Positions 1 through 64,000 of a stretch of 64,000 bases of DNA are shown here, in pieces. The DNA is from Flavobacteriales bacterium. Its GTDB lineage: Bacteria > Bacteroidota > Bacteroidia > Flavobacteriales_F > PHOS-HE28. Location: the NCBI GenBank assembly GCA_016704485.1, contig JADJAA010000001.1, positions 1,554,824 to 1,618,823 on the forward strand. The letters are read 5' to 3'. Position numbers and translations under genes: made by a program. Under the pieces are notes generated by a model. That model ran no database searches. It had not been told where the DNA came from and worked only from the letters and a program-made list of their open reading frames with translations. Every line of letters starts with the position of its first letter. Within the stretch, counting starts at the first letter, position 1.

Positions 1-1266
1 TACTGCAAACGCATAGTCGGTGCCATCGTTCGCGTATCCGGCCACAATGATGTTGCCGTCCGGTTGAAGCGCACTCGAATTGGCCATGTCATCGAAACCG
101 TTAAAGTCGGTGATCACGATACCGACCGAGCCAAGATCTGGATCAGGCGTTCCATCCGCGTTGTATCGGACCAATGCAAAATCGGTACTTGCAGCATTAT
201 AGGAAGTCCCTGCCAACAACACTTTCCCGTCCGGCTGCAAGATGACAGAATTGCCCGTATCATCGAATCCGCCCGCGATGTCAGTTGTAATATGGCCGTC
301 CGTTCCGAAATCCGTGTCAGGCGTGCCATCGGTGTTATAGCGGATCAAAACAAAATCACTTGCTGAACCAGAACCGATGCTTCCGGCCAACAGGATCTTC
401 CCGTCCGGCTGGATCACTACTGAATTGCCGTTTCCCTGATCATAACCCAGATCGGTGGTCAATTTTCCATCATCACTAAAGCTGTTGTCCAAGCTGCCAT
501 CAACGTTGTATCTGGCCAGTGCGATGTCAAAGGTCGGAGACCAGTGTGAAACGCCCACCGCTACGATCTTCCCGTCCGGCTGAATGGCGACTGATCGAAT
601 GCGGGCAAAATTATAACCGAACTCCGTTGTCGATCTACCGTCAACACCGAAGTCGGTATCGAGCGTTCCATCCGGGTTGTAACGTACCAGGGCGAAAACC
701 CCGCTTACAATTTGTGACACATCTTCGTACGCACCCCCTGCAGCTATGATCTTCCCATCCGACTGGATCGCCAGTGATCCGACCTCAGCAGGCCCTCCAC
801 TTCCAACGGCAGTTGTCACTTTACCGTCCGTACCAAAACTGGTGTCAAGGGTGCCATCCGGGTTATACCGTGCCAACGCAAAGACGTACGTAGAGCCAAT
901 GTAAGCACCTCCGGCCATGATGATCTTTCCATCCGATTGTACCGCTACTGCATATACGGAGGCATTATTCAGTCCCATGTTGGTAGCCACCTTCCCATTG
1001 GTCCCAAAATCAGTGTCGAGGCTACCATCAACGTTGTAACCGACCGCACCGAAAGCGAAAAGCGAATTGTTCGTTACTGTTCCGACTACGACCAGCTTTC
1101 CGTCCGGCCTAATTGCAACAGATGCTCCTTGAGCATTCATGGATCCAAAATCGGTAGTCACCTTTCCATCTCCATCAAAACTGGCATCCAAGCTACCGGG
1201 TTGTGCGAATGTTGTTGGGCCAAGTGCGAGGAACAATGCGCAAAGGGTTGTTGCTGCGTAGTTCAT
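1..1266 (-). CDS. Secreted delta-60-repeat (beta-propeller type) protein; N-terminal 422 aa, 3' end lies left of the window
   Basis: Missing from the ORF track because no stop codon falls inside the window. The complement of 1264-1266 is ATG. Hand translation gives MNYAATTLCALFLALGPTTFAQ (signal peptide), then PGSLDASFDGDGKVTTDFGS. Periodic units follow (PDGKI..AG ... ALARYNPDG(S/T)LDT(S/D)FG.DG) and stay open to position 1. Plus-strand track ORFs 64-366 and 937-1311 are antisense shadows. Confidence 0.8.
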   Translation of the reverse strand, partial: MNYAATTLCALFLALGPTTFAQPGSLDASFDGDGKVTTDFGSMNAQGASVAIRPDGKLVVVGTVTNNSLFAFGAVGYNVDGSLDTDFGTNGKVATNMGLNNASVYAVAVQSDGKIIMAGGAYIGSTYVFALARYNPDGTLDTSFGTDGKVTTAVGSGGPAEVGSLAIQSDGKIIAAGGAYEDVSQIVSGVFALVRYNPDGTLDTDFGVDGRSTTEFGYNFARIRSVAIQPDGKIVAVGVSHWSPTFDIALARYNVDGSLDNSFSDDGKLTTDLGYDQGNGNSVVIQPDGKILLAGSIGSGSASDFVLIRYNTDGTPDTDFGTDGHITTDIAGGFDDTGNSVILQPDGKVLLAGTSYNAASTDFALVRYNADGTPDPDLGSVGIVITDFNGFDDMANSSALQPDGNIIVAGYANDGTDYAFAV

Positions 1267-1395
1267 GGTGTGTGGGTTTTGCTTGGGAATATAAAAAGCT
1301 TTCGTAAGTAAATTGGTAACAGTTCGGCTCTATGCGCGAGTATGGGCTGCATCGGATGTGTTCATGGGAACATTCGATCTGCTAACGGGTTTTCC

Positions 1396-1797
1396 TCAAT
1401 GCCAATATCGTTTAGCGTTATAACAGATATTCGTTCCGGGATCTTCTTTTACAATGATAGCATTTACTGCTGGCTCTTGGTTCGTAACAAAGTACATCTC
1501 CATTTCACCCTTGCCCTTCGCTTGAACTTTGCCTCTTGGAGTGAAGGTAAGTCCAGGCTCGCTCTTTACCAACGCATAGGTCGCCTCACTGATGTTGACT
1601 TGGCCAACCTCACCGCTGCTCTCCATACGACTTGCCGTGTTCACCGTATCGCCCCAGATGTCGTACTGGAATTTCTTCACGCCTACGAGCCCGCAGTGGG
1701 CGGCTGCCGCGCGGATACCGGATCGCCACGCACAGTTGCCTGCCGAGCTGCTGTGACGCACATAAAAGAACTGGATCATCACTGCACCGCTACCTGC
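1396..1797 (-). pseudogene. 3' remnant of a class III adenylate/guanylate cyclase gene (about the last 130 codons only)
   Basis: Track ORF 1396-1782 reads GVKKFQYDIWGDTVNTASRMESSGEVGQVNISEATYALV...KGKGEMEMYFV. This is colinear with the C-terminus of the cyclase at 21999-23375. There is an in-frame stop at 1798-1800. No sensor, TM region or N-terminal half of the catalytic domain lies upstream; the stop of the next gene sits at 1820. Confidence 0.7.
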
Positions 1798-1819
1798 CTA
1801 ACTGCTGCGCCGCGAAGAA

Positions 1820-3292
1820 TTAAAGCACTACTTGCTGAAGAACCCCTAACACCTCCACCATCGCAAGCGTATCCATCTTGCAATAGGCCAACAGGTCGGT
1901 CCGCAGTTGGGGTACGTTGCCGGTGTAGGTGCCGCTGGCGAGTTGCGTGAAGCGCAGACTGGCGGTGCCGCCTTCCTGCACGTTGAGGGTCTTGTAACTG
2001 AGTGTTGGCACTAAGGCAGGGAGTACCGTCTTGATGCCGTACTTGCCGTTCATTTGCGGGGCGTAGTACCAACCGTGTCTGAAGGCATCCATCAGGTCCT
2101 TGATGCGCGGTAGTAGTTGCTGGATGGCTGGTGCATGGTGTGGAAGGTCGCGCGCTAGATCGCGCAGCACCATGCGTTCGAAGGTTGCGTTGTACGCGAG
2201 GATGTCGCCCGTTGGACCAATGTCCTTGAGCAATTGCTGCACGAGTGCTTCGCGTGGATCGCTGGTGCCATCCGCTAGGAACTCATGGTGCGTTGCCGGT
2301 GCACTTGGTGCGGACTGCACATGCAAGCTGTATTGGAAGGGCATCTGCTGGAACGGACGTGTGCCGTCATAGAGCGGTATGCTCGGCATCATTGTCTCGA
2401 AATCGAAATGATGCACCGGGTATTCCAGCGCCGCCAACCACTGGTGTAGCGGTTCGTGCTGGATGTGTCCTTCGCCACTTTTCCATGCATTCACTTGCCG
2501 ACGTTGTGCAGCGCTGAGCTTTTCATTTTCCGGAATGTCCACCAGCTTCAGGATGCCCCGTTGGTACAACGACCATTTCTGTTCAGTAGCACCTGTTAGC
2601 TCGAATACCGACCGCTCCGGAATGTGCAACCAACAGTGTGGTTTGAAGTCGCACGGGTAGGGTGCATCGCATTGCGGACCAATGTCGACAACGGGTGCTT
2701 GCTCTTGTTGCACCACCTGTTTCAGCGCTTCGATGCGCGCGGGTATCGCCGCTTGCTCACGCAGTACCTCCGCAAGTACGGAGGTGCGGTTGAAGAGCTG
2801 CTGCACATCCACCGCGCCCTGTTTCACATAGCTGTTGTTCAAGTACACAATGCTGACATCCGCCAACGCGATGCTGCCCGAGATGACATAGTACTGCAAC
2901 GCAGCATCCTGCACATACACATCCTTCACGCCTGTGCTGCCTTTCACTTCAAATGCTTTCCATCCCTCGGCCGTATGCACCAGCAGGTCCAACGCGGCCA
3001 ACACACCGTCGCGCATGAACGCCGCTTCGTAGATCACCCGCTCACCGCGCGCAATGGCCGCTGCGGTATCCACCACGCTCTGCGCGAACTCGAACGGCGA
3101 AGGCGGCGCACAGTCCACTCCTCCTGGAAAAAGCTGCTGCGCCATCAACCCTACCGACGTGCCCGAATCAAAGATGGCCTGCTGCTGCGCACCGATGGGT
3201 GGCAACAGATCGCGCCGGTGCTTGTACAACCACAACGCCTTGGGACATTGCTTGCCCCGCATGTACGTGCTTTTGGAGAGTAGGTGGGACAT
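1820..3292 (-). CDS. DUF2779-type protein: Cas4/RecB-like PD-(D/E)XK nuclease with Cys cluster plus C-terminal DEDD-exonuclease-like half
   Basis: 490-aa ORF starting at ATG 3292. Nuclease core LDLLVHTAEGWKAFEVKGS. Cysteines at QCPKALW and CDAPYPCDFKPHCW. C-terminal HHFDFET...AYNATFE motifs. Confidence 0.75.
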   Translation of the reverse strand: MSHLLSKSTYMRGKQCPKALWLYKHRRDLLPPIGAQQQAIFDSGTSVGLMAQQLFPGGVDCAPPSPFEFAQSVVDTAAAIARGERVIYEAAFMRDGVLAALDLLVHTAEGWKAFEVKGSTGVKDVYVQDAALQYYVISGSIALADVSIVYLNNSYVKQGAVDVQQLFNRTSVLAEVLREQAAIPARIEALKQVVQQEQAPVVDIGPQCDAPYPCDFKPHCWLHIPERSVFELTGATEQKWSLYQRGILKLVDIPENEKLSAAQRRQVNAWKSGEGHIQHEPLHQWLAALEYPVHHFDFETMMPSIPLYDGTRPFQQMPFQYSLHVQSAPSAPATHHEFLADGTSDPREALVQQLLKDIGPTGDILAYNATFERMVLRDLARDLPHHAPAIQQLLPRIKDLMDAFRHGWYYAPQMNGKYGIKTVLPALVPTLSYKTLNVQEGGTASLRFTQLASGTYTGNVPQLRTDLLAYCKMDTLAMVEVLGVLQQVVL

Positions 3293-3469
3293 GGGGGAGA
3301 ACTGATAGCACGCTCTCCGGGTCGGGGCCCGGAGTGACAGAGTTTAAAGGTGGGATAAACGCAGATAGAAATAGTGAAGGAGAGACCGCGTTCGCTGTCT
3401 TTTGCGAGGCAAGGAGGCTAGGCTCGAAAGCACGTTGTGAATGGTGAACGCACTTGTAGTCCCTCTGCG

Positions 3470-3814
3470 CTACTCGGTATCGATCTTCTTTGGTTCCTTC
3501 ACCGGTTCAGCGGTGCCGGTACCGGTCTCCTTATGCTCGAAGATGAAGTTCAACGGACTCAGTTGCTCTGCTGCAACTGCCACTTCCTTTTGTTGCACCA
3601 CAGCTTTTTCGCCGGTGCCATAGGTTACGTGTACCATGTGATCGCCAACGGGTGCATTGTGCATGAAGGGCGTGCCGGCCACTACTTCACCAACGGCGGT
3701 GCTGTCCACCATCACCTGGGCGTTCACGTTGGACATGACCAGGATCTTGCCGGTGGTCTGCGCTTGGATGAGCGAAGAAAGGAAAACGGTAATGATGATA
3801 ATGGAAGTGCGCAT
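3470..3814 (-). CDS. Small secreted protein, PEGA-like beta-sandwich
   Basis: Track ORF 3470-3859. The internal ATG at 3814 gives the signal peptide MRTSIIIITVFLSSLIQAQ. The mature part reads VMVDSTAVGEVVAGTPFMHNAPVGDHMVHV. Confidence 0.55.
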   Translation of the reverse strand: MRTSIIIITVFLSSLIQAQTTGKILVMSNVNAQVMVDSTAVGEVVAGTPFMHNAPVGDHMVHVTYGTGEKAVVQQKEVAVAAEQLSPLNFIFEHKETGTGTAEPVKEPKKIDTE

Positions 3815-3928
3815 CGGTTGAAATTTTGCGTGGTTTGGTTCCGGTATTTCGGTTGGCATGTCCGAACTTATCGGAATGCGGAGGTGAAGGTATAGTGTAT
3901 GATCACCATCTGCGGTTGGGAGATCGTG

Positions 3929-5674
3929 TTACTGCACCACCACGCTCAAGGTCCGCACGCGTTCACCTGCACGCACCACCACTAGGTAGCGACCTGCTGC
4001 GGCATCGGGCAACTGGATGGCTTGGCTCGGCGTGTTGCGCTGCTGTCCGCTCCAACACACCTTGCCACTTGCATCGAATACGTTGATGCTCGCTTGGTGC
4101 ATGTCCGATGGAAGCACCAAGTTGAAGCGCCCGGTGTTCGGATTCGGAAAGGCGATGATCATCTCCGCATCGACTTCCTCGTTGAGTGCAGTGATGACCA
4201 ACATGTAATCAGTAGTGAGCGTGCAGCCCGTTGCGGTGGTGACGGTAACACTGTATTGCCCACCTGTTGCAGCCACCACGAAAGGGGCGTCCGAGCCGGG
4301 CAAGGGTACGCCGTTCAGGCTCCACGCGTAGCTCTCGAAATCGCCTTGAACCAACAGCACTTGTCCGCTTGCTTCAATGGTGACCGATGGACACACCACG
4401 ATGGTATCGCTGTTAGCAGTACAGCCGAATGCATTCGTTGCAACACCCCACCACAAGCCGGTGCTATCCGTGGGAACGCAAGGGCCGTTCACGTTGGGCA
4501 CCGTGTCGCCGTTGTTGTACCAGACGTAGGTCAACGGAATGGTATCCGTGGCGCAGAGCAATGCTGCGGCGGTGTCATAGCTCGTGGAAAGTTGGGGTAC
4601 AGGGAACACACGGACCGTATCCGTATCGGTGAAGACCAATTGCGGTACCACGGAAATGGTGAGGCTGCCGAAGGTGCCGTTGCCCAACGCGAAAGGTACT
4701 ACGCCATTGCTGCCGGTCGGGATGTTGAACGTGCCGAGGTCATCGTCCTGGCTCACGGGATCTTCATCGAAGAAGGCGATCGAATACGGTGGGTTCGCTA
4801 AGAGGTGGCCCACATCGTTCCAGGTCATGCTCGTGCTGTTGTCTCCAGTGCCACTCGTGGTGCTGTTGCCGTTGCCATCGGTGAGCACGTAGTACAGATC
4901 CGGATCGCCCGTGCACGCACCGAAGAGCGATGGTTCCTCTACATCGCCGCACCAATTGTCGCTCACGCCGCCCAGCACTACATCGTTAAGTACGAAGCCG
5001 CCGATCGTTGTGGTGAGCGCTACCACATGATCGCCCGGCGTATCAAAACTTGCGCTCGGCGTGGCACTGTTGCTCGTGTTCCCGTTGCCAAGGTCCCACG
5101 CATAACTTGTGGGTGCCGGAGCGCCATCGAGCAACGCGGTGAACTGCACATCGGCACTTCCGCATCCGCTGCTGGGTGTGAATGTGAAACTTGCATTTCC
5201 ACCACTGCCCGCTTGCACTACCAACGTGACACCAAACGTCTGCGACACGTTCAACGTGAAACCGCTCGCTTCCACCTGTGCAATGATGTTGATCGCGATG
5301 GTGTACGTGCCACTTCCAATGGGTGTGCCGCACAGCCGCGCGCAACCATACTGGTTCACCTGCGGATAGTAGATGCCCAACGGTTCGTTCGACGTAAGCT
5401 CCATGCCGAAGGGCACCCCCGTGACACTGGTGATCGTCATCTGCAAAAAGTTGACGTTCATTCCCGTTCCCGGATCGGTGAAGTTGGCCGGTAACCAAAA
5501 GGTGATGTCGCTTGCATACGCTTCACCTGCCGTAGCATCGGGTGGTTGCAACGGACACAGGGTAGGGTAGGCCGGCGTGGCAAAACAAGTGGCATCGATC
5601 GCGCAGCTGATGCATTGCGCGTGTACGCTGCCCAACGCGAGCAGCGCAATAGTGAGGAGGAGTGTTCGGATCAT
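3929..5674 (-). CDS. T9SS-secreted surface protein with PKD-like domain and C-terminal type A sorting domain
   Basis: ATG at 5674 gives MIRTLLLTIALLALGSVHAQ. PKD-like segment: FTFTPSSGCGSADVQFTA...YAWDLGNGNTS. The C-terminus IIAFPNPNTGRFNLVL...GRYLVVVRAGERVRTLSVVVQ is typical of Por_Secre_tail. Confidence 0.8.
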   Translation of the reverse strand: MIRTLLLTIALLALGSVHAQCISCAIDATCFATPAYPTLCPLQPPDATAGEAYASDITFWLPANFTDPGTGMNVNFLQMTITSVTGVPFGMELTSNEPLGIYYPQVNQYGCARLCGTPIGSGTYTIAINIIAQVEASGFTLNVSQTFGVTLVVQAGSGGNASFTFTPSSGCGSADVQFTALLDGAPAPTSYAWDLGNGNTSNSATPSASFDTPGDHVVALTTTIGGFVLNDVVLGGVSDNWCGDVEEPSLFGACTGDPDLYYVLTDGNGNSTTSGTGDNSTSMTWNDVGHLLANPPYSIAFFDEDPVSQDDDLGTFNIPTGSNGVVPFALGNGTFGSLTISVVPQLVFTDTDTVRVFPVPQLSTSYDTAAALLCATDTIPLTYVWYNNGDTVPNVNGPCVPTDSTGLWWGVATNAFGCTANSDTIVVCPSVTIEASGQVLLVQGDFESYAWSLNGVPLPGSDAPFVVAATGGQYSVTVTTATGCTLTTDYMLVITALNEEVDAEMIIAFPNPNTGRFNLVLPSDMHQASINVFDASGKVCWSGQQRNTPSQAIQLPDAAAGRYLVVVRAGERVRTLSVVVQ

Positions 5675-5739
5675 GGTGCAATGGCCTGCCCGAAGATCGG
5701 GTTCGGCGGGGGAAGATACTAGGATACAGCGCCCTTCGT

Positions 5740-6642
5740 TCATCGTGTTCTCCGGAGCCGAGAAGGCTCTTCAGACGTTGGCTCTTCGCCCCCGCGCAGA
5801 CCGTGCGCATCGCGCTCATCCAGAGTCCATTTGGGTTTGGCGGTCTTCAATCGCTTTTCCACTTTCTTAATGTGTTCGGCAGGTGGAATGTTCTCCGGTA
5901 GTGTGCCACCAATACGACGGATGGCATCACGCACCTCCTTGCCTACTGACTCGTGTGTGCGTATTGCCTGCTGATCCCCATGCACACCTTCCCGGGCCAA
6001 TTTGTCACGGGTCTGCGTCATGCGGAATTGGTTCGCAGCGAGTTCGGTTGCGTTCATGCGGTCCAGCAATTGCTCTTTGCCAGGGATGCCCTTGCGCTGT
6101 TTGATCTGTGCGTTACCAATACCTCCGTAGAGCCCTTTGTAACCAGCATCGTGGAATACACCGAACATGCGCCCGTTCACCCCAGCCTGTTGTGCAGCAC
6201 CGCTCAATGCTTTGAATTCTTCGGCTGTTTGCTTGCGAATTTGCAGCCGTTCTTTGTCTGCGGCCAATTGGTCATTCACTTCTTGGCGTCTCGCTTGCAC
6301 AACAAAATACTGCTGCGCTAAGGCGATCTCCGGCTTGCGAGGGTCGCCGTTGATGGCGATTAGATAGCAGGCGAATCGGGAGAGGTGGAAATCGGCCAAC
6401 TGGCGCTCACTGCCCGATCCAAGAGGGACCATTTTGCCGGCGCCGGCAAAATGGTCGGTCGGCTCATTCCCTGACTCTCTACACGCATCTTGTGCCCGTT
6501 TGATGGCCTGTTCAAATCGCCGCCATTGGTCATAACCTAACAACGGTTGCAGCGCTCTGGCACTCCAGAACTCGGCACCATGTGAATTGACCTGCTTCAG
6601 TTCTTCGAAGCTGGGCGGGGTAGGGTTCGGTAACTCACTCAT
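5740..6642 (-). CDS. dinD: DNA damage-inducible protein D family
   Basis: 300 aa. The N-terminus GAEFWSARALQPLLGYDQWRRFEQAIKRAQDACRESG...LSRFACYLIAINGDPRKPEIALAQQYFVVQ matches the conserved DinD layout as I remember it. Confidence 0.75.
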   Translation of the reverse strand: MSELPNPTPPSFEELKQVNSHGAEFWSARALQPLLGYDQWRRFEQAIKRAQDACRESGNEPTDHFAGAGKMVPLGSGSERQLADFHLSRFACYLIAINGDPRKPEIALAQQYFVVQARRQEVNDQLAADKERLQIRKQTAEEFKALSGAAQQAGVNGRMFGVFHDAGYKGLYGGIGNAQIKQRKGIPGKEQLLDRMNATELAANQFRMTQTRDKLAREGVHGDQQAIRTHESVGKEVRDAIRRIGGTLPENIPPAEHIKKVEKRLKTAKPKWTLDERDAHGLRGGEEPTSEEPSRLRRTR

Positions 6643-6849
6643 TCTGCTGACCGCTTTCTCGTCAACGCGGTTTGCACAATATACAGGCTTTGGACCAACA
6701 AATGAAGCTAACTACAATCCTCTAAAACCTTAATTCAGGAGCCGACCGCTTCGGCGTCTCCACAATCACAATGATCTCACAAATTGCCTACCTTTCATAG
6801 CGGTGTATTTGTAGATGAGGGTGGCATGGTGCAACCAAGATGAGGGAAC

Positions 6850-9003
6850 TTGAACGATCTTCGACCCGAACTAGCGCCCAATGTTACTAGCGCCCCACAA
6901 ACCCATGGATCCTGTCCTATGCGCACCTTAGAGGAAGATGCCTTGCGCTTGTTGCGGAGTTCGGTAGGGGATACCAAGGCCACCTTCAGGGAAGGTCAAC
7001 TGGAAGCCATCGTCGCCCTGGTCCGTGAGCGAAAGCGCTTGCTGGTGGTGCAATGTACCGGCTGGGGCAAGAGCAATGTGTATTTCATCAGTGCGAAGTT
7101 GCTGCGCGAAAAAGGGCATGGACCCACCGTTATCGTTAGTCCGCTATTGGCTTTGATGCGCAACCAATTGCAGGCCGCAGCGCGCATGGAGCTGAAGGCT
7201 ATCACCATCAACAGTGCCAACACGGATGAATGGGAGACGCTGCAAGAGCAGGTGGTATCCGGTGAAGCCGATGTGCTCCTGATCAGTCCGGAACGACTGG
7301 CCAACGAACGTTTTATCGCCGAGGTGCTGTTGCCCATCGCTGGACGCATCGGCATGCTCGTGGTGGACGAAGCGCATTGCATCAGCGATTGGGGGCACGA
7401 TTTCCGGCCCGACTATCGGCGCATCATCGCGATCCTGAAACAACTGCCTGCCAACCTACCGGTACTGGGTACAACCGCCACTGCCAACCAACGCGTGGTG
7501 GACGATCTGAAGGTGCAACTTGGCGACCTCACCATACAACGTGGGACCTTAGTGCGTGACAGTTTGATGCTCGATGCTGTGCAACTCCCCGACCAAGCCG
7601 CACGCCTCGCTTGGCGGACGCACTACCTGCCCCTGCTCCCCGGATCCGGTATCGTGTACACCCTTACCGTGCGCGATGCGGAGCGCGTTGCCGAATGGTT
7701 GCAACAGAACGGGATCGAAGCAAGGGCCTACCATGCCTCCGTCGTTGATACCGAAGATGGCGATCTGCGCGAGCGCTTGGAGCAGCAACTGCTCGATGGA
7801 AGCATCAAGGCCTTAGTTGCCACCACGGCACTCGGCATGGGCTACGACAAGCCCGACCTGGGTTTCGTGATCCACTTCCAAGCTCCCGGCTCCATCATCG
7901 GCTACTACCAACAAGTGGGGCGCGCCGGAAGGGCGATCGAGAAGGCCTACGGGATACTCCTACATGGCGAAGAAGATGCTGAGATCCATGCCTACTTTCA
8001 AGAGAACGCTTTCCCGAACGAGTCGAATGTGCTGCAGATACTGAAGACTTTAGAAGGTGGCAACGGTCTTTCCATCCGGCAACTGGAGCCGACCATGAAC
8101 CTGCGCTACGGGCAGTTGGAACAGGCCTTGAAATTCCTGAGCATGGAGGACCCTGCGCCGGTGGTGTTGCAGGACCATCTGTGGAAGCGCACACCGGTGG
8201 CCTACACCTTGGACCATGCGCACATCCAGCGCCTCATGGAACTACGAGAGCGCGAACGTGAGCAAGTTGTGGCCTACGTGCAACACACTGGCTGCCGCAT
8301 GGAATTCCTTCAACAGGCCTTGGATGATGTCGTGCATGCACCCTGTGGACATTGCGCCAATTGCTTGGACAAGCACTTCAAGGCGGACATGCCCCCAGCG
8401 GAAGTGGCCCGCGCGGCTACCTTTCTGCGCAGCGCGGAGATGGTACTCACCTGTCCGAAGGCACTACCCGCAGGTGGCTTGGATGCGCTCGACATTAAGG
8501 GCAACATACCGCTGGAGTTGCGCCCGCAGCCCGGAAGGATCCTCTGCCGTTGGGGCGACTCCGGTTGGGGCAAGTTGGTGGCGCAACAGAAGCACGACGG
8601 ACACTTCAAAGACGAACTCGTCCACGCCCTTGCCGAAATGGTGAACGAGCGCTGGTGTCCGGATCCGCCCCCAATGTGGGTGACCTGTGTGCCCTCCCTT
8701 CGCCATCCGGAATTGGTTCCCGATCTTGCACGCCGATTGGCCGCCAAGTTGGAACTTCCGTTCCACAACGTGGTGGAAAAGACCCGCCAGAACGAGGCGC
8801 AGAAAGCCATGCAGAACCGCTACCACCAGTGCCATAACCTCGATGGCGCCTTCGCCATCGGTACGGTGCCCGAAGGGCCTGTGCTATTGGTGGACGATGT
8901 GGTGGATTCCGGCTGGACCATTGCCATTCTTTCGGCACAACTGCTACAGGCCGGTTGTACCTTGGTGTACCCTATCGCACTAGCAAGCACCTCCCATACC
9001 TGA
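6850..9003 (+). CDS. RecQ-family helicase fused to a C-terminal ComFC-like phosphoribosyltransferase domain
   Basis: Walker A VVQCTGWGKSNVYF. RecQ DEAH box VVDEAHCISDWGHDFRPDY. Motif VI QQVGRAGR. Zn-Cys cluster CRMEF...CGHCANC. C-terminal RYHQCHNLDGAFAI...VLLVDDVVDSGWTIA (ComF/PRPP-binding signature). Start is TTG 6850 or ATG 6919. Confidence 0.85.
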   Translation: MNDLRPELAPNVTSAPQTHGSCPMRTLEEDALRLLRSSVGDTKATFREGQLEAIVALVRERKRLLVVQCTGWGKSNVYFISAKLLREKGHGPTVIVSPLLALMRNQLQAAARMELKAITINSANTDEWETLQEQVVSGEADVLLISPERLANERFIAEVLLPIAGRIGMLVVDEAHCISDWGHDFRPDYRRIIAILKQLPANLPVLGTTATANQRVVDDLKVQLGDLTIQRGTLVRDSLMLDAVQLPDQAARLAWRTHYLPLLPGSGIVYTLTVRDAERVAEWLQQNGIEARAYHASVVDTEDGDLRERLEQQLLDGSIKALVATTALGMGYDKPDLGFVIHFQAPGSIIGYYQQVGRAGRAIEKAYGILLHGEEDAEIHAYFQENAFPNESNVLQILKTLEGGNGLSIRQLEPTMNLRYGQLEQALKFLSMEDPAPVVLQDHLWKRTPVAYTLDHAHIQRLMELREREREQVVAYVQHTGCRMEFLQQALDDVVHAPCGHCANCLDKHFKADMPPAEVARAATFLRSAEMVLTCPKALPAGGLDALDIKGNIPLELRPQPGRILCRWGDSGWGKLVAQQKHDGHFKDELVHALAEMVNERWCPDPPPMWVTCVPSLRHPELVPDLARRLAAKLELPFHNVVEKTRQNEAQKAMQNRYHQCHNLDGAFAIGTVPEGPVLLVDDVVDSGWTIAILSAQLLQAGCTLVYPIALASTSHT

Positions 9004-10223
9004 TGGACCTAAGACCGGACGACCAAGCCACCTTGCTGCTTACCGCGCACCTGCCCGGAGGCAACGCCGTGCAGCCGCTCTCCACCGGCGAATGGTCACG
9101 GTTCAGTGCGTGGTTGCTTGCACATGAGCACACACCGGGCGACCTGTTCATTGGCGATCCGAAGCACACGCTGGCCACCTTTCAGGACAAGACCATCACC
9201 CTGGAGCGTATCGCACCGTTGCTGGATCGCGGTTTCCAAGTTGCCTTGTTGCTGGAGAAGTGGCAACGTGCAGGGCTCTGGGTGATCACGCGCTCCTCGC
9301 CGGATTATCCGCAACGGCTCACCACCATGCTCGGCGACCAAGCGCCGCCCTTGTTCCATGGTGCAGGCGACCGCCGCAAGCTGGAGACCAAGGCACTTGC
9401 TGTGATCGGATCGCGCAACGCCGCCGAGGCCGATCTGCACTTCGCCCGCCAACTGGGCCACGCCGCCGCACAACAGGGCTGGTCCATCGTAAGCGGTGGT
9501 GCGCGCGGTGTGGACGAAGCCTCCATGCGCGGTGCCATCGAAGCCAGTGGTACCGTGATCGGGGTGGTGGCCGATAGCCTGCTGAAGATGGCCACCAGTC
9601 ACAAGTACCGCGATGCCATCCAACGCAGTGACATCGTCCTGCTCTGTGCCTCGCACCCCGAAGTGGGTTTCTCCGGGGCCAATGCCATGGCGCGCAACAA
9701 GTATGTGTACTGCCTAAGCCGTGCGGCCGTGGTGGTGTGCTCCGATGCCAACAAGGGAGGTACCTGGGCCGGCGCCACTGAGGACCTGAAGAAGAAGTGG
9801 GTGCCCGTGTGGGTGAAGCACCATCCCGATCCACGCAGCGGCAACCGCGCACTGGTGGATCGTGGCGCACAGCCTTTGCCCGATTCCGATCCGCATGCCT
9901 TGGACATGGAGGACCTCGCCAAGGGTAAACTCTCCAGCGCTCAACTCTTCGAACTGCCCATTGCCTCCGACGTTGCCGCCGTATACCAAGCCTCCGGAAC
10001 CACGGCCCCGAAAGAGCTCACCGAAGCGGATGAGATGGAAGCCATCCTCAAGGCACTTGCCACTCCCATGACCGTGAAGGCCCTTGCCAAACATATCGCC
10101 ATGGACGAGGCCCGCATCAGCCACCTGCTGGACCAATTGGTACACCTGCACAAAGTGGAACCACCAACTGGCCGATCACGCAGCTACGCCCTAGCGGGTC
10201 CGGATCTTTTTAGTGGGGAGTGA
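9003..10223 (+). CDS. DprA/Smf-like (SLOG Rossmann) protein with C-terminal winged-helix
   Basis: ATG 9003-9005 overlaps the upstream TGA (9001-9003) as TGATG. DprA core LAVIGSRNAAEADLHFARQLG...GWSIVSGGARGVDEASMRGAIEASGTVIGVVADSL...ARNKYVY. C-terminal MTVKALAKHIAMDEARISHLLDQLVHLHKV. Confidence 0.8.
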   Translation: MDLRPDDQATLLLTAHLPGGNAVQPLSTGEWSRFSAWLLAHEHTPGDLFIGDPKHTLATFQDKTITLERIAPLLDRGFQVALLLEKWQRAGLWVITRSSPDYPQRLTTMLGDQAPPLFHGAGDRRKLETKALAVIGSRNAAEADLHFARQLGHAAAQQGWSIVSGGARGVDEASMRGAIEASGTVIGVVADSLLKMATSHKYRDAIQRSDIVLLCASHPEVGFSGANAMARNKYVYCLSRAAVVVCSDANKGGTWAGATEDLKKKWVPVWVKHHPDPRSGNRALVDRGAQPLPDSDPHALDMEDLAKGKLSSAQLFELPIASDVAAVYQASGTTAPKELTEADEMEAILKALATPMTVKALAKHIAMDEARISHLLDQLVHLHKVEPPTGRSRSYALAGPDLFSGE

Positions 10224-10435
10224 GTCGTGTCGCTCAGTACAGCTGGATCATGCTCTTCCCGGTTGAATTGGTAGTACGGTGTTTCTGGCATCGTGGCGTT
10301 CGTTCAAGTATGAACTTGCCGTATCTCGAATGATCGTTCCGGCCACGCGGCCTTTGATAGTGTTCTTTGAGAAAGTTAGCTAAGAGCTCTACTGCGTCGT
10401 TTTTCTATTGGTAGTGTTCAGCTCTCACCCCGCCA

Positions 10436-10633
10436 TCAATAGTCATTATGTTCCAAGATCACCTCCGGCGATAGATCCCATACCATGCTCCCCACGTGGT
10501 AACTGAACCATGCGTTAAAGACTTTCCAGCTCCGGTCCACAGGCCAAGTATCCTCATCCGGGCAAGTGCCGAACAGTTCCATCTCGAAAATGAACGGAGC
10601 ATACGGCTTCACCACATCGGCAATGTCCTTCAC
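10436..10633 (-). CDS. Small hypothetical protein (65 aa) directly downstream of the giant helicase gene
   Basis: Same strand, 30 nt after the stop of 10664-15496. Acidic and Trp-rich, with no recognisable family. Confidence 0.4.
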   Translation of the reverse strand: MKDIADVVKPYAPFIFEMELFGTCPDEDTWPVDRSWKVFNAWFSYHVGSMVWDLSPEVILEHNDY

Positions 10634-10663
10634 GGTATTTGATGTTGACCAGCCTTTACCCTG

Positions 10664-13600
10664 TCAACCCAACGTGAACTGCACGCGAGGCAATACCACT
10701 TCATAGCTCTTATCCTTCTCCTTATCGTACCAATGCACAATGTATTCTGCCGTAGCGCCTGAAACACGATATCCCTCATTTGCGAAACGGGGTAGTGTCG
10801 AGTCAATGAACTTGCGCGCGTAGAGCAGCACATTGCCGTTCCCGGTGCCAAGACCAAGTGCACTTCCGTTCGTGAATTGTTTCTCATCCGGCACCATATT
10901 GGAGCCCGCAGAAAGGGATGTGATCCGGTCGGAGTTATATGAACACGATCCCAGGTTCACCTCCTTCATACCAAGCACGTATTCAAGTTTATTGGGCCGA
11001 GGGTATACCACCTCATTCGTTTCTCTGATCAACGAGGCATGTTTGTAGGTGGGAAGGAACTGATCATTCGTGTGGATCACTAATTGGTCCATTGATCTTG
11101 TGCAGGCCACATAGAGTAGGCGGAGGTCTTTGTCCTCCTCCATCGGGTAGTTCTTCTGGTATACGAACACGTTATTGAACTCCTTGCCCTTGCTCTTGTG
11201 CATGGTAGATACATGCACCACTCCTTTCTGTGGTTTCACGGCGTCGCTGATCCTGATCTCACGCACGAAAGCATCCCATTCTGATAGGTCATGTCGCCCT
11301 TGGTTCCCTTTCTTGAAGAGCGCAAGTAGGTCTTTCATGTCCGCCCGCAATGGATTCCCCTTGAGCCCTTCTATATATTCCTTAACGGCATTGTCCCAGA
11401 CCTCCTTGGGAATAACACCAATTCCTGGATGGCGTTCACGAACGAATTGGCCGAACGCTCGGACCTCGCGCAAGCGACCTACGGGGAAGTCATCCGAGCC
11501 ACCGATGTAGCGCGCCTTGACGCCATGTTGCTCCAGCATGGCCGTTGCCATGATCGCCTCATTGTTCGTGCGGGTCAATACACTTGTCGTGCCGGTGAGC
11601 GTCGACCGTGCGACGTCCTTTACCAGTCCTGTCAAATGATAGCCGCCGGAATATCGGACCACACGTTGCACTCCCGGCCGATCGTCATTTGCTACAAGTT
11701 CCTCACCATCTTTTATCCGGACTTTGATCTTGGAGGCAATATGATTCGTCAATCGAACGATCGTCTCCTTGCTCCGGTAATTCACAAGTAGGCTATGCGA
11801 TCGCGCCTTGAAGCGGGTTCGGAATTCCGACATGAATCTTGGCGATGCACCGCGCCATTCATAGATGTTCTGGTCGTCATCACCCACTGCGATGATGCGT
11901 GGTTTCTCTGCGGTCTCAGCAAGCATCTGGATCAGTTGCCATTGCTCCTGATCAACATCTTGGAATTCATCCAATACGATCACGCTTTTGTTCGCAATGG
12001 AGGTGACATCCACTTCGCCGGCATGGATAGCCGCCATGGTGCGGCTGATCACAGTTTCCGACCGGTCCAGATCGCCGAGCTGACCCATCAGTTCAAAACA
12101 CAAGCCATGGAATGTCGTGATCCGGATAAGGCCTCGATACTCCGGAACCATGGCATGGACGCGGTCGCGGAACTCCATTGCCGCAGCCTTCGAGAACGTG
12201 AGCATAAGGAATTGCTCAGGCTTCACATCCTCAATGAGCAGAAGGCTCGCCACCTTATGGACAAGGACCCGGGTCTTACCGCTCCCCGGACCCGCAGCAA
12301 CAAGGATCTGGTCCGTACTATCATTGACCACTCCCAATTGCTTCGTATCCAGATCCCCGAAAAGCTCAGTGAATCTGCTTCGGGTGATAGGCCGTGTGAT
12401 ATCGGTGCTGCGCTTCGGAAAGTATTTCTGCACGAAGACATCGTGCTCGAAGCGGAAATAGTCATCTACGAAAGATAACGCGGCCTGAACGCTTTCCATA
12501 CGGCGTGCTGCATACTCTCCCACCATATGGATCTGTTCCACCCTGTTCTGGTAATGATGCCTCAGGTTACCGTAATCCTCTTGGGTGTATTGCTTCCGTA
12601 CGTTCTGCTCCACGCGCTCCACATTCATCCGTTGGTACATGACCATGAACCCGTCCTGCAGGCTCAGTACATTCATGCCGTGTAGGAACAGCAATGCATC
12701 GGCAATGGCTTTCAGGTCATGCTCTTTGCCGAACATCCCTTCGGCCATTGCCGCTCTCAGCCCCAACAAGGAGAATTTCACACGCAATTCCTGCTTGGCA
12801 TCGTCAGCGAGCTTCGACGTATCGGGTACTAGTTTCTCAAGTTGTTCGAAACAAGCCAAGGCAAGTGCTTGGCGCGCTTCCACCTCCTTCCGTAGTTCTT
12901 CCGGGTCCTTCAATAGTGTTATCCTGTAGCTATCTGCTTGCCGGTCCAGGCGCTTGATCCCTACCAGTCTTCGTTTCTTCCAGATCAGGAACAGTGGCTT
13001 CAGATCCTCTATCCTGCTGTCCACCCCCTGGTCAAGAATGCCTTGGTTCAGCGCGCGATAGGTCACGGTCATTTCCTGTTCGGCCAGGAGCCCTACCAAT
13101 GCCTTTTCGGTATTCAGGATGCGTTGCAACCGTGCTTTGGAACCCGCACGTGGTCGACCATCCACATAGGCGGTCAGGTCCTGCTCATCGTTCAAGACCG
13201 CGATGTTCCGCAACAGTTGTACGGTCTCGATCACATCACGCAACTTCATTCCGAGATGACCCGCGACCACATCGACTTGCGATACACCCACTCCATCCTC
13301 ATCCGGTTTCACTAGTCGCTGCAATACCCGTATGCAATTCTCCTTCTGTTTTTCTGTTAATCCGGTATTGTCCCGTACTATCCGTAAGGCATCCTCCAGT
13401 CCTTTGACCATTAGACCGGTAGCGAAAACCTGCGGGGAGTTCAGCGTGCGCTTTATGTAGCCTCGGTCCTCTAGGGCTGCAAGGGATGCGGCCACGCGGT
13501 TCTGGATATCACGCATCTCTTCATCCCATCCCGCGGCTTTGGCAAGCTCCGAAGCCGAACGACTGATCTTGTCCCGGATCTTGGTCATGCCTTTTACCGC

Positions 13601-15496
13601 ACGCCATACCTGCTGTATCTCCTTTTGATTGAGCTTGGTCCGTTGAAGCAAGTGGAAATGGCCGCCCAGGTCATTCTCATTGTATAGGATGTAGCACTTG
13701 GCATCAATGTCTTTGTTGCGGCCAGCGCGACCGGCTTCCTGTACGTAGCTCTCCAGCGAACTGGAGATGTTGTAGTGGATGACGGATCGCACATCCTCCT
13801 TGTCCACACCCATACCGAAAGCCGAGGTTGCCACCATGACATCCACCTCACCATCCATGAAGCTCTCCTGATTGAGCTGCTTCTCTTCGCGCTCCATCTT
13901 GCCATGAAATCCGCGGACCGATATCCCGATCGCCTTGATGCGATCTACAAGCTCATCAACGCGTTTGGTCCGGCTTGCATACACGATCGCGGGTTTCTCA
14001 CAGGTGTTCAGCAGGCCCAATAACACACGTTGACGGGCTTCGGCAGTGGTGTCCTCCACAGGAAGGACCTCGTACTCCAGGTTCTCCCGCCGCGCTTGGC
14101 TTATATAGGGAATAAGGTCCAGACCAAGGCCATTCTTGAAATAGTTCCGGATGTCTTCCACCACTTGCGGCTTGGCGGTGGCAGTAAAACAGGATACGGG
14201 TATGGGCTTCTCGCGCCCAAGGTCGATCTGAAGCTGTTTCAGATAGGGCGCGATGTACAAGTAGTCCACCCTGAAATCATGCCCCCAACTGGAAAAGCAA
14301 TGGGCCTCATCTATAACGAACCGCGAGATCTGTCTCTTCTGCAGCAGACGGGAAAGCGTGGGAGAACGAAGCGTTTCCGGAGCGATATACAACAGGTGGA
14401 TCCCGCCATCCTCTACTTGCTTCAGGACTTCTTGCCGCTCCAATGGGGAAAGTAGTCCGCTCAGATGGGCCGCACGCACTATCTGGTGCCGATGTTCCAG
14501 CACCTCCACCTGATCTTTCATCAGCGAAACCAACGGCGAGATGACCACGGTGAGCGAACGGGTAAGCGCACCTTCCATTAGAGCAGGCAGCTGGAACGTG
14601 AGCGACTTGCCTCCGCCAGTGGGGAAGACGGTCAGGACCGACTCTCCGGCCAACGCTGAACCGACGGCCTTTTCCTGCACTCCAGCCTGGCTTTCACCGT
14701 CGAACAATCGGAAGTGATCATACCCGAAATACTCCTTCAGTCCGCGCTTTGCATCCATCCAGGTCGCACAGTACTCGCAGCCCGCATCATTACACTGTGC
14801 GAACCGCAGGTTATGCAGTACCTGTTGGGTAAAAGGCAAGCTATGTACGACCCAAGGGGGTAGGATGGATGCTTCATCGGTCGTGTCGATCAGGGCCAGC
14901 GCATGCGCGAGCTCTACAGGTCTATCAGTAGTAAAGCGTTGCAGCGGAGCAGAAGCGCAAATGAGGCCTGAGTAACGCGAGGTGATCAAGTCGGCTACGT
15001 CTGTCTTGTCCTGCTCATGTGCCGCAAGCTCGATCATGCCATCGTACCCTTCCTGTCCGGAAAGCAAACCGGCATAGACCGAACGCATGACAACAGGCAA
15101 ACAATTGAATGTACCTAAAAGTTCTTCCAATAGTTCGCGACACAGTTTTGCGTCACTGAGCGGATCGTTGTCGCCGTCCTCGTTGCGGATCTTGTAGCCC
15201 TTCACCAACTTGTGATAGGGCTTATTGGCGTACAGCAATGCACTCCAACACAAAGTATCCAAGAGCACCTTACCCTTTAATACATTCTGCCCCATGTGCT
15301 TCCGAAGCACAGGCGCATCATGGCCAACAAGGTTGTGCCCGGCGACAATGGTTGCCCTGTCTATCAGCTTCTTAAGTCCATCCAGCTTACGCTTGTGGAA
15401 TTCGCTGCTCCCGAGCACAGCTCCTACGTCCAGGAGTTTTTTACTCCGCTGATCTAACTCGAGATCCAGAATGAGGACCTTGTCCAGTGCGTTCAT
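10664..15496 (-). CDS. 1610-aa fusion: DnaQ-like 3'-5' exonuclease + RecQ helicase core + UvrD/PcrA-type SF1 helicase
   Basis: Exonuclease: LILDLELD...AGHNLVGHDAPVL. RecQ: FPTGGGKSLTFQLPAL, VIDEAHCFSSWGHDFRVDY, QEAGRAGR. UvrD: VAAGPGSGKTRVLVHKVASL, VLDEFQDVDQEQW, AVGDDDQNIYEWRGA, VSTMHKSKGKEFNNVFV, LLYVACTRS. The 4.8-kb frame is uninterrupted. Confidence 0.85.
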   Translation of the reverse strand: MNALDKVLILDLELDQRSKKLLDVGAVLGSSEFHKRKLDGLKKLIDRATIVAGHNLVGHDAPVLRKHMGQNVLKGKVLLDTLCWSALLYANKPYHKLVKGYKIRNEDGDNDPLSDAKLCRELLEELLGTFNCLPVVMRSVYAGLLSGQEGYDGMIELAAHEQDKTDVADLITSRYSGLICASAPLQRFTTDRPVELAHALALIDTTDEASILPPWVVHSLPFTQQVLHNLRFAQCNDAGCEYCATWMDAKRGLKEYFGYDHFRLFDGESQAGVQEKAVGSALAGESVLTVFPTGGGKSLTFQLPALMEGALTRSLTVVISPLVSLMKDQVEVLEHRHQIVRAAHLSGLLSPLERQEVLKQVEDGGIHLLYIAPETLRSPTLSRLLQKRQISRFVIDEAHCFSSWGHDFRVDYLYIAPYLKQLQIDLGREKPIPVSCFTATAKPQVVEDIRNYFKNGLGLDLIPYISQARRENLEYEVLPVEDTTAEARQRVLLGLLNTCEKPAIVYASRTKRVDELVDRIKAIGISVRGFHGKMEREEKQLNQESFMDGEVDVMVATSAFGMGVDKEDVRSVIHYNISSSLESYVQEAGRAGRNKDIDAKCYILYNENDLGGHFHLLQRTKLNQKEIQQVWRAVKGMTKIRDKISRSASELAKAAGWDEEMRDIQNRVAASLAALEDRGYIKRTLNSPQVFATGLMVKGLEDALRIVRDNTGLTEKQKENCIRVLQRLVKPDEDGVGVSQVDVVAGHLGMKLRDVIETVQLLRNIAVLNDEQDLTAYVDGRPRAGSKARLQRILNTEKALVGLLAEQEMTVTYRALNQGILDQGVDSRIEDLKPLFLIWKKRRLVGIKRLDRQADSYRITLLKDPEELRKEVEARQALALACFEQLEKLVPDTSKLADDAKQELRVKFSLLGLRAAMAEGMFGKEHDLKAIADALLFLHGMNVLSLQDGFMVMYQRMNVERVEQNVRKQYTQEDYGNLRHHYQNRVEQIHMVGEYAARRMESVQAALSFVDDYFRFEHDVFVQKYFPKRSTDITRPITRSRFTELFGDLDTKQLGVVNDSTDQILVAAGPGSGKTRVLVHKVASLLLIEDVKPEQFLMLTFSKAAAMEFRDRVHAMVPEYRGLIRITTFHGLCFELMGQLGDLDRSETVISRTMAAIHAGEVDVTSIANKSVIVLDEFQDVDQEQWQLIQMLAETAEKPRIIAVGDDDQNIYEWRGASPRFMSEFRTRFKARSHSLLVNYRSKETIVRLTNHIASKIKVRIKDGEELVANDDRPGVQRVVRYSGGYHLTGLVKDVARSTLTGTTSVLTRTNNEAIMATAMLEQHGVKARYIGGSDDFPVGRLREVRAFGQFVRERHPGIGVIPKEVWDNAVKEYIEGLKGNPLRADMKDLLALFKKGNQGRHDLSEWDAFVREIRISDAVKPQKGVVHVSTMHKSKGKEFNNVFVYQKNYPMEEDKDLRLLYVACTRSMDQLVIHTNDQFLPTYKHASLIRETNEVVYPRPNKLEYVLGMKEVNLGSCSYNSDRITSLSAGSNMVPDEKQFTNGSALGLGTGNGNVLLYARKFIDSTLPRFANEGYRVSGATAEYIVHWYDKEKDKSYEVVLPRVQFTLG

Positions 15497-15552
15497 TAGC
15501 TGGGCGCAATGGCGTGGTGGATGAAACGGGCTGCGGAAGAGCTATGCATGGA

Positions 15553-15696
15553 TCACAAATTCAACACTCCTTCAATAACCCGAAAACTCTCCAACCCACT
15601 TTCTAGATCTTCCACGACCTCGGTGGTGCATTCCGTGGTCTGCGCTTGAACCAGCGTAGAAAGAATTACAGTTAGGAAGAGTAGGAGAGTTCGCAT
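15553..15696 (-). CDS. Possible 47-aa secreted peptide (below the ORF-track size cut-off)
   Basis: Hand translation: MRTLLLFLTVILSTLVQAQTTECTTEVVEDLESGLESFRVIEGVLNL*. It has a signal-peptide-like N-terminus. It lies between the GmrSD-like gene and the giant helicase gene on the same strand. Confidence 0.3.
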   Translation of the reverse strand: MRTLLLFLTVILSTLVQAQTTECTTEVVEDLESGLESFRVIEGVLNL

Positions 15697-15719
15697 GGGG
15701 TGGTGCTGGTTGTTGAAAT

Positions 15720-17519
15720 TTACAAGCCTTCGTAATAGCCCTTGATCTTTTGTGCCATCAGGTGTTTGCGTTCCTCCAAAAAGGTCTGGTAGCTTTTTAC
15801 ATCATAGTCGAAGATAGCTGTTGGGATGCAGTTCTCGCGCATGTTCTTGCGCAGGTCGGCCATGTTACGCAGACCACCGATGTCACCTTTGCCTTGCTCA
15901 AGCTTGTCCGCAACGGTCGTAAAGTATACCGCTGGCGTTTTGTCACCGATCTTGATGTTTCCGGGTTGGTCCATGTACACCAGATTGCTCACGCGATTGT
16001 ACAGACTGCGACCCAAGCCATTCTTCTTCAACAAGCTGCGGGGGAAGATGTGGTGTACATCTCCGCGTGTAAGCAACATGTCGTTCACGGTGAGGTGCCG
16101 ACTGAACAGACCATGGTCGTTCGCGTTGGCTTGGGCAGCTAGGAATACGCCGAAGAACGGACTGCTCATCACTGGGCTTTCCAAATGCCCTGGAAGTACA
16201 GAATTCCAGAACGCATCACTCAGGTCACCTGCTTCGATCTCGGCTAAGTAGTCGGAAGCATTGCGTTCGTTCAGCCGTTTGATGTCAAAGTCGAATTGGC
16301 TTTCGAAGCTGCCCGTTGCACGTTCGGTCAAGATGCTCATAACGTACCAACGGCGCACCAAGCTTTGTAATTCATTGCCTCGGTCCATTCCTTGACGACG
16401 CAAATGCAGGTACAAGAAATAGGCGAAGTTGATCGCGTTCTTACTGCGCATCAACTTGCTGCGCACGAAGCCTGCCGACCGAAGGATCAACGTGAAGAAC
16501 TTGAAGTCAGTCTCATTCATGAAGCGGGCCACACCAGCGTCCAACTGCTTGAAAGAATTTTCCATAATGGTCTCCTCGAACGTGCGGTTCACGAAATCGC
16601 GTCCACTAAGTAGGCTGACCAGGTCGCTCATTTTACCACGACCGAATTCCACACCGCTGGCAACACGCAACATATCCGTGTAGGCCGGGTCATAGAGATC
16701 TTCGGTTTCGCTGCGTAGCCACTTCATGTTCTTGAAGTGCTCCGTGGCTGCGAACTCGGGGTCGTTCTCCTTGATGTGCTCGTAGTACTGCGGCTCTTTG
16801 CTCAGGTGGCAGAAGTAATCGATGGCCTTGCGCAGAACCGGACCACCATGGTGCTCGTTGCTGGCGATCTTGCTCATGGCAAAGTCCGCTTGGCTCAATA
16901 CGACTCCTTTGCTGTTGATGCGGATGAAGATCTCCGTTACCGTCTCTATGTCCAGTTCGTGGTTCAGTTCGATCACGCCGATCTGCCGCTTGGCTAAATT
17001 GGCCAATTGCCCAAGGCTGCTCTCCACAAGCTCGGCATCTGCATCCGGGTTTGCTGCGGTGTATGCTTTGTTCAATTTGATCAAGCTGAAACCACTCCCA
17101 AAGAACACCGCGATATCCGGCAACCACGCCTTGTCCTTTTGGATGATGGGCGTTTGCACCTCGAACTTCTGGGTGATGGGATGGAACGCGATCTTGATCT
17201 TGATCCGCGCATAATCCTTGTCCACCACGTATTCATCCATTAAAGCAGCACGCAATGCTGTTATGCGTTGTTGCCCATCGATCAAGATCTTCTTGCCGCT
17301 GCCAATGCTGCCATCTTTCAAGCGCACATCCGGGTTCTTCCATGTAATAATGTAGCCCACTGGAAAACCTTGGTAGATGCTATCCATCAGATCGCGGACT
17401 TTGCTCTTATCCCAAACGAATGGGCGCTGGATCTCGGGTATCGCGATCTCTTTCTCTTTCACCCACGACAATAAACTTTCGATAAGCGGCTGTTGGATAC
17501 TGTATTTCTGTGTTTGCAT
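15720..17519 (-). CDS. GmrSD/BrxU-like DUF262-DUF1524 modification-dependent (type IV) restriction enzyme
   Basis: DUF262 N-terminus IPEIQRPFVWDKSKVRDLMDSIYQGFPVGYII and LIDGQQRITAL. C-terminal His-Me finger GDVHHIFPRSLL. Start is ATG 17519 (MQTQKY) or TTG 17534. Confidence 0.8.
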   Translation of the reverse strand: MQTQKYSIQQPLIESLLSWVKEKEIAIPEIQRPFVWDKSKVRDLMDSIYQGFPVGYIITWKNPDVRLKDGSIGSGKKILIDGQQRITALRAALMDEYVVDKDYARIKIKIAFHPITQKFEVQTPIIQKDKAWLPDIAVFFGSGFSLIKLNKAYTAANPDADAELVESSLGQLANLAKRQIGVIELNHELDIETVTEIFIRINSKGVVLSQADFAMSKIASNEHHGGPVLRKAIDYFCHLSKEPQYYEHIKENDPEFAATEHFKNMKWLRSETEDLYDPAYTDMLRVASGVEFGRGKMSDLVSLLSGRDFVNRTFEETIMENSFKQLDAGVARFMNETDFKFFTLILRSAGFVRSKLMRSKNAINFAYFLYLHLRRQGMDRGNELQSLVRRWYVMSILTERATGSFESQFDFDIKRLNERNASDYLAEIEAGDLSDAFWNSVLPGHLESPVMSSPFFGVFLAAQANANDHGLFSRHLTVNDMLLTRGDVHHIFPRSLLKKNGLGRSLYNRVSNLVYMDQPGNIKIGDKTPAVYFTTVADKLEQGKGDIGGLRNMADLRKNMRENCIPTAIFDYDVKSYQTFLEERKHLMAQKIKGYYEGL

Positions 17520-17620
17520 GATCGTGTTGAACAACCTATGTATTGTCCTTCGTGTGATTATTGTTCAGCGCTGTATCAGTTAGCTGCGTGGCGAAGATGC
17601 GCCTAAAGTATTTGTTCAGA

Positions 17621-20600
17621 TCAAGCACTGCGCTCACCCGGCTGTGCGTTCCCTTGCACCCACTCCACTACCGAGATGATCTTATCCTGATCATTCTCAT
17701 TCGGGAATAGGCCGAAGATCCCTTCTTGGTGTAGGTCCGTGAACGTTGAACCCGGCTCTGCGAGCATGCGTTTGTCGATCACGCCGTTCACCGTGAGGTG
17801 CCGAATGATGGAATCGATGAAGTGGATCTGCGTAGCACTGAAGATGGAGCCGGACAAGAATTCGCCGAAGGCTGCTTTTGCTGCGCCTTCATCAAGGCCG
17901 ATGATGCTGCGAATGAAATAGCCTAGTGGCCGTTCCTCGCCAAGTTCCTTCATCAAAGCCTCCTTCGTGCCGCGTTCGTCTCCATCGAACAGGATGCGTT
18001 CCAGTTCCACTAGCTCAGCGGTCGTGATCGGCTCATTGGTGTATAGTTTGTGAATGGTAAGCTGGTGTTTGTGCGAGCGGATGAACTCCTCTACACGCAT
18101 CCGATAGCTACGCATGGTGTAGCTACCTGGCATGGAGATGATATCCTCACCCTCGCTCACCAACTCATCTCTCAGGTCCGAGTATACCACTTTGCGTTCC
18201 TCGCGCGGTATCAAGCGCACTAGATCGCGCAATTGTTTTCGTGTGAATTCCAAGGCTTCCAGACCGAACACAGCGGCTCGTTGTTGTTGATCATTTGCGA
18301 CATCAAGAACTGCTTTGATCGCTGGATACCGCTCCTGCACTACGGGAATGTTGGAGAGCCGGGCAAGCTGTGTGGCGGTTGAGGCCAACGTGCGGAACAG
18401 GCGATCTACTGACGGCGCCTCTTGGGCCACAGCAATTTCCAGATCGAGCATAAGTAGGTCAAATCGTTTGGCCAGCTCGTCCTTGTCCGGTAGTTCGATC
18501 AAGTGACCAACGGTCTCGAACAGATCACTGATCCCGCTTTTTGATAACGCATTCCATGCGGTACGTTCACGGTAGTGATCGAGCACACGTTGCGCAGGAC
18601 GAATGCGCACGGTGTGCCGCAATTCCCAAAGTGCCTGGACCCAACTATGCGCACTATTCAAAAGCTCAACGCGTAGTGCTTGATCTTTTGGTACCTGATG
18701 GGCTGGTTCACGCAGTTGTTCACTAAGTAGGATAGTTGCTTCAAAGATCCGTTGCGATAGGCTGGGGGAGCGCACAGGTTCAATGCCTTCCGGCCGCAGG
18801 TTGAAGAAGCTGTAGTTGCCACAGAGATCGAAGATCCTGAAGTTCTCCTTGTGCTGGCCGGGACCGAACAGATCCGGGCATAAGCGTGTGCCGCGGCCAA
18901 CCATTTGCCAGAACTTGGACTTGCTATAGACCGGTTTAAAGAACACCAAGTTCACGATCTCAGGAATATCAATACCCGTATCCAACATATCCACACTCAC
19001 GGCGATCTGTGGATACCGGTCCTTATCACTGAAATTATCTATGATGCTCTGGGAGTATTGCTCCTTACTGTGTACCACCGACATGAAATGCCCACCGTAC
19101 TGCGGGAACTGATCTTCAAAACGGTTCTGTATGGCCCGGGCATGGTCTATGTTCCTTGCAAAGACAACGGTCTTGCCCAGCTTCTCACCACCTTCCACTT
19201 TGATCCCGTTCTCCATCACATAGGCCAACACCTGATCGATGGTGTTCGAGTTGAAGAGCCAGTTATTGATCGCGGGCGCTCCGATCTCTTCGGGTATATT
19301 CCCTTGGTCGTCCCGGAAGGTCTCTTCGTAATGTGTCCTATCGCTCTCACTCAGGTCATCGTAGCGGATACCGCGTTGCAGAAAGCCGAAGTCCACTGCT
19401 TTGCCAATGGGCGGCACCAGAAAACGATCGGCTACGGCCTGCCCTAATTCATAGAACGATGTCGGGTTATGCTCTTCGCAATCGAACAAGGCATAGGTAT
19501 CCCGATCCCCTTGGTCGTGTGGTGTTGCAGTAAGGCCGACCAACAAGGAATCGAAATAGGTGAAAATAGCACCGTACCGATCGTACACTGAGCGATGCGC
19601 CTCATCCACAATGATCAGATCGAAGTGACCGACACCGAAGGTCTTCACATCATCACTCCGCACTTGGTCCACGCGGTTCATTACCGTGGGGTAGGTGCTG
19701 AAGACCACCCGTGCGCTTTCATCATAGCGCTGTTTGGTGAGATCCAATGTGGTAACATTCGGCAGGTTCTTCTCAAAGGCCCGTTTTGCCTGTGTGACCA
19801 AGGCATTGCGATCAGCGAGAAAGAGCACACGCTTCGCCCAATTCGCTTTCAGTAGAAGGTCCACTAACGCGGCAACGGTACGCGTCTTGCCAGCCCCAGT
19901 GGCCATTACGATCAATGCTTTTCGCTTAAGACCGCGCATGCCATCTTCATCCACCCAACTTTCTGCAACCCGCTTGATCGCTTGATGTTGGTAATAGCGT
20001 TCCACGATCTGCTCATCGATCGGCACATGCCGAATGTTCACACGACCGATACGCCGATCAACGACCCGTTGCAATTCGTCCCGCGTGTAAATGCCCTGTA
20101 CAGCGCGTGGACCATAAAAGGTGTCATCCCAGATCCACGTATCGAAACCGTTGCTATAGAATATCACCGGGCGCTGTCCGGTCATGCGTTCCAGGCAATC
20201 AGCGTAAAGGCTTGCTTGCACACGGCCTTGTTGGGCATCGTGGGTGGTGCGCTTGGCCTCTACTACGGCCAGCGGTTTACCATCTGCACCCCAGAGCACG
20301 TAATCTACCTTGCCGTTGCCGTTGGGATTGGTGCTCAATGGCATCCCTGTTACCGGGTATTCGATCACGTTGGATGCGGCAGGGTCCCAGCCTGCTTCGC
20401 GCAACAGTTCATCAATGAAGAGTAACCGTGTATCCGCCTCCGAATATTCAGAAGCAGGTATGGGTATGTTCTCATGGCGCTCCTTGCGCTCCTGGATCGC
20501 TGCCAGGCGTTCTGCCAATATCTGCTTTTCTCCTTCTAATTTCAACCGTTGCTCGCGCTCGGTCTCCATCGCTACACGTTGCGCTTCATAACGCTCCTGT

Positions 20601-21079
20601 AACTGTTGAAGCTCCGCGCTGTTCGGAACTTCCTTCACTTTCACTTGTACTATGAGTGCCTCCTCTTGGAATGTTCCTACCTCGATGTCGAATGCGCTGT
20701 ACGTACGACCCATCCATTTCAAGAACCGGAACAAGAGGCGCAATGAGGCTACGCTCTGGCTCTCCACCACCTTCTTATCATGCGCAGCGGCATTGCCGGT
20801 ACGCCGGATGTACTGCAGGTCGATGTAGATGGGTGGTGGTATCAGTACCCGGAAGGACCGTTCATCCATCAACGCGCTCAACTGGCTGTTGTAAGGGCGC
20901 TGTAGGTCACTGTCGTTATCATACAGCCAGTGCACGGTACGTTCCAACGCACGGCGGGCATACACGGCAGAGGCGATCGGTGCGGCCAAGGCATACCGCT
21001 CCGCGTCCATGGCCTCCTTCGCAATGGAGGGCCACTCTTCAACGAGGAAGCGGAAGTTGCTCGGGGTGCTCAACGACAT
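17621..21079 (-). CDS. hsdR: Type I restriction enzyme R subunit with N-terminal DUF4145/HEPN-like domain and EcoEI_R_C-type C-terminus
   Basis: N-terminus YARRALERTVHWLY...YIRRTGNAAAHDK. Nuclease VDYVLWGADGKPLAVVEAKRT. Helicase MATGAGKTRT, IIVDEAHRS, LTATP. C-terminal FIRSIIGLDEGAAKAAFGEFL... Confidence 0.9.
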   Translation of the reverse strand: MSLSTPSNFRFLVEEWPSIAKEAMDAERYALAAPIASAVYARRALERTVHWLYDNDSDLQRPYNSQLSALMDERSFRVLIPPPIYIDLQYIRRTGNAAAHDKKVVESQSVASLRLLFRFLKWMGRTYSAFDIEVGTFQEEALIVQVKVKEVPNSAELQQLQERYEAQRVAMETEREQRLKLEGEKQILAERLAAIQERKERHENIPIPASEYSEADTRLLFIDELLREAGWDPAASNVIEYPVTGMPLSTNPNGNGKVDYVLWGADGKPLAVVEAKRTTHDAQQGRVQASLYADCLERMTGQRPVIFYSNGFDTWIWDDTFYGPRAVQGIYTRDELQRVVDRRIGRVNIRHVPIDEQIVERYYQHQAIKRVAESWVDEDGMRGLKRKALIVMATGAGKTRTVAALVDLLLKANWAKRVLFLADRNALVTQAKRAFEKNLPNVTTLDLTKQRYDESARVVFSTYPTVMNRVDQVRSDDVKTFGVGHFDLIIVDEAHRSVYDRYGAIFTYFDSLLVGLTATPHDQGDRDTYALFDCEEHNPTSFYELGQAVADRFLVPPIGKAVDFGFLQRGIRYDDLSESDRTHYEETFRDDQGNIPEEIGAPAINNWLFNSNTIDQVLAYVMENGIKVEGGEKLGKTVVFARNIDHARAIQNRFEDQFPQYGGHFMSVVHSKEQYSQSIIDNFSDKDRYPQIAVSVDMLDTGIDIPEIVNLVFFKPVYSKSKFWQMVGRGTRLCPDLFGPGQHKENFRIFDLCGNYSFFNLRPEGIEPVRSPSLSQRIFEATILLSEQLREPAHQVPKDQALRVELLNSAHSWVQALWELRHTVRIRPAQRVLDHYRERTAWNALSKSGISDLFETVGHLIELPDKDELAKRFDLLMLDLEIAVAQEAPSVDRLFRTLASTATQLARLSNIPVVQERYPAIKAVLDVANDQQQRAAVFGLEALEFTRKQLRDLVRLIPREERKVVYSDLRDELVSEGEDIISMPGSYTMRSYRMRVEEFIRSHKHQLTIHKLYTNEPITTAELVELERILFDGDERGTKEALMKELGEERPLGYFIRSIIGLDEGAAKAAFGEFLSGSIFSATQIHFIDSIIRHLTVNGVIDKRMLAEPGSTFTDLHQEGIFGLFPNENDQDKIISVVEWVQGNAQPGERSA

Positions 21080-21273
21080 GGAGGCGCAATTGACGATATT
21101 CTAAGCACTTGTACAATTACAAGATGCGAATAAGTCGAGCCTATGATGTGCGGCTTGTGATGGTAACTGCCGCGTGTGGCCCTTTACGGCTCTAAAATAC
21201 ATGTGGATACTTCAGAACCGGTCTTCTTGCTGCTAAGAGAATGCTAATTCCTCTGAAGCACTACATTGCGGAC

Positions 21274-23375
21274 ATGTGCACCCACACACGCCTGCTATTA
21301 GTTGCGATCGCCATTTTTGGTCGTAGGGCTATGCACGGCGCAACAAGATGGACCAACCGAGGAGGAGCAGCCAACAATTATCACGGCGGAACAACTGCAG
21401 GACTTTAATTCGGTAGTGCCCGGCATGGGTCGACAGATCCCGGGAATATACTTGTCCAACTACGGGCTTCTGTGTTACCACTTTGGGGATGATGGCACAT
21501 TCGCATCGCGCGACTTGAATGATTCCGGTTGGGTCGCAGCCGGTTCATGGTATGCGCCCATCACGTTGCCAAAGGAACAATTGGACACTGCGCAAGCCCT
21601 GTGGGTGCGGTACCATCTTCTCTGCGACAGTTCCCTGCGCGGTAGCCCATTGACACTAAGTTTGGGATCCATTGCCGGTATTGAGATCTTTTTGAACGGC
21701 CATCGGTTGGTGCACGTCCGGGAATTGCCGCCGGTTGTTCATGATCTTGATCAACCAATTTGGGACACGCTGCGGCGCTTTACCCTACCGATCACATTCG
21801 CGTGCCAAGGCGAACCAGAAGTGCTCGCTATTCGGATAGATCCGGCAAGGAATGGAATTCCCTACCCCACTTTGCACTATACGAACTTCGCCTACAACGT
21901 ACAGCTGTCCGCGATGCACTATGGTGTCTTCATCGGGGTCAACGCCATCATCTTTTGCTCGCCTTGGTCCTCTGGTCTTTGGACCGGAATGATAAGCAGT
22001 GGTGGCTACTGGCCCTGCTGGCCTTCGTTACAGGATCAGGGTATGCGCCAAGTTGACCAGTGAGATGGGCTTGTTGGGTTTGCCGTGGCCCACCATCCAG
22101 GTCATTGGCATTATTGACAAGATCCTCCTTCTATGGCCTATGTATGTGCTTATCATGGTCTTGTGGCGCATGCTAGGTGGGTTATCAAGTCGGCGCGCCT
22201 TTTGGCTCACCTTCGGTGTCTTGTTCGTTTCGGCAACCAGCGCTGGCCGCTTGTACTTTTTCGGGAAGATCTCCTGGTCATTTTCGGAGATCACGGGGGA
22301 ATACAGCATAGATGCAGGTTTGTCCGATGATCAGTGGCCACTTTTGGTCGCACTGGTGGTTGGTGCGGTACTGCGCTATTCCATAGCGCTCTGGTTCGCG
22401 ATCGAATTGATCCGACTTGGCATTCGCCTGGTGCGTAAGAAGGGTTTCGGACGTTGGATCGGGGCAGGGGCGCTTGTGTCCAGTCTGTTGAGTTTCCTCT
22501 TGACGTGCTTCGGCCTGGTCACTGAAATACCATCTACGACATGGCTCACACTTTCCGATTATCTCGCCTATGTTGCTGTGCCGGTTTCAGTCGTCATTTA
22601 TCTGGCCGTCACTGCCGCTCAAAACAACAAGCTGGTAGCGCGTCAACGGGATGATCTTGATCGCGAGGTGGACGACCGTACCGCCGAACTTGTAGCGGAG
22701 AAACAAGCGGTGTTGCGCGAGAAAGAACGCAGCGATGAACTACTCCTCAACATCCTGCCATCCGAAGTGGCGGAAGAACTAAAAGCCAACGGTTCGGCAA
22801 AGGCGCGGGACTTCGATCCCGCCACCATCCTGTTCACCGACTTCAAAGGCTTCACGGAGCTATCCGTGCAATTAAGTGCTCAGGATCTGGTGGCCGAGAT
22901 CAATACGTGTTTCGAGGCGTTCGATGGGATAATTTCCCGGTACGGTGTGGAGAAGATCAAGACCATTGGCGATGCTTACATGGCGGCAGGTGGCGTGCCT
23001 GATCCTCTGCGCGGATCACCGGCAGGTGTTGTAGAGGCCGCGTTGGAGATGCAGGAATTCATGGTCAGGTACAAAGCGCAACGAACAGCCTTGAACAAAC
23101 CGGCCTTCGAGATGCGTCTCGGTGTTCACACCGGCCCAGTGGTGGCGGGCATCGTGGGTGTGAAGAAGTTCCAGTACGATATCTGGGGCGACACCGTGAA
23201 CACGGCCAGCCGCATGGAGAGCAATAGCGAAGTGGGCCAAGTAAACATCTCGCAGAGCACCTATGAACTGGTGAAGAACGTGCCGGGACTTGCCTTCACA
23301 TCGCGAGGCAAAATACCAGTGAAAGGGAAAGGAGAGCTGGAAATGTACTTCGTAAAGAGAGGGCCGGTCGCATAG
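21274..23375 (+). pseudogene. 7TMR-DISM-type class III adenylate/guanylate cyclase with a broken reading frame (at least 3 shifts)
   Basis: Track ORFs 21302-22063 (extracellular 7TMR-DISMED2-like domain), 21760-22056 and 21999-23375 (TM helices plus cyclase domain IKTIGDAYMAAGG...GVKKFQYDIWGDTVNTASRME) occupy three frames. The sensible protein path is: signal peptide MCTHTRLLLVAIAIF (ATG 21274, frame 1); LVVGLCTAQQ... (frame 2, shift at a T5 run near 21313); ...GVFIGVNAIIF then LLALVLWSLDRNDKQWWLLALLAFVTG (shift near 21950); then KLTSEMGLLGLPWP... (shift near 22045). Confidence 0.6.
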
Positions 23376-23388
23376 CCATTTCCGATCC

Positions 23389-23460
23389 CTACTCCCCCCA
23401 AAACGCCCCCTGCAGCAAAAGCCCGAACAAGTCCTCGCTCCGGCGTAGGTTCGCAGTGGA
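23389..23460 (-). pseudogene. Orphan 3' end of an hsdS gene (about 23 codons plus stop)
   Basis: Hand translation STANLRRSEDLFGLLLQGAFWGE*. The intact hsdS C-terminus is AASLHQSEGLFGSLLQGAFRGELGN*. 52 of 63 nt are identical to 24315-24377 in a hand alignment. Confidence 0.7.
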
Positions 23461-23476
23461 ACACCGGTAGTGCTGT

Positions 23477-24274
23477 CTATCCACTCCACTTCACGATATC
23501 CGCCACTACCGTCTTGTAGCTCAAGCCACGCAGCCGTTTCACCACCACGATGCGGGTATCTCCGTACTGCTCTGCGCGTTCGACCGACGAGTCAGTTGGT
23601 CTACTTTCCTTGATCCCCAGCCCCGTGCGAAAATGCGACCACCACGTATCGTTGGTGAGCACCACACAGAGTTTCGGCTGTAATTCCTCCAGTTCCATGC
23701 GCACCAGATCCACGCATTCGGGTCGTTGCAGGATGCGCTCGTCCACATCCGGATTGGCCACTTCGCCACGGTTCTGCGGTGCGATCTTGTAGAGGTTGGA
23801 CCATACCAGTTGACGGTTCCATTCCCACGCGTCCTCATTTGTGATGCCGTGCCGAACCTGCATCAGCTTGACCGTGGCCTGCCAGAAGAACGATGACCAA
23901 GCGCGGTAGTTCTTCTCCCGTTCGGTATACCAGGCTTGTTCTTCCGGGCTACACTTGTTCAAGGTAGTGTTCGTCCACAACACGTTCACCCAATCCAACG
24001 GGGAGTGGTCTTTGAAGGGTTCGTTGGAGTAGCGCTTGCTCTCTTCTATGCGGCCCCTCGGTACTGCCTTCGTGAAGTCCCACTCCGGGTGCCAACCACC
24101 CACGGCCTGGCCGTAGACCAGCACATCAACCGGTTCATTCGTTCGCGTACCGATGCTCGGATAGAAGTCTGTGAAGTGGGTGCGTTGCGGAAAGGTGCGC
24201 GCCAGTCGACGTTGAAAGGCTTCCAAGTGTTGCTGGTAGGCGGCGTTATAGGTTGGTGAGAGGGTGCGATACAT
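23477..24274 (-). CDS. Hypothetical 266-aa protein lodged between hsdS and the hsdS remnant
   Basis: ATG at 24274 (MYRTLSPTYNAAYQQHLEAF...). The longer track ORF to 24451 runs out of frame through the hsdS 3' end. There is no confident family. VDVLVYGQAVGGW faintly resembles UDG-superfamily motif 1, but this is unverified. Confidence 0.6.
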   Translation of the reverse strand: MYRTLSPTYNAAYQQHLEAFQRRLARTFPQRTHFTDFYPSIGTRTNEPVDVLVYGQAVGGWHPEWDFTKAVPRGRIEESKRYSNEPFKDHSPLDWVNVLWTNTTLNKCSPEEQAWYTEREKNYRAWSSFFWQATVKLMQVRHGITNEDAWEWNRQLVWSNLYKIAPQNRGEVANPDVDERILQRPECVDLVRMELEELQPKLCVVLTNDTWWSHFRTGLGIKESRPTDSSVERAEQYGDTRIVVVKRLRGLSYKTVVADIVKWSG

Positions 24275-24302
24275 TATGTCCGTGCTGCGTGATCCTCTTC
24301 CG

Positions 24303-25448
24303 TTAGTTCCCCAACTCCCCCCGGAACGCCCCCTGCAACAAACTCCCGAACAAGCCCTCGCTCTGGTGTAAGCTTGCTGCAATGCAGGTGCGCTGCTTTT
24401 GGATGTTATGGAGTAATGTTCCGAACCGTTCCTGCGCTTTGAGTGGAACAAGTGGAATACGCATTCTTCGGATCTCTTCTGTTGTGATATTCTTGAAGAT
24501 GGCTCCCACCGACTTATCGCTGACCCCTACGGCGAGCATATTCAGATAATGGTAAATGAACCTCAGGTCAAAGCCTTTGTCAAAGTCACGAAATCCTGCA
24601 AATCCATCGTGTATGCAACAGTCGACCATCAGGATCGCTGGCAGGCCTGGCTTCCCACTTACAGCCATCACCAAGTCACCACGTTTCATTGGACGACTGC
24701 GCTGTGAGCCTTCAATCGTGAGTGAATCGATCTGAGGTGTCACATACATCCCATCACGGGTCAAGTCTGCAACCATTAGGCGAGGCACGGGACCTCCAAA
24801 GTATCGCGCATCACCCTGTGGTCTTGGACTGCTCCCACGGACGACCTCACACAACGAACCCAAGTCTACAGTTTCCCACCCCCTCTCATTCCGCACCGGA
24901 TCCCCGAACAGCTCCAAGAACAGGCTCTTGGCAAGTTGGTCGTAAACCGCCAAGGTTCGCCGGTCGTTGGCCACCAGCGCCTGCGCCTTGTCCAAGATCG
25001 CCGCGATGCGACGCTGCGTGGGGAGGGCGGGCGGAGCAAAAGGTAAGCTGCGGATATCTTCTATCTTGAAGCCTTTCACCGTCGCTCCGTTTCCACGCGA
25101 AATGAAGTAATTCTCTTTCGCAAATAGAAAGTAATAGAGATAGGTCTGGTCAACCTTGCCATTTATAACAAGCGCCTTCAGATCCTGATTGAATGCCATC
25201 GGCACGTTCGTGATCGACATGCGCCCAAGAGCCATGCGTGTTGCAATCAATAACGTTCCGGCTGGAACTATCTGTGTCGCACAATTATCTACACCGCGTT
25301 CAGTGATCGACTCGTACGTCTCCGAAATATGCTTTGATGTAAGATCCTTCACCGTAGCCCATGGGACATCACCTTCCCAATAGCCCTCGATATCGCGATT
25401 AGGAGTACCACCACCAAGTATCTGGATATAATTGCCCAGCACGCTCAT
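24303..25448 (-). CDS. hsdS: Type I R-M specificity subunit
   Basis: 381 aa with two TRD halves, each followed by a conserved helical spacer (...LPTQRRIAAILDKAQALV... and ...LKAQERFGTLLHNIQKQR...). 4-nt ATGA overlap with hsdM. Confidence 0.9.
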   Translation of the reverse strand: MSVLGNYIQILGGGTPNRDIEGYWEGDVPWATVKDLTSKHISETYESITERGVDNCATQIVPAGTLLIATRMALGRMSITNVPMAFNQDLKALVINGKVDQTYLYYFLFAKENYFISRGNGATVKGFKIEDIRSLPFAPPALPTQRRIAAILDKAQALVANDRRTLAVYDQLAKSLFLELFGDPVRNERGWETVDLGSLCEVVRGSSPRPQGDARYFGGPVPRLMVADLTRDGMYVTPQIDSLTIEGSQRSRPMKRGDLVMAVSGKPGLPAILMVDCCIHDGFAGFRDFDKGFDLRFIYHYLNMLAVGVSDKSVGAIFKNITTEEIRRMRIPLVPLKAQERFGTLLHNIQKQRTCIAASLHQSEGLFGSLLQGAFRGELGN

Positions 25449-27004
25449 TTCAACAACGCCTCCAATTCGTCCAACAATTTCACACGGTCGGCGGCCAATT
25501 GGCGCAGGCCGGGTTCTCCCTTTTTGCCGTTGATCAGCTCGGCGGGCGTGGCATACTTCACTTGCTCGTACACCACCTCCTTGTAGCGGTTTATGCTGAG
25601 GTCCCAGTTGTTGGCCTTCAAGTCCGCAAAGGGCACCAGAAAGCTCTGGTCGGTTCGTGCACGTTTGCTTTCACCTTTCGCACCGAAGCGCGCTAGGATG
25701 TCGGCGATGTTGCTTTTCTCGTGCAGCGTTTTCGCTCCCTTGGTGGGCTCGGTGTATTGGAGTTCAAGCTGTTCTTCGGTGAGTTGCGGTGTGCGCTTAT
25801 CATCCAACGAGAAACCGTCGGCACGCATGTCGTAGAACCACACGTTGTCGGTACCGCCGCTATCGGTCTTGGTAAAGATCAGCACCGCGGTGCTCACCCC
25901 TGCATAGGGTTTGAATACGCCGCCGGGCATGCTGATCACCGCTTGCAATTGCTGGCGTTCGATCAGTTCCTGCCGCAGTTGCTTGTGCGCCTTGCTGCTG
26001 CCGAAGAGCACACCATCGGGCACGATCACAGCTGCGCGGCCACCTGTGCGGAGCATGCGCAGGATCAGACCTAGGAAGAGCAACTCGGTCTTCTTGCTGC
26101 TCACTGTGCGCAAGATCGCAGGGTCCACAGCGTCGTGGTCCAAGCTGCCTTTGAACGGCGGGTTCGCTAACACCAGCGAGAAGCGCTCACTGATGTGGCC
26201 TTGCTCTTTGCTAAGCGCATCCTGCCCGATCAGTTGCGGGTGCTCAATGCCGTGCAACATCATGTTCATGGCACCAATGCGCAACATGCTGGAGTCGAAC
26301 TCGACCCCGGTGAAGAGGTTGGTGTTGTAATGCTCGCGGAACTTCTTCTCGTGGAAGCTGTCCGGGTGCGTGCGCCGTATCTCTTCGCTTGCCGCCACCA
26401 AGAAACCGCACGTGCCGGCACTGGGATCGCAGATGGTATCGGTGGGTTGCGGAACCATCAGTTGCACCATCATGCGGATGATGTGGCGCGGTGTGCGGAA
26501 CTGGCCGTTGCGTCCTGCCGTAGCGATCTTGCCCAGCAGGTATTCATAGAGGTCGCCCTTGGTGTCGCGGTCGGCCATGTCCAGCGCGGCGATCATTTGC
26601 ACGGCGCGGTCCAGCAACCGCGCGGAGGGGATCATGAACGTAGCACCCTTCATGTGCTCACTGAACACGCTGCCCTCGCGCCCCATCTGCTTCATGAAAT
26701 CGAAGACCGTGAGGTTATCGTTCTTCGCATCAGGCCGCGTAAAGAGCGCGAACAATGTATCCGGGTCCTTGTCCTTGAAACTGCTCCACCGCAACGCCTT
26801 GTACTTGGGCGGGTAAATGGGATCCTTGATGGGCCCACCGAGCTTGGCGCTCTGCTTCTCTTTGGTGGTCTGGATCTCATCCATCCGGCGCAAAAAGAGC
26901 AAGTAGGTGATCTGTTCGATAACCGTGAGCGGATTGGCGATGCCGCCAGTCCAGAAGGCCTCCCAGAGGCGGTCGACGTCGGAGCGGAGTGTTCCGTTTA
27001 TCAT
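25445..27004 (-). CDS. hsdM: Type I R-M DNA methyltransferase subunit
   Basis: HsdM N-terminal domain. FRTPRHIIRMMVQLM, motif I ICDPSAGTCGFLV and motif IV VLANPPFKGS are all intact. Confidence 0.92.
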   Translation of the reverse strand: MINGTLRSDVDRLWEAFWTGGIANPLTVIEQITYLLFLRRMDEIQTTKEKQSAKLGGPIKDPIYPPKYKALRWSSFKDKDPDTLFALFTRPDAKNDNLTVFDFMKQMGREGSVFSEHMKGATFMIPSARLLDRAVQMIAALDMADRDTKGDLYEYLLGKIATAGRNGQFRTPRHIIRMMVQLMVPQPTDTICDPSAGTCGFLVAASEEIRRTHPDSFHEKKFREHYNTNLFTGVEFDSSMLRIGAMNMMLHGIEHPQLIGQDALSKEQGHISERFSLVLANPPFKGSLDHDAVDPAILRTVSSKKTELLFLGLILRMLRTGGRAAVIVPDGVLFGSSKAHKQLRQELIERQQLQAVISMPGGVFKPYAGVSTAVLIFTKTDSGGTDNVWFYDMRADGFSLDDKRTPQLTEEQLELQYTEPTKGAKTLHEKSNIADILARFGAKGESKRARTDQSFLVPFADLKANNWDLSINRYKEVVYEQVKYATPAELINGKKGEPGLRQLAADRVKLLDELEALLK

Positions 27005-27017
27005 GGGGTGAAGATGG

Positions 27018-28226
27018 TCAATGTTTGGTGATGGTGGTAAATTCCCATTTAGACTGTCCGTTCAGTTCGACTTGTTTGACTTGGCCGGAAACGAGGTCGC
27101 CATCCACAAGGCTGTGTAGTTTTATCAGATCCTTGTTGATGTAGGCATCGCCAGCATGGGCGTAGGTGTTATCGTTGCGTTTCTTGACCACGACGCGGCC
27201 CAGTTCTTTGGTATCACCGTCGAGTAGGGGAACTCCGTCGCTGCCTACCGCTTCCTCGTGTAGCCAGGTTCGGTTCGCCTTGGGGTCTGGATACTTTGCT
27301 GCGAACTTCTTGAACCAGACCAACACGTCCATGAGCTGGAACACGATGGTGCTCAAGAGGTAAGGCGTTACACCATGCTCGTGTAGTGCTTCGAGATTGT
27401 CCAAGCTGTAATTGGAATCCTCAGCGGTCTCGTCCGCATGCGAGCTTTCGCTGGTTACCCGCAGAATATTGTCCAGTGCATCGGCAACGATCCGGGGCAT
27501 CATCGGGCGGTCACACTTCAAGGCCACCGTGGCCGAAGAACGGCTCGGATAAAGCACGCGCTCGCCCCGCAGGAACAGTGCTGACAAGCGTTGGTTGACC
27601 CTCGGCTTTACAAGGACATCGGGTAGTAACCCGTGCCGATGCGCGGCATAGAAGAAGTGCTCCACTACCTGACGCAAAGGATTCATGAATAAGCGATCAC
27701 TACCGGACTTGTCCCCGCGATCCACAAAGCGCAATGCGTCCATGAACATAGGGTCGGCAACGGCATCCAAATAAGGAACTTGGAGCACTGCGAACACATC
27801 GGCATACCTATCACGAAGCGCTTGCTCGTTGCTTCGATCAACAAGGCTCTGTAGTTCCGCGTATAGGTCCTTCTCGTTCCCTTTCAAGTACCGCCGCTCA
27901 TCACGACGGTTCTTTGTTGCACCTTCGTCAAAGCCGGTATTGATCACATACGGAATATGAATGTTCGCTCCTTTCCATTGGTCCAGATCCCTGCGGGCTT
28001 CATGCAGGTGGTCGATGTCCTCGGTGGGTGAATGTTCATCCACCTGCCCTCTGGCATCGAGGATCAAGGCTTTGAAACGCTTTTCTCGGATCGGTTCCTT
28101 AGCCTCGGCCCAGGTCTTGAACCAAGTCACTTCGAAACCGTGCGCGACCGCCTTAGCAATTTGGGCTTTGGCGTATGCTTCATCGTCATCTACTAAGGCG
28201 ATCGGAACCAGGTCAAACAGTGTCAT
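27018..28226 (-). CDS. Receiver (REC)-domain protein with DUF4145/HEPN-like middle domain and C-terminal beta-rich domain
   Basis: ATG 28226 gives MTLFDLVPIALVDDDEAY...FKALILDARG...IPYVINTGF, a REC-like acidic pocket, Asp and Thr. The middle region NPLRQVVEHFFYAAHRHG ... LDNILRVTSESSHAD parallels RRALERTVHWLY ... YIRRTGNAAAHDK in the HsdR N-terminus (Rx4-6H). 14-nt overlap with the upstream kinase gene. Confidence 0.6.
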   Translation of the reverse strand: MTLFDLVPIALVDDDEAYAKAQIAKAVAHGFEVTWFKTWAEAKEPIREKRFKALILDARGQVDEHSPTEDIDHLHEARRDLDQWKGANIHIPYVINTGFDEGATKNRRDERRYLKGNEKDLYAELQSLVDRSNEQALRDRYADVFAVLQVPYLDAVADPMFMDALRFVDRGDKSGSDRLFMNPLRQVVEHFFYAAHRHGLLPDVLVKPRVNQRLSALFLRGERVLYPSRSSATVALKCDRPMMPRIVADALDNILRVTSESSHADETAEDSNYSLDNLEALHEHGVTPYLLSTIVFQLMDVLVWFKKFAAKYPDPKANRTWLHEEAVGSDGVPLLDGDTKELGRVVVKKRNDNTYAHAGDAYINKDLIKLHSLVDGDLVSGQVKQVELNGQSKWEFTTITKH

Positions 28227-30909
28227 GCGAAATGGGAAGGTCAATGGTGAAGTGGACAAACATTTGAGTGGATACAGCTTCCCGGTCAAATGGTATCCAA
28301 TGATTCTCGTCTATACGTTGATCGCGTTCAAAACTCGATCGGTACTTGTCATCGCTCACTGGCAGGTTACCCGACACGAACTTTCCGCCGTGGTTGGCAA
28401 TGATCCGATCGATCAGATAGCCGCCTATGCCATTGCCCTTTTTCATGTCCAGACGCTTGCCAAAGGTGATGAAGTGCTCATGGGTAAAACCTTCCGGAAA
28501 GGGTTTGCCGTTGTTCTCGATGGTGATAACCAATCGCGTTCGTTGAGGTTCAATACGCGTTGATACCCTCACCCGTACGACCAATTGTTCCTGATCCGAT
28601 CGAAGGCCGTGTTTGGCCATATTGATGAACAAGTTCTGGATGACAAGTGCGAACTGTTGTTGATCGACATGTGCGATCACTCCTTCAGTGGTTTCTAGTC
28701 CAGCTTCACATTCGAAAATGACCATAAGCGCTTTCACCTGGTCGGCAAGTCCGCGCAATTCCGTTCGGAACAGTCGACGAAGGTCGATGGGCACTGGTCT
28801 TAGACTCTCCTTATCTGATCGGATCACCGCATTGATCAATTGAAAGAGACCGCGCATGCGATCCAATCCACTATTCATTGTATCTAGGGCGGTGGTGATC
28901 GTAGACTTTTCAACTGGGCCCAAACTGTTGAGTACTGCATGGATCTCGGCCATGGGTTGCTCCAGAAGCGCCACCACCGGGCGGAAGCTGTGCTCCACTG
29001 CACCAAGGATCTGCCACTCATCAGTGGAGAGGCCATGCTGTTTTTCCTGCCTAGCGATCTCCTCCTTCTTCGCCAATAGAATGGATTCCTTCCGTTCGCG
29101 AACAATGCGCAGTTGATCCTTGAGTTCGGGTAAGCGAACCCGAATTCTCAGAACGTCTGCTTTGGCTATGAAAGCGATCGTACTTCCTTGGTGGTATGCG
29201 TCGAGCTGATCTTGGATCGTGGGCGTTCTTAGTTCTGTTGCGAGGTATTCGGTATTAGCACGAGCCGCATCCACACGGAACATGAATACATTGCTTCCCA
29301 CGGCGATCGGTCCATCTACCGGGTCGAATAAGGTCGGCTTCAACTTTCCGCCCACCCGTGCAAGTAGCAGTGCTGGCACATCCAATCTCTTCAGTCCCTT
29401 CTTGACAGAACCGGTTTCATGTTGCCCATCACGCGCCGTGCGCCTCATGTCGAGGACATCCGTTGAAAGCTCGGAGACCTGGAAGAGCGGCAGACCGGCG
29501 AGGTCGCCCATGGAGAGGATATCGTCCGAAAGCACGGTGCCGAGTTCAACCACGTCCACACCATCCGCTTCGGCCACGATATGGGCTTGTTGAAGCAGGC
29601 TGGCAAACCGACTCATGCTCCAAGACACATGCTCGTCGGAACGGATGTCAGAAACCTTCACGTCCAAAACACCTTGTAAGGTATAAGTGCTATCCAACGC
29701 CTGCAGCACGCTGCTAACATCGAGTGTTATTTCGGATCGCGTCTTGTATGTGACATGCAAACCCGCATCCACGAATCGGACAGGCGCATTCGTTGGCCGT
29801 GATCCATTCAAAACAATGATCGAGGTCTTTATCCCTGAGTAGGGTGTGAAGGATCCTGCTGGCAACGAGATCACTGCTTCGAGCAACCCTAGGTCAAGAA
29901 TCTGTTTGCGTAGATGCGCTCTGTTGATGCCGAACAACATACTCTCGGGCACAAGGATCACCGCCTTCCCCTCGGGTGCAAGCCGCTTGAGGATCTGGTT
30001 GATCGCTATCTCATAGGGTTCTATCGCGCGTAGCCTTCCTTCCTCTTTCACTCGACCACCGAAAGGTGGTGCACTAATGCAATGCGTATACTTCTTGTTG
30101 GAAGCACCGGGTGCTGATGGTTCGTTCAAGGCGGCGTTCAGGTCTGCCCCGAGAATACGTGCTTGCAGCGTATTGAAGAAGAATGCGAATTGGTTGAAGA
30201 ATACCGCGTCGAGCTTTACAGAATGTGGCGCACGCGCTGCGAGCACTGCTGGCAATACGCTCGCATCCGCAGCTGGGTCGAATACCTCTTCCACGTCTCC
30301 GAGCAGCCGCGCCATAAGCATTGCAACGGACCATGGCGTACAGAACTGGCCCATGTGACTATCGCGCAAGAGGAGGCTACGCATTTCTTCCACATACTCG
30401 ATCGGTTCCAAACCCGCTGATGCCATGAGAAAAAGCTCAGTTTGTACTGGGCTTGTTGCCAGTGCGCCGCCATTTTTAAGAAGATACGAATGCTGCTCCC
30501 CAAAGTCCTTAAACTCCTCTGCCAATTCATTCAAGGTGGACCATAATCCTTCTCCTCTTTGAGCGATCGTAGGCAACACTCCTGCTGGGCGCACGGCCAA
30601 GGCATAAATGAGTGCCAGCTCCAAGCCAACGGTCTGCGCGAAGGGCATGGATCGTAGCGCATTGCGCAATTCCCATGCGTGGGCCTGAAAAAAACGGACC
30701 CGGTTCAACATACGTTCTGGATCCAACTGTAAACTACCGTCATCGGATATACTAACACGCCCACCAGACAACTCCACCTCAGCAAGCAAGCTCGATGGCT
30801 CAACGTCCTTCTGGCTCAATAAGACCTTGACGATATTACAGACACCCTCCAAAGTATCCGAGCCGTTCTTCAGGCGAAGGGCACATATTATGGCGTCTAT
30901 CAGTTTCAT
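28213..30909 (-). CDS. Chimeric sensor histidine kinase: HsdM-like N6-MTase fold (degenerate motifs) + HsdS-like TRD + DHp/HATPase_c
   Basis: MTase-like: GQFCTPWSVAMLMARLL, VFDPAADASVLP (motif I lacks GxG), HCISAPPFGG (Ala where N/D/S is expected), KAVILVPESMLFG...LLEAVISLPAGSFTPYSGIKTSIIVLN. TRD-like: VELGTVLSD...LLLARVGGKLKPTLFD...VGSNVFMFRV...YLATELRT. Kinase: H-box GAVEHSFRPVVALL, N-box VIQNLFINMAKHG, ITIENNGKPF, GNGIGGYLIDRII. Confidence 0.7.
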   Translation of the reverse strand: MKLIDAIICALRLKNGSDTLEGVCNIVKVLLSQKDVEPSSLLAEVELSGGRVSISDDGSLQLDPERMLNRVRFFQAHAWELRNALRSMPFAQTVGLELALIYALAVRPAGVLPTIAQRGEGLWSTLNELAEEFKDFGEQHSYLLKNGGALATSPVQTELFLMASAGLEPIEYVEEMRSLLLRDSHMGQFCTPWSVAMLMARLLGDVEEVFDPAADASVLPAVLAARAPHSVKLDAVFFNQFAFFFNTLQARILGADLNAALNEPSAPGASNKKYTHCISAPPFGGRVKEEGRLRAIEPYEIAINQILKRLAPEGKAVILVPESMLFGINRAHLRKQILDLGLLEAVISLPAGSFTPYSGIKTSIIVLNGSRPTNAPVRFVDAGLHVTYKTRSEITLDVSSVLQALDSTYTLQGVLDVKVSDIRSDEHVSWSMSRFASLLQQAHIVAEADGVDVVELGTVLSDDILSMGDLAGLPLFQVSELSTDVLDMRRTARDGQHETGSVKKGLKRLDVPALLLARVGGKLKPTLFDPVDGPIAVGSNVFMFRVDAARANTEYLATELRTPTIQDQLDAYHQGSTIAFIAKADVLRIRVRLPELKDQLRIVRERKESILLAKKEEIARQEKQHGLSTDEWQILGAVEHSFRPVVALLEQPMAEIHAVLNSLGPVEKSTITTALDTMNSGLDRMRGLFQLINAVIRSDKESLRPVPIDLRRLFRTELRGLADQVKALMVIFECEAGLETTEGVIAHVDQQQFALVIQNLFINMAKHGLRSDQEQLVVRVRVSTRIEPQRTRLVITIENNGKPFPEGFTHEHFITFGKRLDMKKGNGIGGYLIDRIIANHGGKFVSGNLPVSDDKYRSSFERDQRIDENHWIPFDREAVSTQMFVHFTIDLPISHDTV

Positions 30910-30971
30910 GCAACGGGGGTCAAAGTAAGCGGTGGAGGGTTATGGTGTAGATGTGTTTGCAGGTTATGATC

Positions 30972-32234
30972 TCAAGCGACTTTCTCCAGTCGGTTTGTCG
31001 GCAGAAGTTGGGCAGCCATACGATCCATGACCTCCCATTCCGGACGTGTGTACGAGTTGCTCTCCGTGACCACCGGGATCCTGAATTCGCCCATGGCATC
31101 CTCGCGCATAGCCCATTGATCCTTCTGGTCGTAGAGCTTTGTTCCGGGCAAAAGCATCAGCGGCCAAGCCTTAACGTCCCTGCAGCCTTTGGATAAGAGG
31201 TGGTCGATACTACGCTGGAAACTTTCCAAGGTCTGTCCGGGCAACCCGTAGATCAAACTCACTTCGAAAGGAATCTCGCGCTCCACAAGCTGTTCAATAG
31301 CAGCATCGACAAGATCCATCCGATTGGCGCGGTCAATTTTCTTGGACACTGCATGGTCCGTGGTCTGCAACCCGAACTCCAAGTGGAAGTTGGCTTGCGT
31401 ACAAAGGTCCAGGAATGCATTAACCTGTTGGCCTCGGATATTCTCAAAGCGCGATTGCAGGGTGAAGGTGGAGCGCGTACGGAGTTGAACGATCTCTTGC
31501 ATTATATCCAGGCACTCCTTCCCAGCGTTGAAGATGGGGTCGAGTATGTTCACGCGTTGCACACGATGTTCAGTGAGAAATGCTAACTCTTTAAAGACTT
31601 TATCCAGTGGGTGCTTATGCACGCGGTGAGTGGCGAGGTCGCGGTGTGCGCAAAATGAACACCGGTAGGGGCAGCCGCGTTTGGTCTCCAACCGTACCAT
31701 ACCGGCTCCCATTGGTACAGGCAATTCGCCAGTGAGATACGGTGAGGCCAGTTGTGTGAAGTCCACTGGTACGTTCACGAACACGGGTTCGTCGGCATCG
31801 AGATGGTCCGTCAATTCGGCAAAGGCTTGTTCGGCTTGTCCGGAGATGAAGACCTGGCAATCCGGATACCGACGCAGCAATTCTGCTCGGTTCCCGTAGG
31901 TGACTTGATACCCTCCGAGGACCACCTTGCCAAGGAACCCAAGACGACGAAGCAATGCGATGATGCCATTGGTGAGGTACTCGTTCCAGATGTAAGCCGA
32001 GAGCGCGATGGCGTTAAAGCGGCTCACATCAAGCGCCGCGAGTTGCACTTCGAATTGCTCGGGTGTGGCCGTGCCGCCGTGTTCGAGCATGTTGATCGAG
32101 AGGTGTTCCACGTGCATCTGTCCACGCAGCCGTTCATTACTCCGTTGGTGTGCCAAGAGAGATGCGATCGCCAAGGGCTTGGTGATCTCACCGTGCCGGA
32201 TCAGGTCGAAGGATATGATGAGCGTGTTCGTCAT
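30972..32234 (-). CDS. Radical SAM enzyme with N-terminal B12-binding-like domain
   Basis: ATG 32234 (MTNTLIISFDL...). Rossmann-like N-terminal domain VVLGGYQVTY. CxxxCxxC cluster in ETKRGCPYRCSFCAHRD. Confidence 0.8.
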   Translation of the reverse strand: MTNTLIISFDLIRHGEITKPLAIASLLAHQRSNERLRGQMHVEHLSINMLEHGGTATPEQFEVQLAALDVSRFNAIALSAYIWNEYLTNGIIALLRRLGFLGKVVLGGYQVTYGNRAELLRRYPDCQVFISGQAEQAFAELTDHLDADEPVFVNVPVDFTQLASPYLTGELPVPMGAGMVRLETKRGCPYRCSFCAHRDLATHRVHKHPLDKVFKELAFLTEHRVQRVNILDPIFNAGKECLDIMQEIVQLRTRSTFTLQSRFENIRGQQVNAFLDLCTQANFHLEFGLQTTDHAVSKKIDRANRMDLVDAAIEQLVEREIPFEVSLIYGLPGQTLESFQRSIDHLLSKGCRDVKAWPLMLLPGTKLYDQKDQWAMREDAMGEFRIPVVTESNSYTRPEWEVMDRMAAQLLPTNRLEKVA

Positions 32235-32343
32235 TGGTCCTCGCCACCAAGGGTCTATATGGTTGGATAATCGCTCAACCAACGAACTTCCCTATGGCAA
32301 CGGACCAAAAGTCCCGGTCACCTGTGCAGTCTATCTGCACAGT

Positions 32344-33354
32344 TCATTTCGCGTAGTTCTTCTTCATTTCCATCACCCGCAAAAGCAGCGCTTGGCGTAG
32401 TTCTTCCGGCGCAATAACCTGTAGCCCTTCTCCATAAGATAACAACAAGGCTTGTAGCTCGTAGTTCAGCTTCACTTCTAAACGAATAGTCGCGCCGCCG
32501 TCTTTTCTCTTCACTACTTTCTGCGAACCGTGTATAGGCTTTGACTCCAAATAAGGCCAAAGTCTATCCGTGACTTGGATCTTGACAACAACAGCTTCTT
32601 GATCCGCAGGTACACTTACACCAACAACATCCTCAAAATACTCCGTGAAATCCACCTCATCGTTCGGTATGTATTTCACCTTACTGGGTACAATATCCCG
32701 GATCCGGTCCAAGGCCATATTGACAATACGCCCCTCTTCCTCAAGACCAAAAACAAACCAACGGTTGTTATACTGTTTCAAGTAATACGGATGGAGCAAC
32801 ACAATGCTAGGCGCATTTTGCTTGAAGCCTTGGTAAGATATTTCCAAGGCTTGCTCATTGATGATCGAATGAAATAATGTGGTAATGTGCTCGGCACCTT
32901 TCAAATACGGGTTCTGCTCAAACTCGATGACCTGAGCAGCCCCTTGTTTCAGCCCGAAACCAGCTTCCAACCGAGCAACTAATTCATCTACCCATTCAAA
33001 CTGCGGCATGCCCTTAAATCGGCTCAGCGTTAAGAGCGCCTCCTTCAATTGTTCCGCTTCGCTCTCGTTCAGCGGTCGCTTGTTGATAGAGAATTCAAGG
33101 TCACTGTACCGGTAAAAAGTACGCTTTCCGTCTTTGTGTTTCTCCAGCGGGATAGCCCATCCTTGTTCGCTCTCCATGTACTTGATGTCCTCGAAAACTT
33201 GGCGGCGGCTGATGCTTGCACCTGCTCCGGTGAACTCCTCCAACGCCATGTTGCAAGCTTCCATCAGGTCTTCGATGAAATACTCGCGCCCACGGTTCGC
33301 AAAGCAACGGTCCATTGTCTGATAGCGAATAAGGGCATTCTTATTTACGGGCAT
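32344..33354 (-). CDS. WYL-domain transcriptional regulator (BrxR/CapW-like layout: wHTH + WYL + C-terminal domain)
   Basis: N-terminus MPVNKNALIRYQTMDRCFANRGREYFIEDLMEACN. WYL core VLLHPYYLKQYNNRWFVFG...NMALDRIRDIV. It is the first gene of the minus-strand operon. Confidence 0.8.
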   Translation of the reverse strand: MPVNKNALIRYQTMDRCFANRGREYFIEDLMEACNMALEEFTGAGASISRRQVFEDIKYMESEQGWAIPLEKHKDGKRTFYRYSDLEFSINKRPLNESEAEQLKEALLTLSRFKGMPQFEWVDELVARLEAGFGLKQGAAQVIEFEQNPYLKGAEHITTLFHSIINEQALEISYQGFKQNAPSIVLLHPYYLKQYNNRWFVFGLEEEGRIVNMALDRIRDIVPSKVKYIPNDEVDFTEYFEDVVGVSVPADQEAVVVKIQVTDRLWPYLESKPIHGSQKVVKRKDGGATIRLEVKLNYELQALLLSYGEGLQVIAPEELRQALLLRVMEMKKNYAK

Positions 33355-33489
33355 CTCGGGTGGCTGAAATTAGGGCTGAACGGTGTTACCAGCCTCGTCT
33401 TTTATGGTCCTTCAGAAATACAAAAAACGGACTAATGCTTCTGCGCTCACTTTTCAAAAATCAATTGCATAGAGCAAATTAATCTTCCG

Positions 33490-33904
33490 CTGCCAGCTGG
33501 GTGGTAACCTGCACCAAGCTTGATGGTACCACACACCAAGCTTAGTGGTACCCTGTGCCAAGCTTAGTGGTACCTTGCACTAAGCTTGATGGTACCCTGC
33601 ACTAAGCTTAGTGGTACCCTGCACTAAGCTTAGTGGTACTCTGCACTAAGCTTAATGGTACCCTGCACCCAGTTGGGTGGTACCCTCCACCCAGCAGGGT
33701 GGTACCCTGCACCCAGTTGGGTGGTACCCTGCACTAAGCTTAGTGGTACCCTGCACTAAGCTTAGTGGTACTCTGCACTAAGCTTAATGGTACCCTGCAC
33801 CCAGTTGGGTGGTACCCTGCACCCAGTTGGGTGGTACCCTGCACCCAGTTGGGTGGTACCCCGCACTAAACTTAATGGTACCCGACACCAAGCTCAATAG
33901 TGCA
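33490..33904. repeat. Tandem array 1: about 19 contiguous 22-bp units, each carrying a 14-bp palindrome plus GGTACC
   Basis: The units are CTGCACTAAGCTTAGTGGTACC (core CACTAAGCTTAGTG) or CTGCACCCAGTTGGGTGGTACC (core CACCCAGTTGGGTG). Units at 33597-33728 are repeated at 33729-33860 as a 132-bp (6-unit) higher-order repeat. Edge units are degenerate. Confidence 0.95.
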
Positions 33905-33993
33905 TTCCATTGATCTTGAGGGAGTTCACCTGAACCAGCATTGCGCTTGTGCCTCGGGAACTTGAGGAAGTAAAAGGTGAAATGGTCCGCTAT

Positions 33994-34202
33994 CTATACC
34001 ATACTACTATAGGGCACATTGAACCTTAGTCTGGACTTCCGCCTTCGGAACTGCATTCGCTGCCAGATGATCATTGGGGTGCAATTATCCCAAACCTATA
34101 CCATATTACTATAGGGGGCATAAGCCTCCATCTCCGGCTCGTGAACTTTGGAGGTAAAGATGGTGTGATTTGACCTACTACCTATACCATATTACTATAT
34201 GG
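33994..34202 (+). promoter_or_regulatory. Three dispersed copies of a 21-bp element CTATACCATA(T/C)TACTATA(G/T)GG
   Basis: Copies at 33994-34014, 34096-34116 and 34182-34202, with starts 102 and 86 bp apart, all in the same orientation. Two copies end in ACTATAGGG, identical to positions -6 to +3 of the T7 promoter consensus. Function is unknown. Confidence 0.5.
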
Positions 34203-34291
34203 TGCTTTGCACCGTGCGCCTCGTGGTGCACACTTGTGGTTCAGAACTGCTTCATGTAGGCCTGGTGCAAGAGGCTGTATTTGTTCCATTG

Positions 34292-34753
34292 GTACATGGC
34301 CTTGTCCCGTAAGTACATGTACTTGTGCCTTTGGTACATGTACTTGTCCCGTGAGTACATGTACTTGTCCCGTAAGTGCATGTACTTGTCCCGTGAGTAC
34401 ATGTACTTGTCCCGTGAGTACATGTACTTGTCCCGTAAGTACATGTACTTGTCCCGTAAGTACATGTACTTGTGCCGTTGGTACATGTACTTGTCCCGTA
34501 AGTACATGTACTTGTGCCGTTGGTACATGTACTTGTGCCGTTGGTACATGTACTTGTGCCGTGAGTACATGTACTTGTGCCGTGAGTACATGTACTTGTC
34601 CCGTAAGTACATGTACTTGTGCCGTTGGTACATGTACTTGTCCCGTAAGTACATGTACTTGTCCCGTAAGTACATGTACTTGTCCCGTAAGTACATGTAC
34701 TTGTCCCGTAAGTACATGTACTTGTGCCGTGAGTATGTGTACCTGTACCATGT
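34292..34753. repeat. Tandem array 2: about 22 contiguous 21-bp units built on the palindrome GTACATGTAC
   Basis: Units are GTACATGTACTTGTCCCGTAA, with variants ending ..GTGCCGTTG, ..GTCCCGTGA and ..GTGCCGTGA. Adjacent units form GTACATGTACTT-GTCCCGT-AAGTACATGTAC, a 12-bp stem with a 7-nt loop. The period is a multiple of 3, so all six frames appear open. Confidence 0.95.
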
Positions 34754-35042
34754 GTAACGATACTTCAAGTTACAGTACACTTACTTGATACAGAGGTGCT
34801 TATGCCATTGCGTGGGGTATGCCTGCTTGTAACACGGGGACTGATAACCCACTCAGCGTCAGGCGTAAAGAGTGATCCGAACGTTGCCCGTGCTGCATAA
34901 CCCATCCTCGAGCGGCCGCGTGCGGGCTACAGTAAATGAAAAGAACCCCGGCCAGTTGTGCTAGGATTCTTCCGTTCGGGGATGGTGTATGAGTGGCAGG
35001 GTCGTCTGCTATGCGGCAGACTGACCCTGAGCGGGTTTAAAA

Positions 35043-35327
35043 ATGCGCCGCTGCACTACGCAATGGGTAGCGGATGCGCAGTTCGCTTACCTGGTGGACC
35101 CCGCATCGCCCGAAGCGGAACTTCCGCACAAAGCAACCCTCTTGGTGCACTGCCCGGAACGCGGCGAGATCCGGCTGAATATATTGTCCAACGGTTCCAT
35201 CGCCGAACTACAGTTCACGGACTGCTATGAACCGATGTCCAGAACCACCAGCATAGCAGAAGAATCCGATCCGATGTCTCCTTTTACCGTGGTACATCGG
35301 CATTGGGATCACGGCAGTGAGGTGTAG
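35043..35327 (+). CDS. Possible 94-aa hypothetical protein
   Basis: It is the only ORF in the 2.1-kb gap with ordinary amino-acid composition (…DAQFAYLVDPASPEAELPHKATLLVHCPERGEIRLNILSNGSIAELQFTDCYE…). A strong plus-strand terminator follows 22 nt later. It has no homolog I recognise. Confidence 0.3.
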   Translation: MRRCTTQWVADAQFAYLVDPASPEAELPHKATLLVHCPERGEIRLNILSNGSIAELQFTDCYEPMSRTTSIAEESDPMSPFTVVHRHWDHGSEV

Positions 35328-35348
35328 GTGTGCCCCTCATTTGAATGG

Positions 35349-35384
35349 AACGACCCCGCTGTTTTTGCTGGGTCGTTTTTTTTG
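35349..35384 (+). terminator. Rho-independent terminator
   Basis: AACGACCC (35349-35356), 13-nt loop, GGGTCGTT (35370-35377), followed by a T run. Confidence 0.7.
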
Positions 35385-35457
35385 CTGGGGGGCGCGAGAG
35401 ACGAGCTTCCATTCTTGCAGACCATGGATCAATGGGCATTGGATGGAATGTAAATTG

Positions 35458-36426
35458 TCAAGCCTTTATGAACTCGTTCACAAAAGCTTGTACAAATTGC
35501 TTGGCTAAAGCAGAGTAAGGCTTGGTCGGCTCTGTCAGTTGCATCAGCAATTCCACCTCTTGCTCGATCATCGCCTCAATTGTTCCTGTGGTCTTTTTTA
35601 CAAGTTTGTTCAATGTACGTGTTGGTACTTTATCCTTGAATGATCTGATATCCTTACCGATCTCGTTCGATAGGTCGATCAATTTCAAGATCATCTCAAA
35701 ACGCATTTTTAATCGCAGAATGTATTCTCTGCGCATATCGACCAACCCCTTTCTATTCAAGCCGTAGATCTCAATGGAACGGATCGCTTTTTGCCAATGG
35801 ATCTCCCTTTTTATCACGTTCTCTGATGAGGGCAAAGCAATGGCCTTCATTACTCCTGAGTCATCGTATTCCAAGTATTTGCTAGGTTCGTCCGTACAAG
35901 GGTTCAACAACAAACATTGTTCGCCTGAAATATCGAACAGCGGCGCACTCGCACGCATTGTTTCATCAAACAATGGAAAAGAGTTTGCCTTTCCTTGTTT
36001 TAGCTTTTTCCATTGATAGGACCCATCTATGGGGTTCTTTCGATACACATATTGATAGCGCGCTCTATTGCAGTCTATGCATGAAGGGAGTAGATTATCC
36101 CATTCCATTGCGAGCTTAGCATATACACCTACTTTAGTTTCGGTCTTGTTCGTCAATTCTACGAGCACTTCGGATTTGGGTCTGAAATGCTCAATATCCA
36201 GCGGTTGTGTGCGCGTGTAAGGTGATTCGCAATATGCACATTTACCATGGAACATAAGCTCCAACAACTCAGGCACTTTTTCGTGCTTGTAAAGCTTGAA
36301 ATCGGGCTTTAGGTCCTTGTGGAAATCGCTTCGAAGCCATGCTTCCACCTCTTCCTTTTCTTTGTTGAAGGCATCCGAGGTTATGGTAAGTGCCTGCGGG
36401 GCATTTACGCGTTTTCGTTTGATCAT
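35458..36426 (-). CDS. PtuB-like HNH endonuclease (TIGR02646-type)
   Basis: HGKCAYCESPYTRTQPLDIEHFRPKSE...WDNLLPSCIDCNRARY, followed by LLLNPCTDEPSKYLEYDDSG. It starts 8 nt downstream of the ATPase gene. Confidence 0.75.
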   Translation of the reverse strand: MIKRKRVNAPQALTITSDAFNKEKEEVEAWLRSDFHKDLKPDFKLYKHEKVPELLELMFHGKCAYCESPYTRTQPLDIEHFRPKSEVLVELTNKTETKVGVYAKLAMEWDNLLPSCIDCNRARYQYVYRKNPIDGSYQWKKLKQGKANSFPLFDETMRASAPLFDISGEQCLLLNPCTDEPSKYLEYDDSGVMKAIALPSSENVIKREIHWQKAIRSIEIYGLNRKGLVDMRREYILRLKMRFEMILKLIDLSNEIGKDIRSFKDKVPTRTLNKLVKKTTGTIEAMIEQEVELLMQLTEPTKPYSALAKQFVQAFVNEFIKA

Positions 36427-36434
36427 TGAAGAGC

Positions 36435-38822
36435 TCAGTTGTTCAGGCGCCAGGAAGCATCCGTTAAAGCCTCTATTATCTTCTTAGTGGGTTTGGGAAA
36501 TCGTACGTTGGTCGGTGACTTCATCAAGTGCTCATCGATCAGCCTCAACAAGTACATATCACGCCGACTACTACCGAGAATGCTCTTTCTGTTGAGTCGT
36601 TCATGTAGATCCTTCAGTTGTGCCTTACCCGAATCATCTAACGCCGATGCCTTCGCTATGAGGTTGTAATAGCGGTCAAAGAATTCAGCTGTGCGCGGGT
36701 CCAGGGTTGTACTTAATCCGAATAATTCTGAGGTAAGGAGCTGGTCGGAACGTAAGCCAGCCGGCGAATCCATGTCGTCGTGTACTGTAGCCATGGAAGG
36801 GTCGTCCACATTTCTCTTGACCAATGCTACTTCACCAGCACCCAGCCCATGCAGGCATAGTGGCTCATGGGTGCTCGCGATGAATTGGATAAGCGGAAAT
36901 GTCTGTTCCAATCTTCTTAAGATGCTCATGCGCCAACTCGGGTGCAGATGTGCACCGATCTCATCAATTAGTACCACGCCTCTAATTTGATGCGTATCCG
37001 TTGGATTGCCTGCCATTATATCACAGGCTAGACCAACCATGGTCTTGTAACCCGCACTAAAATGCTTTAAGCGGGTGAATGACCCGTTCACGAAAAGCCC
37101 GAATTGTGTTGGCTTGTTGTTTTCAAATTGAAAGTCGAGACGTGTAGAATTATCTGTAAGATCCAGCAGGTCCTTCAAGGCCACACAAACATCGAAGAAC
37201 TGCTGTTGATTCTTTACCACTATGGTACGTAACCACTCTTCGGCATCTACCATGGGATAGAACGGGTCAAAGAGGTTCTGGATGTTCTTATTCACTCCCC
37301 TTTTCTCTAACAGATCAGAACTCTTGCCTTTTTGCGGCAGCAATCGAACAGGCCCGTATGCACGAAGAAATATATTCGGGACCTCACCTTGCTCCCATTT
37401 TAATCCGCTATTCGTGATGTTCACTACGATAGGATCTGTTCGCTGATGAAAGTAGACTTCAATTCTACCTGACGTAGCTCCACGCCTCAAGCTAGTGCTG
37501 AAATGCTCCTTCATCTTACTCAAGGCTTTCTTGCCGCTGAGTATCAATGCAAGTGCTTCGAGCAGCGAACTTTTTCCTGACCCGTTCTCACCCAGCAGCA
37601 TTTTCCAACCGCTGTGTCGAAAGGTTTCCTGTTGTGGAGATTCGGAGCCGTTTTCGTCGATCGTCTTCCGGCGTTCCTCTTGATTGCCTCCCGCTGTTTC
37701 CGTGTTCAAGTCTAAGTTCAGTTCACGTTCTGTGTCTACTAGGTCTTTCGGGCGTTCTTGGGGGATCAAGAATACAGCCTTCTCGAAGATCCTGTAATTC
37801 TCAACTATTAATTTGCTAATGGTCAGCGCTTGATGCGCGACTTTCTCCTTGGACGGCGCATTCTCTGTGGCGGTTTTCGGAGGAGTTCTTTGCGCCTCGG
37901 AACTCGTCTTCTTTGGAGACTCCTTATTAGCGCGTGTTGATCCCGGTTTCGTACGCGCTCCGGTCTCAGCTTCTAATAAGGACCCAGGCTTATTGAGCCC
38001 TTTGCTTATTGTTTCGACGTGCAGGCCGTCGCCTTGAATGAGGATTTTTAGTCCGAAGTCCTCCTTAAGAACATGGTTACTCAGATTCCGCATTGGACTT
38101 TGCGGGTCTATCAGTCCTTTCAAGAAGTGATCTTCTTCTACGGTTCGAGGTAGTTTCTCACCCTTTTTTTTAAGAACCAGAGACTTTGTCAAGTCGCGAA
38201 CTCGGTGAACCATATCACTCCTTCTATTGATGGCGGATTTCCGGTTCAGGTCCAGAGTTTCAATGGTCACCTCGGCTCGTCGCTTCTGCATGTGCCCTAA
38301 AGTGGAACGAGGCTTTATCATTCCATTAGATGAATAGTCGAAGTACTCCTCCGGATCGTCTTCATAAGGATTCAGCAAATACGGTTCTTCTTTCTCGAGC
38401 GCACTCCCCCGAGGCTGGTCATCAGCATGCTTGATAGGAACACGTTTTCCGGCGATGGGAAACTGTGCTCCCTTTGCAAAACTGCACTCATTGCATATGG
38501 GTAGCATGTTCTGCCAATCAAACAATAGCCACCAATAGTGGTCGCCAACCTGCTCATTTGGTTCCACTTTTACCGGTCGGTACAGGTCGATGTGTACCGT
38601 CTTTTCATTCAAGGGTGCTTCGCAATACGCACATGCATTATTGGAGGTTTCCAGAAGATCTCGGTTTACATCACGAGAATACTGTGGAGCCTTGTGTCTT
38701 ATCTGGCTTCGCTTCTCTAAAGGTTGCGCATAAAACTTCCGAAGTTCATTGAACGTCTTCTCTCCTTCCGTACTGTACTGTAGGTCTGGTGGAGATACTT
38801 TACTTCGGTTCAGTTTTCTCAT
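36435..38822 (-). CDS. Fusion of a PtuB-like (HNH-derived) N-terminal domain to a PtuA/AAA_15-type ABC-like ATPase
   Basis: N-terminus NNACAYCEAPLNEKTVHIDLYRPVKV...WQNMLPICNECSFAKG. Low-complexity linker (KPGSTRANKESPKKTSSEAQRTPPKTATENAPSKEK). Walker A LLGENGSGKSSLLEAL. Walker B VVLIDEIGAHLHPSW. FIASTHEP. Confidence 0.75.
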   Translation of the reverse strand: MRKLNRSKVSPPDLQYSTEGEKTFNELRKFYAQPLEKRSQIRHKAPQYSRDVNRDLLETSNNACAYCEAPLNEKTVHIDLYRPVKVEPNEQVGDHYWWLLFDWQNMLPICNECSFAKGAQFPIAGKRVPIKHADDQPRGSALEKEEPYLLNPYEDDPEEYFDYSSNGMIKPRSTLGHMQKRRAEVTIETLDLNRKSAINRRSDMVHRVRDLTKSLVLKKKGEKLPRTVEEDHFLKGLIDPQSPMRNLSNHVLKEDFGLKILIQGDGLHVETISKGLNKPGSLLEAETGARTKPGSTRANKESPKKTSSEAQRTPPKTATENAPSKEKVAHQALTISKLIVENYRIFEKAVFLIPQERPKDLVDTERELNLDLNTETAGGNQEERRKTIDENGSESPQQETFRHSGWKMLLGENGSGKSSLLEALALILSGKKALSKMKEHFSTSLRRGATSGRIEVYFHQRTDPIVVNITNSGLKWEQGEVPNIFLRAYGPVRLLPQKGKSSDLLEKRGVNKNIQNLFDPFYPMVDAEEWLRTIVVKNQQQFFDVCVALKDLLDLTDNSTRLDFQFENNKPTQFGLFVNGSFTRLKHFSAGYKTMVGLACDIMAGNPTDTHQIRGVVLIDEIGAHLHPSWRMSILRRLEQTFPLIQFIASTHEPLCLHGLGAGEVALVKRNVDDPSMATVHDDMDSPAGLRSDQLLTSELFGLSTTLDPRTAEFFDRYYNLIAKASALDDSGKAQLKDLHERLNRKSILGSSRRDMYLLRLIDEHLMKSPTNVRFPKPTKKIIEALTDASWRLNN

Positions 38823-38823
38823 C

Positions 38824-40638
38824 TTAACTATGTGCTATTCTGTGGAACGTGTTCGCCAAATAGTGCTTCGGGTTAGTCCTGGCGATCAGGTCGAATTGTG
38901 CTTCGCTCAGGCCGGCCAGCATATTGGCATAGAGCTCCTTTTCTGATAGGTGGTTCCTCACGACAAAAAAGTCTGTACCGAACAGGACCCGTTCACCGAG
39001 TTTCTTCACTGAATGGTCGATCGTCTTTTTCAGTAACGGTTGTATCCACGGATCGTGCAATATGTAACTGATATCTGCATAAACGTTCTCATAGCGCAAC
39101 ATCATACTGCAAATGATCGTGTACCAGTCAGCTTCCATCCAGTGAGCGTAGACACGTGTCCATTGGATGCGCTTGTGTTCGTTGTCATAATACGATCGAT
39201 GAAATAATCCGCTTTCAGCATGCAGGTTCAGATCTTGGTTGTACTGGTCATTATCGGCTTCTAAATGTCGTTTCCATTCATCAACACCACCAAAATGTGC
39301 CAAGCAGATCTTCAATTGAGAAAGTGATCGGAATTTTTCATCGGGACCTTTTTCGAACAACGTTTGAATTCGGGGTTGGCAGCTCACGAGGTGCTCCCTC
39401 AAGAGGTCATCATCCAGCAGGCAGAGGTAGTTCAATGGATGTGTGTAGTTCTTTTGAAAGTCGATTCCGCGAAGTTCCAACAGGTCAATGGGTGCGATCA
39501 CCGTATCGTCATGTGCGTCCTCTATTCCGGTTGAACGCTTGAAGACAGGATGCTTTGCCATTTCATCAGTGATCTTGTCTCGGGAATATATTGTGCCATG
39601 CACGCAATGGGTCATGATCGGTAAACCTTCCTGAGCTGCATACGCCCACACGGGCAATAGGTCTTCATCGAAAGGATAATAACCTAAAGCCGGGTAGATC
39701 TTGAATCCGCAGCAACCATTGCTTAGATACTTCTGGACTTTACATTCAAGCAAGACTACTTTACCGTATTCTACTTTCCACTTGAAGAAGTCATCCTCTT
39801 CACGAATTCGGCGTGGATCAATGAAGATGAAAGGCAGTATTTGATGTCCATGATCTTCACCTTTGGTAAGTTTTACAAGCCCTTCCATTTGTTTGTGGAA
39901 ATCACCTAATCGGTGGACCTTCCCCGCACCCATGTATTTCATATCCATTGGTAGAACAATGAATTTGGTTTCGGCTGGGTACTGGGCCCGGAGTTTTTGA
40001 AAGAGTAGACTTAGTCGCCTTTGGTCATCACCGGTTTTCGCACTTTTCGTCTCGTAACCATAAGAGCTGAAGCGTGCGATAAGTACGTATCGCTCCAAAA
40101 GGTCCATGTACTCCGTAGCAGGAAAGCTCTTGATCATTGGAACAAACTTTTGTAGAAGGAACCAGATCTGTCTTCGAACGGCTGGGATGAATGCAATAAT
40201 TGCTGCTACGAATATGGTCTTGATCGCCCAGTGTAATTCATGAAAGTATAATTTATACTTTACAAGTAACGCCAAGAACGCCGCGATATATTTCGACCCG
40301 CCATAGAAGGTGCTTTCAACCAAAACTTCATAAAGGAATAATAACACATAGATCGTAACGATCAAATTAAACGCACCTCGTACAAACTTCAAGAAGCTGT
40401 TTCGTTGGATCCTGTTCTGCGCCTTTACCTTGTTTATGCGTATGGTTTCTTGTGCCGGTTCATACCGCTCGGCATACTTCCGTCGGTTGCACTTCACGTA
40501 AAGTTTCATGAAGTAATCCATTCGCGCCCACTTGTACAACGGCCACGGAAGAATACCCTTTGCATGCTCTGGAGGCACGTGATAGTTGTTGAACAAGTGC
40601 ACGTGGCAGTTCACTATGGGGTCCTTCACTTTACTCAT
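38824..40638 (-). CDS. Amidohydrolase-superfamily (Amidohydro_2-like TIM barrel) protein with an inserted block of about 3 TM helices
   Basis: Metal ligand candidates: VNCHVHLF, GFKIYPALGY, IMTHCVHG, CLAHFGG, LFGTDFFV. A hydrophobic insert at about aa 85-165 (FLKFVRGAFNLIVTIYVLLFLY, YIAAFLALLV, IKTIFVAAIIAFIPAV). Its stop is 1 nt from the ATPase start. Confidence 0.7.
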   Translation of the reverse strand: MSKVKDPIVNCHVHLFNNYHVPPEHAKGILPWPLYKWARMDYFMKLYVKCNRRKYAERYEPAQETIRINKVKAQNRIQRNSFLKFVRGAFNLIVTIYVLLFLYEVLVESTFYGGSKYIAAFLALLVKYKLYFHELHWAIKTIFVAAIIAFIPAVRRQIWFLLQKFVPMIKSFPATEYMDLLERYVLIARFSSYGYETKSAKTGDDQRRLSLLFQKLRAQYPAETKFIVLPMDMKYMGAGKVHRLGDFHKQMEGLVKLTKGEDHGHQILPFIFIDPRRIREEDDFFKWKVEYGKVVLLECKVQKYLSNGCCGFKIYPALGYYPFDEDLLPVWAYAAQEGLPIMTHCVHGTIYSRDKITDEMAKHPVFKRSTGIEDAHDDTVIAPIDLLELRGIDFQKNYTHPLNYLCLLDDDLLREHLVSCQPRIQTLFEKGPDEKFRSLSQLKICLAHFGGVDEWKRHLEADNDQYNQDLNLHAESGLFHRSYYDNEHKRIQWTRVYAHWMEADWYTIICSMMLRYENVYADISYILHDPWIQPLLKKTIDHSVKKLGERVLFGTDFFVVRNHLSEKELYANMLAGLSEAQFDLIARTNPKHYLANTFHRIAHS

Positions 40639-40766
40639 TTTTGATCCAGTGCGTACTGATCACTTATAGAGATCTTATGATGCCAGTACTATCGGTCAGA
40701 AATGCATTGACTTGCCACCACATTATTGTGATGGCTCATGGTCGAATGGAACGTAAATCTGTGGAG

Positions 40767-41864
40767 TTAAGAATTAGGTACTATCTGCACACCAAACCGG
40801 AACTGGAAATTCTTCTTCACGAAATCATCTCCGGAATACCAATTAGCCACTATTCGAACGACGCTATTCAATGCTAAACCTGCGCTGAATTGCCAAAGAT
40901 CGATACCTCCCTCTGACGTACGATCAAGATTATGCCAAAAAACAGCATTTCCACTTATGTGAGAATAGCGCACTTGACCAAAAAGAGCCATGCGATCCTT
41001 AATCCCAGTAAGTGAAAATACCATTTCTGCACCATTATCAAAGTTTTGGCCAACGACATTTGTGTCTACCCCGATCTTAGGAAGATCGAAGGATAATCGA
41101 GGTGCATAATGCAAGCGAATGGACAATCGACGGTTCAGTGAGGTAAATCCGACAATTGGCACACCGAAATTCAAAACCCCGTTTCCGCCACCGCCAAGAA
41201 TACGTTGCACCTGATCTTGGAAAGTGGCGCTGGAGTCTGAAACTGGCACTGTATCTGGCTCACTCGTCTTGTTGCTGATCAGCGCACCAAAACCCATTCG
41301 CACTGGTCCGAAATAATCATAAACAACCTCCGAGTATAGAGATGCTTTCTGTGCTTGCCCACTATACGTGAGGAGATTATTCTTTAGGAGTTTTCCCCGT
41401 TCCTCTTCAGAACTGAAACCATCGTAGAAATATTCCGTCGCAATTCGCCGGACCGCCAAGCCATAAAGCCCTTCTGTTACATCCGGATCGAACCGGATGC
41501 GCAACAATTCTTCTCTGTACGACTGGAAATCCTGCCTTCGCTGTCGATATGCGGCTTTCAGTGAATCGATCAGTTCTTTTGAATCGGCGGAGCGGTCATT
41601 ATCCAGTGCTTGGAACGAAGCTCTTCGGAATGCTTGTTTGTGTTTCTTGTTTTCGGCTCGATCGTCTTTCAAAAATGCATATACACTCTTTACTTGTATT
41701 GACGAATCAGACGGTTCAAGGAATTTATTCAGTTCAACTTTTGTTAAGTCTATGTTGCTTTTCCGAGACTCACTGTTTGGAAAAACAAATGGCCCCGTTT
41801 GTGCGAACATTGTGCATGAGGTTGAAAGCAGGAATATCGCAATTGTTGTTCGTCTCATTGTCAT
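40767..41864 (-). CDS. Secreted/outer-membrane protein of unknown function (beta-barrel-like C-terminal half)
   Basis: Signal peptide MTMRRTTIAIFLLSTSCTMFAQ. The C-terminal region has alternating hydrophobic residues and ends FQFRFGVQIVPNS. Confidence 0.6.
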   Translation of the reverse strand: MTMRRTTIAIFLLSTSCTMFAQTGPFVFPNSESRKSNIDLTKVELNKFLEPSDSSIQVKSVYAFLKDDRAENKKHKQAFRRASFQALDNDRSADSKELIDSLKAAYRQRRQDFQSYREELLRIRFDPDVTEGLYGLAVRRIATEYFYDGFSSEEERGKLLKNNLLTYSGQAQKASLYSEVVYDYFGPVRMGFGALISNKTSEPDTVPVSDSSATFQDQVQRILGGGGNGVLNFGVPIVGFTSLNRRLSIRLHYAPRLSFDLPKIGVDTNVVGQNFDNGAEMVFSLTGIKDRMALFGQVRYSHISGNAVFWHNLDRTSEGGIDLWQFSAGLALNSVVRIVANWYSGDDFVKKNFQFRFGVQIVPNS

Positions 41865-41884
41865 ATACTTTTCAGTTCAATTAT

Positions 41885-42676
41885 TTAGACTTCTACACCA
41901 TAAGATTCCGTGAACGCCGCTTCAGCGTATGATTTGCTGGCGTAAGCAAACCCTTTGTCTCCCCACAGAGTGGTTCCCCAACTGTTTCGCACGATGAAAT
42001 GATCAGGCGTGTATCCGACAATAGAGACAGCGTGGCCACCTAGGTTGTCGCTGGCACGGTAGCGCGCTAGTTTGCCCCGTGTCTCTTTCGCATCCATAAA
42101 GGCGTTGTCACAGTTCAGCCGGGTGAGAATGGGGCCTTTGTTGGCGATCCAGCGCCGCCATTCATTCAGGTCTTGGCCTAATGAGAAGTAGCGCATCACC
42201 TTCAACTGCGCAGCAATCGCGTAGAACACATCGGTCTCATCCGGATAGAGTATTCCGCGACCGAAAGGCAACACGCTATCCAGCACTGCGCCGTATTTGC
42301 GCGATACATCGAGTGCTGCTTTCAGACTGGTTCCATCGCTTTCAATGAATGAGGTTGGTTTGTCGGTGAATTCATCGATCTCCTTTGCGGCCATCCATGT
42401 AAAGCGCGTGCTAAGCCTACGGTTGGTGGCGATCCTTCCGGCTTTTGCGAAATGCCAACGCAGCACACCTTCGGCGCAAGCCCAGCCAACGCACGAGCCG
42501 GTACTTCCTTGGTCGCCAATGGTCCACCAATCTTCTCGCAAGTCTTTTTTAGGCGGAGGTGGTGCTGGTGCGCGTAGTGCGCCAGCGGCACGTGCTGTGT
42601 GCAAGTTCCAATCGTTTGCGGTGTTCAATGAAGGAAGGCAATTGAGGACGCGGGGAGGTGATTTCTTTGTTGCCAT
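41885..42676 (-). CDS. Papain-like C1-family cysteine peptidase (no signal peptide seen)
   Basis: Catalytic motifs DQGSTGSCVGWA (Cys), GGHAVSIVGY (His) and VRNSWGTTLWGDKGF (Asn). Confidence 0.8.
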   Translation of the reverse strand: MATKKSPPRVLNCLPSLNTANDWNLHTARAAGALRAPAPPPPKKDLREDWWTIGDQGSTGSCVGWACAEGVLRWHFAKAGRIATNRRLSTRFTWMAAKEIDEFTDKPTSFIESDGTSLKAALDVSRKYGAVLDSVLPFGRGILYPDETDVFYAIAAQLKVMRYFSLGQDLNEWRRWIANKGPILTRLNCDNAFMDAKETRGKLARYRASDNLGGHAVSIVGYTPDHFIVRNSWGTTLWGDKGFAYASKSYAEAAFTESYGVEV

Positions 42677-42708
42677 TTTTTTGAGGAATTTGTTGACTTA
42701 AGCTTCGT

Positions 42709-43362
42709 TCATGCGCTCCACCGCCACCCCAACACATCACTCGCCGGGTAACTACTTACACAAACACTATTACTCTGATTACCGCCTAACACCATGATGC
42801 CGGTACCGCGCGTTTCGAGGTAGAAGGCCACATGGCCACTGGTGGTGCTGTTGCCGCGTTTGAAGACTGCGATGCATCCGGGAACGGGCTCGTTAATTTT
42901 TTTGCCCCATTGCAACCAGCTGCGAGCGGCGGCGGAGTTGGTGCCGCGCAAGTTTGCTTTGGTGATGCACCAGTTAACGAATGACGAGCACCATGCCACC
43001 TCATCGGTGGTTGCTTTGAGACCTGTAGTACTGTGGTATTCAATTATGCGCTGGTTATGCTCAGGACCTGGATATTCCTTAACACCGATCTCTGCACGGG
43101 CGATCTTCAACCAAGCAGGCTCATCTATCGGTGGAGCGGTGGCAACCGGTTCGATGTAGGTGGTGCTTACCCAACCGGTAAGTGTGCCATCGCGCAATTT
43201 TGCGCTCACTTGCGCCCAACCATTCCGCGGTCCTTGCAAGAGGTCCAATGCGGTATGCTGCGGTAGGCGACCGATGATGGATCGATTGGTACTTGGGCCT
43301 TCGCGAAGGCGAAGTACAGAGGCGGTGGTGCGGTGAGTTGGCATGGTGTTTCGTTCGAACAA
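42709..43362 (-). CDS. SH3b domain + TIGR02594/CHAP-like cell-wall amidase
   Basis: N-terminal SH3_3-like LRLREGPSTNRSIIGRLPQHTALDLL...GWAQV. C-terminal EVAWCSSFVNWC (Cys) and TSGHVAFY (His). Alternative start ATG 43344. Confidence 0.75.
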   Translation of the reverse strand: MFERNTMPTHRTTASVLRLREGPSTNRSIIGRLPQHTALDLLQGPRNGWAQVSAKLRDGTLTGWVSTTYIEPVATAPPIDEPAWLKIARAEIGVKEYPGPEHNQRIIEYHSTTGLKATTDEVAWCSSFVNWCITKANLRGTNSAAARSWLQWGKKINEPVPGCIAVFKRGNSTTSGHVAFYLETRGTGIMVLGGNQSNSVCVSSYPASDVLGWRWSA

Positions 43363-44091
43363 AAGTCACGAGAGGATGATCTGCTCACAATACCCAGTTA
43401 CAGGTATTCTGATATTACAGCTGGATATGTTTATAGTAGAAACCAAGTTGAAGCCGACGTTAAGCAGTGCAAATGGTACGCATGCGCATTCGGGCTTTAA
43501 TACCTCCCGCCCATTCCCATCCAAGAAACTTCTATCGATCCATTGTGCATTCATGTGGTACTTCTTGTTGGTGTTACACAAGTACTTCTTCCACCACGTC
43601 GCAGGATCATGTGCGGGTTCTTCTGTCAGCAGGCCAGGAACCCATGATCGGTGTGATCAACTTCTTTGCAAAGGCGAAATAAGCGCATTGTTGAATGCGC
43701 CTACTCCCGAAAAACCCTAGGGTACTACTCCCGAAAAATCATAGGGGTGGAGACCTATACTAACAGTGCGGATTGTCGCGGAAAATGTGTATTGCGTTCT
43801 GCGCGTTGCGATGAATTCGTTGTGCTTTTGTGCAGGATACGATCAGGTACATAGAGGGGAATATCCAAGTACAGCAATGGTTATCGGTGGTCGGTCGGTT
43901 ACGGCTTGGCGTTGTGCAGGAGGTTGCATGGTGCATTACGCGCTTTCGTTGGGTTGCATTTTGTCGGGAGATCCGTAACATAATTTCTGGAATAGCACTG
44001 CGTGTTTTTCGGGAGTACCCCCCTATGAAAAACACGCAGTGCCACCTCGAACGGGGCCGGTACTTTGGCCGCCAGAATAGAACCACATTCC

Positions 44092-44865
44092 ATGACCCAG
44101 TTCCGGTACGTCCCCAAGAAAGAATTCACGTGTATCTCGCGTGATTTTTCCCTTCATATTCAACGCGGTCCGGTTGCTTCTCCCCAACCGATCGTGGTGC
44201 CCCAGCTGCGCTTTTCGGTCGACGATGTCAGTAGAGCGCTGGATTCGTTGGCTACTTGCGCGGCTGGGCAAGGGAACCTGCGCGGCATCACCGTTCACTT
44301 CGGGTTGGATAGGAATGGCGCGCTGGATCTGGTATTGCAGTTCGTCTGCATGTACCCGGTAAACGGCACGGCCGATACCTACACCTATACGCCTACCGCT
44401 ACCTACTATGTTATTGTTGGTGGTCATTTGGTGCGTGCACCTGATGCCATAACGAATTGGTTGGCGGATAGCGGCGACCGGTATACGAAGGAGGTGGTGA
44501 AACGCCGCACGGACGGCCCAACGTGGGAGCCTTTCCGGTCGGGTGTGGATGTTACGAGCATCACGTTCCTCTACGAGGGTGAGTTGGATCTGTTGATCGC
44601 CGAGAACGGATTGACCGGGAGCGACCTGCTGGAACTGGTGCCTGCTGCGGAGCCGGCAACATGGAAAGAGGATGGTCACGGTGGCATTGAGGAGAAGGAC
44701 TTTTACCAGAGCCTCTGTTGGGTTGGTGTAGGGGTGGAATTGGATGATGTGGATCACACTGAGAAGTTCAAGAACAAGGGGGCGGATCTGGGTTCGCTCT
44801 GCCCGCCGAATTGTGCATTGCTTTATTTACCGGAAAGAGGGCAACCCCGCAGGCCTGGCTGTTGA
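44092..44865 (+). CDS. Hypothetical protein
   Basis: Track ORF 44065-44865 (TTG); the first ATG is at 44092 (MTQFRYVPKKE). Its composition is ordinary, unlike the Arg-rich antisense ORF 44023-44757. No family recognised. Confidence 0.55.
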   Translation: MTQFRYVPKKEFTCISRDFSLHIQRGPVASPQPIVVPQLRFSVDDVSRALDSLATCAAGQGNLRGITVHFGLDRNGALDLVLQFVCMYPVNGTADTYTYTPTATYYVIVGGHLVRAPDAITNWLADSGDRYTKEVVKRRTDGPTWEPFRSGVDVTSITFLYEGELDLLIAENGLTGSDLLELVPAAEPATWKEDGHGGIEEKDFYQSLCWVGVGVELDDVDHTEKFKNKGADLGSLCPPNCALLYLPERGQPRRPGC

Positions 44866-44886
44866 ACGCATGCGGTTCCTGCACAT

Positions 44887-45546
44887 GTGGTATACTTGGG
44901 CATGGGCGCAGCCGATATCAATAGGATACTCCTCTTAGTGAGCATGAGCATAGCGCTGGGTTTTTGGTTACGGATACCGGTACCTCGCCAACCGGCGTTC
45001 CGGGTGGTGGGTCTGCTGATCGGTGCCGGGCTGCTCATGGAACTAATGGGTGCTGCACTGGCATGGCGAAGCGTGAATAACACCGCGTTCTACAATGGTT
45101 ACGCATTGGTCGATTGCTTGATCGCGCTATGGATCTGCTACCTGATGGTGCCTGCACGGATCCTGGTGGTAGCGATCGGTGCAGCACTCGTGGTCAGTGC
45201 AATGGCATGGGATTTTATGGACCGGGACGCTGACCCGAACGTATTTCTTGGTCGCGGTATCGTGCTTAGCGCGGTAGTACTTACTCTGGTGCTTATGGCC
45301 GTGCTGTGGCAGTTGGCGCAGACCAGTGCTGTGCCGTTGCAGCTCGTGCCAGGGTTCTGGCTCTTCATGGGGCTATTGGTCTACTTCGGTTGCATGTCGC
45401 CGATCCTCACCATCATCGATCGCGTGTACGCGCAGGACCATGCGCTTGCCCAACGGCTCTACCAGATCATGCCGATGCTGTGTGTAACGCGTTATGCCAT
45501 CACTGCATTTGCCTGTAAATTGGAAAGCAGTACCGCACATGGATGA
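44887..45546 (+). CDS. Polytopic membrane protein (about 6 TM) preceding the histidine kinase
   Basis: Hydrophobic segments run throughout. Start is GTG 44887 or ATG 44902. 8-nt overlap with the kinase gene. Confidence 0.65.
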   Translation: MVYLGMGAADINRILLLVSMSIALGFWLRIPVPRQPAFRVVGLLIGAGLLMELMGAALAWRSVNNTAFYNGYALVDCLIALWICYLMVPARILVVAIGAALVVSAMAWDFMDRDADPNVFLGRGIVLSAVVLTLVLMAVLWQLAQTSAVPLQLVPGFWLFMGLLVYFGCMSPILTIIDRVYAQDHALAQRLYQIMPMLCVTRYAITAFACKLESSTAHG

Positions 45547-46321
45547 TCCTTCGCTCATATTCGCTATGCTGATCGGCACGTTGCTGCTGGTGATCATGAT
45601 CAGCATCACGGGACTCTTGCTTGTGGTGAATGCGAACAAGCGCCATAAGCACCGTGCTGAAATGGCCGAGGCGGACCTTCGGCGCAAGCAGGAAGTAGTA
45701 AGTGCGGATCGCGATTCGCGCGAACAGACTTTGAGCATCATCGGTCGCGAGCTGCATGACAGTGTGGGGCAGTTGCTCACCGCTGCGCGCATGGGCTTTT
45801 CCACCGTACCGGAATATACGGATGAGCCACGCATCATGGCCATGGGGGCCTTGAAGGAAGCCATTGACGAAGTGCGGTTGTTGGGGAGGACCTTGAACAA
45901 TGATAAGTGGAAGACCCGCACCTTGGCGATGGCGATCACCGATGAGGCCAACCGCATCATGCGCATCCGTACGGTGCACGTGGAGGTGGAGATAGAAGAT
46001 GATCCGTTGGATCCACCTACGGATACGAAGATCATTCTTTATCGCTCGTTCCAAGAGGCGCTGAACAATGCACTGAAACATGCGGATGCCCAACACATCC
46101 GTGTACGCATGAGCGGCGTTGTACAGCACACGCTATCCATTACGGATGATGGGTGCGGGTTCGATCCGCTCGCGGTAACGGAGGGCACCGGTTTGCTGAA
46201 TATCCGCAACCGCTGCGCACTGATCGGTTACGATGCTACCTTGGTGACCGCCATGGGCACTGGTTGCTCCTGGACATTTAGCCCTCTCCCCAATGGAAAC
46301 ATCCGTAGCGCTGATCGATGA
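45539..46321 (+). CDS. NarL/LuxR-class sensor histidine kinase (HisKA_3 + HATPase_c) with a single N-terminal TM
   Basis: ATG 45539 (MDDPSLIFAMLIGTLLLVIMISITGLLLVV). H-box GRELHDSVGQLLTAARM. ALNNALKHADA. ITDDGCGFD. GTGLLNIRNR. Confidence 0.85.
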   Translation: MDDPSLIFAMLIGTLLLVIMISITGLLLVVNANKRHKHRAEMAEADLRRKQEVVSADRDSREQTLSIIGRELHDSVGQLLTAARMGFSTVPEYTDEPRIMAMGALKEAIDEVRLLGRTLNNDKWKTRTLAMAITDEANRIMRIRTVHVEVEIEDDPLDPPTDTKIILYRSFQEALNNALKHADAQHIRVRMSGVVQHTLSITDDGCGFDPLAVTEGTGLLNIRNRCALIGYDATLVTAMGTGCSWTFSPLPNGNIRSADR

Positions 46322-46961
46322 CCACCACATGGTGCGCAAAGGCCTGGCCAGCATCGTGAACAGTATGGAAGGGTACCGGGTTACCATGGATTTCCCGAAC
46401 GGCAAGGAATTCGTGGACGCGTTGAATGTTACCAACTTGCCGCAGATCGCGATCGTGGACCTGAGCATGCCCGTCATGAACGGGTTCGAGACCATGGATT
46501 GGCTCCGGAAAAATGCGCCTTCGGTGCGTGCGTTGGCCTTGACCTTCGATGCGGCGGAAGATGCCATGGTGCGTGCGATACGCTCCGGTGCACGCGGGTT
46601 CCTATTGAAGGAAGCGCCGCCATCGGAACTAAAGCTCGCACTGGATAGTTTGATGTTGACGGGCTACTACCACACCGAGGATGTGCTGCAGGGCATGATG
46701 AATTCCAATGAAGAGAAGACCGTGTACGAACGCCAAAGCGAAGAACTGGGTGGACTACTGACGGCACGCGAAATGGAGTTCCTGCTATTGGTATGTGCAG
46801 CGGAAGAACATACCTACGAACACGTGGCGGAATTAATGGGCATCCAAGGCCGCACCGTGGATTACTACCGCAAAAGCCTCTTCGAGAAACTCAACGTAAA
46901 GAGTAAGGTGGGCATGGTGCTCTTCGCCGCGCGGCACGGGCTTTTGCCGTTGGACGCGTGA
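46293..46961 (+). CDS. LuxR/NarL-family response regulator
   Basis: REC: VALIDDHHMVRKGL...IVDLSMPVMNG. C-terminal HTH: LTAREMEFLLLVCAAEEHTYEHVAELMGIQGRTVDYYRKSLFEKL. Confidence 0.9.
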   Translation: METSVALIDDHHMVRKGLASIVNSMEGYRVTMDFPNGKEFVDALNVTNLPQIAIVDLSMPVMNGFETMDWLRKNAPSVRALALTFDAAEDAMVRAIRSGARGFLLKEAPPSELKLALDSLMLTGYYHTEDVLQGMMNSNEEKTVYERQSEELGGLLTAREMEFLLLVCAAEEHTYEHVAELMGIQGRTVDYYRKSLFEKLNVKSKVGMVLFAARHGLLPLDA

Positions 46962-47054
46962 ATGGAGTTAGTGTTTCTGACTGCTGTTCACGTGTGAAGA
47001 GCAATTGGATAGCGATGCGGCTCGATGTTTATATTTACATATCCCTTTCGAACA

Positions 47055-47822
47055 ATGAAGACCTCCAGCATCCTTATTCTCTGTACATTCCTACTCAGCA
47101 CCTCCTGTCGGAAGGATATCGCGATCGAAGATGATCCGGGGATCGATCCATCGCCGATGACAAGTATTGCCAACATCGGTGATACGATCGAATTCGGGCT
47201 GGTGGACAATATGCTGATCGATAGCGATTCGATCGTGCTTCAGCCTGGCATAAACCAGTCGCTTACGCATAACATGGATGTGGATGCGGATGGGGTCACG
47301 GACTTTCAGATCTTTATGCAAACCTCTGTTTCCTTGGGTGCCGGTTTCCAGGCTTATTCGTTTATGCGGAGCGTGCATCCGAATGCCACAGTGCGCGGTC
47401 TGCTGCGGCCCGATACGACGTTCGTTCATGATGATACGGTAAGTGTCGATAACATCATCCACCGGGTCTACTCGTGCAGACGGGTGGGACCATTGGATCC
47501 GATCAGTTCCATCGTGCCGGACGTTACGAAGATCCTTCCGTTCCAAAGTGGTGACGAGCTCACCGTAATGGATGCGTTCTACGCGGATACGATCGCTTTG
47601 CGTCGCACGAACTATTCATCGCCCGTTCCGAACTATGAACCACCTTACCAAATACAGACTACAGGCGATAGTGATTGCTTCCTGCTTCCACTTGGCGAGG
47701 TGGTGTACATCGGCTTCGCGATGATGGATGGAAGCGGCAGTGAACGCTTGGGCTGGTGGAAGCTGAACCATGTTACCGCTTCCAGGATCGTGATCTACGA
47801 ACAGGCGATACAAGCGCCGTAG
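47055..47822 (+). CDS. Lipoprotein of unknown function, paralog A
   Basis: MKTSSILILCTFLLSTSC lipobox. About 70% identical by eye to paralog B, including the shared C-terminus SERLGWWKLNHVTASRIVIYEQAIQ. Confidence 0.75.
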   Translation: MKTSSILILCTFLLSTSCRKDIAIEDDPGIDPSPMTSIANIGDTIEFGLVDNMLIDSDSIVLQPGINQSLTHNMDVDADGVTDFQIFMQTSVSLGAGFQAYSFMRSVHPNATVRGLLRPDTTFVHDDTVSVDNIIHRVYSCRRVGPLDPISSIVPDVTKILPFQSGDELTVMDAFYADTIALRRTNYSSPVPNYEPPYQIQTTGDSDCFLLPLGEVVYIGFAMMDGSGSERLGWWKLNHVTASRIVIYEQAIQAP

Positions 47823-48013
47823 GGTAGTGTGAACACGATCGTGTGTGCGTACATCGAAACGTTGGGTATCAGCGGCACCGATGAATATGTCGCAGGGTCC
47901 TGAAGGGGAGAGCCGACGAAGGTTTGGTGCGACGGCGAAGGTTGAATTGATCGTGTAGTTCAACAACGCATTCACAATGCATCAGTGCATACATTTACAT
48001 ATTCTCCCATGCC

Positions 48014-48778
48014 ATGAAGAACTCCAGCATTCTAATTTTCTGTGCGATCATTCTCAGCACTTCATGCCGAAAGGAACATGGAATTGAGGATCCTGCGGGT
48101 AGCGGTCCCTCGCCGGTGCAGACAACGATCAACGTGGGTGATACGATCACCTTCGGGTTGGTGGACAATATGCTGATCAACGGAGATTCCGTCGTTCTGG
48201 AACCGATGATCAACCAATCGGTCACGCATGACATGGACGTGGATGCGGATGGGATCACGGACTTTCAGATCTTTCTGCAAACGAACTTTTCCATGGGTGG
48301 CGGTTTCCAGGCCTATTCCGTCCTGACGAGCCAACATGCGAATGCTACCCTGCGCAGTTTTCAACGTTCTGATACGTCATTCGTTCATGACGATACGGTC
48401 AGTGTATCCATGATCCACCGTGTCTATTCCTGTCGGCGCTTGGCACTGGTTGATCAGATCAGCTCCATAGTACCGAACGTTACGAAGATCCTGTGGTTCC
48501 ACACTGACTACATGCTCACCAGTGAGGATGCATTCTACGCGGATGCAATACAATTAAGGCGCACCAATTCAGGAGTATCAACTCCGAACTATGAACCTCC
48601 TTATCAGATCGTGTCGGAAACAATTAATGATTGCTTCCTGTTACCACTTGGTGAGGTGCTGTATATAGGCTTCGCGATGGTGGATGGTAACGGCAGTGAG
48701 CGCTTGGGCTGGTGGAAGCTGAACCATGTGACTGCTTCCAGGATCGTCATCTACGAACAGGCGATACAAGTACCTTAG
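48014..48778 (+). CDS. Lipoprotein of unknown function, paralog B
   Basis: MKNSSILIFCAIILSTSC lipobox; tandem duplicate of 47055-47822. Confidence 0.75.
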   Translation: MKNSSILIFCAIILSTSCRKEHGIEDPAGSGPSPVQTTINVGDTITFGLVDNMLINGDSVVLEPMINQSVTHDMDVDADGITDFQIFLQTNFSMGGGFQAYSVLTSQHANATLRSFQRSDTSFVHDDTVSVSMIHRVYSCRRLALVDQISSIVPNVTKILWFHTDYMLTSEDAFYADAIQLRRTNSGVSTPNYEPPYQIVSETINDCFLLPLGEVLYIGFAMVDGNGSERLGWWKLNHVTASRIVIYEQAIQVP

Positions 48779-49019
48779 ATAGGGAGTTGGAGGTCAGTTC
48801 GCGTGCGACCTCAAACCGCTGCTTCAAGCTTTTGCTGGGTATCTCAAAGAGGACCCCGCAGTTGCTGTTCATTGCGCCAATGAGAAACTGGGTCGCTGCC
48901 GGAAGGAAGAAGCCCAGGCAAAGGTTTGATGAGTCGCAGGGTCCTGAAGCGGAGACCAGGCGAAGGTATGAGATCCGGTGAAGGTTTGATGCGAACGTGA
49001 CGATCCAGCGATAGCAGAT

Positions 49020-49253
49020 TCACCCCTTTTTCGGTGGGAAGGGCTTGATCCGCTCCGATATGTATTCGGAGGTCTCTTCCAAGTTGCCGGGTTGTTCGCC
49101 GGTGCCGGAATCCACTCGTCCTAATTCCACTTCATCGTCATCCATTTTCATGCTCGCCATGTAGTAGCCGCCGGGCCCTTTTACGTGGTGGAATCCTGGT
49201 ACACCTTCCGCAGCAACGTTCGGATTAACGGGTGTGTGCTTCTGCTTTTTCAT
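49020..49253 (-). CDS. Small hypothetical protein (77 aa)
   Basis: ATG at 49253 and ordinary composition (MKKQKHTPVNPNVAAEGVPGFHHVKGPGGYYMASMKMDDDE...). No family recognised. Confidence 0.45.
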   Translation of the reverse strand: MKKQKHTPVNPNVAAEGVPGFHHVKGPGGYYMASMKMDDDEVELGRVDSGTGEQPGNLEETSEYISERIKPFPPKKG

Positions 49254-49437
49254 GGTGATGGTGGTTGGTATTATTTACACGGCATATTCAAAGGTACTAC
49301 TCGCGTGCCATGTTCTTGTGCATAGCTACTGCAAGATCTGTTCCTTTCATTGATTGATCGCTTCTTGACGATCCATTCCTGTTTTAGTTTTTATTTTGTT
49401 CGTTGTGTTTCGCGGGATCATGATGGTGTTGAATGAG

Positions 49438-49469
49438 AATAGGCGGTCTGCTCCCGCAGACCGCCTATT
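49438..49469. terminator. Perfect 13-bp hairpin, probable terminator between the two small minus-strand genes
   Basis: AATAGGCGGTCTG-CTCCCG-CAGACCGCCTATT. Confidence 0.55.
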
Positions 49470-49525
49470 CCTATTTCTTGCTACTTGCTTTGTAGCAAGT
49501 TCATGTACTGAGGTGATCGGCACGA

Positions 49526-49753
49526 TCAGTGCGCCTGTTTTTCTTTGTTGAATGCAGACCGCATATCTTCTACGATATCGCGCACTTGATCTTTGGTCTT
49601 GCCCAACTTCTGCTGCATCTTACCATATAGCTCATCCTCTTTTCCTTCAGCGTAGGTCAGATCATCATCGGTCAACTCGCCGTACTTCTGCTTTAGTTTA
49701 CCTTTCAGTTCGTTCCAGTTGCCTTTCAACTTGTCTTCGGTTGGTGTGCTCAT
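49526..49753 (-). CDS. CsbD-family general stress protein
   Basis: [50 protein letters not shown] is the canonical CsbD pattern. Confidence 0.85.
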
Positions 49754-50082
49754 CTTTATTGGGGTTTTAGTTAATGATTCGTGTTAACACTTTAATGGGT
49801 GCACGTGCCATGCCATGGAGTTCGTAAGGGTGGTCATGCCCACTGTACGCGGGGCTTACGAGGCATTCGGCACCTTGCTCTGGCGTTCCTGAATTGTGGA
49901 ACCAAGCCACACGTTGGGGTGTAGGTTCCACATGATGCGTTCATTCCGGCACGGACCTCGTGATCTTCTTGTTCGTGCTACACGCTTACGTAGATAGGGT
50001 GTGTATGCCGCCGACGCCTATTCGTAAAGGATCGGTACGCGAATGGTAATGAACCCAGCGAACCCTTAAAAACACCAACCAA

Positions 50083-50574
50083 ATGAAAATGTTGAAGAGC
50101 AATTTGATAATGGCCTCGCTAGTAGCCGGGTCTTTTCTTGTAGTGAGCTGCAACAACACGCCAGCAGAGCAGCGCGACGAGATGAATGATAAAGTGGAAA
50201 AGATCGAGGACAAAGCGATCGACGCGACGACCGCACGGGATTGGCAAGCCGAACGCACGGAGATCATGAACGACCTACGCGACCTGCGCACGAAGGTTGA
50301 CAACAAGCTCGCGGAGGTGAATGAGGACCTTGCGAATACGGATATCAAGCCAAGTGTGAAAGCGGACAAGGAGGCAATGAAAGCTGAATTGACCAAGGAG
50401 CTGAACATGTTGGACGAGAAGATCGGTAACGTTGAGAATGCGACCGCCGATGCTTGGGATATGACCAAGTCCGATGCCGAGAACACCTCGAAAGAAGTGA
50501 AGTCCTGGTGGGAGACCCAAAAGGAAAAGGTGGATGCGGAGACCGATGCCGACCATGACAAGGACGGACATTAA
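50083..50574 (+). CDS. Helical lipoprotein of unknown function
   Basis: MKMLKSNLIMASLVAGSFLVVSC lipobox, followed by a charged coiled-coil-like sequence. Confidence 0.65.
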   Translation: MKMLKSNLIMASLVAGSFLVVSCNNTPAEQRDEMNDKVEKIEDKAIDATTARDWQAERTEIMNDLRDLRTKVDNKLAEVNEDLANTDIKPSVKADKEAMKAELTKELNMLDEKIGNVENATADAWDMTKSDAENTSKEVKSWWETQKEKVDAETDADHDKDGH

Positions 50575-50638
50575 TTCGAATATGATGTTGAGGTGAAAGT
50601 TGACATCATCACTCCCGTTGAACGTTCGGGAGAAGATC

Positions 50639-52444
50639 AGAAGGGGCTGTCTCGAAAGGGATGGCCCCTTCTTGTTTTGATGGGGATTGGATGTGGTGCT
50701 GATTCAGAGACCTACCAGATCGGGATTATTTGCGGCCTTGCCCGTGTAAAGGACAGGACCGAACCCAAGGCACTTTTTAGACGTTCCTCAGCCCTTTTTT
50801 GAAGGATCCTGACCAACTTCTTCAGGTTGATCGCAGTTGCAAGTAGTCCGGTTTCCAAGGCGACTTTATCGAGTCCCCTTAGCATGAACCGGGTGAAGCC
50901 TTTGTTCTGCTTGAGGTTACCGAAGGCCGATTCCACTTCCACCGGTCTAGCGCTTCGGTGCATTAGACCTTCTTCGCTGGTGAGCTTTTCTCGGGCTTGG
51001 GCTTTAAGTTCGTTAAGCCGATGGTTCACTTCGATGATCCGGTTACCCTTGGCCTTGTGGCAAACACCATTCATGGGGCATGTGGCGCAGTTGCTTGCTT
51101 GGTAGCGCGATACGGTTTGCACATACCCGGCCTTTGTTGTTGAGCGCTGGTCACCGATATGCCGCATGGGCTGGCCTATGGGGCAGGTATACTCGTTCCT
51201 TGCAGCGTTGTAGTGGAGTCTGTTTTGTACAAAGGGGTGTTTTTCCCAGTAGCTCTTTTGTTGTTCACGGTGGAAGTAGTTGTACTTCACAAAAGCCTCC
51301 ACGCCCTCGCCTTCCAAGTATTCGTAATTCTGCTCCGAGCCATAGCTCCGCCATGCGGCGGACCACAGCCGCTTGGGGCAGTTTGCCCAACTGGGCTTGT
51401 AGTTCCTTGTAGTGGGGATCAGTGTCTTGGTGTCGGTGGTGTCCTGATGTAGGCTGTAGTGTATGATGAACTGGTTCTGGGTGCTCCATTGCACGTTGTA
51501 GCCGGCCTTGAGTTGTCCGTTGCCCATGTGGTCGTCCTTCATGCGCATGAAGGTGGCTCCGCGATCGGTCTTCGAGTAGCTACCGCGCTCGCCCAAGATG
51601 GACTCTTGCATCTTGTACTTGCGCACGTTGTCCGGCCAGTTCCTCTTGGCGTAAGAGAGCTTTTGCTTGGTCTTCGGATCGATCTTCTTGTCCTTGAGCG
51701 CGGCGTTGATCGCATCAATGGTCTGGGCCACTTTCTTCGGGTCGAGTTCTTCCATCTCACCGGGGTCATCGCCCTGTAGTTCTTCAGCGGCTACTCCTTG
51801 GGTGTAGTTCCAGAGCTCCTCCAACTGGGCTTTCATTTTCTTCTTGTTGGTGGCAATGCTCTTGGCCCAAACGAAGGTGTACTTATTGGCATTGGCCTCG
51901 ATCTTGGTGCCATCGGTGTACACTGCTTTGAGATCCACATGACCCGCTTCCATCAACAACAGAACCACTTGGCTGAACACTTCTTTGATGTGGTTCTTGA
52001 GCCGCTGGGCACGGAACCGATTGACCGTGTGGTGATCCGGACGCTTCATCCCGGCAAGCCACATGAAATGGATGTTCTCCTGGATCGCTGCCTCGATCTT
52101 ACGCGAGGAGTAGATGTTGTTCAGGTAAGCATAGACCAATACCTTGAGCAACATACGCGGGTGGTAACTAGAGGTGCCGCCACCCTTGTACGTGTCGGCC
52201 AGCGAACCGATGTCGATCTGGTCGATAACCGAACCAACTACACGTACGGCATGTGTCTTTGAGATGAGTTCTTCCAACGATGGTGGCAAGAGCATCGCTT
52301 GACTCGGGTCGTAGTCCTTGAACACGACTTTTCTTTGTGAAGCCATGCCCGAAGGTCGATCACCCAAAACGAGTTGTCAAGATCAACTTCCAACGGCTTT
52401 TCAACAAAATGAAAAGGGCTGCCTCTTTTGAGACAGCCCCTTCT
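50639..52444. mobile_element. IS1182-family insertion sequence (about 1.8 kb)
   Basis: A 15-bp perfect terminal inverted repeat, AGAAGGGGCTGTCTC, occurs at 50639-50653 and as the reverse complement of 52430-52444. Similarity continues inward. A single transposase ORF lies inside. Confidence 0.65.
50712..52346 (-). CDS. IS1182-family (IS5-like DDE) transposase
   Basis: ATG 52346 (MASQRKVVFKDYDPSQAMLLPPSLEELI...). YHPRMLLKVLVYAYLNNIYSSRKIEAA. C-terminal Cys-rich region and FGNLKQNKGFTRFMLRGL, typical of this family. Confidence 0.85.
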   Translation of the reverse strand: MASQRKVVFKDYDPSQAMLLPPSLEELISKTHAVRVVGSVIDQIDIGSLADTYKGGGTSSYHPRMLLKVLVYAYLNNIYSSRKIEAAIQENIHFMWLAGMKRPDHHTVNRFRAQRLKNHIKEVFSQVVLLLMEAGHVDLKAVYTDGTKIEANANKYTFVWAKSIATNKKKMKAQLEELWNYTQGVAAEELQGDDPGEMEELDPKKVAQTIDAINAALKDKKIDPKTKQKLSYAKRNWPDNVRKYKMQESILGERGSYSKTDRGATFMRMKDDHMGNGQLKAGYNVQWSTQNQFIIHYSLHQDTTDTKTLIPTTRNYKPSWANCPKRLWSAAWRSYGSEQNYEYLEGEGVEAFVKYNYFHREQQKSYWEKHPFVQNRLHYNAARNEYTCPIGQPMRHIGDQRSTTKAGYVQTVSRYQASNCATCPMNGVCHKAKGNRIIEVNHRLNELKAQAREKLTSEEGLMHRSARPVEVESAFGNLKQNKGFTRFMLRGLDKVALETGLLATAINLKKLVRILQKRAEERLKSALGSVLSFTRARPQIIPIW

Positions 52445-52754
52445 TTTTGGTTGAAGGTGTTGCCGGTGTTGCGCATGATCGGGGAATTCTCGCACAGGGT
52501 ATTTTTAAGGAAGTGCCTATGCATGCGGCTTCCACCCTTCGGCATGAACTATGTTCCAGTATAGGCATCATGGAAAAGCCATCAATGAAACCCCAAGAAC
52601 GTGGTGATCGAACGGTTCCGAAGAAAGAGCACACGCCACCAATTAAACCCAGAAAGCAGCCGCGCGCACCACGACCGGACCGCGGCGTTGCACCCGGAAT
52701 TACAGGGTGACGTGAACACGATCAACATACACGAACAGTTAAAGAACACATACA

Positions 52755-53318
52755 ATGAACAACGAATTGAAAGGAAAGAAAGTAGCCATACTGGCAACGA
52801 ACGGATTTGAGGACAGTGAACTACGCAGCCCAAAGGAAGCATTGGAAAAAGCCGGTGCAACCACCCACATCGTATCACTGGAAAGTGGTTCCATCAAAGG
52901 ATGGAAAGATGGTGATTGGCACGGGTCGATCGAAGTGGATACGACCGTGAAAGAGACGACGAGCGATGCGTACGATGCCCTGGTTCTTCCCGGCGGAGTG
53001 ATAAACCCGGACCTATTGCGCGCCAACGCCGATGCCGTGAACTTCGTGAAGGCATTCTTCAAACAGAAAAAGCCCGTGGCCGCAATTTGTCATGGTCCGT
53101 GGATGCTTGCAGAAGCAGGCGTACTGGAAGGTAGAGGCATAACCAGTTACAAGAGCATAAAAACCGATATGGTAAATGCCGGCGCGATCTGGGTGGATGA
53201 TGAAGTAGTGGTGGATGAAGGTCTTGTGACCAGCCGCTCGCCCAAGGATCTCCCTGCATTCAATGCCAGATTGGTAGAAGAAGTTGCAGAAGGCAAGCAC
53301 GCGAAACAAACGGCGTAG
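52755..53318 (+). CDS. DJ-1/PfpI-family protein (YhbO/PfpI-type)
   Basis: KKVAILATNGFEDSEL...YDALVLPGG...PVAAICHGPWML, with the nucleophile-elbow Cys. Confidence 0.85.
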   Translation: MNNELKGKKVAILATNGFEDSELRSPKEALEKAGATTHIVSLESGSIKGWKDGDWHGSIEVDTTVKETTSDAYDALVLPGGVINPDLLRANADAVNFVKAFFKQKKPVAAICHGPWMLAEAGVLEGRGITSYKSIKTDMVNAGAIWVDDEVVVDEGLVTSRSPKDLPAFNARLVEEVAEGKHAKQTA

Positions 53319-53338
53319 TGCTGGGATATTAAAAAGAT

Positions 53339-53373
53339 AAAGGCGCCATTCGGATCCGGGTGGCGCCTTTTTG
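53339..53373 (+). terminator. Rho-independent terminator after the DJ-1/PfpI gene
   Basis: AGGCGCCA-ttcggatccggg-TGGCGCCT followed by TTTTG. Confidence 0.7.
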
Positions 53374-53548
53374 TGATCTCGTAATGGAGTGATTTCCGCG
53401 TAAATCGTATGGCTAACACTGTTCTAGTTGAGCGCGTGTTGAAAACGGGTAAAGCAAGAAGCACAATGGGGAACATTTGCCGCGTTGATAGAGCATCCGA
53501 ACAGGGCATACTAAGAAATATGCGGGGCATAGCATTTGCTTGAGTACC

Positions 53549-54169
53549 ATGAATAAAATTCCTCACATGCGCTATTCCATTAAACTTCTCGCTTTTGCTT
53601 CGTTTCTCATGGGTACTTCCGCCGCTGCACAGAATTGGGGCATCGGTTTCCGGCTAGGCGATCCGAGCGGATTGACCTTGAAACACTACTGGAACAACAA
53701 AGCCCTTGAAGTGAGCGTCGGACGCGCCCAGTTCTTTACAGGGAACAGTTTCTACAACAGGCAATATCAGCGGTGGTATGATCGCCGTGGCTATAACTAC
53801 GATAAGCACGAGTTCCTGGGGTACGGTACTTCGGTGCCGATCGGGGTGCAGGTCCATTACCTTATTCAGAACCCTATTGGTAATGTAAATGGTCTGAGTT
53901 GGTATTTCGGTTTCGGAGGGCAAGCACATGTTGCGAGCTATCGGTTCAGCTACCGCTACAAATTACCGAACGACAATGACTGGATCTATGTGAGCGATGA
54001 GCGTGTGAGCAGTGTCGACTTGGGAATTGATGCCGTTCTTGGTATAGAATACACCTTCCCGAAAGCGCCGGTATCCCTCTTTGCGGATGGAACAGTGTAC
54101 ATGGAACTGTTCGATGATCCGTTCGTTTTCTTTTTGCAACCGGGTACTGGGGTGCGGTTCCGGTTCTGA
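53549..54169 (+). CDS. Small outer-membrane beta-barrel protein
   Basis: MNKIPHMRYSIKLLAFASFLMGTSAAAQ signal peptide. Alternating beta-strand pattern, ending GTGVRFRF. Confidence 0.65.
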   Translation: MNKIPHMRYSIKLLAFASFLMGTSAAAQNWGIGFRLGDPSGLTLKHYWNNKALEVSVGRAQFFTGNSFYNRQYQRWYDRRGYNYDKHEFLGYGTSVPIGVQVHYLIQNPIGNVNGLSWYFGFGGQAHVASYRFSYRYKLPNDNDWIYVSDERVSSVDLGIDAVLGIEYTFPKAPVSLFADGTVYMELFDDPFVFFLQPGTGVRFRF

Positions 54170-54239
54170 GGATATGTGATACTATTGACTACAGCGAAAC
54201 GTATATCGTGTAAAACGTGAGAATAGTAATTGGTTGGTT

Positions 54240-55724
54240 CTAATGCGCTACGACCAAACGGCCAACAAGCAGCTCCTTAACGGTTCTCACTATCACTGTA
54301 TAATTTCCGTTTGAAAGGTCGCTAACATACAGCACGTGTTCACGCGCACCGGACATTATCTGCTCTTGGTGTGACATTTTCCCAGTGGCATCGATCACCT
54401 CTATGTGAATTGGACCTGCAAGTGGTGGTATTTGTACGCGCACCTGTTGGTCAGCGGGTACCGGGTAGATTAGAAGTAATTCGTTGTTCAGTTGGTACTC
54501 GGCAATTCCGACGGTGCTGCTTAATGTGTCCCATGTCAAGAATAGACGGGGCGGTACAGAACCCGAATACATATCCTTCGTCCCGAACGCCACGAAACCA
54601 TCATTGGTCACCAGCATGCTCGTTCCCCGGTCACGGAGCGAGTCGCCATAAACCCGTGACCAAATGGAATCGCCATTGGCCGCTACAGCAGTAACACAGA
54701 GTTGATTCATGTCCGGTGTCACAAAGCTTCCGCTTGTTCCAACGAGCAAGTACGTACCGTCCGACAAGGACAGCGCTTGTTGAAACCGGGTGGCATACTG
54801 GCGATCCCATAAGGTGGCACCAAGTGTATCCGTATGGATCAGTCGACTAGTTGAGTATTCGTTGCTCAGCGTCATCAACAGACCATTATCCACCGTAGTT
54901 ATAATGTCCACGACCGTTCTGATCGAGGAATCGGTTACCGTTACAAAACCCAGCGGAACTCCATCATCGTCCAGCTTTCCAAGTCTTACGTAGCTGTTAT
55001 TCTGGCCCACCGTGTCCAACGCTGTGGCCAGTAAATAACGCCCTGCCCGGTGACCCGCACTACCTATGCAGGCCCCAAAGAAAGGATCGGACTCCTGGAT
55101 CATAGCCATGTTAATGGTATTACCCTGTGTATCCAACGTGTAATTCTCGAACCACGTCGGTTGAATATAACCGACCACGATGTTCGGCTCTTGGGTATCC
55201 AGAGCAAGCAGGTGTATTTCCTGATCGTCCGTTTCCCATGCGTCGGCCAATATTCTGGCGCAGGGTAGGTCGTACACATGCCTCCAGAGAATAGTTCCTT
55301 GCTGATCGATCTTCATGGCGAAAACTTGGGGCATAGGGATGGTCGAGTACGCAAAACCACAATAGGTCCAATTCATGCTTGCCGTTCCGGCGATCAGGGT
55401 ATTCCCATCGAATAGATCAACAACATGTGAAATAGTGTAGGGCACCAACGAATCGATCCGTTGGGTCCACAGGGTATCGCCATTGGGCTGTGTTTTCAGT
55501 AAGTACGTAGCGAGGGGTGGGTCCTCGAAAGGAATCCCGCTTCCGGTTGTCCAACCACCATGAATACTGGCGCATAGCAATAAGTTCCCATCGCTGGTAC
55601 GGTGCATGGTATGCGCATAGACACGTCTTCCCGCGTATGGGTATTGATTACTCCAGTCGACCCATTGCGTGCTGGCTGAAATGAACAAAAGGCAACCCAG
55701 TCCAGCTAATACGATCCGTACCAT
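54240..55724 (-). CDS. T9SS-secreted protein with C-terminal sorting domain
   Basis: Signal peptide MVRIVLAGLGCLLFISASTQ. C-terminal LLIYPVPADQQVRVQIP...GNYTVIVRTVKELLVGRLVVAH. Confidence 0.75.
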   Translation of the reverse strand: MVRIVLAGLGCLLFISASTQWVDWSNQYPYAGRRVYAHTMHRTSDGNLLLCASIHGGWTTGSGIPFEDPPLATYLLKTQPNGDTLWTQRIDSLVPYTISHVVDLFDGNTLIAGTASMNWTYCGFAYSTIPMPQVFAMKIDQQGTILWRHVYDLPCARILADAWETDDQEIHLLALDTQEPNIVVGYIQPTWFENYTLDTQGNTINMAMIQESDPFFGACIGSAGHRAGRYLLATALDTVGQNNSYVRLGKLDDDGVPLGFVTVTDSSIRTVVDIITTVDNGLLMTLSNEYSTSRLIHTDTLGATLWDRQYATRFQQALSLSDGTYLLVGTSGSFVTPDMNQLCVTAVAANGDSIWSRVYGDSLRDRGTSMLVTNDGFVAFGTKDMYSGSVPPRLFLTWDTLSSTVGIAEYQLNNELLLIYPVPADQQVRVQIPPLAGPIHIEVIDATGKMSHQEQIMSGAREHVLYVSDLSNGNYTVIVRTVKELLVGRLVVAH

Positions 55725-55899
55725 GTATTGTGTCCTTTACACGAATGTAGTCGCTTTATTGTAGTGCAAGATCACCGCGGCTATATTAACTCTATGCTAA
55801 GATCATGCACCCGGTTATTAAGGCTGGCGGCAACCCACCCCGTTGCAACGATACTCCTTGGTATCATAATCTCCAAATAATATCAACAGCAACAATCTC

Positions 55900-56727
55900 C
55901 TACCCACCCAACTCCAACACCTCATCCCCATCTCCCCAAACAGCCCCGCGAACTTCCATCTGCTCCAACCCAAGTAGTGGCAACAACGCCGTGAACTGTT
56001 CCGTAGCGCCACTTGTGTAAGCAACCAAGCCACCAACTTGCTTCGCGGGTGCGTTCAGGTCGCGCTGTTCAAGGATCCGGTCGACCTGTTTTGCAACGGC
56101 AGGTGCCGGGTCGATGATGCGGACACTAGGGCCAAGGATGCGTTCGATCAACGGGCGTACGAACGGGTAGTGCGTGCAGCCCAATACCAATGCGTCGATG
56201 TTCTTGGCCAGCATCGGTTCCAGCCAACCGCGCAGCATTTTTTCTGTATGATCGGTCTCTAACTCGCCGGCTTCTATTTGTTGCACCAGGCCGGGGCAAG
56301 GTTGGTGGATCACTTCAACATCCTTCGCAAAGCGACCGACCACACTGGCATAGACAGCGCTTTGGAAAGTGGCCGTGGTGGCGATAACGCCCACGACACC
56401 GCTGAGCGTTTGTTCCACGGCCGGTTTTACTGCTGGCTCCATGCCGACGAACGCGACGGTAGGGAAGTGTGCGCGCAAGTGGGCGAGTGCTGCGGCAGAA
56501 GCGGTGTTGCACGCTATCACAATGAGTTTGCAATCCGCTGCGATCAATACCCGGGTTATGGCGGTGCTGAATTGACGTACTTCCTCCAACGAACGCTGTC
56601 CGTAGGGAATGTGTACCGTATCCGCGAAATAGAGCAGGCGCTCCGTAGGGAGCGCCTGCTGCATTGCATTGGTCACTGTTAACCCACCGATCCCGCTGTC
56701 GAAGATACCGATGGGACGTGGGTCCAT
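55900..56727 (-). CDS. murI: Glutamate racemase
   Basis: IGIFDSGIGGLTV, VIACNTASA, LGCTHYP. Confidence 0.9.
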   Translation of the reverse strand: MDPRPIGIFDSGIGGLTVTNAMQQALPTERLLYFADTVHIPYGQRSLEEVRQFSTAITRVLIAADCKLIVIACNTASAAALAHLRAHFPTVAFVGMEPAVKPAVEQTLSGVVGVIATTATFQSAVYASVVGRFAKDVEVIHQPCPGLVQQIEAGELETDHTEKMLRGWLEPMLAKNIDALVLGCTHYPFVRPLIERILGPSVRIIDPAPAVAKQVDRILEQRDLNAPAKQVGGLVAYTSGATEQFTALLPLLGLEQMEVRGAVWGDGDEVLELGG

Positions 56728-56731
56728 CTGA

Positions 56732-57247
56732 TCAAGGGATCTTCAATTCGGCTTTTACCAACGGTAGAATGTCCTCACCTTTATCGTAGTACAGGACAAA
56801 GCCCGTGCTTACATCGAAGATGTAGACGAAGTTGTTCGCTTCAGCTACTTTCTTGATCGCCGCGTTGGTCTCCGTTACCATAGGACGCAACAATTCCTCT
56901 TCCTGCTTGGCTAGGTCCTCCTGTGCTTTTTCCTGCGCTGCTTGGATGCGTTGCTCCAGATCTTGGATCTCCGTCACAACCATATCTTTTTGTGTCTGGG
57001 TCATGTCCGGGGCATCTTTTTGTGCATCGGCAACTTTTTGCTGGTACTCGGCACCCATCGCTTTCAAGCGATCATCCAAGGTCTTGGCAAAGTCCTGCAT
57101 TTTCGTTTCAGCTGCTTTGCGGCCAGGTAGCAAGAGCATCAATTGCTGGCGATCGATGTGACCGAGCTTCTGTGCGGTGGCCATCGGTACGGTGCTCAGC
57201 AATAAGCCGAGTGCGAGAAATACAGTTTTCATTGTTCGTTTGTTCAT
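56732..57247 (-). CDS. OmpH/Skp-family periplasmic chaperone
   Basis: Signal peptide, then a helical Q/K/E-rich core. It sits at the conserved position downstream of bamA. Confidence 0.85.
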   Translation of the reverse strand: MNKRTMKTVFLALGLLLSTVPMATAQKLGHIDRQQLMLLLPGRKAAETKMQDFAKTLDDRLKAMGAEYQQKVADAQKDAPDMTQTQKDMVVTEIQDLEQRIQAAQEKAQEDLAKQEEELLRPMVTETNAAIKKVAEANNFVYIFDVSTGFVLYYDKGEDILPLVKAELKIP

Positions 57248-57897
57248 CGTGGTTTTACTTCGTCCTTGCCGCCTCTAGGGTCAATTCCGCCCTTTCCGGG
57301 ATCAGGCTTTTCTTCTTCCGGCGGGTCTTCGCCGAATTTCTCATCGTCGTTCGCGCCATCGGTCCCTTCCTTTCCCGGACGGATACCAAGCTTGCGCAGA
57401 ACAGTATCGCTCTTATCGTATTTCTCACTGGCGAACAACAGATTGCTGCTGCTTCCGCCCAGGTCGAACACAGCGATATAGCTGGTTCCTGCTATTTCCT
57501 TGATCGCATCGTATACGCGGTCCTGGATCGGCTTGATGAGTTCTTCGCGCTTCTTGAAGAGATCACCACCAGGGCCGAATCTGCGTTTCTGCAGGTCACG
57601 TGCTTCGCGTTCGCGACGATCGATCTCCTCCATGCGACTGCGCTTCATCTCTTCCGTAAGGAGGATCGCTTCCGCATTGTACGACTCACGCATCCGTTTG
57701 ATCCCCAGATGCCGTTCATCGATCTCCTCCTGCCACTGCGCACTCGAGCGATCGAGCTCTTTCTGTGCCGTACTGTATTCCGGCATATTATCCATGATGT
57801 ACTTGGTGTTCACGAATGCGATCCGTTGTGCATCCATCTTTGGGGCGAATGCAAAAGCAGCTAGCAGAGCGATCGTATATATGAGGTTGTTCTTCAT
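57244..57897 (-). CDS. OmpH/Skp-family periplasmic chaperone (second copy, with a charged C-terminal tail)
   Basis: MKNNLIYTIALLAAFAFAPKMDAQRIAFVNTKYIMDNMPEY... 4-nt overlap with the downstream skp copy. Confidence 0.85.
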   Translation of the reverse strand: MKNNLIYTIALLAAFAFAPKMDAQRIAFVNTKYIMDNMPEYSTAQKELDRSSAQWQEEIDERHLGIKRMRESYNAEAILLTEEMKRSRMEEIDRREREARDLQKRRFGPGGDLFKKREELIKPIQDRVYDAIKEIAGTSYIAVFDLGGSSSNLLFASEKYDKSDTVLRKLGIRPGKEGTDGANDDEKFGEDPPEEEKPDPGKGGIDPRGGKDEVKPR

Positions 57898-57926
57898 GCG
57901 GAGCCGTCGAAAATAGGTGATCCGGT

Positions 57927-60467
57927 CTATAACTCGCCAAGATCTATGCCGATCGTGAAATGGAACTGACTTTTGGCCATGCTCGGAAGATTCGGTACAT
58001 CATCCAAACGCCACCCGTAATCCAAGCCCATGGGGCCGAACATCGGGAGGTTCAATCGCAATCCTATACCAGCTGAACGGTATAGTTTGAAGGGGTCGAA
58101 ATCATTGAAACTGCCGTAGCTGTTACCGGCTTCCAGGAACGCAAGGGTGAAAATGGTGGCCGATGGGTTCAAGGAGATCGGGTAGCGCAATTCCGCGGTG
58201 TATTTGGCCACTACGAAATTCCCGGTGTTCGGTGCGAGCGAGAAATCATCATAGCCGCGTAAGCCCAATATCTCACGACCATCCAACTGGAAGCCCGTTA
58301 ACGCACTTCCACCCAAATAGAACCGCTCGAACGGCGAATCGCCCAACGAACTGTTGTACCTTCCCAAGAAGCCGAATCCGGCACGGGTCATCAACACCAA
58401 ACTGCGACCGCTTTTCGGGTTGGTGAGCTTATTGAACCACTGCGTACTGAATTTCCATTTGTGGAACTCCGCCCATTCGTAACGCTGCTCCGGTTCCAGA
58501 TCCGCCCAATCGCGCTCCGGTTGGAAGAGCGAATAGGGTGGGGTGGCCTTCACGGATATCGTGGTGTTCGATCCTGTTCTGGAGAAGAACGGTTGGTCGA
58601 TGGAGCTACGCGATAACTGGAGCGTGTAGGAAAGCACATTGCTGACACCGTTCGTGAACGAGAAGACCACGGCTCCGCTCGAATAGTTCTTCAGATCGTA
58701 CAATTGATAGCCCAAGGTCTGGCGGAGGATGAAATAGTTGTCCGGCCACTGCAGACGCTTGCCGATGCCTAGGGTTACACCTGTAATGATCAAGGATTGG
58801 CGCAATGGGTTTGCTATGCGGCCATCTTCGGTGTCTATGAACCTGTTCTCGCCATTGGTCTGTACACTGCGATACGCGGATATGCTGAGCGCATTCGGTT
58901 TCCGGCCACCCAACCAAGGTTCCACGAAGGATAAGCTGTACGATTGGAAGAACCGTCCGTTGGTCTGTGCTCTAAGGTTCAACGTCTGGCCATCTCCGCT
59001 AGGCAAAGGTGTCCATGCCGAACCTTTGAACAGATTCCGCATGCTGAAGTTGGTGAACGATAGGCCCAATGAGAGCACTACGCGCCCTGCGCCCCAACCA
59101 CCGCTCAATTCCAATCGGTCACTTGGTTTTTCCTCTACGGTGTACTCCAGATCCACGGTGCCGGTACGTGCATCCTGGATCGGATTCACACCCATAGATT
59201 CCGGATTGAAGTAACCCAAGGTGGAGAGCTCCCGCTGTGTACGGATCACATCACTGCGGTTGAACAATTGTCCCGGCTTTGTGTAGATCTCTCTGCGGAT
59301 CACATGTTCCGTGGTCTTCGTATTGCCTTTTATGATCACGTTCCGGATGCGGTATTGTTTGCCCTCGCGGATCCGGATATCGATATCGATGCTATCGCCA
59401 GGTACAAGTAGCTCAATGGGGTCCGGATAGAACGCCAGGTAACCATCATCCATGTACAACGAGCTGATGTCGCGGCCTGCTTGGTTCATGTACAATCTGC
59501 TGTCCAGCAATTTCTTGTTGTAGATATCGCCTTTGTTGATGTTCATGATCTCCGCCAACTGCGCATCCGAGTGCTTGCTGTTGCCGGTGTAGGTGATGTT
59601 GCGGAAACGGAATTCAGGACCTTCATCCATGGCGATCTCCACCCTTACCCGTTTCTCCCTCACGAAATACATGGTATCCGACACGATGGCCGCGTTGCGA
59701 TAGCCTTTTTCATTGTACAGGTCCAACACGCTGTTCTTGTCGTTCCTGTACTCGCTCCATAGGAATTTGCTGCTGCCGAAGAAATTCCACCAGCGCTTCT
59801 GGCGGGTCTTCTTCATCGCCTTGCGCAGCTTTCTCGATTTGATATTGTTGTTCCCGGTGAACACCACATCCTTGATCTTCACTTTCTTGTTCTTCTCCAC
59901 CTCAAGGATCAACAGTACACTATTCTCCGGTGCGGTCTTTACCGTGTCATTGATCTGGATGATGTTCACGCTGGCCTTCAGGAATCCTTTATCGATGTAA
60001 TAGCGTTCGATCGCATTCGAGGCATTGGCGATCAGGGCATCATTCACTTGTTGCCCGCGGACCAATTGGATCTCTTCGCGCAATTTATCAGCTTCGCTCT
60101 TGTTCGGGCCCTTGAACTTGAAACGCGATAGGCGAGGCTTTTCGACCACAATGATGTTCAGGAAGATGACTCGCCCACGGATCTCCGCTGCATCGATGCG
60201 GACATCGCTGAACAACTGCTGGTCCCACAATTGGCGGATCGCGTTGGTGATCCGTTCGCCGGGCACCGTGACCTTATCACCTACTTGCAGCCCTGTGAAC
60301 AGTTTTACGGCGTTAGGATCCGTAGTAACGGTGCCGCTAACGGTGATCCCACCGATCTCATATTCCGATGCATGCGCCGGATCCATGGTAGGCCCGCTGG
60401 TCTGTGCGAAAGCTGAACCGCCGATGAACACTAGAAGAAGTACGATATACCAACGCATTGCTTTCAA
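57927..60467 (-). CDS. bamA: Outer membrane protein assembly factor BamA
   Basis: 846 aa with POTRA repeats and an Omp85 barrel, ending FHFTIGIDLGEL. Start is TTG 60467 or ATG 60458 (MRWYIVLLLVFIGGSAFAQ). Confidence 0.92.
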   Translation of the reverse strand: MKAMRWYIVLLLVFIGGSAFAQTSGPTMDPAHASEYEIGGITVSGTVTTDPNAVKLFTGLQVGDKVTVPGERITNAIRQLWDQQLFSDVRIDAAEIRGRVIFLNIIVVEKPRLSRFKFKGPNKSEADKLREEIQLVRGQQVNDALIANASNAIERYYIDKGFLKASVNIIQINDTVKTAPENSVLLILEVEKNKKVKIKDVVFTGNNNIKSRKLRKAMKKTRQKRWWNFFGSSKFLWSEYRNDKNSVLDLYNEKGYRNAAIVSDTMYFVREKRVRVEIAMDEGPEFRFRNITYTGNSKHSDAQLAEIMNINKGDIYNKKLLDSRLYMNQAGRDISSLYMDDGYLAFYPDPIELLVPGDSIDIDIRIREGKQYRIRNVIIKGNTKTTEHVIRREIYTKPGQLFNRSDVIRTQRELSTLGYFNPESMGVNPIQDARTGTVDLEYTVEEKPSDRLELSGGWGAGRVVLSLGLSFTNFSMRNLFKGSAWTPLPSGDGQTLNLRAQTNGRFFQSYSLSFVEPWLGGRKPNALSISAYRSVQTNGENRFIDTEDGRIANPLRQSLIITGVTLGIGKRLQWPDNYFILRQTLGYQLYDLKNYSSGAVVFSFTNGVSNVLSYTLQLSRSSIDQPFFSRTGSNTTISVKATPPYSLFQPERDWADLEPEQRYEWAEFHKWKFSTQWFNKLTNPKSGRSLVLMTRAGFGFLGRYNSSLGDSPFERFYLGGSALTGFQLDGREILGLRGYDDFSLAPNTGNFVVAKYTAELRYPISLNPSATIFTLAFLEAGNSYGSFNDFDPFKLYRSAGIGLRLNLPMFGPMGLDYGWRLDDVPNLPSMAKSQFHFTIGIDLGEL

Positions 60468-61219
60468 CCCGGGGTCACTTGTTCACTGATAAGGCCGAAG
60501 CGACGCTCACGGTTCTGATAATCGAGTATGGCACTGTAGAGATGCTCTTTCTTGAAATCCGGCCACAGTACAGGCGTGAACCAGAGTTCCGCATAGGCGA
60601 TCTGCCACAGCAGGAAATTGCTGATCCGTTGCTCTCCACTGGTGCGGATCAATAGTTCCGGATCGGGGATACCGGCGGTGGTGAGTTCGTTGCCGATCAT
60701 TTGCTCATCGATCTCTTCCGGATCGATCTCGCCGTTCTTGGCAGCCCTTGCAAGGTTGCGGGCCATGCGCAGGATCTCCCAACGTGAACTGTAGCTCAGG
60801 GCCAGTACCAAGGTTATCCGATCGTTCTTGGCGGTATTGTCGATCGCATTGCGCAGGGTATCCCGGCATGTAGCAGGAAGGCTTTCAACATCGCCGATCG
60901 CTTGCAGCCGAACGCCGTTCTTGTTCAATTCCTCCAGCTCACCCGCTATGGTCTGCACCAAGAGGTCCATCAATGCAGCGACTTCATTCGCTGGTCGGTT
61001 CCAGTTCTCCGTGCTGAATGCGTAGAGCGTTAAGTATTCCACGCCCACCTCCGTAGCAGCAACCAAGGCTTCGCGTACACTGCGTACACCGGTGGCGTGG
61101 CCCACTACGCGGTGCTCGCCGTTCGCCTTGGCCCAACGCCCATTGCCATCCATAATGATAGCAATATGCTTCGGCACCTTGGTGGTGTCGATGCGGCCAA
61201 GTATTTCTTCGGTGGTCAA
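60464..61219 (-). CDS. uppS: Undecaprenyl-diphosphate synthase (isoprenyl transferase)
   Basis: PKHIAIIMDGNGRWAK, TLYAFSTENWNRP, IRTSGEQRISNFLLWQIAYAEL. The start appears to be TTG. Confidence 0.92.
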   Translation of the reverse strand: MTTEEILGRIDTTKVPKHIAIIMDGNGRWAKANGEHRVVGHATGVRSVREALVAATEVGVEYLTLYAFSTENWNRPANEVAALMDLLVQTIAGELEELNKNGVRLQAIGDVESLPATCRDTLRNAIDNTAKNDRITLVLALSYSSRWEILRMARNLARAAKNGEIDPEEIDEQMIGNELTTAGIPDPELLIRTSGEQRISNFLLWQIAYAELWFTPVLWPDFKKEHLYSAILDYQNRERRFGLISEQVTPG

Positions 61220-61262
61220 GGGCGTATTAAAATGGGGTGCAAAGGTCGCGAAATTCGCGGTA

Positions 61263-62105
61263 TCAATTTCTTCGACGCATCCAGTTGTACTGTTCGTCGC
61301 AATCGGAGAATCTGCTCAGGATGTAAGTGATCGAAAATCCGGTGTACTGGTACCAATCGCGTGTGTTCGTATCGCCCCGTGCACGGCCTGCATTGGAGAT
61401 GCCCGCCTGGGGCAGTCCACTGCGGTCCGCGTAGATCGCAGCGATGGGTCCGTTCTCGAACTCTAGCAATCCATTATCCACGTATTTCCCGCTCACATCG
61501 TCGATATAATCCGTCCAGGTGCGACGTAGTCCCCATTCCAACTGGAAGTCGAACCGGCCCACATTGGCCTTCAACCCGGCACCGAACGGAATGGCGATCT
61601 GATCGATCTTGTAGATGTCCCTATCTGCTACCGTTGTGCCTTGGCCCTCTGTTCCTAATGGTTGTAACCGGATCCAGGTATCACCCAGTTGCGCTTGCGG
61701 GTCGGCCCTGAAATAAGCAAGCCCACCAAAAATGAACGGTGTCCAGAATTTGCCTTCTTTGCCTTTGTCGCGGTATTTGAAGAAATTGATCTCAAATAGA
61801 ACGGCAGCCTCGAACAAGCGGGAACGGAAGCTCAGGTTGCGTAGCTGTTGTAGGCTATCCGGACTATTGCTGTCCGAAGCCTGTAAAGTTCCGTAAAGCC
61901 CTTGAAGGCGAATGGCATAGCGATCGTTGATGTTATGCCGGAACACAATGCCGACCGCTGGTTTAGTGCCTTTTGGATAGTGCCGCGTAGGATTCAGGTC
62001 ACCGATGTAGTACATAAGGCCACCGGTGATGCCGATCTCATTCACTTGGGCGTGAACCTGTATCAGCGAGCCGATCACAATGAGTAGGCAGATCTTGCGT
62101 AGCAT
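61263..62105 (-). CDS. Outer-membrane beta-barrel protein (DUF6089-like position between uppS and nadK)
   Basis: ATG 62105 gives MLRKICLLIVIGSLIQVHAQ. Beta-barrel pattern throughout. Confidence 0.7.
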   Translation of the reverse strand: MLRKICLLIVIGSLIQVHAQVNEIGITGGLMYYIGDLNPTRHYPKGTKPAVGIVFRHNINDRYAIRLQGLYGTLQASDSNSPDSLQQLRNLSFRSRLFEAAVLFEINFFKYRDKGKEGKFWTPFIFGGLAYFRADPQAQLGDTWIRLQPLGTEGQGTTVADRDIYKIDQIAIPFGAGLKANVGRFDFQLEWGLRRTWTDYIDDVSGKYVDNGLLEFENGPIAAIYADRSGLPQAGISNAGRARGDTNTRDWYQYTGFSITYILSRFSDCDEQYNWMRRRN

Positions 62106-62206
62106 CCCGGTACCAACGTTCGTAGCCCGGAATTGGTATGTCCTAGCTAGCGAGCGCGAAGGTAATCTGGATCCGCAACCTCTGAGTCCTTCTACTGACC
62201 TACATA

Positions 62207-63109
62207 TCAACGTTTAGCGTTCTTTTCCACTTTCGGACTCCGGATATCCAAGCCCCAATTGAGCTTTGCCCGTAACGTGGGTAGGAATTCCCCTTCTTCG
62301 ATCTGGATCATCTTTACCACAAAATCGGCCTTGCGCACGGTGACCATGCTTTGTCCGTGGATCGCATGGCTGCGCGAATCGAGATTCAATAGGCACTTGG
62401 CCGAACGCGCCTCCAGTTGAAGGTGGAGCGTTAAATGATTGGGGACCACAAAGGGCCGCACATTGAGGTTATGCGGACTGATGGGTGTGATGATCAGCGC
62501 ATTGTTCGATGGGTCCAGCACAGGGCCGCCACAACTGAGTGAATAGGCGGTGGATCCAGTGGGTGTGGCAATGATCAATCCATCGGCCCAATACGTGTTC
62601 AGGTAGGTCTCGCCCAAGTGTACATGCACGGCAAGCATGCTCGCACTGTCCCGTTTGTGAAGGGTTACCTCGTTCAGCGCGAAATTCTGCGTGCTCAGTA
62701 TATCCGCATGGTTCGTAACTTCTACCAACGAGCGGTCCAATATGGTGTGCTTGCCTTGTTTGATCACCGCGAGTGCTTCGTCCACTTCCTCTAAGCGAAC
62801 ATTGGATAAGAAGCCCAACCGGCCCAAGTTGATCCCTACTACGGGTACTTCGGATCGGCCTACCATGGCCACGGTATCCAGCAAGCTGCCATCGCCACCA
62901 AGGCTGATCATCATATCCAACCCCTGTGCCTCGAGCGGCGCTTCAGTGAGGACCTTCCACGGAATTGATCCCGCAGTCTCATTGAGCCAAGTGGCCATAT
63001 CGGGAGTCAATGCCAACTCAAGCCCAGCTGCATGGATCTGTTCCAATACACGGATAACAGCAGGTGTGCCGCTAATATCCTTTGCTCTACCATTTACACC
63101 TACGCGCAT
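62207..63109 (-). CDS. nadK: NAD kinase
   Basis: MMISLGGDGSLL, GINLGRLGFL, ATPTGSTAYSLSCGGP. Confidence 0.9.
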   Translation of the reverse strand: MRVGVNGRAKDISGTPAVIRVLEQIHAAGLELALTPDMATWLNETAGSIPWKVLTEAPLEAQGLDMMISLGGDGSLLDTVAMVGRSEVPVVGINLGRLGFLSNVRLEEVDEALAVIKQGKHTILDRSLVEVTNHADILSTQNFALNEVTLHKRDSASMLAVHVHLGETYLNTYWADGLIIATPTGSTAYSLSCGGPVLDPSNNALIITPISPHNLNVRPFVVPNHLTLHLQLEARSAKCLLNLDSRSHAIHGQSMVTVRKADFVVKMIQIEEGEFLPTLRAKLNWGLDIRSPKVEKNAKR

Positions 63110-63211
63110 CCGTTGGTCGTTGGGTTCCGTCCAAAGATATTGCAGTTGGGTGTATTCCCATTTCGCGTGTTGCGAACATGCTTACATCCAAGAATAAGTT
63201 CAAGGTGCGTG

Positions 63212-64000
63212 CTAGAATGGATGCGTAAAATGCAAAAAGAAACCGCTCTCGCCCAAGGCATTGAAGGTGTATTCCAACCGTGCTACCTGATCATAACTGG
63301 TAACTAGGTCCAGACCAAGGCCATAGCCGGACATGGGTGAATTCGCCAGAAAGTTCTGATCGGCATAGCGGCTATCCCATACGTAACCCGCATCCACGAA
63401 TGCATCCAAGTACAACGCGAAATACACGGTGCGGAAACTCTCAATGGGAATGAACTCCACCCGGAAGGTCTTCGGTTTGAACAACGCGAACAGGAAGTTG
63501 GCCTTGCCCAATGCATAATGATCACCGTCGATCACATAGTACTCATAGCCTCGCACTGAATTGCGGTATCCCAATCCTTGTTGCACATAATAAGGCTGCC
63601 TACCGAAGGTGCGTTTGCCGCGTGCGCCCAGAGCGAAGGTGAAGCGTTCGTTCAATTTGAACCAACGGGTAGCTTCCAGGTAGGCCGTGGTAACTTCCGG
63701 TGCATTCTTGTCCAATAGCCCTAATCCGTAACGGTCCAGTCTTAGCTCAGCAAAATGACCTTTCGTCGGGAACGATCGGAGGTTCCGTTTATCCCAGGTC
63801 ACGGAATAAGTGAGGCTCAGGTAACGGGTGGTGTTGGAGTTGCCGTTGAAATAATCCTCAGCCACGTGTACGATCGTATCCGCCACTTCGGCCTGTGTGA
63901 AGCCCAATCGCCAGCTATGTCGGAAATCATGGGTCTTGCGCAAGGTTGCGCCGATGTCGGCGCTCCACACATCCCTGTTGCTCCCATCCGGGTTCCGGAT
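63212..64000 (-). CDS. Omp85/BamA-like outer-membrane barrel protein, 5' end outside window
   Basis: The frame stays open from the GTG at 63970 to the window edge (…IRNPDGSNRDVWSADIG…). The C-terminus LEYTFNALGESGFFLHFTHPF is a typical barrel terminus. Confidence 0.7.
   Translation of the reverse strand: MRNPDGSNRDVWSADIGATLRKTHDFRHSWRLGFTQAEVADTIVHVAEDYFNGNSNTTRYLSLTYSVTWDKRNLRSFPTKGHFAELRLDRYGLGLLDKNAPEVTTAYLEATRWFKLNERFTFALGARGKRTFGRQPYYVQQGLGYRNSVRGYEYYVIDGDHYALGKANFLFALFKPKTFRVEFIPIESFRTVYFALYLDAFVDAGYVWDSRYADQNFLANSPMSGYGLGLDLVTSYDQVARLEYTFNALGESGFFLHFTHPF

What the first reader, a model, noticed from the sequence alone, without database searches (positions are those of the whole stretch)
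23389..24377. Direct duplication of the hsdS 3' end brackets an inserted 266-aa ORF
The last roughly 23 codons of hsdS (24303-24377) recur at 23389-23460 in the same orientation. 52 of 63 nt are identical by hand alignment, and the translation is STANLRRSEDLFGLLLQGAFWGE*. The orphan ORF 23477-24274 sits exactly between the two copies. This looks like the scar of a recombination event at the conserved hsdS C-terminal helix. Either a gene cassette was inserted downstream of hsdS, or an older hsdS was replaced by a new hsdS-plus-ORF unit. Genes inserted inside Type I loci, such as prrC and the rlo genes, are often defence-related.
Basis: seen in the sequence. Interest (0 to 1): 0.5.

Follow-up and report, generated by a model that had tools for sequence, protein, structure and literature searches.

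The report
hsdS tail relic beside UDG-fold gene
A 68-base leftover of an older restriction-specificity gene (hsdS) sits just after a gene for a uracil-DNA-glycosylase-like protein inside a Type I restriction locus; the leftover is an ordinary recombination scar, and the glycosylase-like gene is an untested candidate for a new anti-phage enzyme family.

Summary
Window 23387-23454 and 24310-24377 are a gap-free direct repeat of 68 nt at 82% identity (blastn E=5e-15 against the whole window). The downstream copy translates in frame to the conserved HsdS C-terminal helix.

It is a decaying relic of a different hsdS allele, not an in-situ duplication. It differs from the active tail about as much as tails from other genomes differ from each other. 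It has lost an invariant Ser, and its stop codon is a mutated Leu codon.

HsdS genes of this family are mosaics: variable TRD1, conserved CR1, variable TRD2, conserved tail. The stretch between hsdS and hsdR is a cargo bay that carries different defence genes in each relative. A sister lineage (L072) shares CR1 and the cyclase flank but carries another TRD2 plus an Uzume-like pair instead of this ORF and the relic.

The scar is ordinary. The ORF family is a reasonable new candidate defence glycosylase.

The parts
23387..23454 (-). Relic of the last ~23 codons of a displaced hsdS allele. It is untranslated and could extend at most to 23476.
   Evidence: It is 68 nt and 82% identical to 24310-24377, with E=5e-15. 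Its in-frame translation is NLRRSEDLFGLLLQGAFWGE*. No gene is called here in sister contigs. It is the most divergent of nine tails compared. Ser is replaced by Leu at a position invariant in 8 intact alleles, and TAG replaces TTG.
24310..24377 (-). Conserved C-terminal tail (distal CR2 helix) of the live hsdS gene; the other copy of the repeat.
   Evidence: The 39-nt core GAGCGAGGGCTTGTTCGGGAGCTTGTTGCAGGGGGCGTT is nearly invariant in 8 independent alleles.
23477..24274 (-). ORF265, a 265-aa divergent UDG-superfamily protein and candidate defence DNA glycosylase.
24275..24302 (-). 28-nt spacer between the hsdS stop and the ORF265 start; co-transcription is inferred.
   Evidence: Both genes are on the same strand, and no promoter-like or terminator-like site lies between them.
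24303..25448 (-). Intact hsdS, 381 aa, organised as TRD1-CR1-TRD2-tail.
   Evidence: Pfam Methylase_S 2.7e-31 and PADLOC Specificity_I 1.9e-66. The mosaic conservation profile is shown.
24874..24996 (-). hsdS central conserved region (CR1), the left boundary of the module exchanged with the sister lineage L072.
   Evidence: It is 100% identical over 123 nt to L072 3385-3507, after which TRD2 is unrelated.
25445..27004 (-). hsdM.
   Evidence: Pfam N6_Mtase 1.6e-57 and HsdM_N; PADLOC MTase_I 1.7e-168.
21241..23375 (+). Class III nucleotide cyclase gene, convergent with ORF265. It is 711 aa in sister contigs and frameshifted in this window. Its 3' end is the right boundary of the exchanged module.
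   Evidence: Pfam Guanylate_cyc 7e-56. It is called as 711 aa in L001. Three single-base indels separate the window from L001. Homology with L072 ends at 23366.
17621..21079 (-). hsdR, 1152 aa. It is separated from hsdMS by the cargo bay.
   Evidence: Pfam ResIII, HSDR_N, EcoEI_R_C and Helicase_C.

Best explanation
The downstream repeat copy is a non-functional relic: the last 23 (at most 30) codons of an hsdS allele that once ended at this spot, next to the convergent cyclase gene.

HsdS genes of this Type I family are mosaics. Two variable target-recognition domains are separated by two conserved segments, CR1 and the 22-codon tail. These segments stay similar between loci even at synonymous sites, so they act as homology handles. 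The stretch between hsdS and hsdR is a cargo bay that holds different defence genes in each relative.

In this lineage, a recombination event put a 'TRD2 - tail - ORF265' segment in place of most of the resident hsdS 3' half. The left crossover lay in homologous sequence (CR1 or hsdM). The right end joined illegitimately a few bases upstream of the resident tail. This is inferred to be homology-facilitated illegitimate recombination. The old tail was stranded after ORF265 and has been decaying since.

ORF265 is probably co-transcribed with hsdMS. It is a divergent UDG-superfamily protein. By analogy with Brig1/2/3, it is predicted to excise a modified base from phage DNA that escapes Type I restriction.

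Shown: the relic, the mosaic structure, the module exchange, the fold and the embedding. Inferred: the order and mechanism of the event, co-transcription, and glycosylase or defence activity.
For: The relic is real and is an hsdS tail.
- establish the repeat, its significance and its translation.
- It looks decayed. It is the most divergent of nine tails, 71-81% identical to the others against 75-91% among intact ones. It has a unique Ser-to-Leu change at an invariant position, and TAG replaces TTG.
- No gene is called there. There is no RNA structure (z=0.34) and no terminator.

HsdS is a mosaic.
- TRD1 is 11-35% identical, CR1 88-100%, TRD2 8-31% and the tail 73-82%.
- Among identical residues, the codon is also identical in 78-83% of cases in CR1 plus tail, against 59-61% in hsdM (Fisher p=0.006 and 0.0007).

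A module was exchanged.
- L072 shares CR1 at 100% identity and the cyclase at 92.7% nt identity.
- It has a different TRD2 and a 273-aa ORF plus UzuA in place of ORF265 and the relic.
- Homology with the window ends at 24874 and at 23366.

The region is a cargo bay.
- L007 carries PDC-M03A/B.
- L066 carries Kiwa plus others.
- L064 carries AAA_15/DUF4276.
- L013 and L068 carry extra ORFs.

Only this lineage has a second tail, and the arrangement is fixed in about 22 contigs from many samples.

ORF265 identity tracks hsdM/hsdR identity.

ORF265 is a UDG-fold protein in defence contexts.
- WYL is the commonest neighbour, in 10 of 24 Bacteroidota loci.
- Wadjet, WYL and Type I genes flank distant members.
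- UDG-fold defence glycosylases already exist: PMC11078745, 10.1101/2025.10.29.685425, 10.64898/2026.02.25.707755.
Against: - No donor and no pre-event locus was found, so the direction of the event, the position of the left crossover and any microhomology at the right joint are not observed.
- The relic lies inside the segment that differs from L072. It could therefore predate the window/L072 exchange or have arrived with imported DNA.
- ORF265 has no experimental data. It fails Pfam's UDG threshold (13.2 vs 24.3 bits), and profiles find no PDB sequence.
- The family 1 catalytic Asp of motif 1 (GQDPY) is absent here (GQAVGGW). The motif 2 His of families 1, 3 and 4 is Arg.
- One homologue (Niabella) sits among ordinary genes.
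Confidence: 0.6

Rival explanations
1. Cassette capture. A small circular or looped-out piece carrying ORF265 plus one hsdS tail integrated by a single homologous crossover within the resident tail (Campbell-type). This would give tail-ORF265-tail as a true insertion, with TRD2 unchanged.
For: The ORF lies exactly between two directly oriented tail copies, 923 nt apart. The tail core is conserved at the nucleotide level between loci, so it offers homology.
Against: No other ORF265 locus has a second tail. ORF265 flanks are not conserved between the window, L007 and L013. No recombinase is present in the locus. The copies are only 82% identical and show no obvious hybrid structure. L072 shows that TRD2 changes together with the cargo.
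Confidence: 0.15
2. The relic came in from the other side. A fragment 'hsdS tail - cyclase (- hsdR 5' end)' from another Type I locus replaced whatever followed ORF265, so ORF265 is the resident and the cyclase side is the newcomer.
For: ORF265 co-diverges with hsdM/hsdR and occupies this position in L007. The cyclase family otherwise lives in non-defence contexts and occurs in a Type I locus only in the window and L072 lineages.
Against: L072 has the same cyclase in the same place without the relic. Window/L072 homology stops inside the cyclase 3' end, which places the relic on the hsdS-side module. No donor with an hsdS-cyclase adjacency was found.
Confidence: 0.15
3. The repeat is a functional element rather than a scar: a terminator, a regulatory RNA, a small peptide gene or a dedicated recombination site.
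For: It lies in the 101-nt gap between two convergent genes. It is retained in all ~22 contigs of the population.
Against: The folding energy is no better than shuffles (z=0.34), and no terminator-like or promoter-like site is present. The contigs are >99.9% identical overall, so retention says nothing about selection. The element is absent from the equivalent place in L007, L013 and L072. Its substitutions hit conserved codons.
Confidence: 0.03
4. ORF265 is not a defence effector. It could be a housekeeping repair glycosylase, or a UDG-fold protein without catalytic activity that merely hitch-hikes in variable regions.
For: The Niabella homologue sits among metabolic genes and near dnaG and tag. 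The canonical UDG catalytic residues are not all present. There is no PADLOC model.
Against: All nine close homologue loci are inside or beside Type I systems, of two different hsdR families. WYL-WCX is the commonest neighbour of the more distant ones. About 20 residues are nearly invariant across 116 diverse members, which suggests a conserved active site. The distribution is patchy, and the genes lie in variable regions.
Confidence: 0.25

Closest known systems
TRD swapping by recombination at hsdS conserved regions in Type I R-M families (established knowledge of Type I families; review PMC3874165)
   Same: The gene has the same architecture: variable TRDs separated by a central and a C-terminal conserved region. 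Alleles differ by whole TRDs and have breakpoints at the conserved regions (the L072 breakpoint at CR1).
   Different: Here the exchanged unit also carries downstream cargo genes. One event also left a stranded tail, so at least one joint was not a clean homologous crossover.
Defence genes embedded in Type I R-M operons: PrrC/RloC, TgvAB (PMC11411939) and the 'guilt-by-embedding' candidates (10.1101/2024.01.29.577857)
   Same: ORF265 lies between hsdS and hsdR of a complete Type I system. It recurs there in independent loci together with known systems: Kiwa, PDC-M03, and an AAA_15/DUF4276 pair. Uzume fills the same slot in sister loci that lack ORF265.
   Different: ORF265 matches no PADLOC v2 model, including the PDC/HEC sets. 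It has no anticodon-nuclease or GmrSD features. No function has been tested.
Brig1, Brig2 and Brig3: UDG-superfamily DNA glycosylases that defend against phages with modified bases (PMC11078745; 10.1101/2025.10.29.685425; 10.64898/2026.02.25.707755)
   Different: The substrate is unknown. This family is centred on Bacteroidota and is embedded in Type I loci or paired with WYL-WCX regulators.
Family 4 UDG / SMUG1 / UdgX / MUG-TDG repair glycosylases (PDB 1l9g, 4zby, 5h93, 6ail, 1mtl)
   Same: The core alpha/beta fold is shared. A Gly-rich loop follows the first strand (GQAVGGW, compare GEAPG/GQDPY). An invariant Asn ends an inner strand (WSN160L, compare hUNG N204 from established knowledge). 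An 'xP' motif follows the last strand (R247-P248, compare HPS).
   Different: Sequence identity is 9-16%. ORF265 has an extra N-terminal helix and helical inserts, making it 265 aa against about 190-230. It has no family 1 type motif 1 Asp and no motif 2 His. It scores below Pfam's UDG cut-off.
Homology-facilitated illegitimate recombination (established knowledge from natural-transformation studies)
   Same: One end is anchored in homology and the other is joined illegitimately. Foreign DNA replaces most of a resident segment and leaves a stub.
   Different: The mechanism is inferred here. Neither the donor nor any microhomology at the joint has been observed.

Membership tests
hsdS 3'-terminal pseudogene fragment (relic) | Significant nucleotide similarity to the 3' end of intact hsdS genes of the same family | tested here: met
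   68 nt at 82% identity, E=5e-15, Smith-Waterman 77 vs 25.7+/-1.9. It is also 71-81% identical to seven other alleles' tails.
hsdS 3'-terminal pseudogene fragment (relic) | The same reading frame gives the conserved C-terminal helix motif | tested here: met
   NLRRSEDLFGLLLQGAFWGE aligns with SLRRSEGLFGSLLQGAFGGEL and similar tails.
hsdS 3'-terminal pseudogene fragment (relic) | No TRD or start upstream, so it is not a functional gene | tested here: met
   The ORF265 stop lies 22 nt upstream and there are in-frame stops. No gene is called here in sister contigs.
UDG superfamily (ORF265) | UDG-type alpha/beta fold | tested here: met
UDG superfamily (ORF265) | Pfam PF03167 at the gathering threshold | tested here: not met
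   The window protein scores 13.2 bits against a 24.3 cut-off (E 0.098). 17 of 37 members hit below threshold, best E 5.5e-5.
UDG superfamily (ORF265) | Motif 1 after strand 1 and motif 2 (HPS-like) after the last strand, in the catalytic positions | tested here: inconclusive
   GQAVGGW follows strand 51-55, invariant N160 ends strand 156-160, and R247-P248 follow strand 240-245. No residue-level superposition was possible.
UDG superfamily (ORF265) | N-glycosidic bond hydrolysis | not testable with these tools
   This needs an enzyme assay.
Brig1/Brig2/Brig3 defence glycosylases | Sequence homology to a characterised Brig protein | not testable with these tools
   The sequences are not held. 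The supplement tables are truncated. No Brig chain appears among the PDB hits.
Brig1/Brig2/Brig3 defence glycosylases | Encoded in defence islands | tested here: met
Brig1/Brig2/Brig3 defence glycosylases | Protects against phages with a modified base by excising it | not testable with these tools
   This needs plaque and glycosylase assays.
Type I-embedded defence genes | Lies between the hsd genes of an otherwise complete Type I system, recurrently | tested here: met
   Seen in the window, L007, L013 and L068 (EcoEI_R_C-type hsdR) and in L064 and L066 (T1RH-like_C-type hsdR); L015 and L016 lie downstream of hsdM-hsdS on contigs that end before any hsdR; L017 lies directly after an hsdR.
Type I-embedded defence genes | Match to a catalogued embedded system (PADLOC PDC/HEC, PrrC, RloC) | tested here: not met
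   PADLOC gives 0 families at E<=0.01. NCBIfam gives none.
Phase-variable hsdS shufflon / inverton | Multiple hsdS copies with inverted repeats and a nearby site-specific recombinase | tested here: not met
   The copies are in direct orientation, and the only extra copy is a 68-nt stub. No recombinase domain occurs in the locus.
Integrative element restoring the 3' end of its target gene (att duplication) | An integrase, and near-identical att repeats bracketing the element | tested here: not met
   There is no integrase, the repeats are only 82% identical, and the bracketed DNA is one 265-aa gene.

The most novel reading that the evidence does not exclude
The hsdS tail, whose 39-nt core is kept nearly identical between otherwise diverged loci even at synonymous sites, could act as a portable homology handle. 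Through it, Type I loci would capture and exchange defence cargo, working like an integrase-free cassette platform. On this reading the relic is a direct footprint of such a capture. ORF265 would be a new family of anti-phage DNA glycosylase that works alongside the Type I enzyme against modified-base phages.
Probability: 0.12. Interest if true: 0.6.

Novelty: new member of a known kind. Interest (0 to 1): 0.4.

Why it matters
The scar itself is ordinary. It does give a dated footprint showing that, in these Flavobacteriales, hsdS specificity domains and downstream defence cargo are exchanged together as modules between the conserved hsdS segments and the flanking genes.

The more useful result concerns ORF265. 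It belongs to a large family (about 1000 clusters at 50% identity) of confidently UDG-folded proteins that has no model in Pfam, NCBIfam or PADLOC. The family recurs inside Type I restriction loci and next to WYL-WCX regulators.

Three UDG-fold enzymes have recently been shown to defend bacteria by excising modified phage bases. If this family does the same, it would add a Bacteroidota-centred member with possibly a new substrate. It would also give a concrete case of a restriction system paired with an enzyme aimed at phages that evade restriction by base modification. This can be tested directly by expression and glycosylase assays.

Tried and rejected
- **Search for an empty or pre-event site.** Exact-sequence look-ups of hsdR and hsdM returned only the same arrangement in about 22 contigs. 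The metagenome scan with the tail pattern gave five loci, none with the relic-type tail and none with hsdS directly abutting the cyclase.
- **Search for second tail copies in seven other ORF265-bearing Type I loci.** None was found, so tail duplication is not a property of the ORF.
- **Functional-element reading of the relic.** There is no structure signal (z=0.34), no terminator and no promoter.
- **Compositional evidence for foreign origin.** GC is 0.56-0.57 against 0.51-0.60 locally, which is uninformative.
- **Sequence-profile links from the ORF family to solved structures.** Alignments of 37 and of 116 sequences gave no hit even at E<=10.
- **afdb50 fold library.** It was not available.
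- **Getting Brig2 sequences or homologue lists from the preprint's supplement.** The tables are truncated and share no organisms with our hits.
- **Phage or plasmid origin of the ORF.** It has no relatives in viral contigs or plasmids.
- **Pycsar reading of the cyclase.** The PycC hits are weak (3e-15, catalytic domain only). Its 45-50% homologues sit in non-defence contexts. Rejected as unsupported.
- **One script call returned no answer** and was repeated.
Full report
**The observation**

The region lies on the minus strand of a Flavobacteriales MAG. The repeat finder gives a single direct-repeat family, 23387-23454 and 24310-24377. It is 68 nt long, ungapped and 82% identical. The best local alignment is 61 nt at 85% identity.

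blastn of the 101-nt intergenic stretch against the rest of the 64-kb window gives E=5e-15, and nothing else scores below E=0.6. The Smith-Waterman score is 77, against 25.7 +/- 1.9 (maximum 33) for 100 dinucleotide shuffles.

The downstream copy translates in frame to ...STANLRRSEDLFGLLLQGAFWGE*. The live hsdS ends ...AASLHQSEGLFGSLLQGAFRGELGN*.

The ORF between the copies (23477-24274) is 265 aa, not 266.

**The locus**

The genes on the minus strand, in order, are:
- a WYL-WCX regulator (32344-33354);
- a radical-SAM protein matching PADLOC PDC-M51A (30972-32282);
- an 898-aa methyltransferase/TRD/HATPase protein;
- a 402-aa protein;
- hsdM (25445-27004);
- hsdS (24303-25448);
- ORF265;
- the relic.

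A class III cyclase follows on the plus strand (21241-23375). Then, back on the minus strand, come hsdR (17621-21079) and a GmrSD_N/HEC-05-like gene. hsdMS and hsdR are therefore separated by about 3.2 kb of other genes.

**What the relic is**

I compared the tails of eight independent intact hsdS alleles of this family: the window, L007, L013 and L068-L072.
- They share a nearly invariant 39-nt core, GAGCGAGGGCTTGTTCGGGAGCTTGTTGCAGGGGGCGTT.
- Intact tails are 75-91% identical to each other over the 68-nt register.
- The relic is 71-81% identical to them, which makes it the most divergent copy.
- It has a Ser-to-Leu change (AGC to CTT) at a position invariant in all intact alleles.
- It has TAG where five of the eight intact tails have TTG, and similarity continues a few bases past that 'stop'.

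The two window copies are therefore tails of two different alleles, not an in-situ duplication. The downstream one looks like a decaying pseudogene fragment.

No gene is called there in sister contigs. It has no RNA-structure signal (z=0.34) and no terminator-like or promoter-like site.

**Why it is exactly this long**

Aligning the HsdS proteins shows the classic mosaic: TRD1 11-35% identity, CR1 88-100%, TRD2 8-31% and the tail 73-82%. Similarity between any two alleles would stop where the relic's similarity stops. The relic could therefore be longer than the 68 nt that can be recognised. It cannot pass the ORF265 stop at 23477, so it spans 23 to 30 codons.

In CR1 plus the tail, identical residues also share the same codon in 78-83% of cases. 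The figure for hsdM is 59-61% (Fisher p=0.006 and 0.0007). This is the pattern expected if these segments are homogenised by recombination between alleles.

**Comparative evidence on the event**

About 22 contigs from many samples carry the identical arrangement, so it is fixed in this population.

A metagenome scan with the tail core found five further loci. One of them, L072, is a sister lineage.
- Its cyclase is 92.7% identical at the nucleotide level to window 22471-23366.
- Its hsdS CR1 is 100% identical to window 24874-24996.
- Between these flanks it has a different TRD2, its own tail, a 273-aa ORF and a GIY-YIG protein matching Uzume UzuA (5.7e-60).
- It has neither ORF265 nor the relic.

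So the whole module from the end of CR1 to the last codons of the cyclase has been exchanged.

Other relatives fill the gap between hsdS and hsdR differently:
- L007 has ORF265 plus PDC-M03A/B on the opposite strand.
- L013 has an extra signal-peptide ORF before ORF265 and 7.6 kb after it.
- L068 has three ORFs before ORF265 and an Xre-type antitoxin after it.
- L069 to L071 have Uzume-type cargo.

None of seven other ORF265-bearing Type I loci has a second tail copy.

ORF265 identity to the window (71, 59 and 54% in L007, L013 and L068) tracks hsdM/hsdR identity (83/73, 78/72 and -/62%). It therefore behaves as a long-term companion of this locus type, not as a recently arrived lone gene.

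**Most likely mechanism**

A 'TRD2-tail-ORF265' segment replaced most of the 3' half of a resident hsdS. The left crossover lay in homologous sequence. The right end joined illegitimately just upstream of the resident tail, stranding it next to the cyclase.

The relic, the mosaic and the module exchange are shown. The order of events and the type of joint are inferred.

Two rivals remain open. One is Campbell-type capture of an ORF265-plus-tail cassette. The other is arrival of the relic together with the cyclase side. A functional-element reading is very unlikely.

**ORF265**

There is no Pfam, NCBIfam or PADLOC hit at threshold. The family is large: 78 close clusters at 90% identity, and 1380 representative clusters at E<=1e-3, of which 998 are at E<=1e-10.

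AlphaFold2 on a 37-sequence alignment gives pLDDT 93.5 and pTM 0.92.
- All top Foldseek hits against the PDB are UDG-superfamily enzymes, best 4zby at E=5.6e-4.
- 17 of 37 members give sub-threshold PF03167 hits, best 5.5e-5. The window protein scores 13.2 bits against a cut-off of 24.3.

Conserved residues sit where UDG motifs are expected:
- GQAVGGW follows strand 51-55.
- WSN160LYKIAP lies at strand 156-160.
- LTN..WW follows strand 202-205.
- R247-P248 follow strand 240-245.

This mapping rests on secondary-structure order, not on a residue-level superposition. The canonical Asp and His are not present.

**Context of the ORF265 family**

- All nine close homologue loci lie in or beside Type I systems, of two different hsdR families. 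They sit next to Kiwa, PDC-M03, an AAA_15/DUF4276 pair and others.
- Among 130 neighbour ORFs from 24 Bacteroidota loci, the commonest families are WYL (10), WCX (8), AAA (5) and Type I M/S (4).
- Individual distant members sit beside Wadjet, PDDEXK_4 and another Type I system.
- One homologue (Niabella) is in an ordinary neighbourhood.
- There are no relatives in viral contigs or plasmids.

**Comparison with what is known**

- Genes embedded in Type I operons are a recognised class: PrrC, TgvAB (PMC11411939) and the 'guilt-by-embedding' candidates (10.1101/2024.01.29.577857). ORF265 meets the positional criterion but matches none of the catalogued models.
- ORF265 works like these on present evidence (fold, single gene, defence context).
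- Brig2's reported phyla and integron origin resemble the distribution of the distant relatives here, some of which are flanked by cassette-like repeats. This is a lead only.
- TRD exchange at the conserved hsdS regions is textbook Type I biology (PMC3874165).

**Verdict**

The repeat is real and is a recombination scar, an ordinary by-product of hsdS and cargo turnover. The embedded gene is a new, untested member of the growing class of UDG-fold candidate defence glycosylases. Interest is moderate.

Noticed in passing
window 21241-23375 (+); indels at 21314, 21952, 22032: The cyclase gene is one 711-aa ORF in sister contigs. In this window it carries three single-base indels, two of them in T runs, which break the frame. 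This is probably an assembly error rather than a pseudogene.
   Followed up: yes
window 21241-23375; L088, L089: This membrane-anchored class III cyclase sits between hsdS-side cargo and hsdR only in the window and L072 lineages. Its 45-50% homologues in other Flavobacteriales lie among T9SS, TPR and signalling genes. PADLOC PycC hits are weak (3e-15) and cover only the catalytic domain. Why it sits inside a Type I locus is unexplained.
   Followed up: partly
window 27018-33354 (-): Upstream of hsdM is a conserved module: a WYL-WCX regulator, a radical-SAM protein (PADLOC PDC-M51A, 6.6e-117), an 898-aa N6-MTase/TRD-like/HATPase protein, and a 402-aa protein with a weak Rho RNA-binding-like C-terminus. 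The radical-SAM, MTase and following gene recur in L007 and L013. It may be a separate multi-gene defence system fused to the Type I operon.
   Followed up: partly
window 15720-17534 (-) and downstream (L076 12561-21459): hsdR is followed by a GmrSD_N protein (PADLOC HEC-05-like, 1.7e-30), a 1610-aa DEAD/UvrD-type helicase, and a DprA/LDcluster4 protein with another helicase. The Type I locus therefore lies in a larger defence island.
   Followed up: no
window 24303-25448; L007, L013 hsdS: The hsdS conserved regions (CR1 and tail) keep identical codons for identical residues more often than hsdM does (78-83% vs 59-61%, p=0.006 and 0.0007). This is consistent with recurrent recombination or gene conversion between alleles.
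   Followed up: yes
L069 1-850, L070 1-900, L071 58-891, L072 1050-2795: In four of five metagenome loci with this hsdS tail, hsdS is followed by an uncharacterised ORF of about 190-280 aa. That ORF is homologous between L071 and L072. A UzuA-like GIY-YIG protein (Uzume) follows it in L069, L070 and L072. This is a recurrent alternative cargo for the same slot.
   Followed up: partly
L013-L038 (24 Bacteroidota loci); L073 5777-6682, L074 8191-9093: A WYL-WCX (BrxR/CapW-like) regulator is the most frequent neighbour of ORF265 homologues, in 10 of 24 loci. AAA ATPases come next, in 5 loci. This suggests a regulated module in the branch that is not embedded in Type I loci.
   Followed up: partly
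L040 6136-8972; L042 6877-8631: Distant gammaproteobacterial homologues (24-25% identity, in Shewanella and Marinomonas) are flanked by repeated units: 261 nt in L040, and about 40 nt containing TAACAAG…AACAGTTGGC in L042. The spacing is cassette-like and resembles an integron array. This may link the family to the integron-encoded UDG-like proteins of the Brig2 study.
   Followed up: partly
L004 / L083 (GCA_016707465.1) 1368-4062: In one NCBI assembly of the same organism, the 898-aa MTase/HATPase gene is split into 337-aa and 575-aa ORFs, and the cyclase is called as 700 aa. These are further assembly-level frame differences between near-identical contigs.
   Followed up: no
protein P0190 (408 aa): One distant family member has the UDG-like domain fused to a DnaB N-terminal domain (Pfam 1.7e-7). 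The fusion hints at a link to replication proteins.
   Followed up: no

What the first reader, a model, noticed from the sequence alone, without database searches (positions are those of the whole stretch)
23477..33354. Ten-kb single-strand operon grafting a WYL regulator, a radical SAM enzyme and a two-component pair onto a Type I hsdMS module
Seven minus-strand genes are packed like an operon:
- WYL regulator, 33354-32344, then a 109-nt gap;
- radical SAM, 32234-30972, then a 62-nt gap;
- HsdM-like/TRD histidine kinase, 30909-28213, then a 14-nt overlap;
- REC/HEPN-like protein, 28226-27018, then a 13-nt gap;
- hsdM, 27004-25445, then a 4-nt ATGA overlap;
- hsdS, 25448-24303, then a 28-nt gap;
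- orphan ORF, 24274-23477.
I know of no described defence system that combines phosphorelay signalling (HK plus REC) with a DNA-recognition module and an R-M core. My inference is that the kinase reads DNA through its MTase-like/TRD module and switches on a REC-controlled effector alongside classical restriction, with the WYL protein acting as repressor. This is the best candidate in the window for an undescribed system.
Basis: partly seen in the sequence, partly recalled or inferred. Interest (0 to 1): 0.9.

Follow-up and report, generated by a model that had tools for sequence, protein, structure and literature searches.

The report
Type I restriction system with kinase alarm
A bacterial restriction-modification operon carries its own two-protein phosphorylation switch, whose sensor is built from a dead copy of the DNA-methylating and DNA-reading subunits; this arrangement recurs in many Bacteroidota, I found no description of it, and it probably acts as a second alarm arm of anti-phage defence.

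Summary
All seven minus-strand ORFs, their gaps and their overlaps are exactly as described, and the domain calls hold.

- **Kinase:** the 898-aa protein is a real fusion of an HsdM-like methyltransferase, one HsdS-type DNA-recognition domain (TRD), a coiled coil and a histidine-kinase core. Its methyltransferase motifs are degenerate in all 19 close relatives.
- **Response regulator:** the 402-aa partner has a canonical receiver domain, an uncharacterised helical domain with invariant R185/E189/H263, and an S1/cold-shock-like OB fold. The HEPN call is only a weak hint.
- **Conservation:** kinase followed by regulator recurs in about 15 loci, down to 22-24% identity. It lies next to type I M and S genes wherever enough flank is held, and usually behind a WYL regulator. 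Two loci are on plasmids of cultured Myroides and Fulvitalea. The regulator's middle domain has 847 cluster representatives.
- **Corrections:** the cognate hsdR lies outside the stated range, at 17621-21079. The radical SAM gene is a facultative defence-island gene (PADLOC candidate PDC-M51A). The orphan ORF is inserted cargo. A two-component defence system, Detocs, is already known.

Best reading: a type IB-like R-M system with an embedded sensor-kinase/effector "alarm" arm. Mechanism is inferred, not shown. No matching model or paper was found.

The parts
32344..33354 (-). WYL-family transcription regulator (N-terminal region + WYL + WCX), head of the operon
   Evidence: Pfam WYL 3.3e-10 and WCX 1.7e-11. 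A profile of 7 orthologues hits PafBC, CapW and BrxR chains weakly. Orthologues 56-68% identical (31-48% in the distant loci L008 and L011) head 9 of 11 related loci.
32322..32342 (.). 8-bp-arm palindrome CTGTGCAG-TCTAT-CTGCACAG in the 109-nt gap between the WYL stop and the rSAM start; possible operator or attenuator, untested
   Evidence: Conservation in other loci was not examined.
30972..32234 (-). Class-B-like (cobalamin-type) radical SAM enzyme; facultative accessory gene
   Evidence: Pfam Radical_SAM 3.3e-13 and B12-binding 6.7e-4, below cut-off. CPYRCSFC motif. Nearest solved structures CysS and TokK. PADLOC PDC-M51A 6.6e-117 over the full length. A 69-85% clade lies in this operon type; 45-57% homologues stand alone in other defence islands.
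28213..30909 (-). Sensor histidine kinase fused to a pseudo type I methyltransferase/specificity module (898 aa)
   Evidence: Profile against PDB: HsdM at 179-451, HsdS TRD at 543-636, HK853 at 631-853. AF2 pLDDT 78.7. Foldseek top hit 7eew_A, a single-chain M.S methyltransferase, then HK853. Invariant H640, N763, H767, N799, G801, G827, G829.
30724..30909 (-). HK fusion residues 1-62: small winged-helix-like N-terminal domain, the most variable part among close relatives
   Evidence: Secondary structure. 11-36% identity to the window, while the MTase-like part is 38-65%. No DNA match in the otherwise 91-93% identical L017.
29590..30366 (-). HK fusion residues 182-440: HsdM-like Rossmann domain with degenerate motif I (DPAADASVLP) and motif IV (SAPPF)
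   Evidence: Alignment of 19 family members; D211, P212, A214, D215, P281 and P282 are invariant, and the Asn of NPPF is absent in all. Distant relatives L008 and pFM-G13 keep NPFAG.GSFG with NPPF or NPPL.
29125..29562 (-). HK fusion residues 450-595: single HsdS-type target-recognition domain
   Evidence: PDB profile hits 5ybb_D and 3okg_A. PADLOC Specificity_I hits. No similarity to the TRDs of the adjacent HsdS. 82% identical between window and L005, whose HsdS proteins are 36% identical.
28216..29124 (-). HK fusion residues 596-898: HsdS-like conserved helix running into DHp (His640), then the CA ATPase domain
   Evidence: AF2 helices 596-625, 629-662 and 665-697, then an alpha/beta domain. 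HK853/EnvZ/CpxA hits. HATPase_c 1.7e-8.
27873..28226 (-). Response regulator residues 1-118: receiver (REC) domain; start overlaps the kinase stop by 14 nt
27267..27869 (-). Response regulator residues 120-320: helical output domain of unknown family, presumed effector (HEPN/DUF4145-like only as a weak hint)
   Evidence: No Pfam, PADLOC or NCBIfam hit. R185, E189 and H263 invariant over 50 diverse representatives. 847 cluster representatives at E<=1e-3. hhalign to DUF4145 aligns the SH motif with the RxxGNxxAH motif, but E is 0.16 and 0.03.
27021..27263 (-). Response regulator residues 322-402: S1/cold-shock-like OB fold, probably RNA/ssDNA binding
   Evidence: Pfam S1CSD-TOTE-2 in 19 of 23 members (best 2.6e-6) and Rho_RNA_bind in 17 of 23. 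OB_RNB in distant members. Beta-strands 322-401 in the model.
25445..27004 (-). hsdM, active-looking type I methyltransferase
   Evidence: N6_Mtase 1.6e-57 and HsdM_N. PADLOC MTase_I 1.7e-168. NPPF and DPSAGTCGF present. 77-87% identical across the close loci.
24303..25448 (-). hsdS, two-TRD specificity subunit; ATGA overlap with hsdM
   Evidence: Methylase_S with 2 stretches. Only 31-39% identical between the window and other loci, as expected of variable specificity.
23477..24274 (-). 265-aa accessory ORF (cargo); weak UDG-superfamily hint
   Evidence: 59% identical to an ORF in L001. Pfam UDG E 0.098, below cut-off. BLAST E 0.01 to the UDG-like gene in the same slot of L008. Bracketed by the 68-nt repeat.
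23387..23454 (.). Second copy (82%) of the 68-nt hsdS 3' end (first copy 24310-24377), marking the orphan ORF as an insertion
17621..21079 (-). hsdR, cognate restriction subunit (N-terminal DUF4145/HEPN + PD-(D/E)xK + SF2 helicase + EcoEI_R_C), separated from hsdS by inserted cargo
   Evidence: Pfam and PADLOC REase_I 2.7e-160. NCBIfam EcoAI/FtnUII family, below cut-off. Walker A, DEAH and D..EAK present. 82% identical to the HsdR that closes the L006 operon and 49% to that of L008.

Best explanation
What it is:
This is a type I restriction-modification system of the EcoAI/EcoEI-like kind. It comprises hsdM, hsdS and, further downstream, hsdR, in a chromosomal defence island of a Bacteroidota bacterium. 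A dedicated two-component pair is embedded between its WYL regulator and hsdM.

The two proteins:
- The sensor is a cytoplasmic histidine kinase whose input module is a copy of the methyltransferase and specificity subunits: an HsdM-like domain, one TRD and the HsdS coiled-coil helix. That helix runs straight into the helix carrying the phospho-accepting His640.
- In this subfamily the methyltransferase motifs are dead, but the PPF base-binding motif is kept.
- Histidine kinases dimerise, so the dimer would mimic a complete M2S1 methyltransferase.
- The partner is a response regulator with a canonical receiver domain, a helical output domain (invariant R185, E189, S262-H263) and an S1/cold-shock-like OB fold.

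Proposed mechanism (inferred):
1. The M.S-like dimer surveys the DNA/R-M interface. The trigger is either foreign DNA or a phage anti-restriction DNA mimic that targets M2S1 complexes. For this dead-MTase subfamily I favour the second, a decoy or guard.
2. The trigger switches the kinase on.
3. His640 passes the phosphate to Asp57.
4. The freed output domain acts on RNA, giving growth arrest or abortive infection as a back-up to classical restriction.

The WYL protein controls transcription of the whole block. The radical SAM gene is an optional add-on.

Shown versus inferred:
- Shown: the domain architecture, the motif states, and the conserved and co-varying gene pair.
- Inferred: the trigger, phosphotransfer, the effector chemistry and the phenotype.
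For: Architecture:
- HK fusion.
- REC with a complete active-site set, OB fold and conserved polar residues in the output domain.

Genetic coupling:
- The two genes overlap by 14 nt.
- Kinase followed by REC protein occurs in about 15 loci, down to 22-24% identity.
- Type I M and S genes lie next to the pair in every locus with enough flank. Ten loci have them on the same strand, one (pFA12) is convergent, and L015 has a different MTase plus an S-like gene.

Cognate-pair signature:
- P0012/L004 keeps 65% identity to the window in the MTase-like part but only 28/10/23% in TRD/DHp/CA, and its REC partner is 28% identical.
- In L017 the segment from the TRD C-terminal part through the kinase core, REC and output domain is replaced as one block, between flanks that are 91-93% identical at DNA level.

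Hints for the guard reading:
- Motifs I and IV are dead in all 19 subfamily members.
- The kinase TRD does not resemble the adjacent HsdS and does not track it: 82% against 36% identity between window and L005.
- The N-terminal domain is hypervariable.
- The best structural match is a single-chain M.S methyltransferase solved bound to the DNA mimic Ocr.

Precedents:
- Detocs shows that a kinase-to-REC-effector pair can be an abortive-infection defence (10.1101/2023.01.24.525353).
- PrrC and PARIS are R-M guardians, and prrC sits inside a type I locus (PMC12707154).
Against: - No experiment. Everything about trigger, phosphotransfer, target and phenotype is inference.
- The output domain matches no known nuclease family. 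The DUF4145/HEPN alignment is not significant, and the Arg of the Rx4-6H motif is not conserved.
- About 300-aa family members lack the OB fold, so RNA binding is not universal.
- Distant relatives keep apparently active methyltransferase motifs (L008), so the ancestral role may be methylation-linked rather than decoy.
- With a dead MTase and a TRD unrelated to HsdS, direct sensing of unmodified DNA would risk self-activation.
- No standalone 'buffer' receiver like DtcB is present.
- An RNA-binding response regulator could equally be a regulator rather than a toxin.
Confidence: 0.45

Rival explanations
1. Direct DNA-state sensor, a 'restriction without nuclease' arm. The M.S-like kinase binds its own recognition sequence, flips the target adenine into the methyltransferase-like pocket, and is activated only by unmodified (foreign) DNA. 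The REC effector then replaces or supplements HsdR. This is essentially the first reader's model.
For: - The full M+TRD architecture is kept, with invariant PPF.
- Relatives such as L008 have intact SAM-binding and NPPF motifs and could mark their own sites.
- Several loci have no hsdR nearby (L001, L003, L005).
- L004 retains only an 89-aa hsdR remnant, so M+S+HK+REC can persist without R.
Against: - In the window's subfamily motifs I and IV are dead.
- The TRD is unrelated to the HsdS TRDs and stays 82% identical while HsdS diverges to 36%.
- Nothing obvious therefore marks the host's own copies of the kinase's target, which would predict auto-activation.
Confidence: 0.25
2. Regulatory two-component system. 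The pair does not kill. It tunes the R-M system itself, for example restriction alleviation or expression control after DNA damage or on entry into a new host. The response regulator acts as an RNA-binding antiterminator or translational regulator through its OB fold.
For: - The pair sits directly upstream of hsdM in the same transcription unit.
- The output contains an S1/CSD/Rho-like RNA-binding fold. Response regulators with RNA-binding outputs are known (own knowledge: the ANTAR family).
- One source names a family member 'cold shock CspA family protein'.
Against: - The invariant residues R185, E189 and H263 lie in the helical domain, which is present even in the roughly 300-aa members that lack the OB fold. 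This looks more like an active site than a binding surface.
- A WYL regulator is already present for transcription control.
- Cassette-like replacement and fast divergence of the kinase core and effector are typical of conflict genes.
- pFA12 has the pair convergent to, not upstream of, the R-M genes.
Confidence: 0.15
3. Novel DNA-modification module. The dead methyltransferase/TRD presents a flipped base to the cobalamin-type radical SAM enzyme, which installs a carbon methylation or other radical modification as a second self-mark. The kinase reports on that mark.
For: - All 8 loci with the radical SAM gene belong to the dead-MTase subfamily. None of the 5 more distant loci (L008, L011, L010, pFM-G13, pFA12) has it.
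- The rSAM is more conserved (75-85%) than the kinase.
- Its nearest solved relatives are C-methyltransferases CysS and TokK.
Against: - L006 has a dead MTase and no rSAM.
- rSAM homologues at 45-57% identity occur alone beside unrelated defence genes.
- The correlation rests on closely related loci and is not phylogenetically independent.
- The B12-domain hit is below Pfam's cut-off.
Confidence: 0.08
4. Mere co-location. The WYL gene, rSAM, kinase/REC pair and hsdMS are independent defence genes that cluster because defence islands accrete cargo, with no functional link.
For: - The window is a dense island: PsyrTA, GmrSD, Septu, a Pycsar-like cyclase.
- The slot after hsdS demonstrably collects unrelated cargo: Uzume, Tiamat, TA pairs, PLD, RhuM.
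- The rSAM gene is independent elsewhere.
Against: - HK-REC-hsdM adjacency is kept from 80% down to 22-24% identity, on chromosomes and plasmids of different orders.
- The genes overlap or lie 13 nt apart.
- The kinase's input module is itself derived from HsdM/HsdS.
Confidence: 0.05

Closest known systems
Detocs (DtcA/DtcB/DtcC), the defensive two-component system (10.1101/2023.01.24.525353)
   Same: [quoted passage not shown]
- Works by abortive infection.
- Effector domains are exchangeable.
   Different: - DtcA senses through TPR repeats, not a methyltransferase/TRD module.
- Detocs has a third, buffer receiver gene (DtcB), which is absent here.
- The usual Detocs effector is a PNP ATP nucleosidase.
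- Detocs is not tied to R-M genes.
- The REC protein had no PADLOC hit at all, and no Detocs model appeared among the 25 listed of the kinase's 61 hits.
PrrC / EcoprrI, and PARIS, as restriction-modification guardians (PMC12707154)
   Same: - prrC is an accessory gene inside a type I R-M locus.
- It is proposed to fire when restriction is inhibited, and it targets RNA.
- The logic of a second line behind R-M is the same.
   Different: - PrrC is a single ABC-ATPase/anticodon-nuclease protein held latent by the R-M complex.
- There is no kinase, no receiver and no M.S-like decoy.
- No sequence similarity was detected.
Type I R-M systems of the EcoAI/EcoEI (IB-like) kind, with DUF4145/HEPN-tagged HsdR
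   Same: - hsdM, hsdS and hsdR are canonical and look active.
- HsdR carries EcoEI_R_C and the N-terminal DUF4145 domain described for R subunits (PMC3710099).
   Different: - The classical systems have no kinase/receiver pair, WYL gene or radical SAM gene.
- NCBIfam scores for the EcoAI family are below the curated cut-off (242 against 550), so subfamily assignment is approximate.
Single-chain M.S methyltransferases and type IIG/ISP/BREX PglX-like fusions (for example PDB 7eew, BpuSI, BrxX)
   Same: The methyltransferase and TRD are in one polypeptide, and these are the best structural matches for residues about 180-640.
   Different: - Those enzymes are active methyltransferases, some with nuclease or helicase domains.
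- None carries a histidine-kinase core.
- Here motifs I and IV are degenerate.
MADS (methylation-associated defence system; 10.1101/2023.03.30.534895)
   Same: A multi-gene system combining type I-like M and S genes with kinase and ATPase functions and a regulator.
   Different: - HsdM and HsdS hit the MAD2 and MAD5 models far below cut-off (95 against 720 bits; 28 against 400 bits).
- The mandatory MAD6-8 proteins are absent.
BrxR/CapW-type WYL regulators of defence operons
   Same: WYL+WCX architecture, position at the head of a defence operon, and weak profile similarity to CapW, BrxR and PafBC chains.
   Different: - Similarity is weak (E 1e-3 to 0.08 for CapW and BrxR).
- No conserved operator was found upstream.
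- Ligand and regulatory sign are unknown.

Membership tests
Type I restriction-modification system | HsdM with SAM-binding motif I and catalytic NPPF/Y | tested here: met
   DPSAGTCGF and NPPF present. N6_Mtase 1.6e-57, HsdM_N 3.8e-12, PADLOC MTase_I 1.7e-168.
Type I restriction-modification system | HsdS with two target-recognition domains | tested here: met
   Methylase_S matched in 2 stretches; many Specificity_I models.
Type I restriction-modification system | HsdR with a PD-(D/E)xK nuclease and an SF2 translocase, genetically linked | tested here: met
   17621-21079: HSDR_N, ResIII, Helicase_C, EcoEI_R_C; Walker A, DEAH, D..EAK. 82% identical to the HsdR of the homologous L006 operon. It is separated from hsdS by about 3.2 kb of cargo, including two plus-strand genes.
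Type I restriction-modification system | Site-specific methylation and ATP-dependent restriction activity | not testable with these tools
   Needs methylome and plaque or transformation assays.
Two-component signal transduction (histidine kinase + response regulator) | Kinase with a DHp helix carrying the phospho-His, and a CA domain with N, G1 and G2 boxes | tested here: met
   H640, N763/H767, N799/G801 and G827/G829 invariant in 19 sequences. Profile hits to HK853, EnvZ and CpxA over 631-853. HATPase_c 1.7e-8.
Two-component signal transduction (histidine kinase + response regulator) | Receiver fold with the acidic pair, phospho-Asp, Thr/Ser and Lys | tested here: met
Two-component signal transduction (histidine kinase + response regulator) | Cognate pairing (adjacent genes, co-evolution) | tested here: met
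   14-nt overlap. Adjacency in about 15 loci. Kinase core and REC type co-vary and are exchanged together.
Two-component signal transduction (histidine kinase + response regulator) | Autophosphorylation and His-to-Asp phosphotransfer | not testable with these tools
   A biochemical assay is required.
Detocs | Three genes: TPR-type sensor kinase DtcA, standalone buffer receiver DtcB, and REC-effector DtcC (mostly PNP) | tested here: not met
   - No standalone receiver gene is in the operon.
- The kinase input is MTase/TRD, not TPR.
- The effector has no PNP domain and no PADLOC hit.
- I did not confirm that PADLOC-DB 2.0.0 contains Detocs models.
HEPN superfamily (DUF4145-like) | Helical domain with the Rx4-6H catalytic motif, detectable by profile comparison | tested here: inconclusive
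   - hhalign puts S262-H263 on the His of the RRTGNAAAH motif of the window's own HsdR DUF4145 domain, but at E 0.16 and 0.03 with probability at most 2%.
- The Arg at the motif position is not conserved. R185 and E189 are invariant elsewhere.
- One of 23 members hits DUF4145 at E 0.082.
- A fold search of the isolated domain was not possible.
Active N6-adenine DNA methyltransferase (for the kinase fusion) | Glycine-rich motif I and (N/D)PP(F/Y/W) motif IV | tested here: not met
   DPAADASVLP and SAPPF in the window. The same degenerate state is found in all 19 subfamily members and in L015 and L017. Loss of activity for such changes is inferred from my recollection of EcoKI motif mutagenesis (Willcock et al. 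1994), not checked here.
MADS | Mandatory MAD6, MAD7 and MAD8 proteins, and MAD2/MAD5 above family cut-offs | tested here: not met
   MAD2 95.5 against 720 bits; MAD5 28 against 400 bits. No mad6-8 hits among the window proteins scanned.
WYL transcription regulators of defence operons (BrxR/CapW-like) | WYL + WCX domains with an N-terminal DNA-binding region, encoded at the head of the operon | tested here: met
   Pfam WYL and WCX, position, conserved position in 9 of 11 loci. The N-terminal HTH was not demonstrated. DNA binding and repression are not testable here.
PADLOC candidate system PDC-M51 | Protein A of the candidate system | tested here: met
   rSAM matches PDC-M51A at 6.6e-117 over positions 6-413 of 420. 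No other PDC-M51 component was seen in the window or in related loci. No paper mentions the name.
Cobalamin-dependent (class B) radical SAM methylases | CxxxCxxC cluster motif plus an N-terminal B12-binding domain | tested here: inconclusive
   CPYRCSFC is present. The B12-binding hit is 19.9 bits against a cut-off of 32.1. Best NCBIfam hit is KedN5, far below cut-off. Nearest solved structures are CysS and TokK.

The most novel reading that the evidence does not exclude
The kinase fusion is a new class of cytoplasmic nucleic-acid or immune-evasion sensor: a pseudo-M2S1 methyltransferase dimer whose DNA-mimic-binding or base-flipping state is converted directly into His-Asp phosphorelay. It controls a previously unrecognised effector domain family (847 cluster representatives). 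This would make type I R-M loci of Bacteroidota self-guarding systems. In the strongest version, the system also reads or writes a new radical-SAM-dependent DNA mark.
Probability: 0.3. Interest if true: 0.88.

Novelty: new variant of a known kind. Interest (0 to 1): 0.72.

Why it matters
- **New sensing input.** If the pair works as proposed, it would show a new way for bacteria to detect infection. A histidine kinase would take its input from a methyltransferase/specificity module, so an R-M complex, or a dead copy of it, would be wired straight to a phosphorylation switch. Such a DNA- or DNA-mimic-reading domain would be a new kind of input for two-component signalling.
- **A second guard of type I restriction.** It would stand beside PrrC and PARIS.
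- **An unannotated domain family.** It would assign a role to a large effector-domain family that RefSeq calls 'hypothetical protein' and whose kinase partner is called 'N-6 DNA methylase'.
- **Directly testable.** The arrangement occurs on plasmids of cultured strains: Myroides odoratimimus pFM-G13 and Fulvitalea axinellae pFA12.

Tried and rejected
1. **Giant helicase as part of the system.** In L001, L003, L004 and GCA_041443025 an approximately 1825-aa helicase follows the operon, so I asked whether the window's 1610-aa DEAD/UvrD protein (10664-15496) belongs to it. It is not homologous. The giant protein is TmtA of Tiamat, a separate known system.
2. **Tandem arrays as regulatory parts.** The arrays upstream of the WYL gene (33501-33894 and 34292-34746) are absent upstream of the WYL genes in L005 and L006.
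3. **Shared WYL operator.** Alignment of seven upstream regions found none.
4. **HEPN assignment of the output domain.**
   - Pfam scans of 23 and 50 members gave nothing usable.
   - hhalign was not significant.
   - Foldseek against BFVD was uninformative.
   - afdb50 was not available.
5. **Kinase TRD copying the neighbouring HsdS specificity.** There is no similarity.
6. **MADS or PDC-M51 membership for the whole block.** Rejected.
7. **Census by collection scans.**
   - Genome contigs returned only the Flavobacteriales MAG.
   - Metagenome contigs returned 6 loci.
   - Viral contigs returned none.
   - These scans use one or two short peptide patterns and understate the family.
   - The word-indexed search likewise gave only about 20 kinase homologues, whereas the full profile search of the output domain found 847 clusters.
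8. **Literature.** Searches for a kinase/methyltransferase fusion or a two-component pair in R-M loci found nothing relevant.

Full report
**1. The observation**

The ORF scan reproduces every gene of the finding on the minus strand:
- WYL 32344-33354
- radical SAM 30972-32234 (ATG start; the mechanical ORF begins at a TTG at 32282)
- kinase fusion 28213-30909
- REC protein 27018-28226
- hsdM 25445-27004
- hsdS 24303-25448
- orphan 23477-24274

The consensus scan places no terminator-like site on the minus strand in any intergenic gap, but this is weak evidence. Base composition is even across the block, at 50-56% G+C.

**2. What the proteins are**

*Regulator.* It has WYL and WCX domains. A profile of seven orthologues weakly matches PafBC, CapW and BrxR chains.

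*Radical SAM protein.*
- It has CPYRCSFC and a sub-threshold B12-binding hit.
- Its nearest solved relatives are the cobalamin-dependent methylases CysS and TokK.
- It matches the PADLOC candidate model PDC-M51A over its whole length at 6.6e-117.

*The 898-aa protein* is a three-part fusion. A family profile searched against PDB sequences matches:
- HsdM subunits over positions 179-451
- HsdS TRDs over 543-636
- HK853, EnvZ and CpxA over 631-853

The AlphaFold model (pLDDT 78.7) shows, in order:
- a small winged-helix-like N-terminus
- a helical HsdM_N-like region
- a Rossmann domain
- a TRD
- a long helix (596-625) leading directly into the two DHp helices (629-697)
- the CA domain

Foldseek ranks first a single-chain M.S methyltransferase of Vibrio vulnificus, solved with the DNA mimic Ocr (7eew). 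Other HsdM chains follow, then HK853.

In an alignment of 19 family members:
- The kinase residues are invariant: H640, N763, H767, N799, G801, G827, G829.
- Methyltransferase motif I reads DPAAD(A/S), with no glycine.
- Motif IV reads S(A/K/I/V)PPF, with the catalytic Asn missing in all.

From my recollection of EcoKI motif mutagenesis (not checked here), such changes abolish AdoMet binding and catalysis. I therefore call the domain a pseudo-methyltransferase.

*The 402-aa protein.*
- The acidic residues D13-D15, the phospho-acceptor D57, T97 and K115 are all invariant.
- Its C-terminal 80 residues are an S1/cold-shock-like OB fold. Pfam S1CSD-TOTE-2 matches 19 of 23 members and Rho_RNA_bind matches 17 of 23.
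- The 200-residue helical domain between them has no match in Pfam, PADLOC or NCBIfam.

*R-M core.* HsdM has intact motifs. HsdS has two TRDs.

**3. The unit is larger than reported, and partly modular**

Contigs encoding homologues show the same order:
- L001, a Flavobacteriales MAG: WYL-rSAM-kinase-REC-hsdM-hsdS.
- L003, L004, L005 and GCA_041443025: the same, with an extra DUF2130 gene before rSAM.
- L006: no rSAM. The operon ends in an HsdR with an N-terminal DUF4145 domain.

That HsdR is 82% identical to the window ORF 17621-21079, which has a Walker A motif, DEAH and a D..EAK nuclease motif. The window's R subunit therefore belongs to the system, although it lies about 3.2 kb beyond hsdS.

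The space between hsdS and hsdR holds cargo:
- In the window: the orphan ORF and two plus-strand genes, 21302-22063 and a Pycsar-like cyclase at 21999-23375.
- Elsewhere: Uzume, PD-(D/E)xK genes, RhuM, a UDG-like gene, PLD, toxin-antitoxin pairs or Tiamat.
- A 68-nt copy (82%) of the hsdS 3' end lies just beyond the orphan ORF (23387-23454 against 24310-24377). This marks the orphan as an insertion.

The approximately 1825-aa helicase following several loci is TmtA of Tiamat. It is unrelated to the window's 1610-aa DEAD/UvrD protein.

**4. The core is the kinase-REC pair next to type I M/S genes**

*Breadth of the family.* A profile of the output domain, searched against 1.84 billion cluster representatives, gives 847 hits at E<=1e-3 and 419 at E<=1e-10. 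Nearly all are proteins of about 300 or 400 residues with the domain at about 120-320, that is, a receiver followed by this domain, with or without the OB fold. R185, E189 and H263 are invariant over 50 diverse representatives.

*Contexts of distant members (22-33% identity):*
- L008: WYL-RmuC-828-aa fusion-REC-hsdM-YhcG-x-hsdS-UDG-RhuM-hsdR.
- L011: WYL-900-aa fusion-REC-hsdM-x-hsdS.
- L018 and L019: fusion followed by REC, on short contigs.
- Myroides odoratimimus plasmid pFM-G13: WYL, 'N-6 DNA methylase' of 818 aa with N6_Mtase, Methylase_S and HATPase_c, a 'hypothetical protein' of 388 aa, then hsdM-hsdS-x-PLD-hsdR.
- Fulvitalea axinellae plasmid pFA12: the pair lies convergent to an M-S-AAA-x-R cluster.
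- L008's fusion aligns to the window family over MTase, TRD, DHp and CA at E 7e-45.
- L010 differs: WYL followed by a single 975-aa protein that contains the output domain.

*Counts over non-redundant loci:*
- The kinase fusion immediately precedes the REC protein in about 15 of 15 loci.
- M and S genes are adjacent in all 11 loci with enough flank. L015 has a different 824-aa MTase, and L017's contig ends within hsdM.
- WYL heads 9 of 11 loci that have upstream sequence.
- rSAM is present in 8 loci, all of the dead-MTase subfamily.

The host is a Bacteroidota bacterium (T9SS sorting domains, PorG, BamA). All named relatives are Bacteroidota.

**5. Evidence that kinase and regulator are a cognate, fast-evolving pair**

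*Domain-wise identities:*
- P0012/L004 shares 65% identity with the window in the MTase-like part, but 28%, 10% and 23% in the TRD, DHp and CA.
- Its REC partner is only 28% identical.
- The H-box differs between subfamilies (HSFRPV, HRLGTPL, HQLNNRL), so whole kinase cores have been exchanged.

*DNA-level mosaic in L017:*
- It matches the window at 91-93% across the rSAM 3' end, the MTase-like segment and the OB-fold/hsdM junction.
- It is unalignable or 64% identical across the kinase N-terminus, and across the block from the TRD C-terminal part through kinase core, REC and output domain.
- The signalling core has therefore been replaced as one cassette between conserved flanks.

*Relative rates.* HsdM (77-87%) and rSAM (75-85%) are far more conserved than the kinase (30-61%) and the REC protein (22-76%).

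**6. How it most likely works**

*Shown:* the architecture, the motif states, and the conserved linkage and co-variation.

*Inferred:*
1. The kinase dimerises through DHp. The dimer would then reproduce an M2S1 methyltransferase with two TRDs and two dead catalytic pockets.
2. Changes at the TRD/coiled coil can pass directly to the His-bearing helix.
3. Phosphorylation of D57 releases the output domain.
4. The conserved R/E/S-H residues and the RNA-binding-type OB fold suggest a metal-independent RNase-like effector, hence a growth-arrest or abortive-infection arm.

*Two triggers are possible.*
- Direct sensing of unmodified DNA fits relatives with intact motifs (L008: NPFAGLGSFG and NPPF). 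It is awkward here because the domain cannot methylate. In addition, its TRD is unrelated to the adjacent HsdS and stays 82% identical while HsdS drops to 36%.
- A decoy or guard role means sensing anti-restriction DNA mimics that attack M2S1 complexes. It fits the dead motifs, the specificity-independent TRD, the hypervariable N-terminus and the 7eew-Ocr precedent. It also parallels PrrC and PARIS (PMC12707154).

I favour the guard version for this subfamily, but the evidence is circumstantial.

**7. Comparison with what is known**

- Detocs (10.1101/2023.01.24.525353) already shows a defensive kinase/REC-effector system. It has a TPR sensor, a buffer receiver and mostly a PNP effector, and no link to R-M.
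- PrrC shares the 'effector inside a type I locus' logic but not the proteins.
- MADS is excluded by score and by missing mandatory genes.
- The HEPN reading of the output domain remains a hint. hhalign places S262-H263 on the His of the RRTGNAAAH motif of the window's own HsdR DUF4145 domain. DUF4145 is a HEPN family according to PMC3710099. The E-values are 0.16 and 0.03, however, and the motif Arg is not conserved.
- Neither PADLOC-DB 2.0.0, NCBIfam 20 nor Pfam has a model for the output domain or for the fusion as such.
- A 2025 review of R-M biology mentions neither histidine kinases nor two-component systems.
- Four further full-text searches found nothing relevant.
- RefSeq annotates the two genes as 'N-6 DNA methylase' and 'hypothetical protein'.

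**8. Verdict**

It needs the corrections listed above on hsdR, rSAM, the orphan ORF, Detocs, the dead MTase and the HEPN call.
- I rate it a new variant of known kinds (two-component defence; R-M-linked back-up effectors) rather than categorically new, because no function has been shown.
- It is widespread, I found no description of it in the libraries and papers searched, and it can be tested in cultured strains.
- Limits:
  - Trigger, chemistry and phenotype are inferences.
  - The census of contexts rests on about 15 loci.
  - The collection scans used short peptide patterns and understate abundance.

Noticed in passing
window 33501-33894 and 34292-34746: Two large tandem arrays lie upstream of the WYL gene. 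One has a 22-nt unit x17.9 (GTGGTACCCTGCACCAAGCTTA, with a 132-nt higher-order period). The other has a 21-nt unit x21.7 (GTACATGTACTTGTCCCGTAA, 91% matches). The second explains the spurious overlapping ORFs at 34182-34790 and their low-complexity Pfam hits. Neither array is present upstream of the WYL genes in L005 or L006.
   Followed up: partly
window about 34000-34200: Three copies of a partly palindromic motif of about 23 nt (CCCTATAGTAATATGGTATAGGT) lie between the two tandem arrays, spaced roughly 80-105 nt apart. They could be regulator binding sites. Function unknown.
   Followed up: no
window 23387-23454 and 24310-24377: A 68-nt direct repeat (82% identical). The 3' end of hsdS is duplicated just beyond the orphan ORF, as if the orphan gene had been inserted by recombination at the hsdS terminus.
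   Followed up: partly
window 21302-23375 (+): A plus-strand cassette sits between the orphan ORF and hsdR. It holds a 253-aa ORF with no hits and a 458-aa class III nucleotidyl cyclase (Guanylate_cyc 7e-56). The cyclase has Pycsar PycC hits (1.2e-15) and a weak SMODS-associated 4TM hit in its N-terminal half. This may be a fused Pycsar-like cyclase/effector.
   Followed up: no
window 6850-17534 and 35458-38822: The surroundings are a dense defence island:
- PsyrT/PsyrA (6850-10223, +)
- a 1610-aa DEAD + UvrD fusion with DpdF/GajB-like hits (10664-15496, -)
- a GmrSD-family enzyme (15720-17534, -)
- Septu PtuA/PtuB (35458-38822, -)

DinD is at 5740-6642 and an IS1182 transposase at 50712-52367. 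Housekeeping genes (BamA, NAD kinase, MurI, PorG) begin near 55900.
   Followed up: partly
L004 12055-12324: An 89-aa ORF retains 57-64% identity to the first 28 residues of the HsdR proteins. It is followed by two Xre/RES toxin-antitoxin pairs and a Tiamat TmtA gene. It looks like an hsdR remnant left after the R gene was replaced by other defence cargo.
   Followed up: no
L017 against window 26661-31582: A DNA-level mosaic. Blocks of 91-93% identity alternate with unalignable or 64% blocks. The kinase N-terminus and the kinase-core/REC/output block have each been swapped between otherwise near-identical operons.
   Followed up: yes
L010 798-3725: A 975-aa protein downstream of a WYL gene carries the same output domain at residues about 701-888. 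It has no Pfam hit anywhere else. This may be a single-polypeptide version with a different sensor.
   Followed up: no
window 23477-24274 and L008 11051-11812: The orphan ORF and the gene in the equivalent slot of L008 both give weak uracil-DNA-glycosylase-superfamily signals (Pfam E 0.098; BLAST E 0.01 between them). Below any threshold, but consistent between the two loci.
   Followed up: partly
window 38824-43362: A minus-strand run beyond Septu:
- a 604-aa protein with a C-terminal amidohydrolase domain
- a 365-aa ORF with no hits
- a papain-family peptidase
- an SH3+CHAP protein

G+C drops to 44-48% here. Not examined.
   Followed up: no

What the first reader, a model, noticed from the sequence alone, without database searches (positions are those of the whole stretch)
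28213..30909. Histidine kinase whose input module is an HsdM-like methyltransferase fold with degenerate catalytic motifs plus an HsdS-like TRD
Seen in the translation:
- the HsdM-type helix GQFCTPWSVAMLMARLL is present;
- motif I reads VFDPAADASVLP instead of DPAxGxG;
- the catalytic tetrad reads SAPPF instead of (N/D/S)PP(F/Y);
- the hsdM two genes downstream keeps ICDPSAGTCGF and ANPPF;
- a TRD-like segment follows (VELGTVLSD...VGSNVFMFRV...YLATELRT), then a coiled coil;
- a complete kinase core closes the protein (H-box GAVEHSFRPVV, N-box QNLFINMAKHG, ENNGKPF, GNGIGGYL).
My inference is that this is a pseudo-methyltransferase repurposed as a sequence- or modification-state sensor that drives autophosphorylation. 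I do not recognise this architecture from the literature.
Basis: partly seen in the sequence, partly recalled or inferred. Interest (0 to 1): 0.85.

Follow-up and report, generated by a model that had tools for sequence, protein, structure and literature searches.

The report
Dead-methylase sensor kinase in restriction operon
This gene encodes a histidine kinase whose sensor part is a catalytically dead copy of a restriction-modification DNA methylase plus DNA-recognition domain. With its own response regulator it forms an apparently undescribed signalling switch built into a bacterial anti-phage restriction operon.

Summary
ORF 28213-30909 (-) encodes an 898-aa protein with five parts: a HARE-HTH-like N-terminus, an HsdM-type methyltransferase fold, one HsdS-type TRD with its conserved helix, a DHp domain with an invariant His640, and an HATPase_c domain.

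Motif I reads DPAADAS and motif IV reads APPF. No alternative GxG or NPPF exists in the protein.

- The overlapping downstream gene encodes a response regulator (REC, a novel helical domain, then an S1/cold-shock fold) with all phospho-acceptor residues conserved.
- The architecture is not unique. About 1,100 representative proteins share it, and all named ones are Bacteroidota. Roughly 58% of those sampled keep NPPF/Y, so the dead methylase is specific to this clade.
- The TRD-like domain does not diversify, whereas the neighbouring HsdS TRDs do. This argues against a sensor that tracks the restriction system's own recognition sequence.

The module WYL regulator, kinase, regulator sits directly upstream of hsdM-hsdS in 11 of 12 loci examined. 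A B12 radical-SAM gene accompanies only the dead clade (7 of 8 loci against 0 of 4).

The most likely function is a DNA-linked two-component switch controlling a Type I restriction system. The signal and the output are unknown. I found no description in the searchable literature.

The parts
28213..30909 (-). 898-aa sensor histidine kinase with a dead HsdM-HsdS(1/2) input module (the finding)
   Evidence: ORF. Pfam N6_Mtase and HATPase_c. AF2 model. Foldseek matches to HsdM structures and HK853. Profile against PDB sequences.
30715..30909 (-). aa 1-65: winged-helix domain, a divergent HARE-HTH
   Evidence: The AF2 secondary structure is H-H-H-E-E. The family profile aligns from position 4 to residues 102 onward of P0074. 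Pfam places HARE-HTH at P0074 residues 100-163 with E 2e-13. There is no direct Pfam hit on the window protein.
30367..30702 (-). aa 70-181: helical domain corresponding to the HsdM N-terminal domain
   Evidence: Foldseek alignments cover about 440-490 columns of HsdM chains that are 470-530 aa long.
29710..30357 (-). aa 185-400: methyltransferase-like Rossmann domain (catalytically dead)
   Evidence: Pfam N6_Mtase matches aa 303-396. Alignment to EcoR124I and V. vulnificus HsdM is.
30250..30285 (-). Motif I remnant VFDPAADASVLP (aa 209-220). It aligns with DPAAGSG of EcoR124I HsdM. Asp215 replaces the first glycine.
   Evidence: Alignment. D211, P212, A214 and D215 are invariant in 19 homologues.
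30061..30075 (-). Motif IV remnant SAPPF (aa 279-283). It aligns with NPPY/NPPF of HsdM. The catalytic Asn is replaced by Ala.
   Evidence: Alignment. P281 and P282 are invariant, and position 280 varies among A, I, V, M and K. There is no other .PP[FYW] in the protein.
29125..29562 (-). aa 450-595: single HsdS-type TRD-like domain, not hypervariable
   Evidence: PADLOC Specificity_I models score 4e-8 to 2e-5. PDB HsdS chains 5ybb_D and 3okg score 6.6e-14.
29035..29124 (-). aa 596-625: HsdS conserved-region helix (LP.L..Q..IV...) that leads into the DHp
   Evidence: AF2 helix 596-625 is followed by helix 629-662. Profile positions 543-636 match the HsdS TRD end and conserved-region helix.
28819..29025 (-). 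aa 629-697: DHp helical hairpin. The phospho-acceptor His640 is encoded by codon 28990-28992.
   Evidence: H640 is invariant. It aligns with the phospho-His of solved histidine kinases (8u4x, ThkA 3a0r, 9m08).
28225..28797 (-). aa 705-895: catalytic ATP-binding (CA, HATPase_c) domain. It carries N box N763, G1 box N799-x-G801 and G2 box G827-x-G829.
   Evidence: Pfam HATPase_c matches aa 749-844. The G1 variant NxGxP(F/I)P is shared with ThkA 3a0r and with 9m08.
27018..28226 (-). 402-aa cognate response regulator: REC (aa 1-117), a novel helical domain (118-320) and an S1/cold-shock-like OB fold (322-401). Its ATG overlaps the kinase stop codon by 14 nt.
30972..32282 (-). B12-binding radical-SAM enzyme (CxxxCxxC present). 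It matches the PADLOC candidate PDC-M51A and accompanies the dead-methylase clade.
   Evidence: Pfam Radical_SAM and B12-binding. PDC-M51A scores 6.6e-117. Its best NCBIfam hit is KedN5-type. It is present in 7 of 8 dead-clade loci and 0 of 4 other loci.
32344..33354 (-). WYL/WCX transcription regulator (BrxR/CapW-like) at the head of the operon
   Evidence: Pfam WYL and WCX. A WYL/WCX gene lies upstream in 10 of the 12 loci. L005 has none and L012 is cut at that position.
25445..27004 (-). Canonical HsdM with intact motifs (ICDPSAGTCGF, ANPPF)
   Evidence: Sequence. Pfam N6_Mtase 1.6e-57 and HsdM_N. PADLOC MTase_I scores 1.7e-168.
24303..25448 (-). Canonical two-TRD HsdS. It overlaps hsdM by 4 nt.
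   Evidence: Pfam Methylase_S matches two stretches. Its TRDs are hypervariable between loci.
23477..24277 (-). Conserved protein of about 266 aa with unknown function, downstream of hsdS
   Evidence: It is 60% identical to L001:17687-18511. No Pfam, PADLOC or NCBIfam hit was found.
17621..21079 (-). HsdR (EcoAI type). It is the probable restriction subunit of the same system, separated by a + strand adenylate-cyclase gene.
   Evidence: NCBIfam PRK11448 scores 2.6e-85. PADLOC REase_I scores 2.7e-160. HsdR lies directly downstream in L004, L007, L008, L010 and L012.

Best explanation
**What it is.** The gene encodes a soluble class-I (HisKA-like) sensor histidine kinase. Its input module is a complete HsdM-HsdS(1/2) fusion, of the kind that in Vibrio vulnificus dimerises into an M2S1-like DNA clamp. 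In this clade the module has lost the SAM-binding glycines and the catalytic Asn, so it can bind but not methylate.

**How it most likely works.**
1. The kinase dimerises through its DHp domain.
2. Ligand binding in the methylase/TRD clamp is passed down the HsdS conserved-region helix, which runs into DHp helix 1, and sets the kinase/phosphatase state.
3. The phosphoryl group on His640 moves to Asp57 of the response regulator encoded by the overlapping next gene.
4. That regulator's helical and S1/cold-shock output domains then act on nucleic acid. This controls the Type I restriction-modification genes that follow (hsdM, hsdS and probably hsdR), either their expression or their activity.

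The whole unit sits under a WYL repressor inside a defence island.

**The ligand.** It is probably invariant rather than the restriction system's own target sequence. Candidates are generic or foreign DNA, a fixed site or modification, or a DNA-mimic anti-restriction protein.

**Shown versus inferred.** Shown: the domain identities, the motif losses, the conserved phosphorelay residues, and the conserved gene order. Inferred: dimer-clamp geometry, DNA binding, the direction of signalling, and the output.
For: **Domain identity**
- Pfam, PADLOC, profile against PDB sequences and AF2 with Foldseek all agree.
- The best solved match is 7eew, the V. vulnificus HsdM-S1/2 fusion, whose dimer recapitulates M2S1 (PMC12429846, read).

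**Motif loss**
- DPAAGSG has become DPAADAS, NPPF/Y has become (A/I/V/M/K)PPF, and the motif II acidic residue has been lost.

**Kinase competence**
- H640, N763, N799, G801, G827 and G829 are invariant in the clade. The equivalent residues hold in 255-257 of 257 superfamily members.
- The G1 variant NxG is shared with the solved histidine kinase ThkA, 3a0r.

**Cognate regulator**
- The fold is REC. D13, D14 and D57 are invariant even in distant loci; T97 and K115 are invariant within the close clade, and T97 becomes Ser in L007 and L008.
- In all 11 other loci the gene following the kinase overlaps it or starts within about 15 nt. It was aligned and confirmed as the same regulator family in L001, L003, L004, L005, L007 and L008.

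**Conserved context**
- A WYL/WCX gene lies upstream in 10 of 12 loci. The kinase and a tightly coupled downstream gene are present in all 12. hsdM-hsdS follows directly in 11 of 12.
- The downstream HsdM belongs to different families in different loci: 519 aa in the window, 704 aa in L007, 813 aa in L012, and an M1/M2 pair in L008 and L010. The module is therefore portable.

**Selection pattern**
- Kinase residues and the PPF motif are always kept, while the catalytic Asn has been lost in about 42% of sampled members. Binding and sensing, rather than methyl transfer, look like the conserved function.
- The TRD-like domain does not diversify. It averages 44% identity, against 18-28% for HsdS TRDs in the same loci where HsdM is 82% identical. 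Only 1 of 703 closely related pairs has a divergent TRD.
Against: - No biochemical data exist for any member.
- Pfam HisKA does not match.
- The residue after His640 is Ser, not the Glu or Asp that acts as general base in canonical HisKA kinases.
- AF2 confidence is only 56-59 across aa 620-650, the junction that would have to carry the signal.
- The regulator's central domain has no detectable homologue, so the output is a guess. Some regulators (L004, L009) lack the S1/CSD domain altogether.
- One locus (L009) has no Type I genes downstream, so control of Type I restriction cannot be the only role.
- A non-diversifying TRD also fits the idea that the domain no longer binds DNA at all.
- If the sensor reads methylation, nothing links its specificity to the neighbouring HsdS.
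Confidence: 0.6

Rival explanations
1. **Guard or decoy.** The dead M2S-like clamp is bait for phage anti-restriction proteins that mimic DNA (Ocr or ArdA type) or otherwise attack Type I methylase cores. Capture of such a protein switches the kinase on and launches a back-up response. This would parallel PrrC guarding EcoprrI, or PARIS sensing Ocr.
For: - The closest solved structure is an HsdM-S1/2 fusion crystallised with Ocr bound in its DNA groove (7eew).
- The TRD-like domain is conserved rather than diversifying, as expected for a sequence-independent ligand.
- The module sits directly upstream of Type I systems of several different HsdM families, and within defence islands: Septu in the window and a Tiamat-like TmtA helicase downstream in L001.
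- A catalytically dead copy is what a decoy would look like.
Against: - About 58% of superfamily members keep an apparently active methylase site, which a pure decoy does not need.
- No obvious toxic effector is encoded in the core module.
- No data exist on Ocr-like proteins in phages of Bacteroidota.
- This is an argument from analogy only.
Confidence: 0.15
2. **Addiction and establishment control.** The two-component pair is a housekeeping controller of the restriction system, playing the role of C-proteins or restriction alleviation. It reports whether host DNA is protected, or whether the methylase core is assembled, and tunes hsd expression to avoid self-restriction. It does not detect phage.
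For: - The module lies upstream and co-directional with hsdM-hsdS, with tight gene coupling, in 11 of 12 loci.
- The regulator carries an RNA/ssDNA-binding S1/CSD fold suited to antitermination or translational control.
- A WYL repressor heads the operon.
- Two-component systems usually regulate gene expression.
Against: - The sensor TRD does not co-vary with HsdS specificity, so it cannot read the system's own sites.
- One locus (L009) lacks Type I genes.
- Type I systems elsewhere manage without such a controller.
Confidence: 0.15
3. **GHKL ATPase, not a phosphorelay.** The C-terminal domain works as an ATP-driven clamp or motor, like MORC or MutL, on DNA held by the methylase-like module. 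The conserved His is structural only.
For: - HATPase_c is shared by GHKL ATPases.
- Pfam HisKA does not match.
- The residue after His640 is not acidic.
Against: - The fold and profile matches are specifically to DHp plus CA of class-I histidine kinases (HK853 TM 0.7; E down to 6e-15).
- The His is invariant in 257 of 257 sampled members.
- A REC protein with an intact acid pocket is always translationally coupled downstream.
Confidence: 0.05
4. **Active bifunctional enzyme.** The protein still methylates DNA through non-canonical motifs and additionally signals.
For: - Many relatives keep NPPF/NPPY and the motif I glycine.
- The overall fold is intact.
Against: In this clade:
- the first motif I glycine is an invariant Asp;
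- the motif II acidic residue is lost;
- the catalytic Asn is Ala, Val, Ile, Met or Lys;
- no alternative motif exists elsewhere in the protein.
Confidence: 0.03

Closest known systems
HsdM-HsdS(1/2) fusion 'minimal intact methyltransferase' of Vibrio vulnificus YJ016 (PDB 7eew; Seo et al. 2022, as cited in PMC12429846)
   Same: One chain carries the HsdM N-terminal helical domain, the Rossmann methylase domain, a single TRD and the conserved-region helix. It is the best fold match (E 3e-18, 581 aligned columns) and the best sequence-profile match (E 6e-23). Two such chains are reported to rebuild an M2S1 clamp.
   Different: The window protein has lost the motif I glycines. It adds a HARE-HTH-like N-terminus and a full DHp/CA kinase at the C-terminus. 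Its TRD does not vary between relatives.
Class-I HisKA-type sensor histidine kinases (HK853, ThkA, EnvZ) with their response regulators
   Same: The DHp hairpin carries a His at the H box. The N, G1 and G2 boxes are present. The G1 variant NxGxPIP is as in ThkA. The cognate REC protein is encoded next door.
   Different: - The protein is cytoplasmic and its input is a DNA-methylase/specificity module rather than PAS, HAMP, GAF or periplasmic domains.
- The residue after the His is not acidic.
- Pfam HisKA is not matched.
- The regulator's output (a novel helical domain plus S1/CSD) is not a standard output class.
Canonical Type I restriction-modification (HsdM2-HsdS-HsdR2)
   Same: The sensor is built from HsdM and HsdS parts, and it is encoded in the same operon as a canonical hsdM-hsdS, with hsdR nearby.
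   Different: The sensor is catalytically dead. Its TRD is conserved where HsdS TRDs are hypervariable. It is fused to a kinase.
Kinase-containing methylation-based defences: Pgl/BREX type 2 (PglW), MADS (bioRxiv 10.1101/2023.03.30.534895), and the CapK/CapS regulators (PMC13373217)
   Same: These couple protein phosphorylation to methylation-based or other immune operons. CapK is a GHKL kinase activated directly by nucleic acid (ssDNA) and controls immune-operon transcription. MADS combines a methylase, a specificity subunit and a kinase.
   Different: - None fuses the kinase to the methylase/TRD.
- None uses a His-Asp phosphorelay with a REC protein.
- The operon proteins that were scanned matched MADS models only as generic methylase (mad2/MAD2) and specificity (mad5/MAD5) hits.
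- CapK phosphorylates a STAS serine.
- From my own knowledge, not checked here: PglW is a Ser/Thr kinase.
PADLOC candidate system PDC-M51
   Same: The radical-SAM gene directly upstream matches PDC-M51A over its full length (E 6.6e-117).
   Different: No other gene of the operon matches a PDC-M51 model. I found no publication describing the candidate.

Membership tests
Class-I (HisKA-type) sensor histidine kinase | DHp helical hairpin carrying the phospho-acceptor His in an H box | tested here: met
   H640 is invariant. It aligns with the phospho-His of solved histidine kinases (8u4x, ThkA 3a0r, 9m08). The fold match to HK853 includes the DHp, with TM 0.7. Pfam HisKA itself is not matched.
Class-I (HisKA-type) sensor histidine kinase | CA domain with N, G1 and G2 boxes | tested here: met
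   HATPase_c scores 35.3 bits against a cut-off of 26.4. N763, N799-x-G801 and G827-x-G829 are invariant. G1 has Asn instead of Asp, as in ThkA 3a0r and 9m08.
Class-I (HisKA-type) sensor histidine kinase | Acidic residue immediately after the phospho-His (general base) | tested here: not met
   The sequence is H640-S641. Across relatives the position is S, R, Q, E, T, K or N.
Class-I (HisKA-type) sensor histidine kinase | Cognate response regulator with an intact receiver acid pocket | tested here: met
Class-I (HisKA-type) sensor histidine kinase | Autophosphorylation and phosphotransfer | not testable with these tools
   Requires purified proteins and labelled ATP.
HsdM / gamma-class N6-adenine DNA methyltransferase | HsdM fold (N-terminal helical domain plus Rossmann domain) | tested here: met
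   Foldseek matches 7eew, 7vru, 3lkd, 5ybb, 2okc and EcoR124I with E 3e-18 to 1e-9. Pfam N6_Mtase scores 5.7e-15, but over the C-terminal half of the profile only.
HsdM / gamma-class N6-adenine DNA methyltransferase | Motif I SAM-binding loop (D/N)PxxGxG | tested here: not met
   The loop reads DPAADAS, with Asp215 invariant in the clade. There is no other GxG in the domain.
HsdM / gamma-class N6-adenine DNA methyltransferase | Motif IV catalytic (N/D/S)PP(F/Y/W) | tested here: not met
   The motif reads APPF, and the first position is A, I, V, M or K in the clade. By contrast 149 of 257 superfamily members keep a canonical motif.
HsdS specificity subunit (half-size, single TRD) | TRD fold followed by the conserved-region helix | tested here: met
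   PADLOC Specificity_I scores 4e-8. PDB HsdS chains score 6.6e-14. Pfam Methylase_S is only 0.057 on this protein, but 5e-12 to 1e-4 in relatives.
HsdS specificity subunit (half-size, single TRD) | TRD hypervariable between related systems (specificity diversification) | tested here: not met
   The sensor TRD averages 44% identity, against 18-28% for HsdS TRDs in the same five loci. Only 1 of 703 pairs with at least 70% methylase identity has a TRD below 40%.
MADS (methylation-associated defence system) | Presence of MAD6, MAD7 and MAD8 (mandatory in the authors' model), plus MAD3 and MAD4 | tested here: not met
   Only generic mad2/MAD2 (methylase) and mad5/MAD5 (specificity) matches were found. 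Each operon protein was scanned against PADLOC or NCBIfam, though not all against both. The mandatory-component definition comes from the preprint.
PADLOC candidate PDC-M51 | Match to the PDC-M51A model | tested here: met
   The radical-SAM gene 30972-32282 scores E 6.6e-117 over profile positions 6-413 of 420. The other components of the candidate are unknown to me.

The most novel reading that the evidence does not exclude
In this clade the B12-dependent radical-SAM methylase, encoded immediately upstream and in L012 overlapping the kinase start, installs a non-canonical modification such as a C-methylated base. The former SAM and adenine pocket of the dead methylase has been re-tooled to read that mark: it now carries an invariant DPxAD and a mostly hydrophobic residue before PPF. 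The kinase would then report unmarked (foreign) DNA. That would make a radical-SAM-written, pseudo-methylase-read, phosphorelay-transmitted epigenetic self/non-self system.

The supporting evidence is correlation only. The radical-SAM gene is present in 7 of 8 dead-clade loci and 0 of 4 other loci. The remodelled motif I is invariant rather than decaying.
Probability: 0.08. Interest if true: 0.92.

Novelty: new variant of a known kind. Interest (0 to 1): 0.72.

Why it matters
- **A new input class for two-component systems.** These systems are the main bacterial signalling device, yet a sensor kinase whose input is a DNA-methylase/specificity clamp has not, as far as I could find, been described. 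It would give a direct route from the state of DNA, or of the restriction machinery, to a His-Asp phosphorelay.
- **A hidden layer on Type I restriction.** The module sits in front of Type I restriction systems in many Bacteroidota, hidden under the annotation 'N-6 DNA methylase'. This suggests a regulatory or surveillance layer on classical restriction that is missing from current models.
- **A natural experiment.** The family contains members with intact methylase sites and members with dead ones. That makes it possible to study how an enzyme becomes a sensor.
- **Two further unknowns.** The regulator carries a new output domain, and the dead clade carries a radical-SAM partner of unknown substrate.
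- **Testable now.** The kinase, the regulator and the operon can be expressed and challenged with DNA, phage and anti-restriction proteins.

Tried and rejected
1. **Alternative catalytic motifs.** I looked for other GxG or NPPF sites in the protein and found none.
2. **Shared specificity with HsdS.** I tested whether the sensor TRD resembles the adjacent HsdS TRDs. It shows only generic 20-30% similarity, no better to its own locus than to foreign loci. A shared-specificity model is not supported.
3. **MADS membership.** Rejected. The operon proteins that were scanned matched only generic methylase and specificity models.
4. **G1-box Asp-to-Asn as evidence for a pseudokinase.** Rejected, because ThkA (3a0r) and 9m08 carry the same NxG.
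5. **Identity of the regulator's central domain.**
   - A domain-only profile against PDB sequences returned nothing significant.
   - A HEPN Rx4-6H motif was considered and rejected, because neither the Arg nor His190 is conserved.
6. **Literature.** Searches for 'PDC-M51', 'N6_Mtase' with 'HATPase_c', histidine kinase with HsdM and defence, WYL with Type I and receiver, and HARE-HTH with histidine kinase found no description of this architecture.
7. **Genome survey.** The scan of species-representative genomes found the dead clade in one genome only. The degenerate pattern it used was specific to DPxAD, so it says nothing about the wider family.
8. **Promoter scan.** The sigma-70 scan is uninformative for Bacteroidota.
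9. **Failed look-up.** One context look-up, for P0235, was not on record.
10. **Rarity.** My early impression that the family has only about 20 members was an artefact of the word-index search. The exhaustive profile search overturned it.

Full report
**1.

The window carries an intact 898-codon ORF on the minus strand at 28213-30909.

Independent methods agree on three modules.
- Pfam finds N6_Mtase (E 5.7e-15, C-terminal half of the profile only) and HATPase_c (E 1.7e-8). Both are above their gathering scores.
- PADLOC adds Type I methylase models (9.7e-20) and a series of Type I specificity-subunit models over aa 472-639 (4e-8 to 2e-5).
- A profile of 19 full-length homologues was searched against all PDB sequences. 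It hits HsdM chains (6e-23) and HsdS chains (6.6e-14, covering the end of the TRD plus the conserved helix). The C-terminal sub-profile hits class-I histidine kinases (down to 5.7e-15).
- An AlphaFold2 model built on that alignment has mean pLDDT 79. It matches HsdM structures (Foldseek E 3e-18 to 1e-10) and the HK853 kinase core including its DHp (E 2e-10, TM 0.7).

The domain map is:

| Residues | Domain |
|---|---|
| 1-65 | winged helix |
| 70-181 | HsdM N-terminal-like helical domain |
| 185-400 | Rossmann methylase-like domain |
| 450-595 | TRD-like domain |
| 596-625 | HsdS conserved-region helix |
| 629-697 | DHp |
| 705-895 | CA (HATPase_c) |

**2. The methylase is dead in this protein**

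- In HMM alignments to EcoR124I, V. vulnificus and Thermoanaerobacter HsdM, motif I DPAAGSG/DPAMGTG aligns with DPAADAS.
- Motif IV NPPY/NPPF aligns with APPF.
- The acidic motif II residue aligns with a variable N/S/T/D position.
- Asp211, Pro212, Ala214 and Asp215 are invariant in the 19 homologues. The residue before PPF varies among A, I, V, M and K.
- No other .PP[FYW] exists in the protein, and there is no GxG in the methylase region.
- The remodelled motif I is invariant rather than drifting. That suggests the old cofactor pocket is still under selection for something. This last point is inference.

**3. The kinase looks real**

- His640 is invariant and aligns with the phospho-acceptor His of solved kinases. 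N763 (N box), N799-x-G801 (G1) and G827-x-G829 (G2) are also invariant.
- The Asp-to-Asn change in G1 initially suggested a pseudokinase. However, the solved histidine kinases ThkA (3a0r, VWNSGPPIP) and 9m08 (VVNSGEPIP) carry the same variant.
- Caveats: Pfam HisKA is not matched, the residue after the His is Ser rather than Glu or Asp, and model confidence is modest (56-59) around aa 620-650.

**4.

- The next gene (27018-28226, 402 aa) starts 14 nt before the kinase stop codon.
- D13, D14, D57, T97 and K115 are invariant within the close clade. In homologues of only 16-22% identity, D13, D14 and D57 remain invariant. T97 becomes Ser in L007 and L008, the canonical alternative, and K115 is no longer an invariant column in that alignment.
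- The C-terminus is an S1/cold-shock-like OB fold. S1CSD-TOTE-2 matches 14 of 22 members (best 2.6e-6), and Rho_RNA_bind scores 3.5e-4.
- The central helical domain (aa 118-320) has invariant Arg185, Glu189, Ser262-His263 and Lys306, with Asp203 and Asp300 nearly so. It has no detectable relative.

**5. The family is large**

- A word-indexed search suggested only about 20 homologues.
- The dead-clade motif occurs in just one of 185,579 species-representative genomes, a Flavobacteriales MAG.
- An exhaustive profile search of 1.84 billion representatives gave a different picture. It found 1,137 proteins at E <= 1e-30. The best 150 score at least 288 bits; most are 750-1,030 aa and match from the methylase region to the end of the kinase, and a dozen are shorter fragments.
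- A second indexed search seeded with distant members found 616 clusters. They include Rufibacter tibetensis (complete genome), R. roseus, and Flavobacteriales and Bacteroidales MAGs. They are annotated only as 'N-6 DNA methylase' or 'type I restriction enzyme M protein'. One JGI annotation reads 'type I restriction-modification system DNA methylase subunit/two-component sensor'.
- In these relatives Pfam itself calls N6_Mtase (1e-24 to 1e-42), Methylase_S (1e-4 to 5e-12) and, in five of the six scanned, HATPase_c. One relative has two N-terminal HARE-HTH domains (2e-13). These align with the window protein's N-terminus.

**6. Census of motifs**

I examined 257 full-length members.
- 149 keep a canonical (N/D/S)PP(F/Y/W) motif. 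The rest have A, T, H, V, I, M, Q or C before PPF.
- 216 keep the motif I glycine. The Asp substitution in a DPxAD motif is confined to the window's clade.
- By construction of the sample all 257 have the H-box His and N-box Asn, and 255 of 257 have NxG in G1.
- So the kinase residues and the PPF scaffold are always retained, while the methyl-transfer residues are often lost. The window protein belongs to the only clade seen that has lost both motifs.

**7. The TRD-like domain does not behave like a specificity domain**

| Component (five dead-clade loci) | Mean pairwise identity |
|---|---|
| Neighbouring HsdM | 82% |
| Neighbouring HsdS TRD1 | 28% |
| Neighbouring HsdS TRD2 | 18% |
| Kinase TRD-like domain | 44% |
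| Kinase methylase-like domain | 50% |
| Kinase DHp region | 29% |
| Kinase CA domain | 34% |

- Across 34,716 superfamily pairs, TRD identity tracks methylase identity. Only 1 of 703 pairs with at least 70% methylase identity has a TRD below 40%.
- The sensor TRD is no more similar to its own locus's HsdS than to foreign ones.
- This argues against a sensor that follows the restriction system's recognition sequence. It favours an invariant ligand.

**8. Genomic context**

I examined twelve loci: the window.
- A WYL/WCX regulator lies upstream in 10. L005 has none, and L012 is cut at that position.
- The kinase is always followed by a gene that overlaps it or starts within about 15 nt. That gene was aligned and confirmed as the same regulator family in seven loci, counting the window.
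- hsdM-hsdS follows directly in 11. The HsdM belongs to different families: 519 aa in the window, 704 aa in L007, 813 aa in L012, and a pair of HsdM paralogues in L008 and L010.
- hsdR lies directly downstream in five. In the window an EcoAI-type hsdR lies at 17621-21079, after an inserted + strand cyclase gene.
- One locus (L009) instead has an AAA_15/AAA_21/DUF3696 ATPase downstream.
- The B12 radical-SAM gene (PDC-M51A, 6.6e-117) is present in 7 of 8 dead-clade loci and 0 of 4 others. A DUF2130 gene, which has a weak Mrr-like nuclease match, occurs in 6 of the 8 dead-clade loci.
- The window is a defence island. Septu lies at 35458-38822. An HEC-05-like gene and a RecQ/UvrD fusion helicase lie at 10664-17534.

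**9. Interpretation**

- The best solved relative of the input module is the V. vulnificus HsdM-S1/2 fusion. Its homodimer is reported to rebuild an M2S1 methylase clamp (PMC12429846).
- Histidine kinases are obligate dimers. A dimer of this protein would therefore plausibly present an M2S1-like clamp whose conserved-region helices feed into the DHp. This is inferred, not shown.
- I propose a DNA-linked two-component switch: ligand binding in the dead clamp, then His640 phosphorylation, then transfer to Asp57, then the regulator's nucleic-acid-binding output, then control of the downstream Type I system. The whole unit sits under a WYL repressor.
- The nature of the ligand is open. Options are a generic or foreign DNA feature, a fixed site or mark, a DNA-mimic anti-restriction protein (guard or decoy model), or the restriction complex itself. 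The output is also open.
- Phosphorylation-coupled immune control has precedents: CapK/CapS, an ssDNA-activated GHKL kinase (PMC13373217); the MADS kinase (bioRxiv 10.1101/2023.03.30.534895); and Schlafen proteins fused to a minimal histidine kinase near BREX (PMC12839542). None has this architecture.

**10. Novelty and verdict**

- Five literature searches found no description of a methylase/TRD-input histidine kinase or of this operon type. The library lacks most subscription journals, so absence is not proof.
- There is no dedicated Pfam, NCBIfam or PADLOC model for the fusion or for the regulator.
- I rate it a new variant of known kinds: a two-component system and a Type I restriction system. 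It has a new input domain class, a new regulator output domain, and an intriguing radical-SAM association.
Its uniqueness claim and the 'sequence sensor' idea need revision.

Noticed in passing
window 33501-33894 and 34292-34746: Two long tandem-repeat arrays lie in the 2.1-kb gap between the WYL gene and the Septu genes. One is a 22-bp unit in about 18 copies with a 132-bp super-period. The other is a 21-bp unit in about 22 copies at 91% identity. The second array creates spurious repetitive ORFs on both strands (34182-34788).
   Followed up: partly
window 35458-38822 (-): A Septu system. PtuB (322 aa) scores 1.2e-68 and PtuA (795 aa) scores 1.6e-157. The first ~240 residues of PtuA also match PtuB/HNH models, so it appears to carry an extra N-terminal PtuB-like domain.
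   Followed up: no
window 10664-17534 (-): A 1,610-aa fusion of a RecQ/DpdF-like helicase and a UvrD/GajB-like helicase sits next to a 604-aa HEC-05-like protein. These are further defence-island genes immediately beyond hsdR.
   Followed up: no
window 21999-23375 (+): A membrane-anchored class III adenylate/guanylate cyclase-like gene on the opposite strand interrupts the otherwise co-directional block between the 266-aa gene and hsdR.
   Followed up: no
window 38824-42676 (-): Three consecutive ORFs (604, 365 and 263 aa) lie next to Septu in a lower-GC stretch (44-48%). None has a PADLOC hit. Only the 604-aa ORF was also scanned against NCBIfam, again without a hit.
   Followed up: no
L001 18663-22703; also L003, L005 and the P0018 locus: A helicase of about 1,820 aa recurs a few genes downstream of the module in four dead-clade loci whose kinases are only 35-55% identical to the window's. 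In L001 it matches Tiamat TmtA (8.6e-144). The persistence suggests a functional link rather than chance neighbourhood. It is absent from the window.
   Followed up: partly
L008 13696-16631 and L010 13774-17329: Two different HsdM paralogues in tandem lie downstream of the kinase-regulator pair. [quoted passage not shown]
   Followed up: no
L003 1588-2835 (DUF2130); also L004, L005, L011 and the P0018 locus: DUF2130 proteins encoded between the WYL gene and the radical-SAM gene give a weak Mrr_cat (PD-(D/E)xK restriction endonuclease) match (E 4.8e-4) and have an N-terminal zinc-ribbon-like segment. DUF2130 is absent from the window.
   Followed up: partly
PDB 7eew chain A, in the alignment: In the alignment, the V. 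vulnificus HsdM-S1/2 fusion itself shows ISGVPFG where NPPF is expected. The best-characterised relative of this input module may therefore also have a non-canonical motif IV.
   Followed up: no
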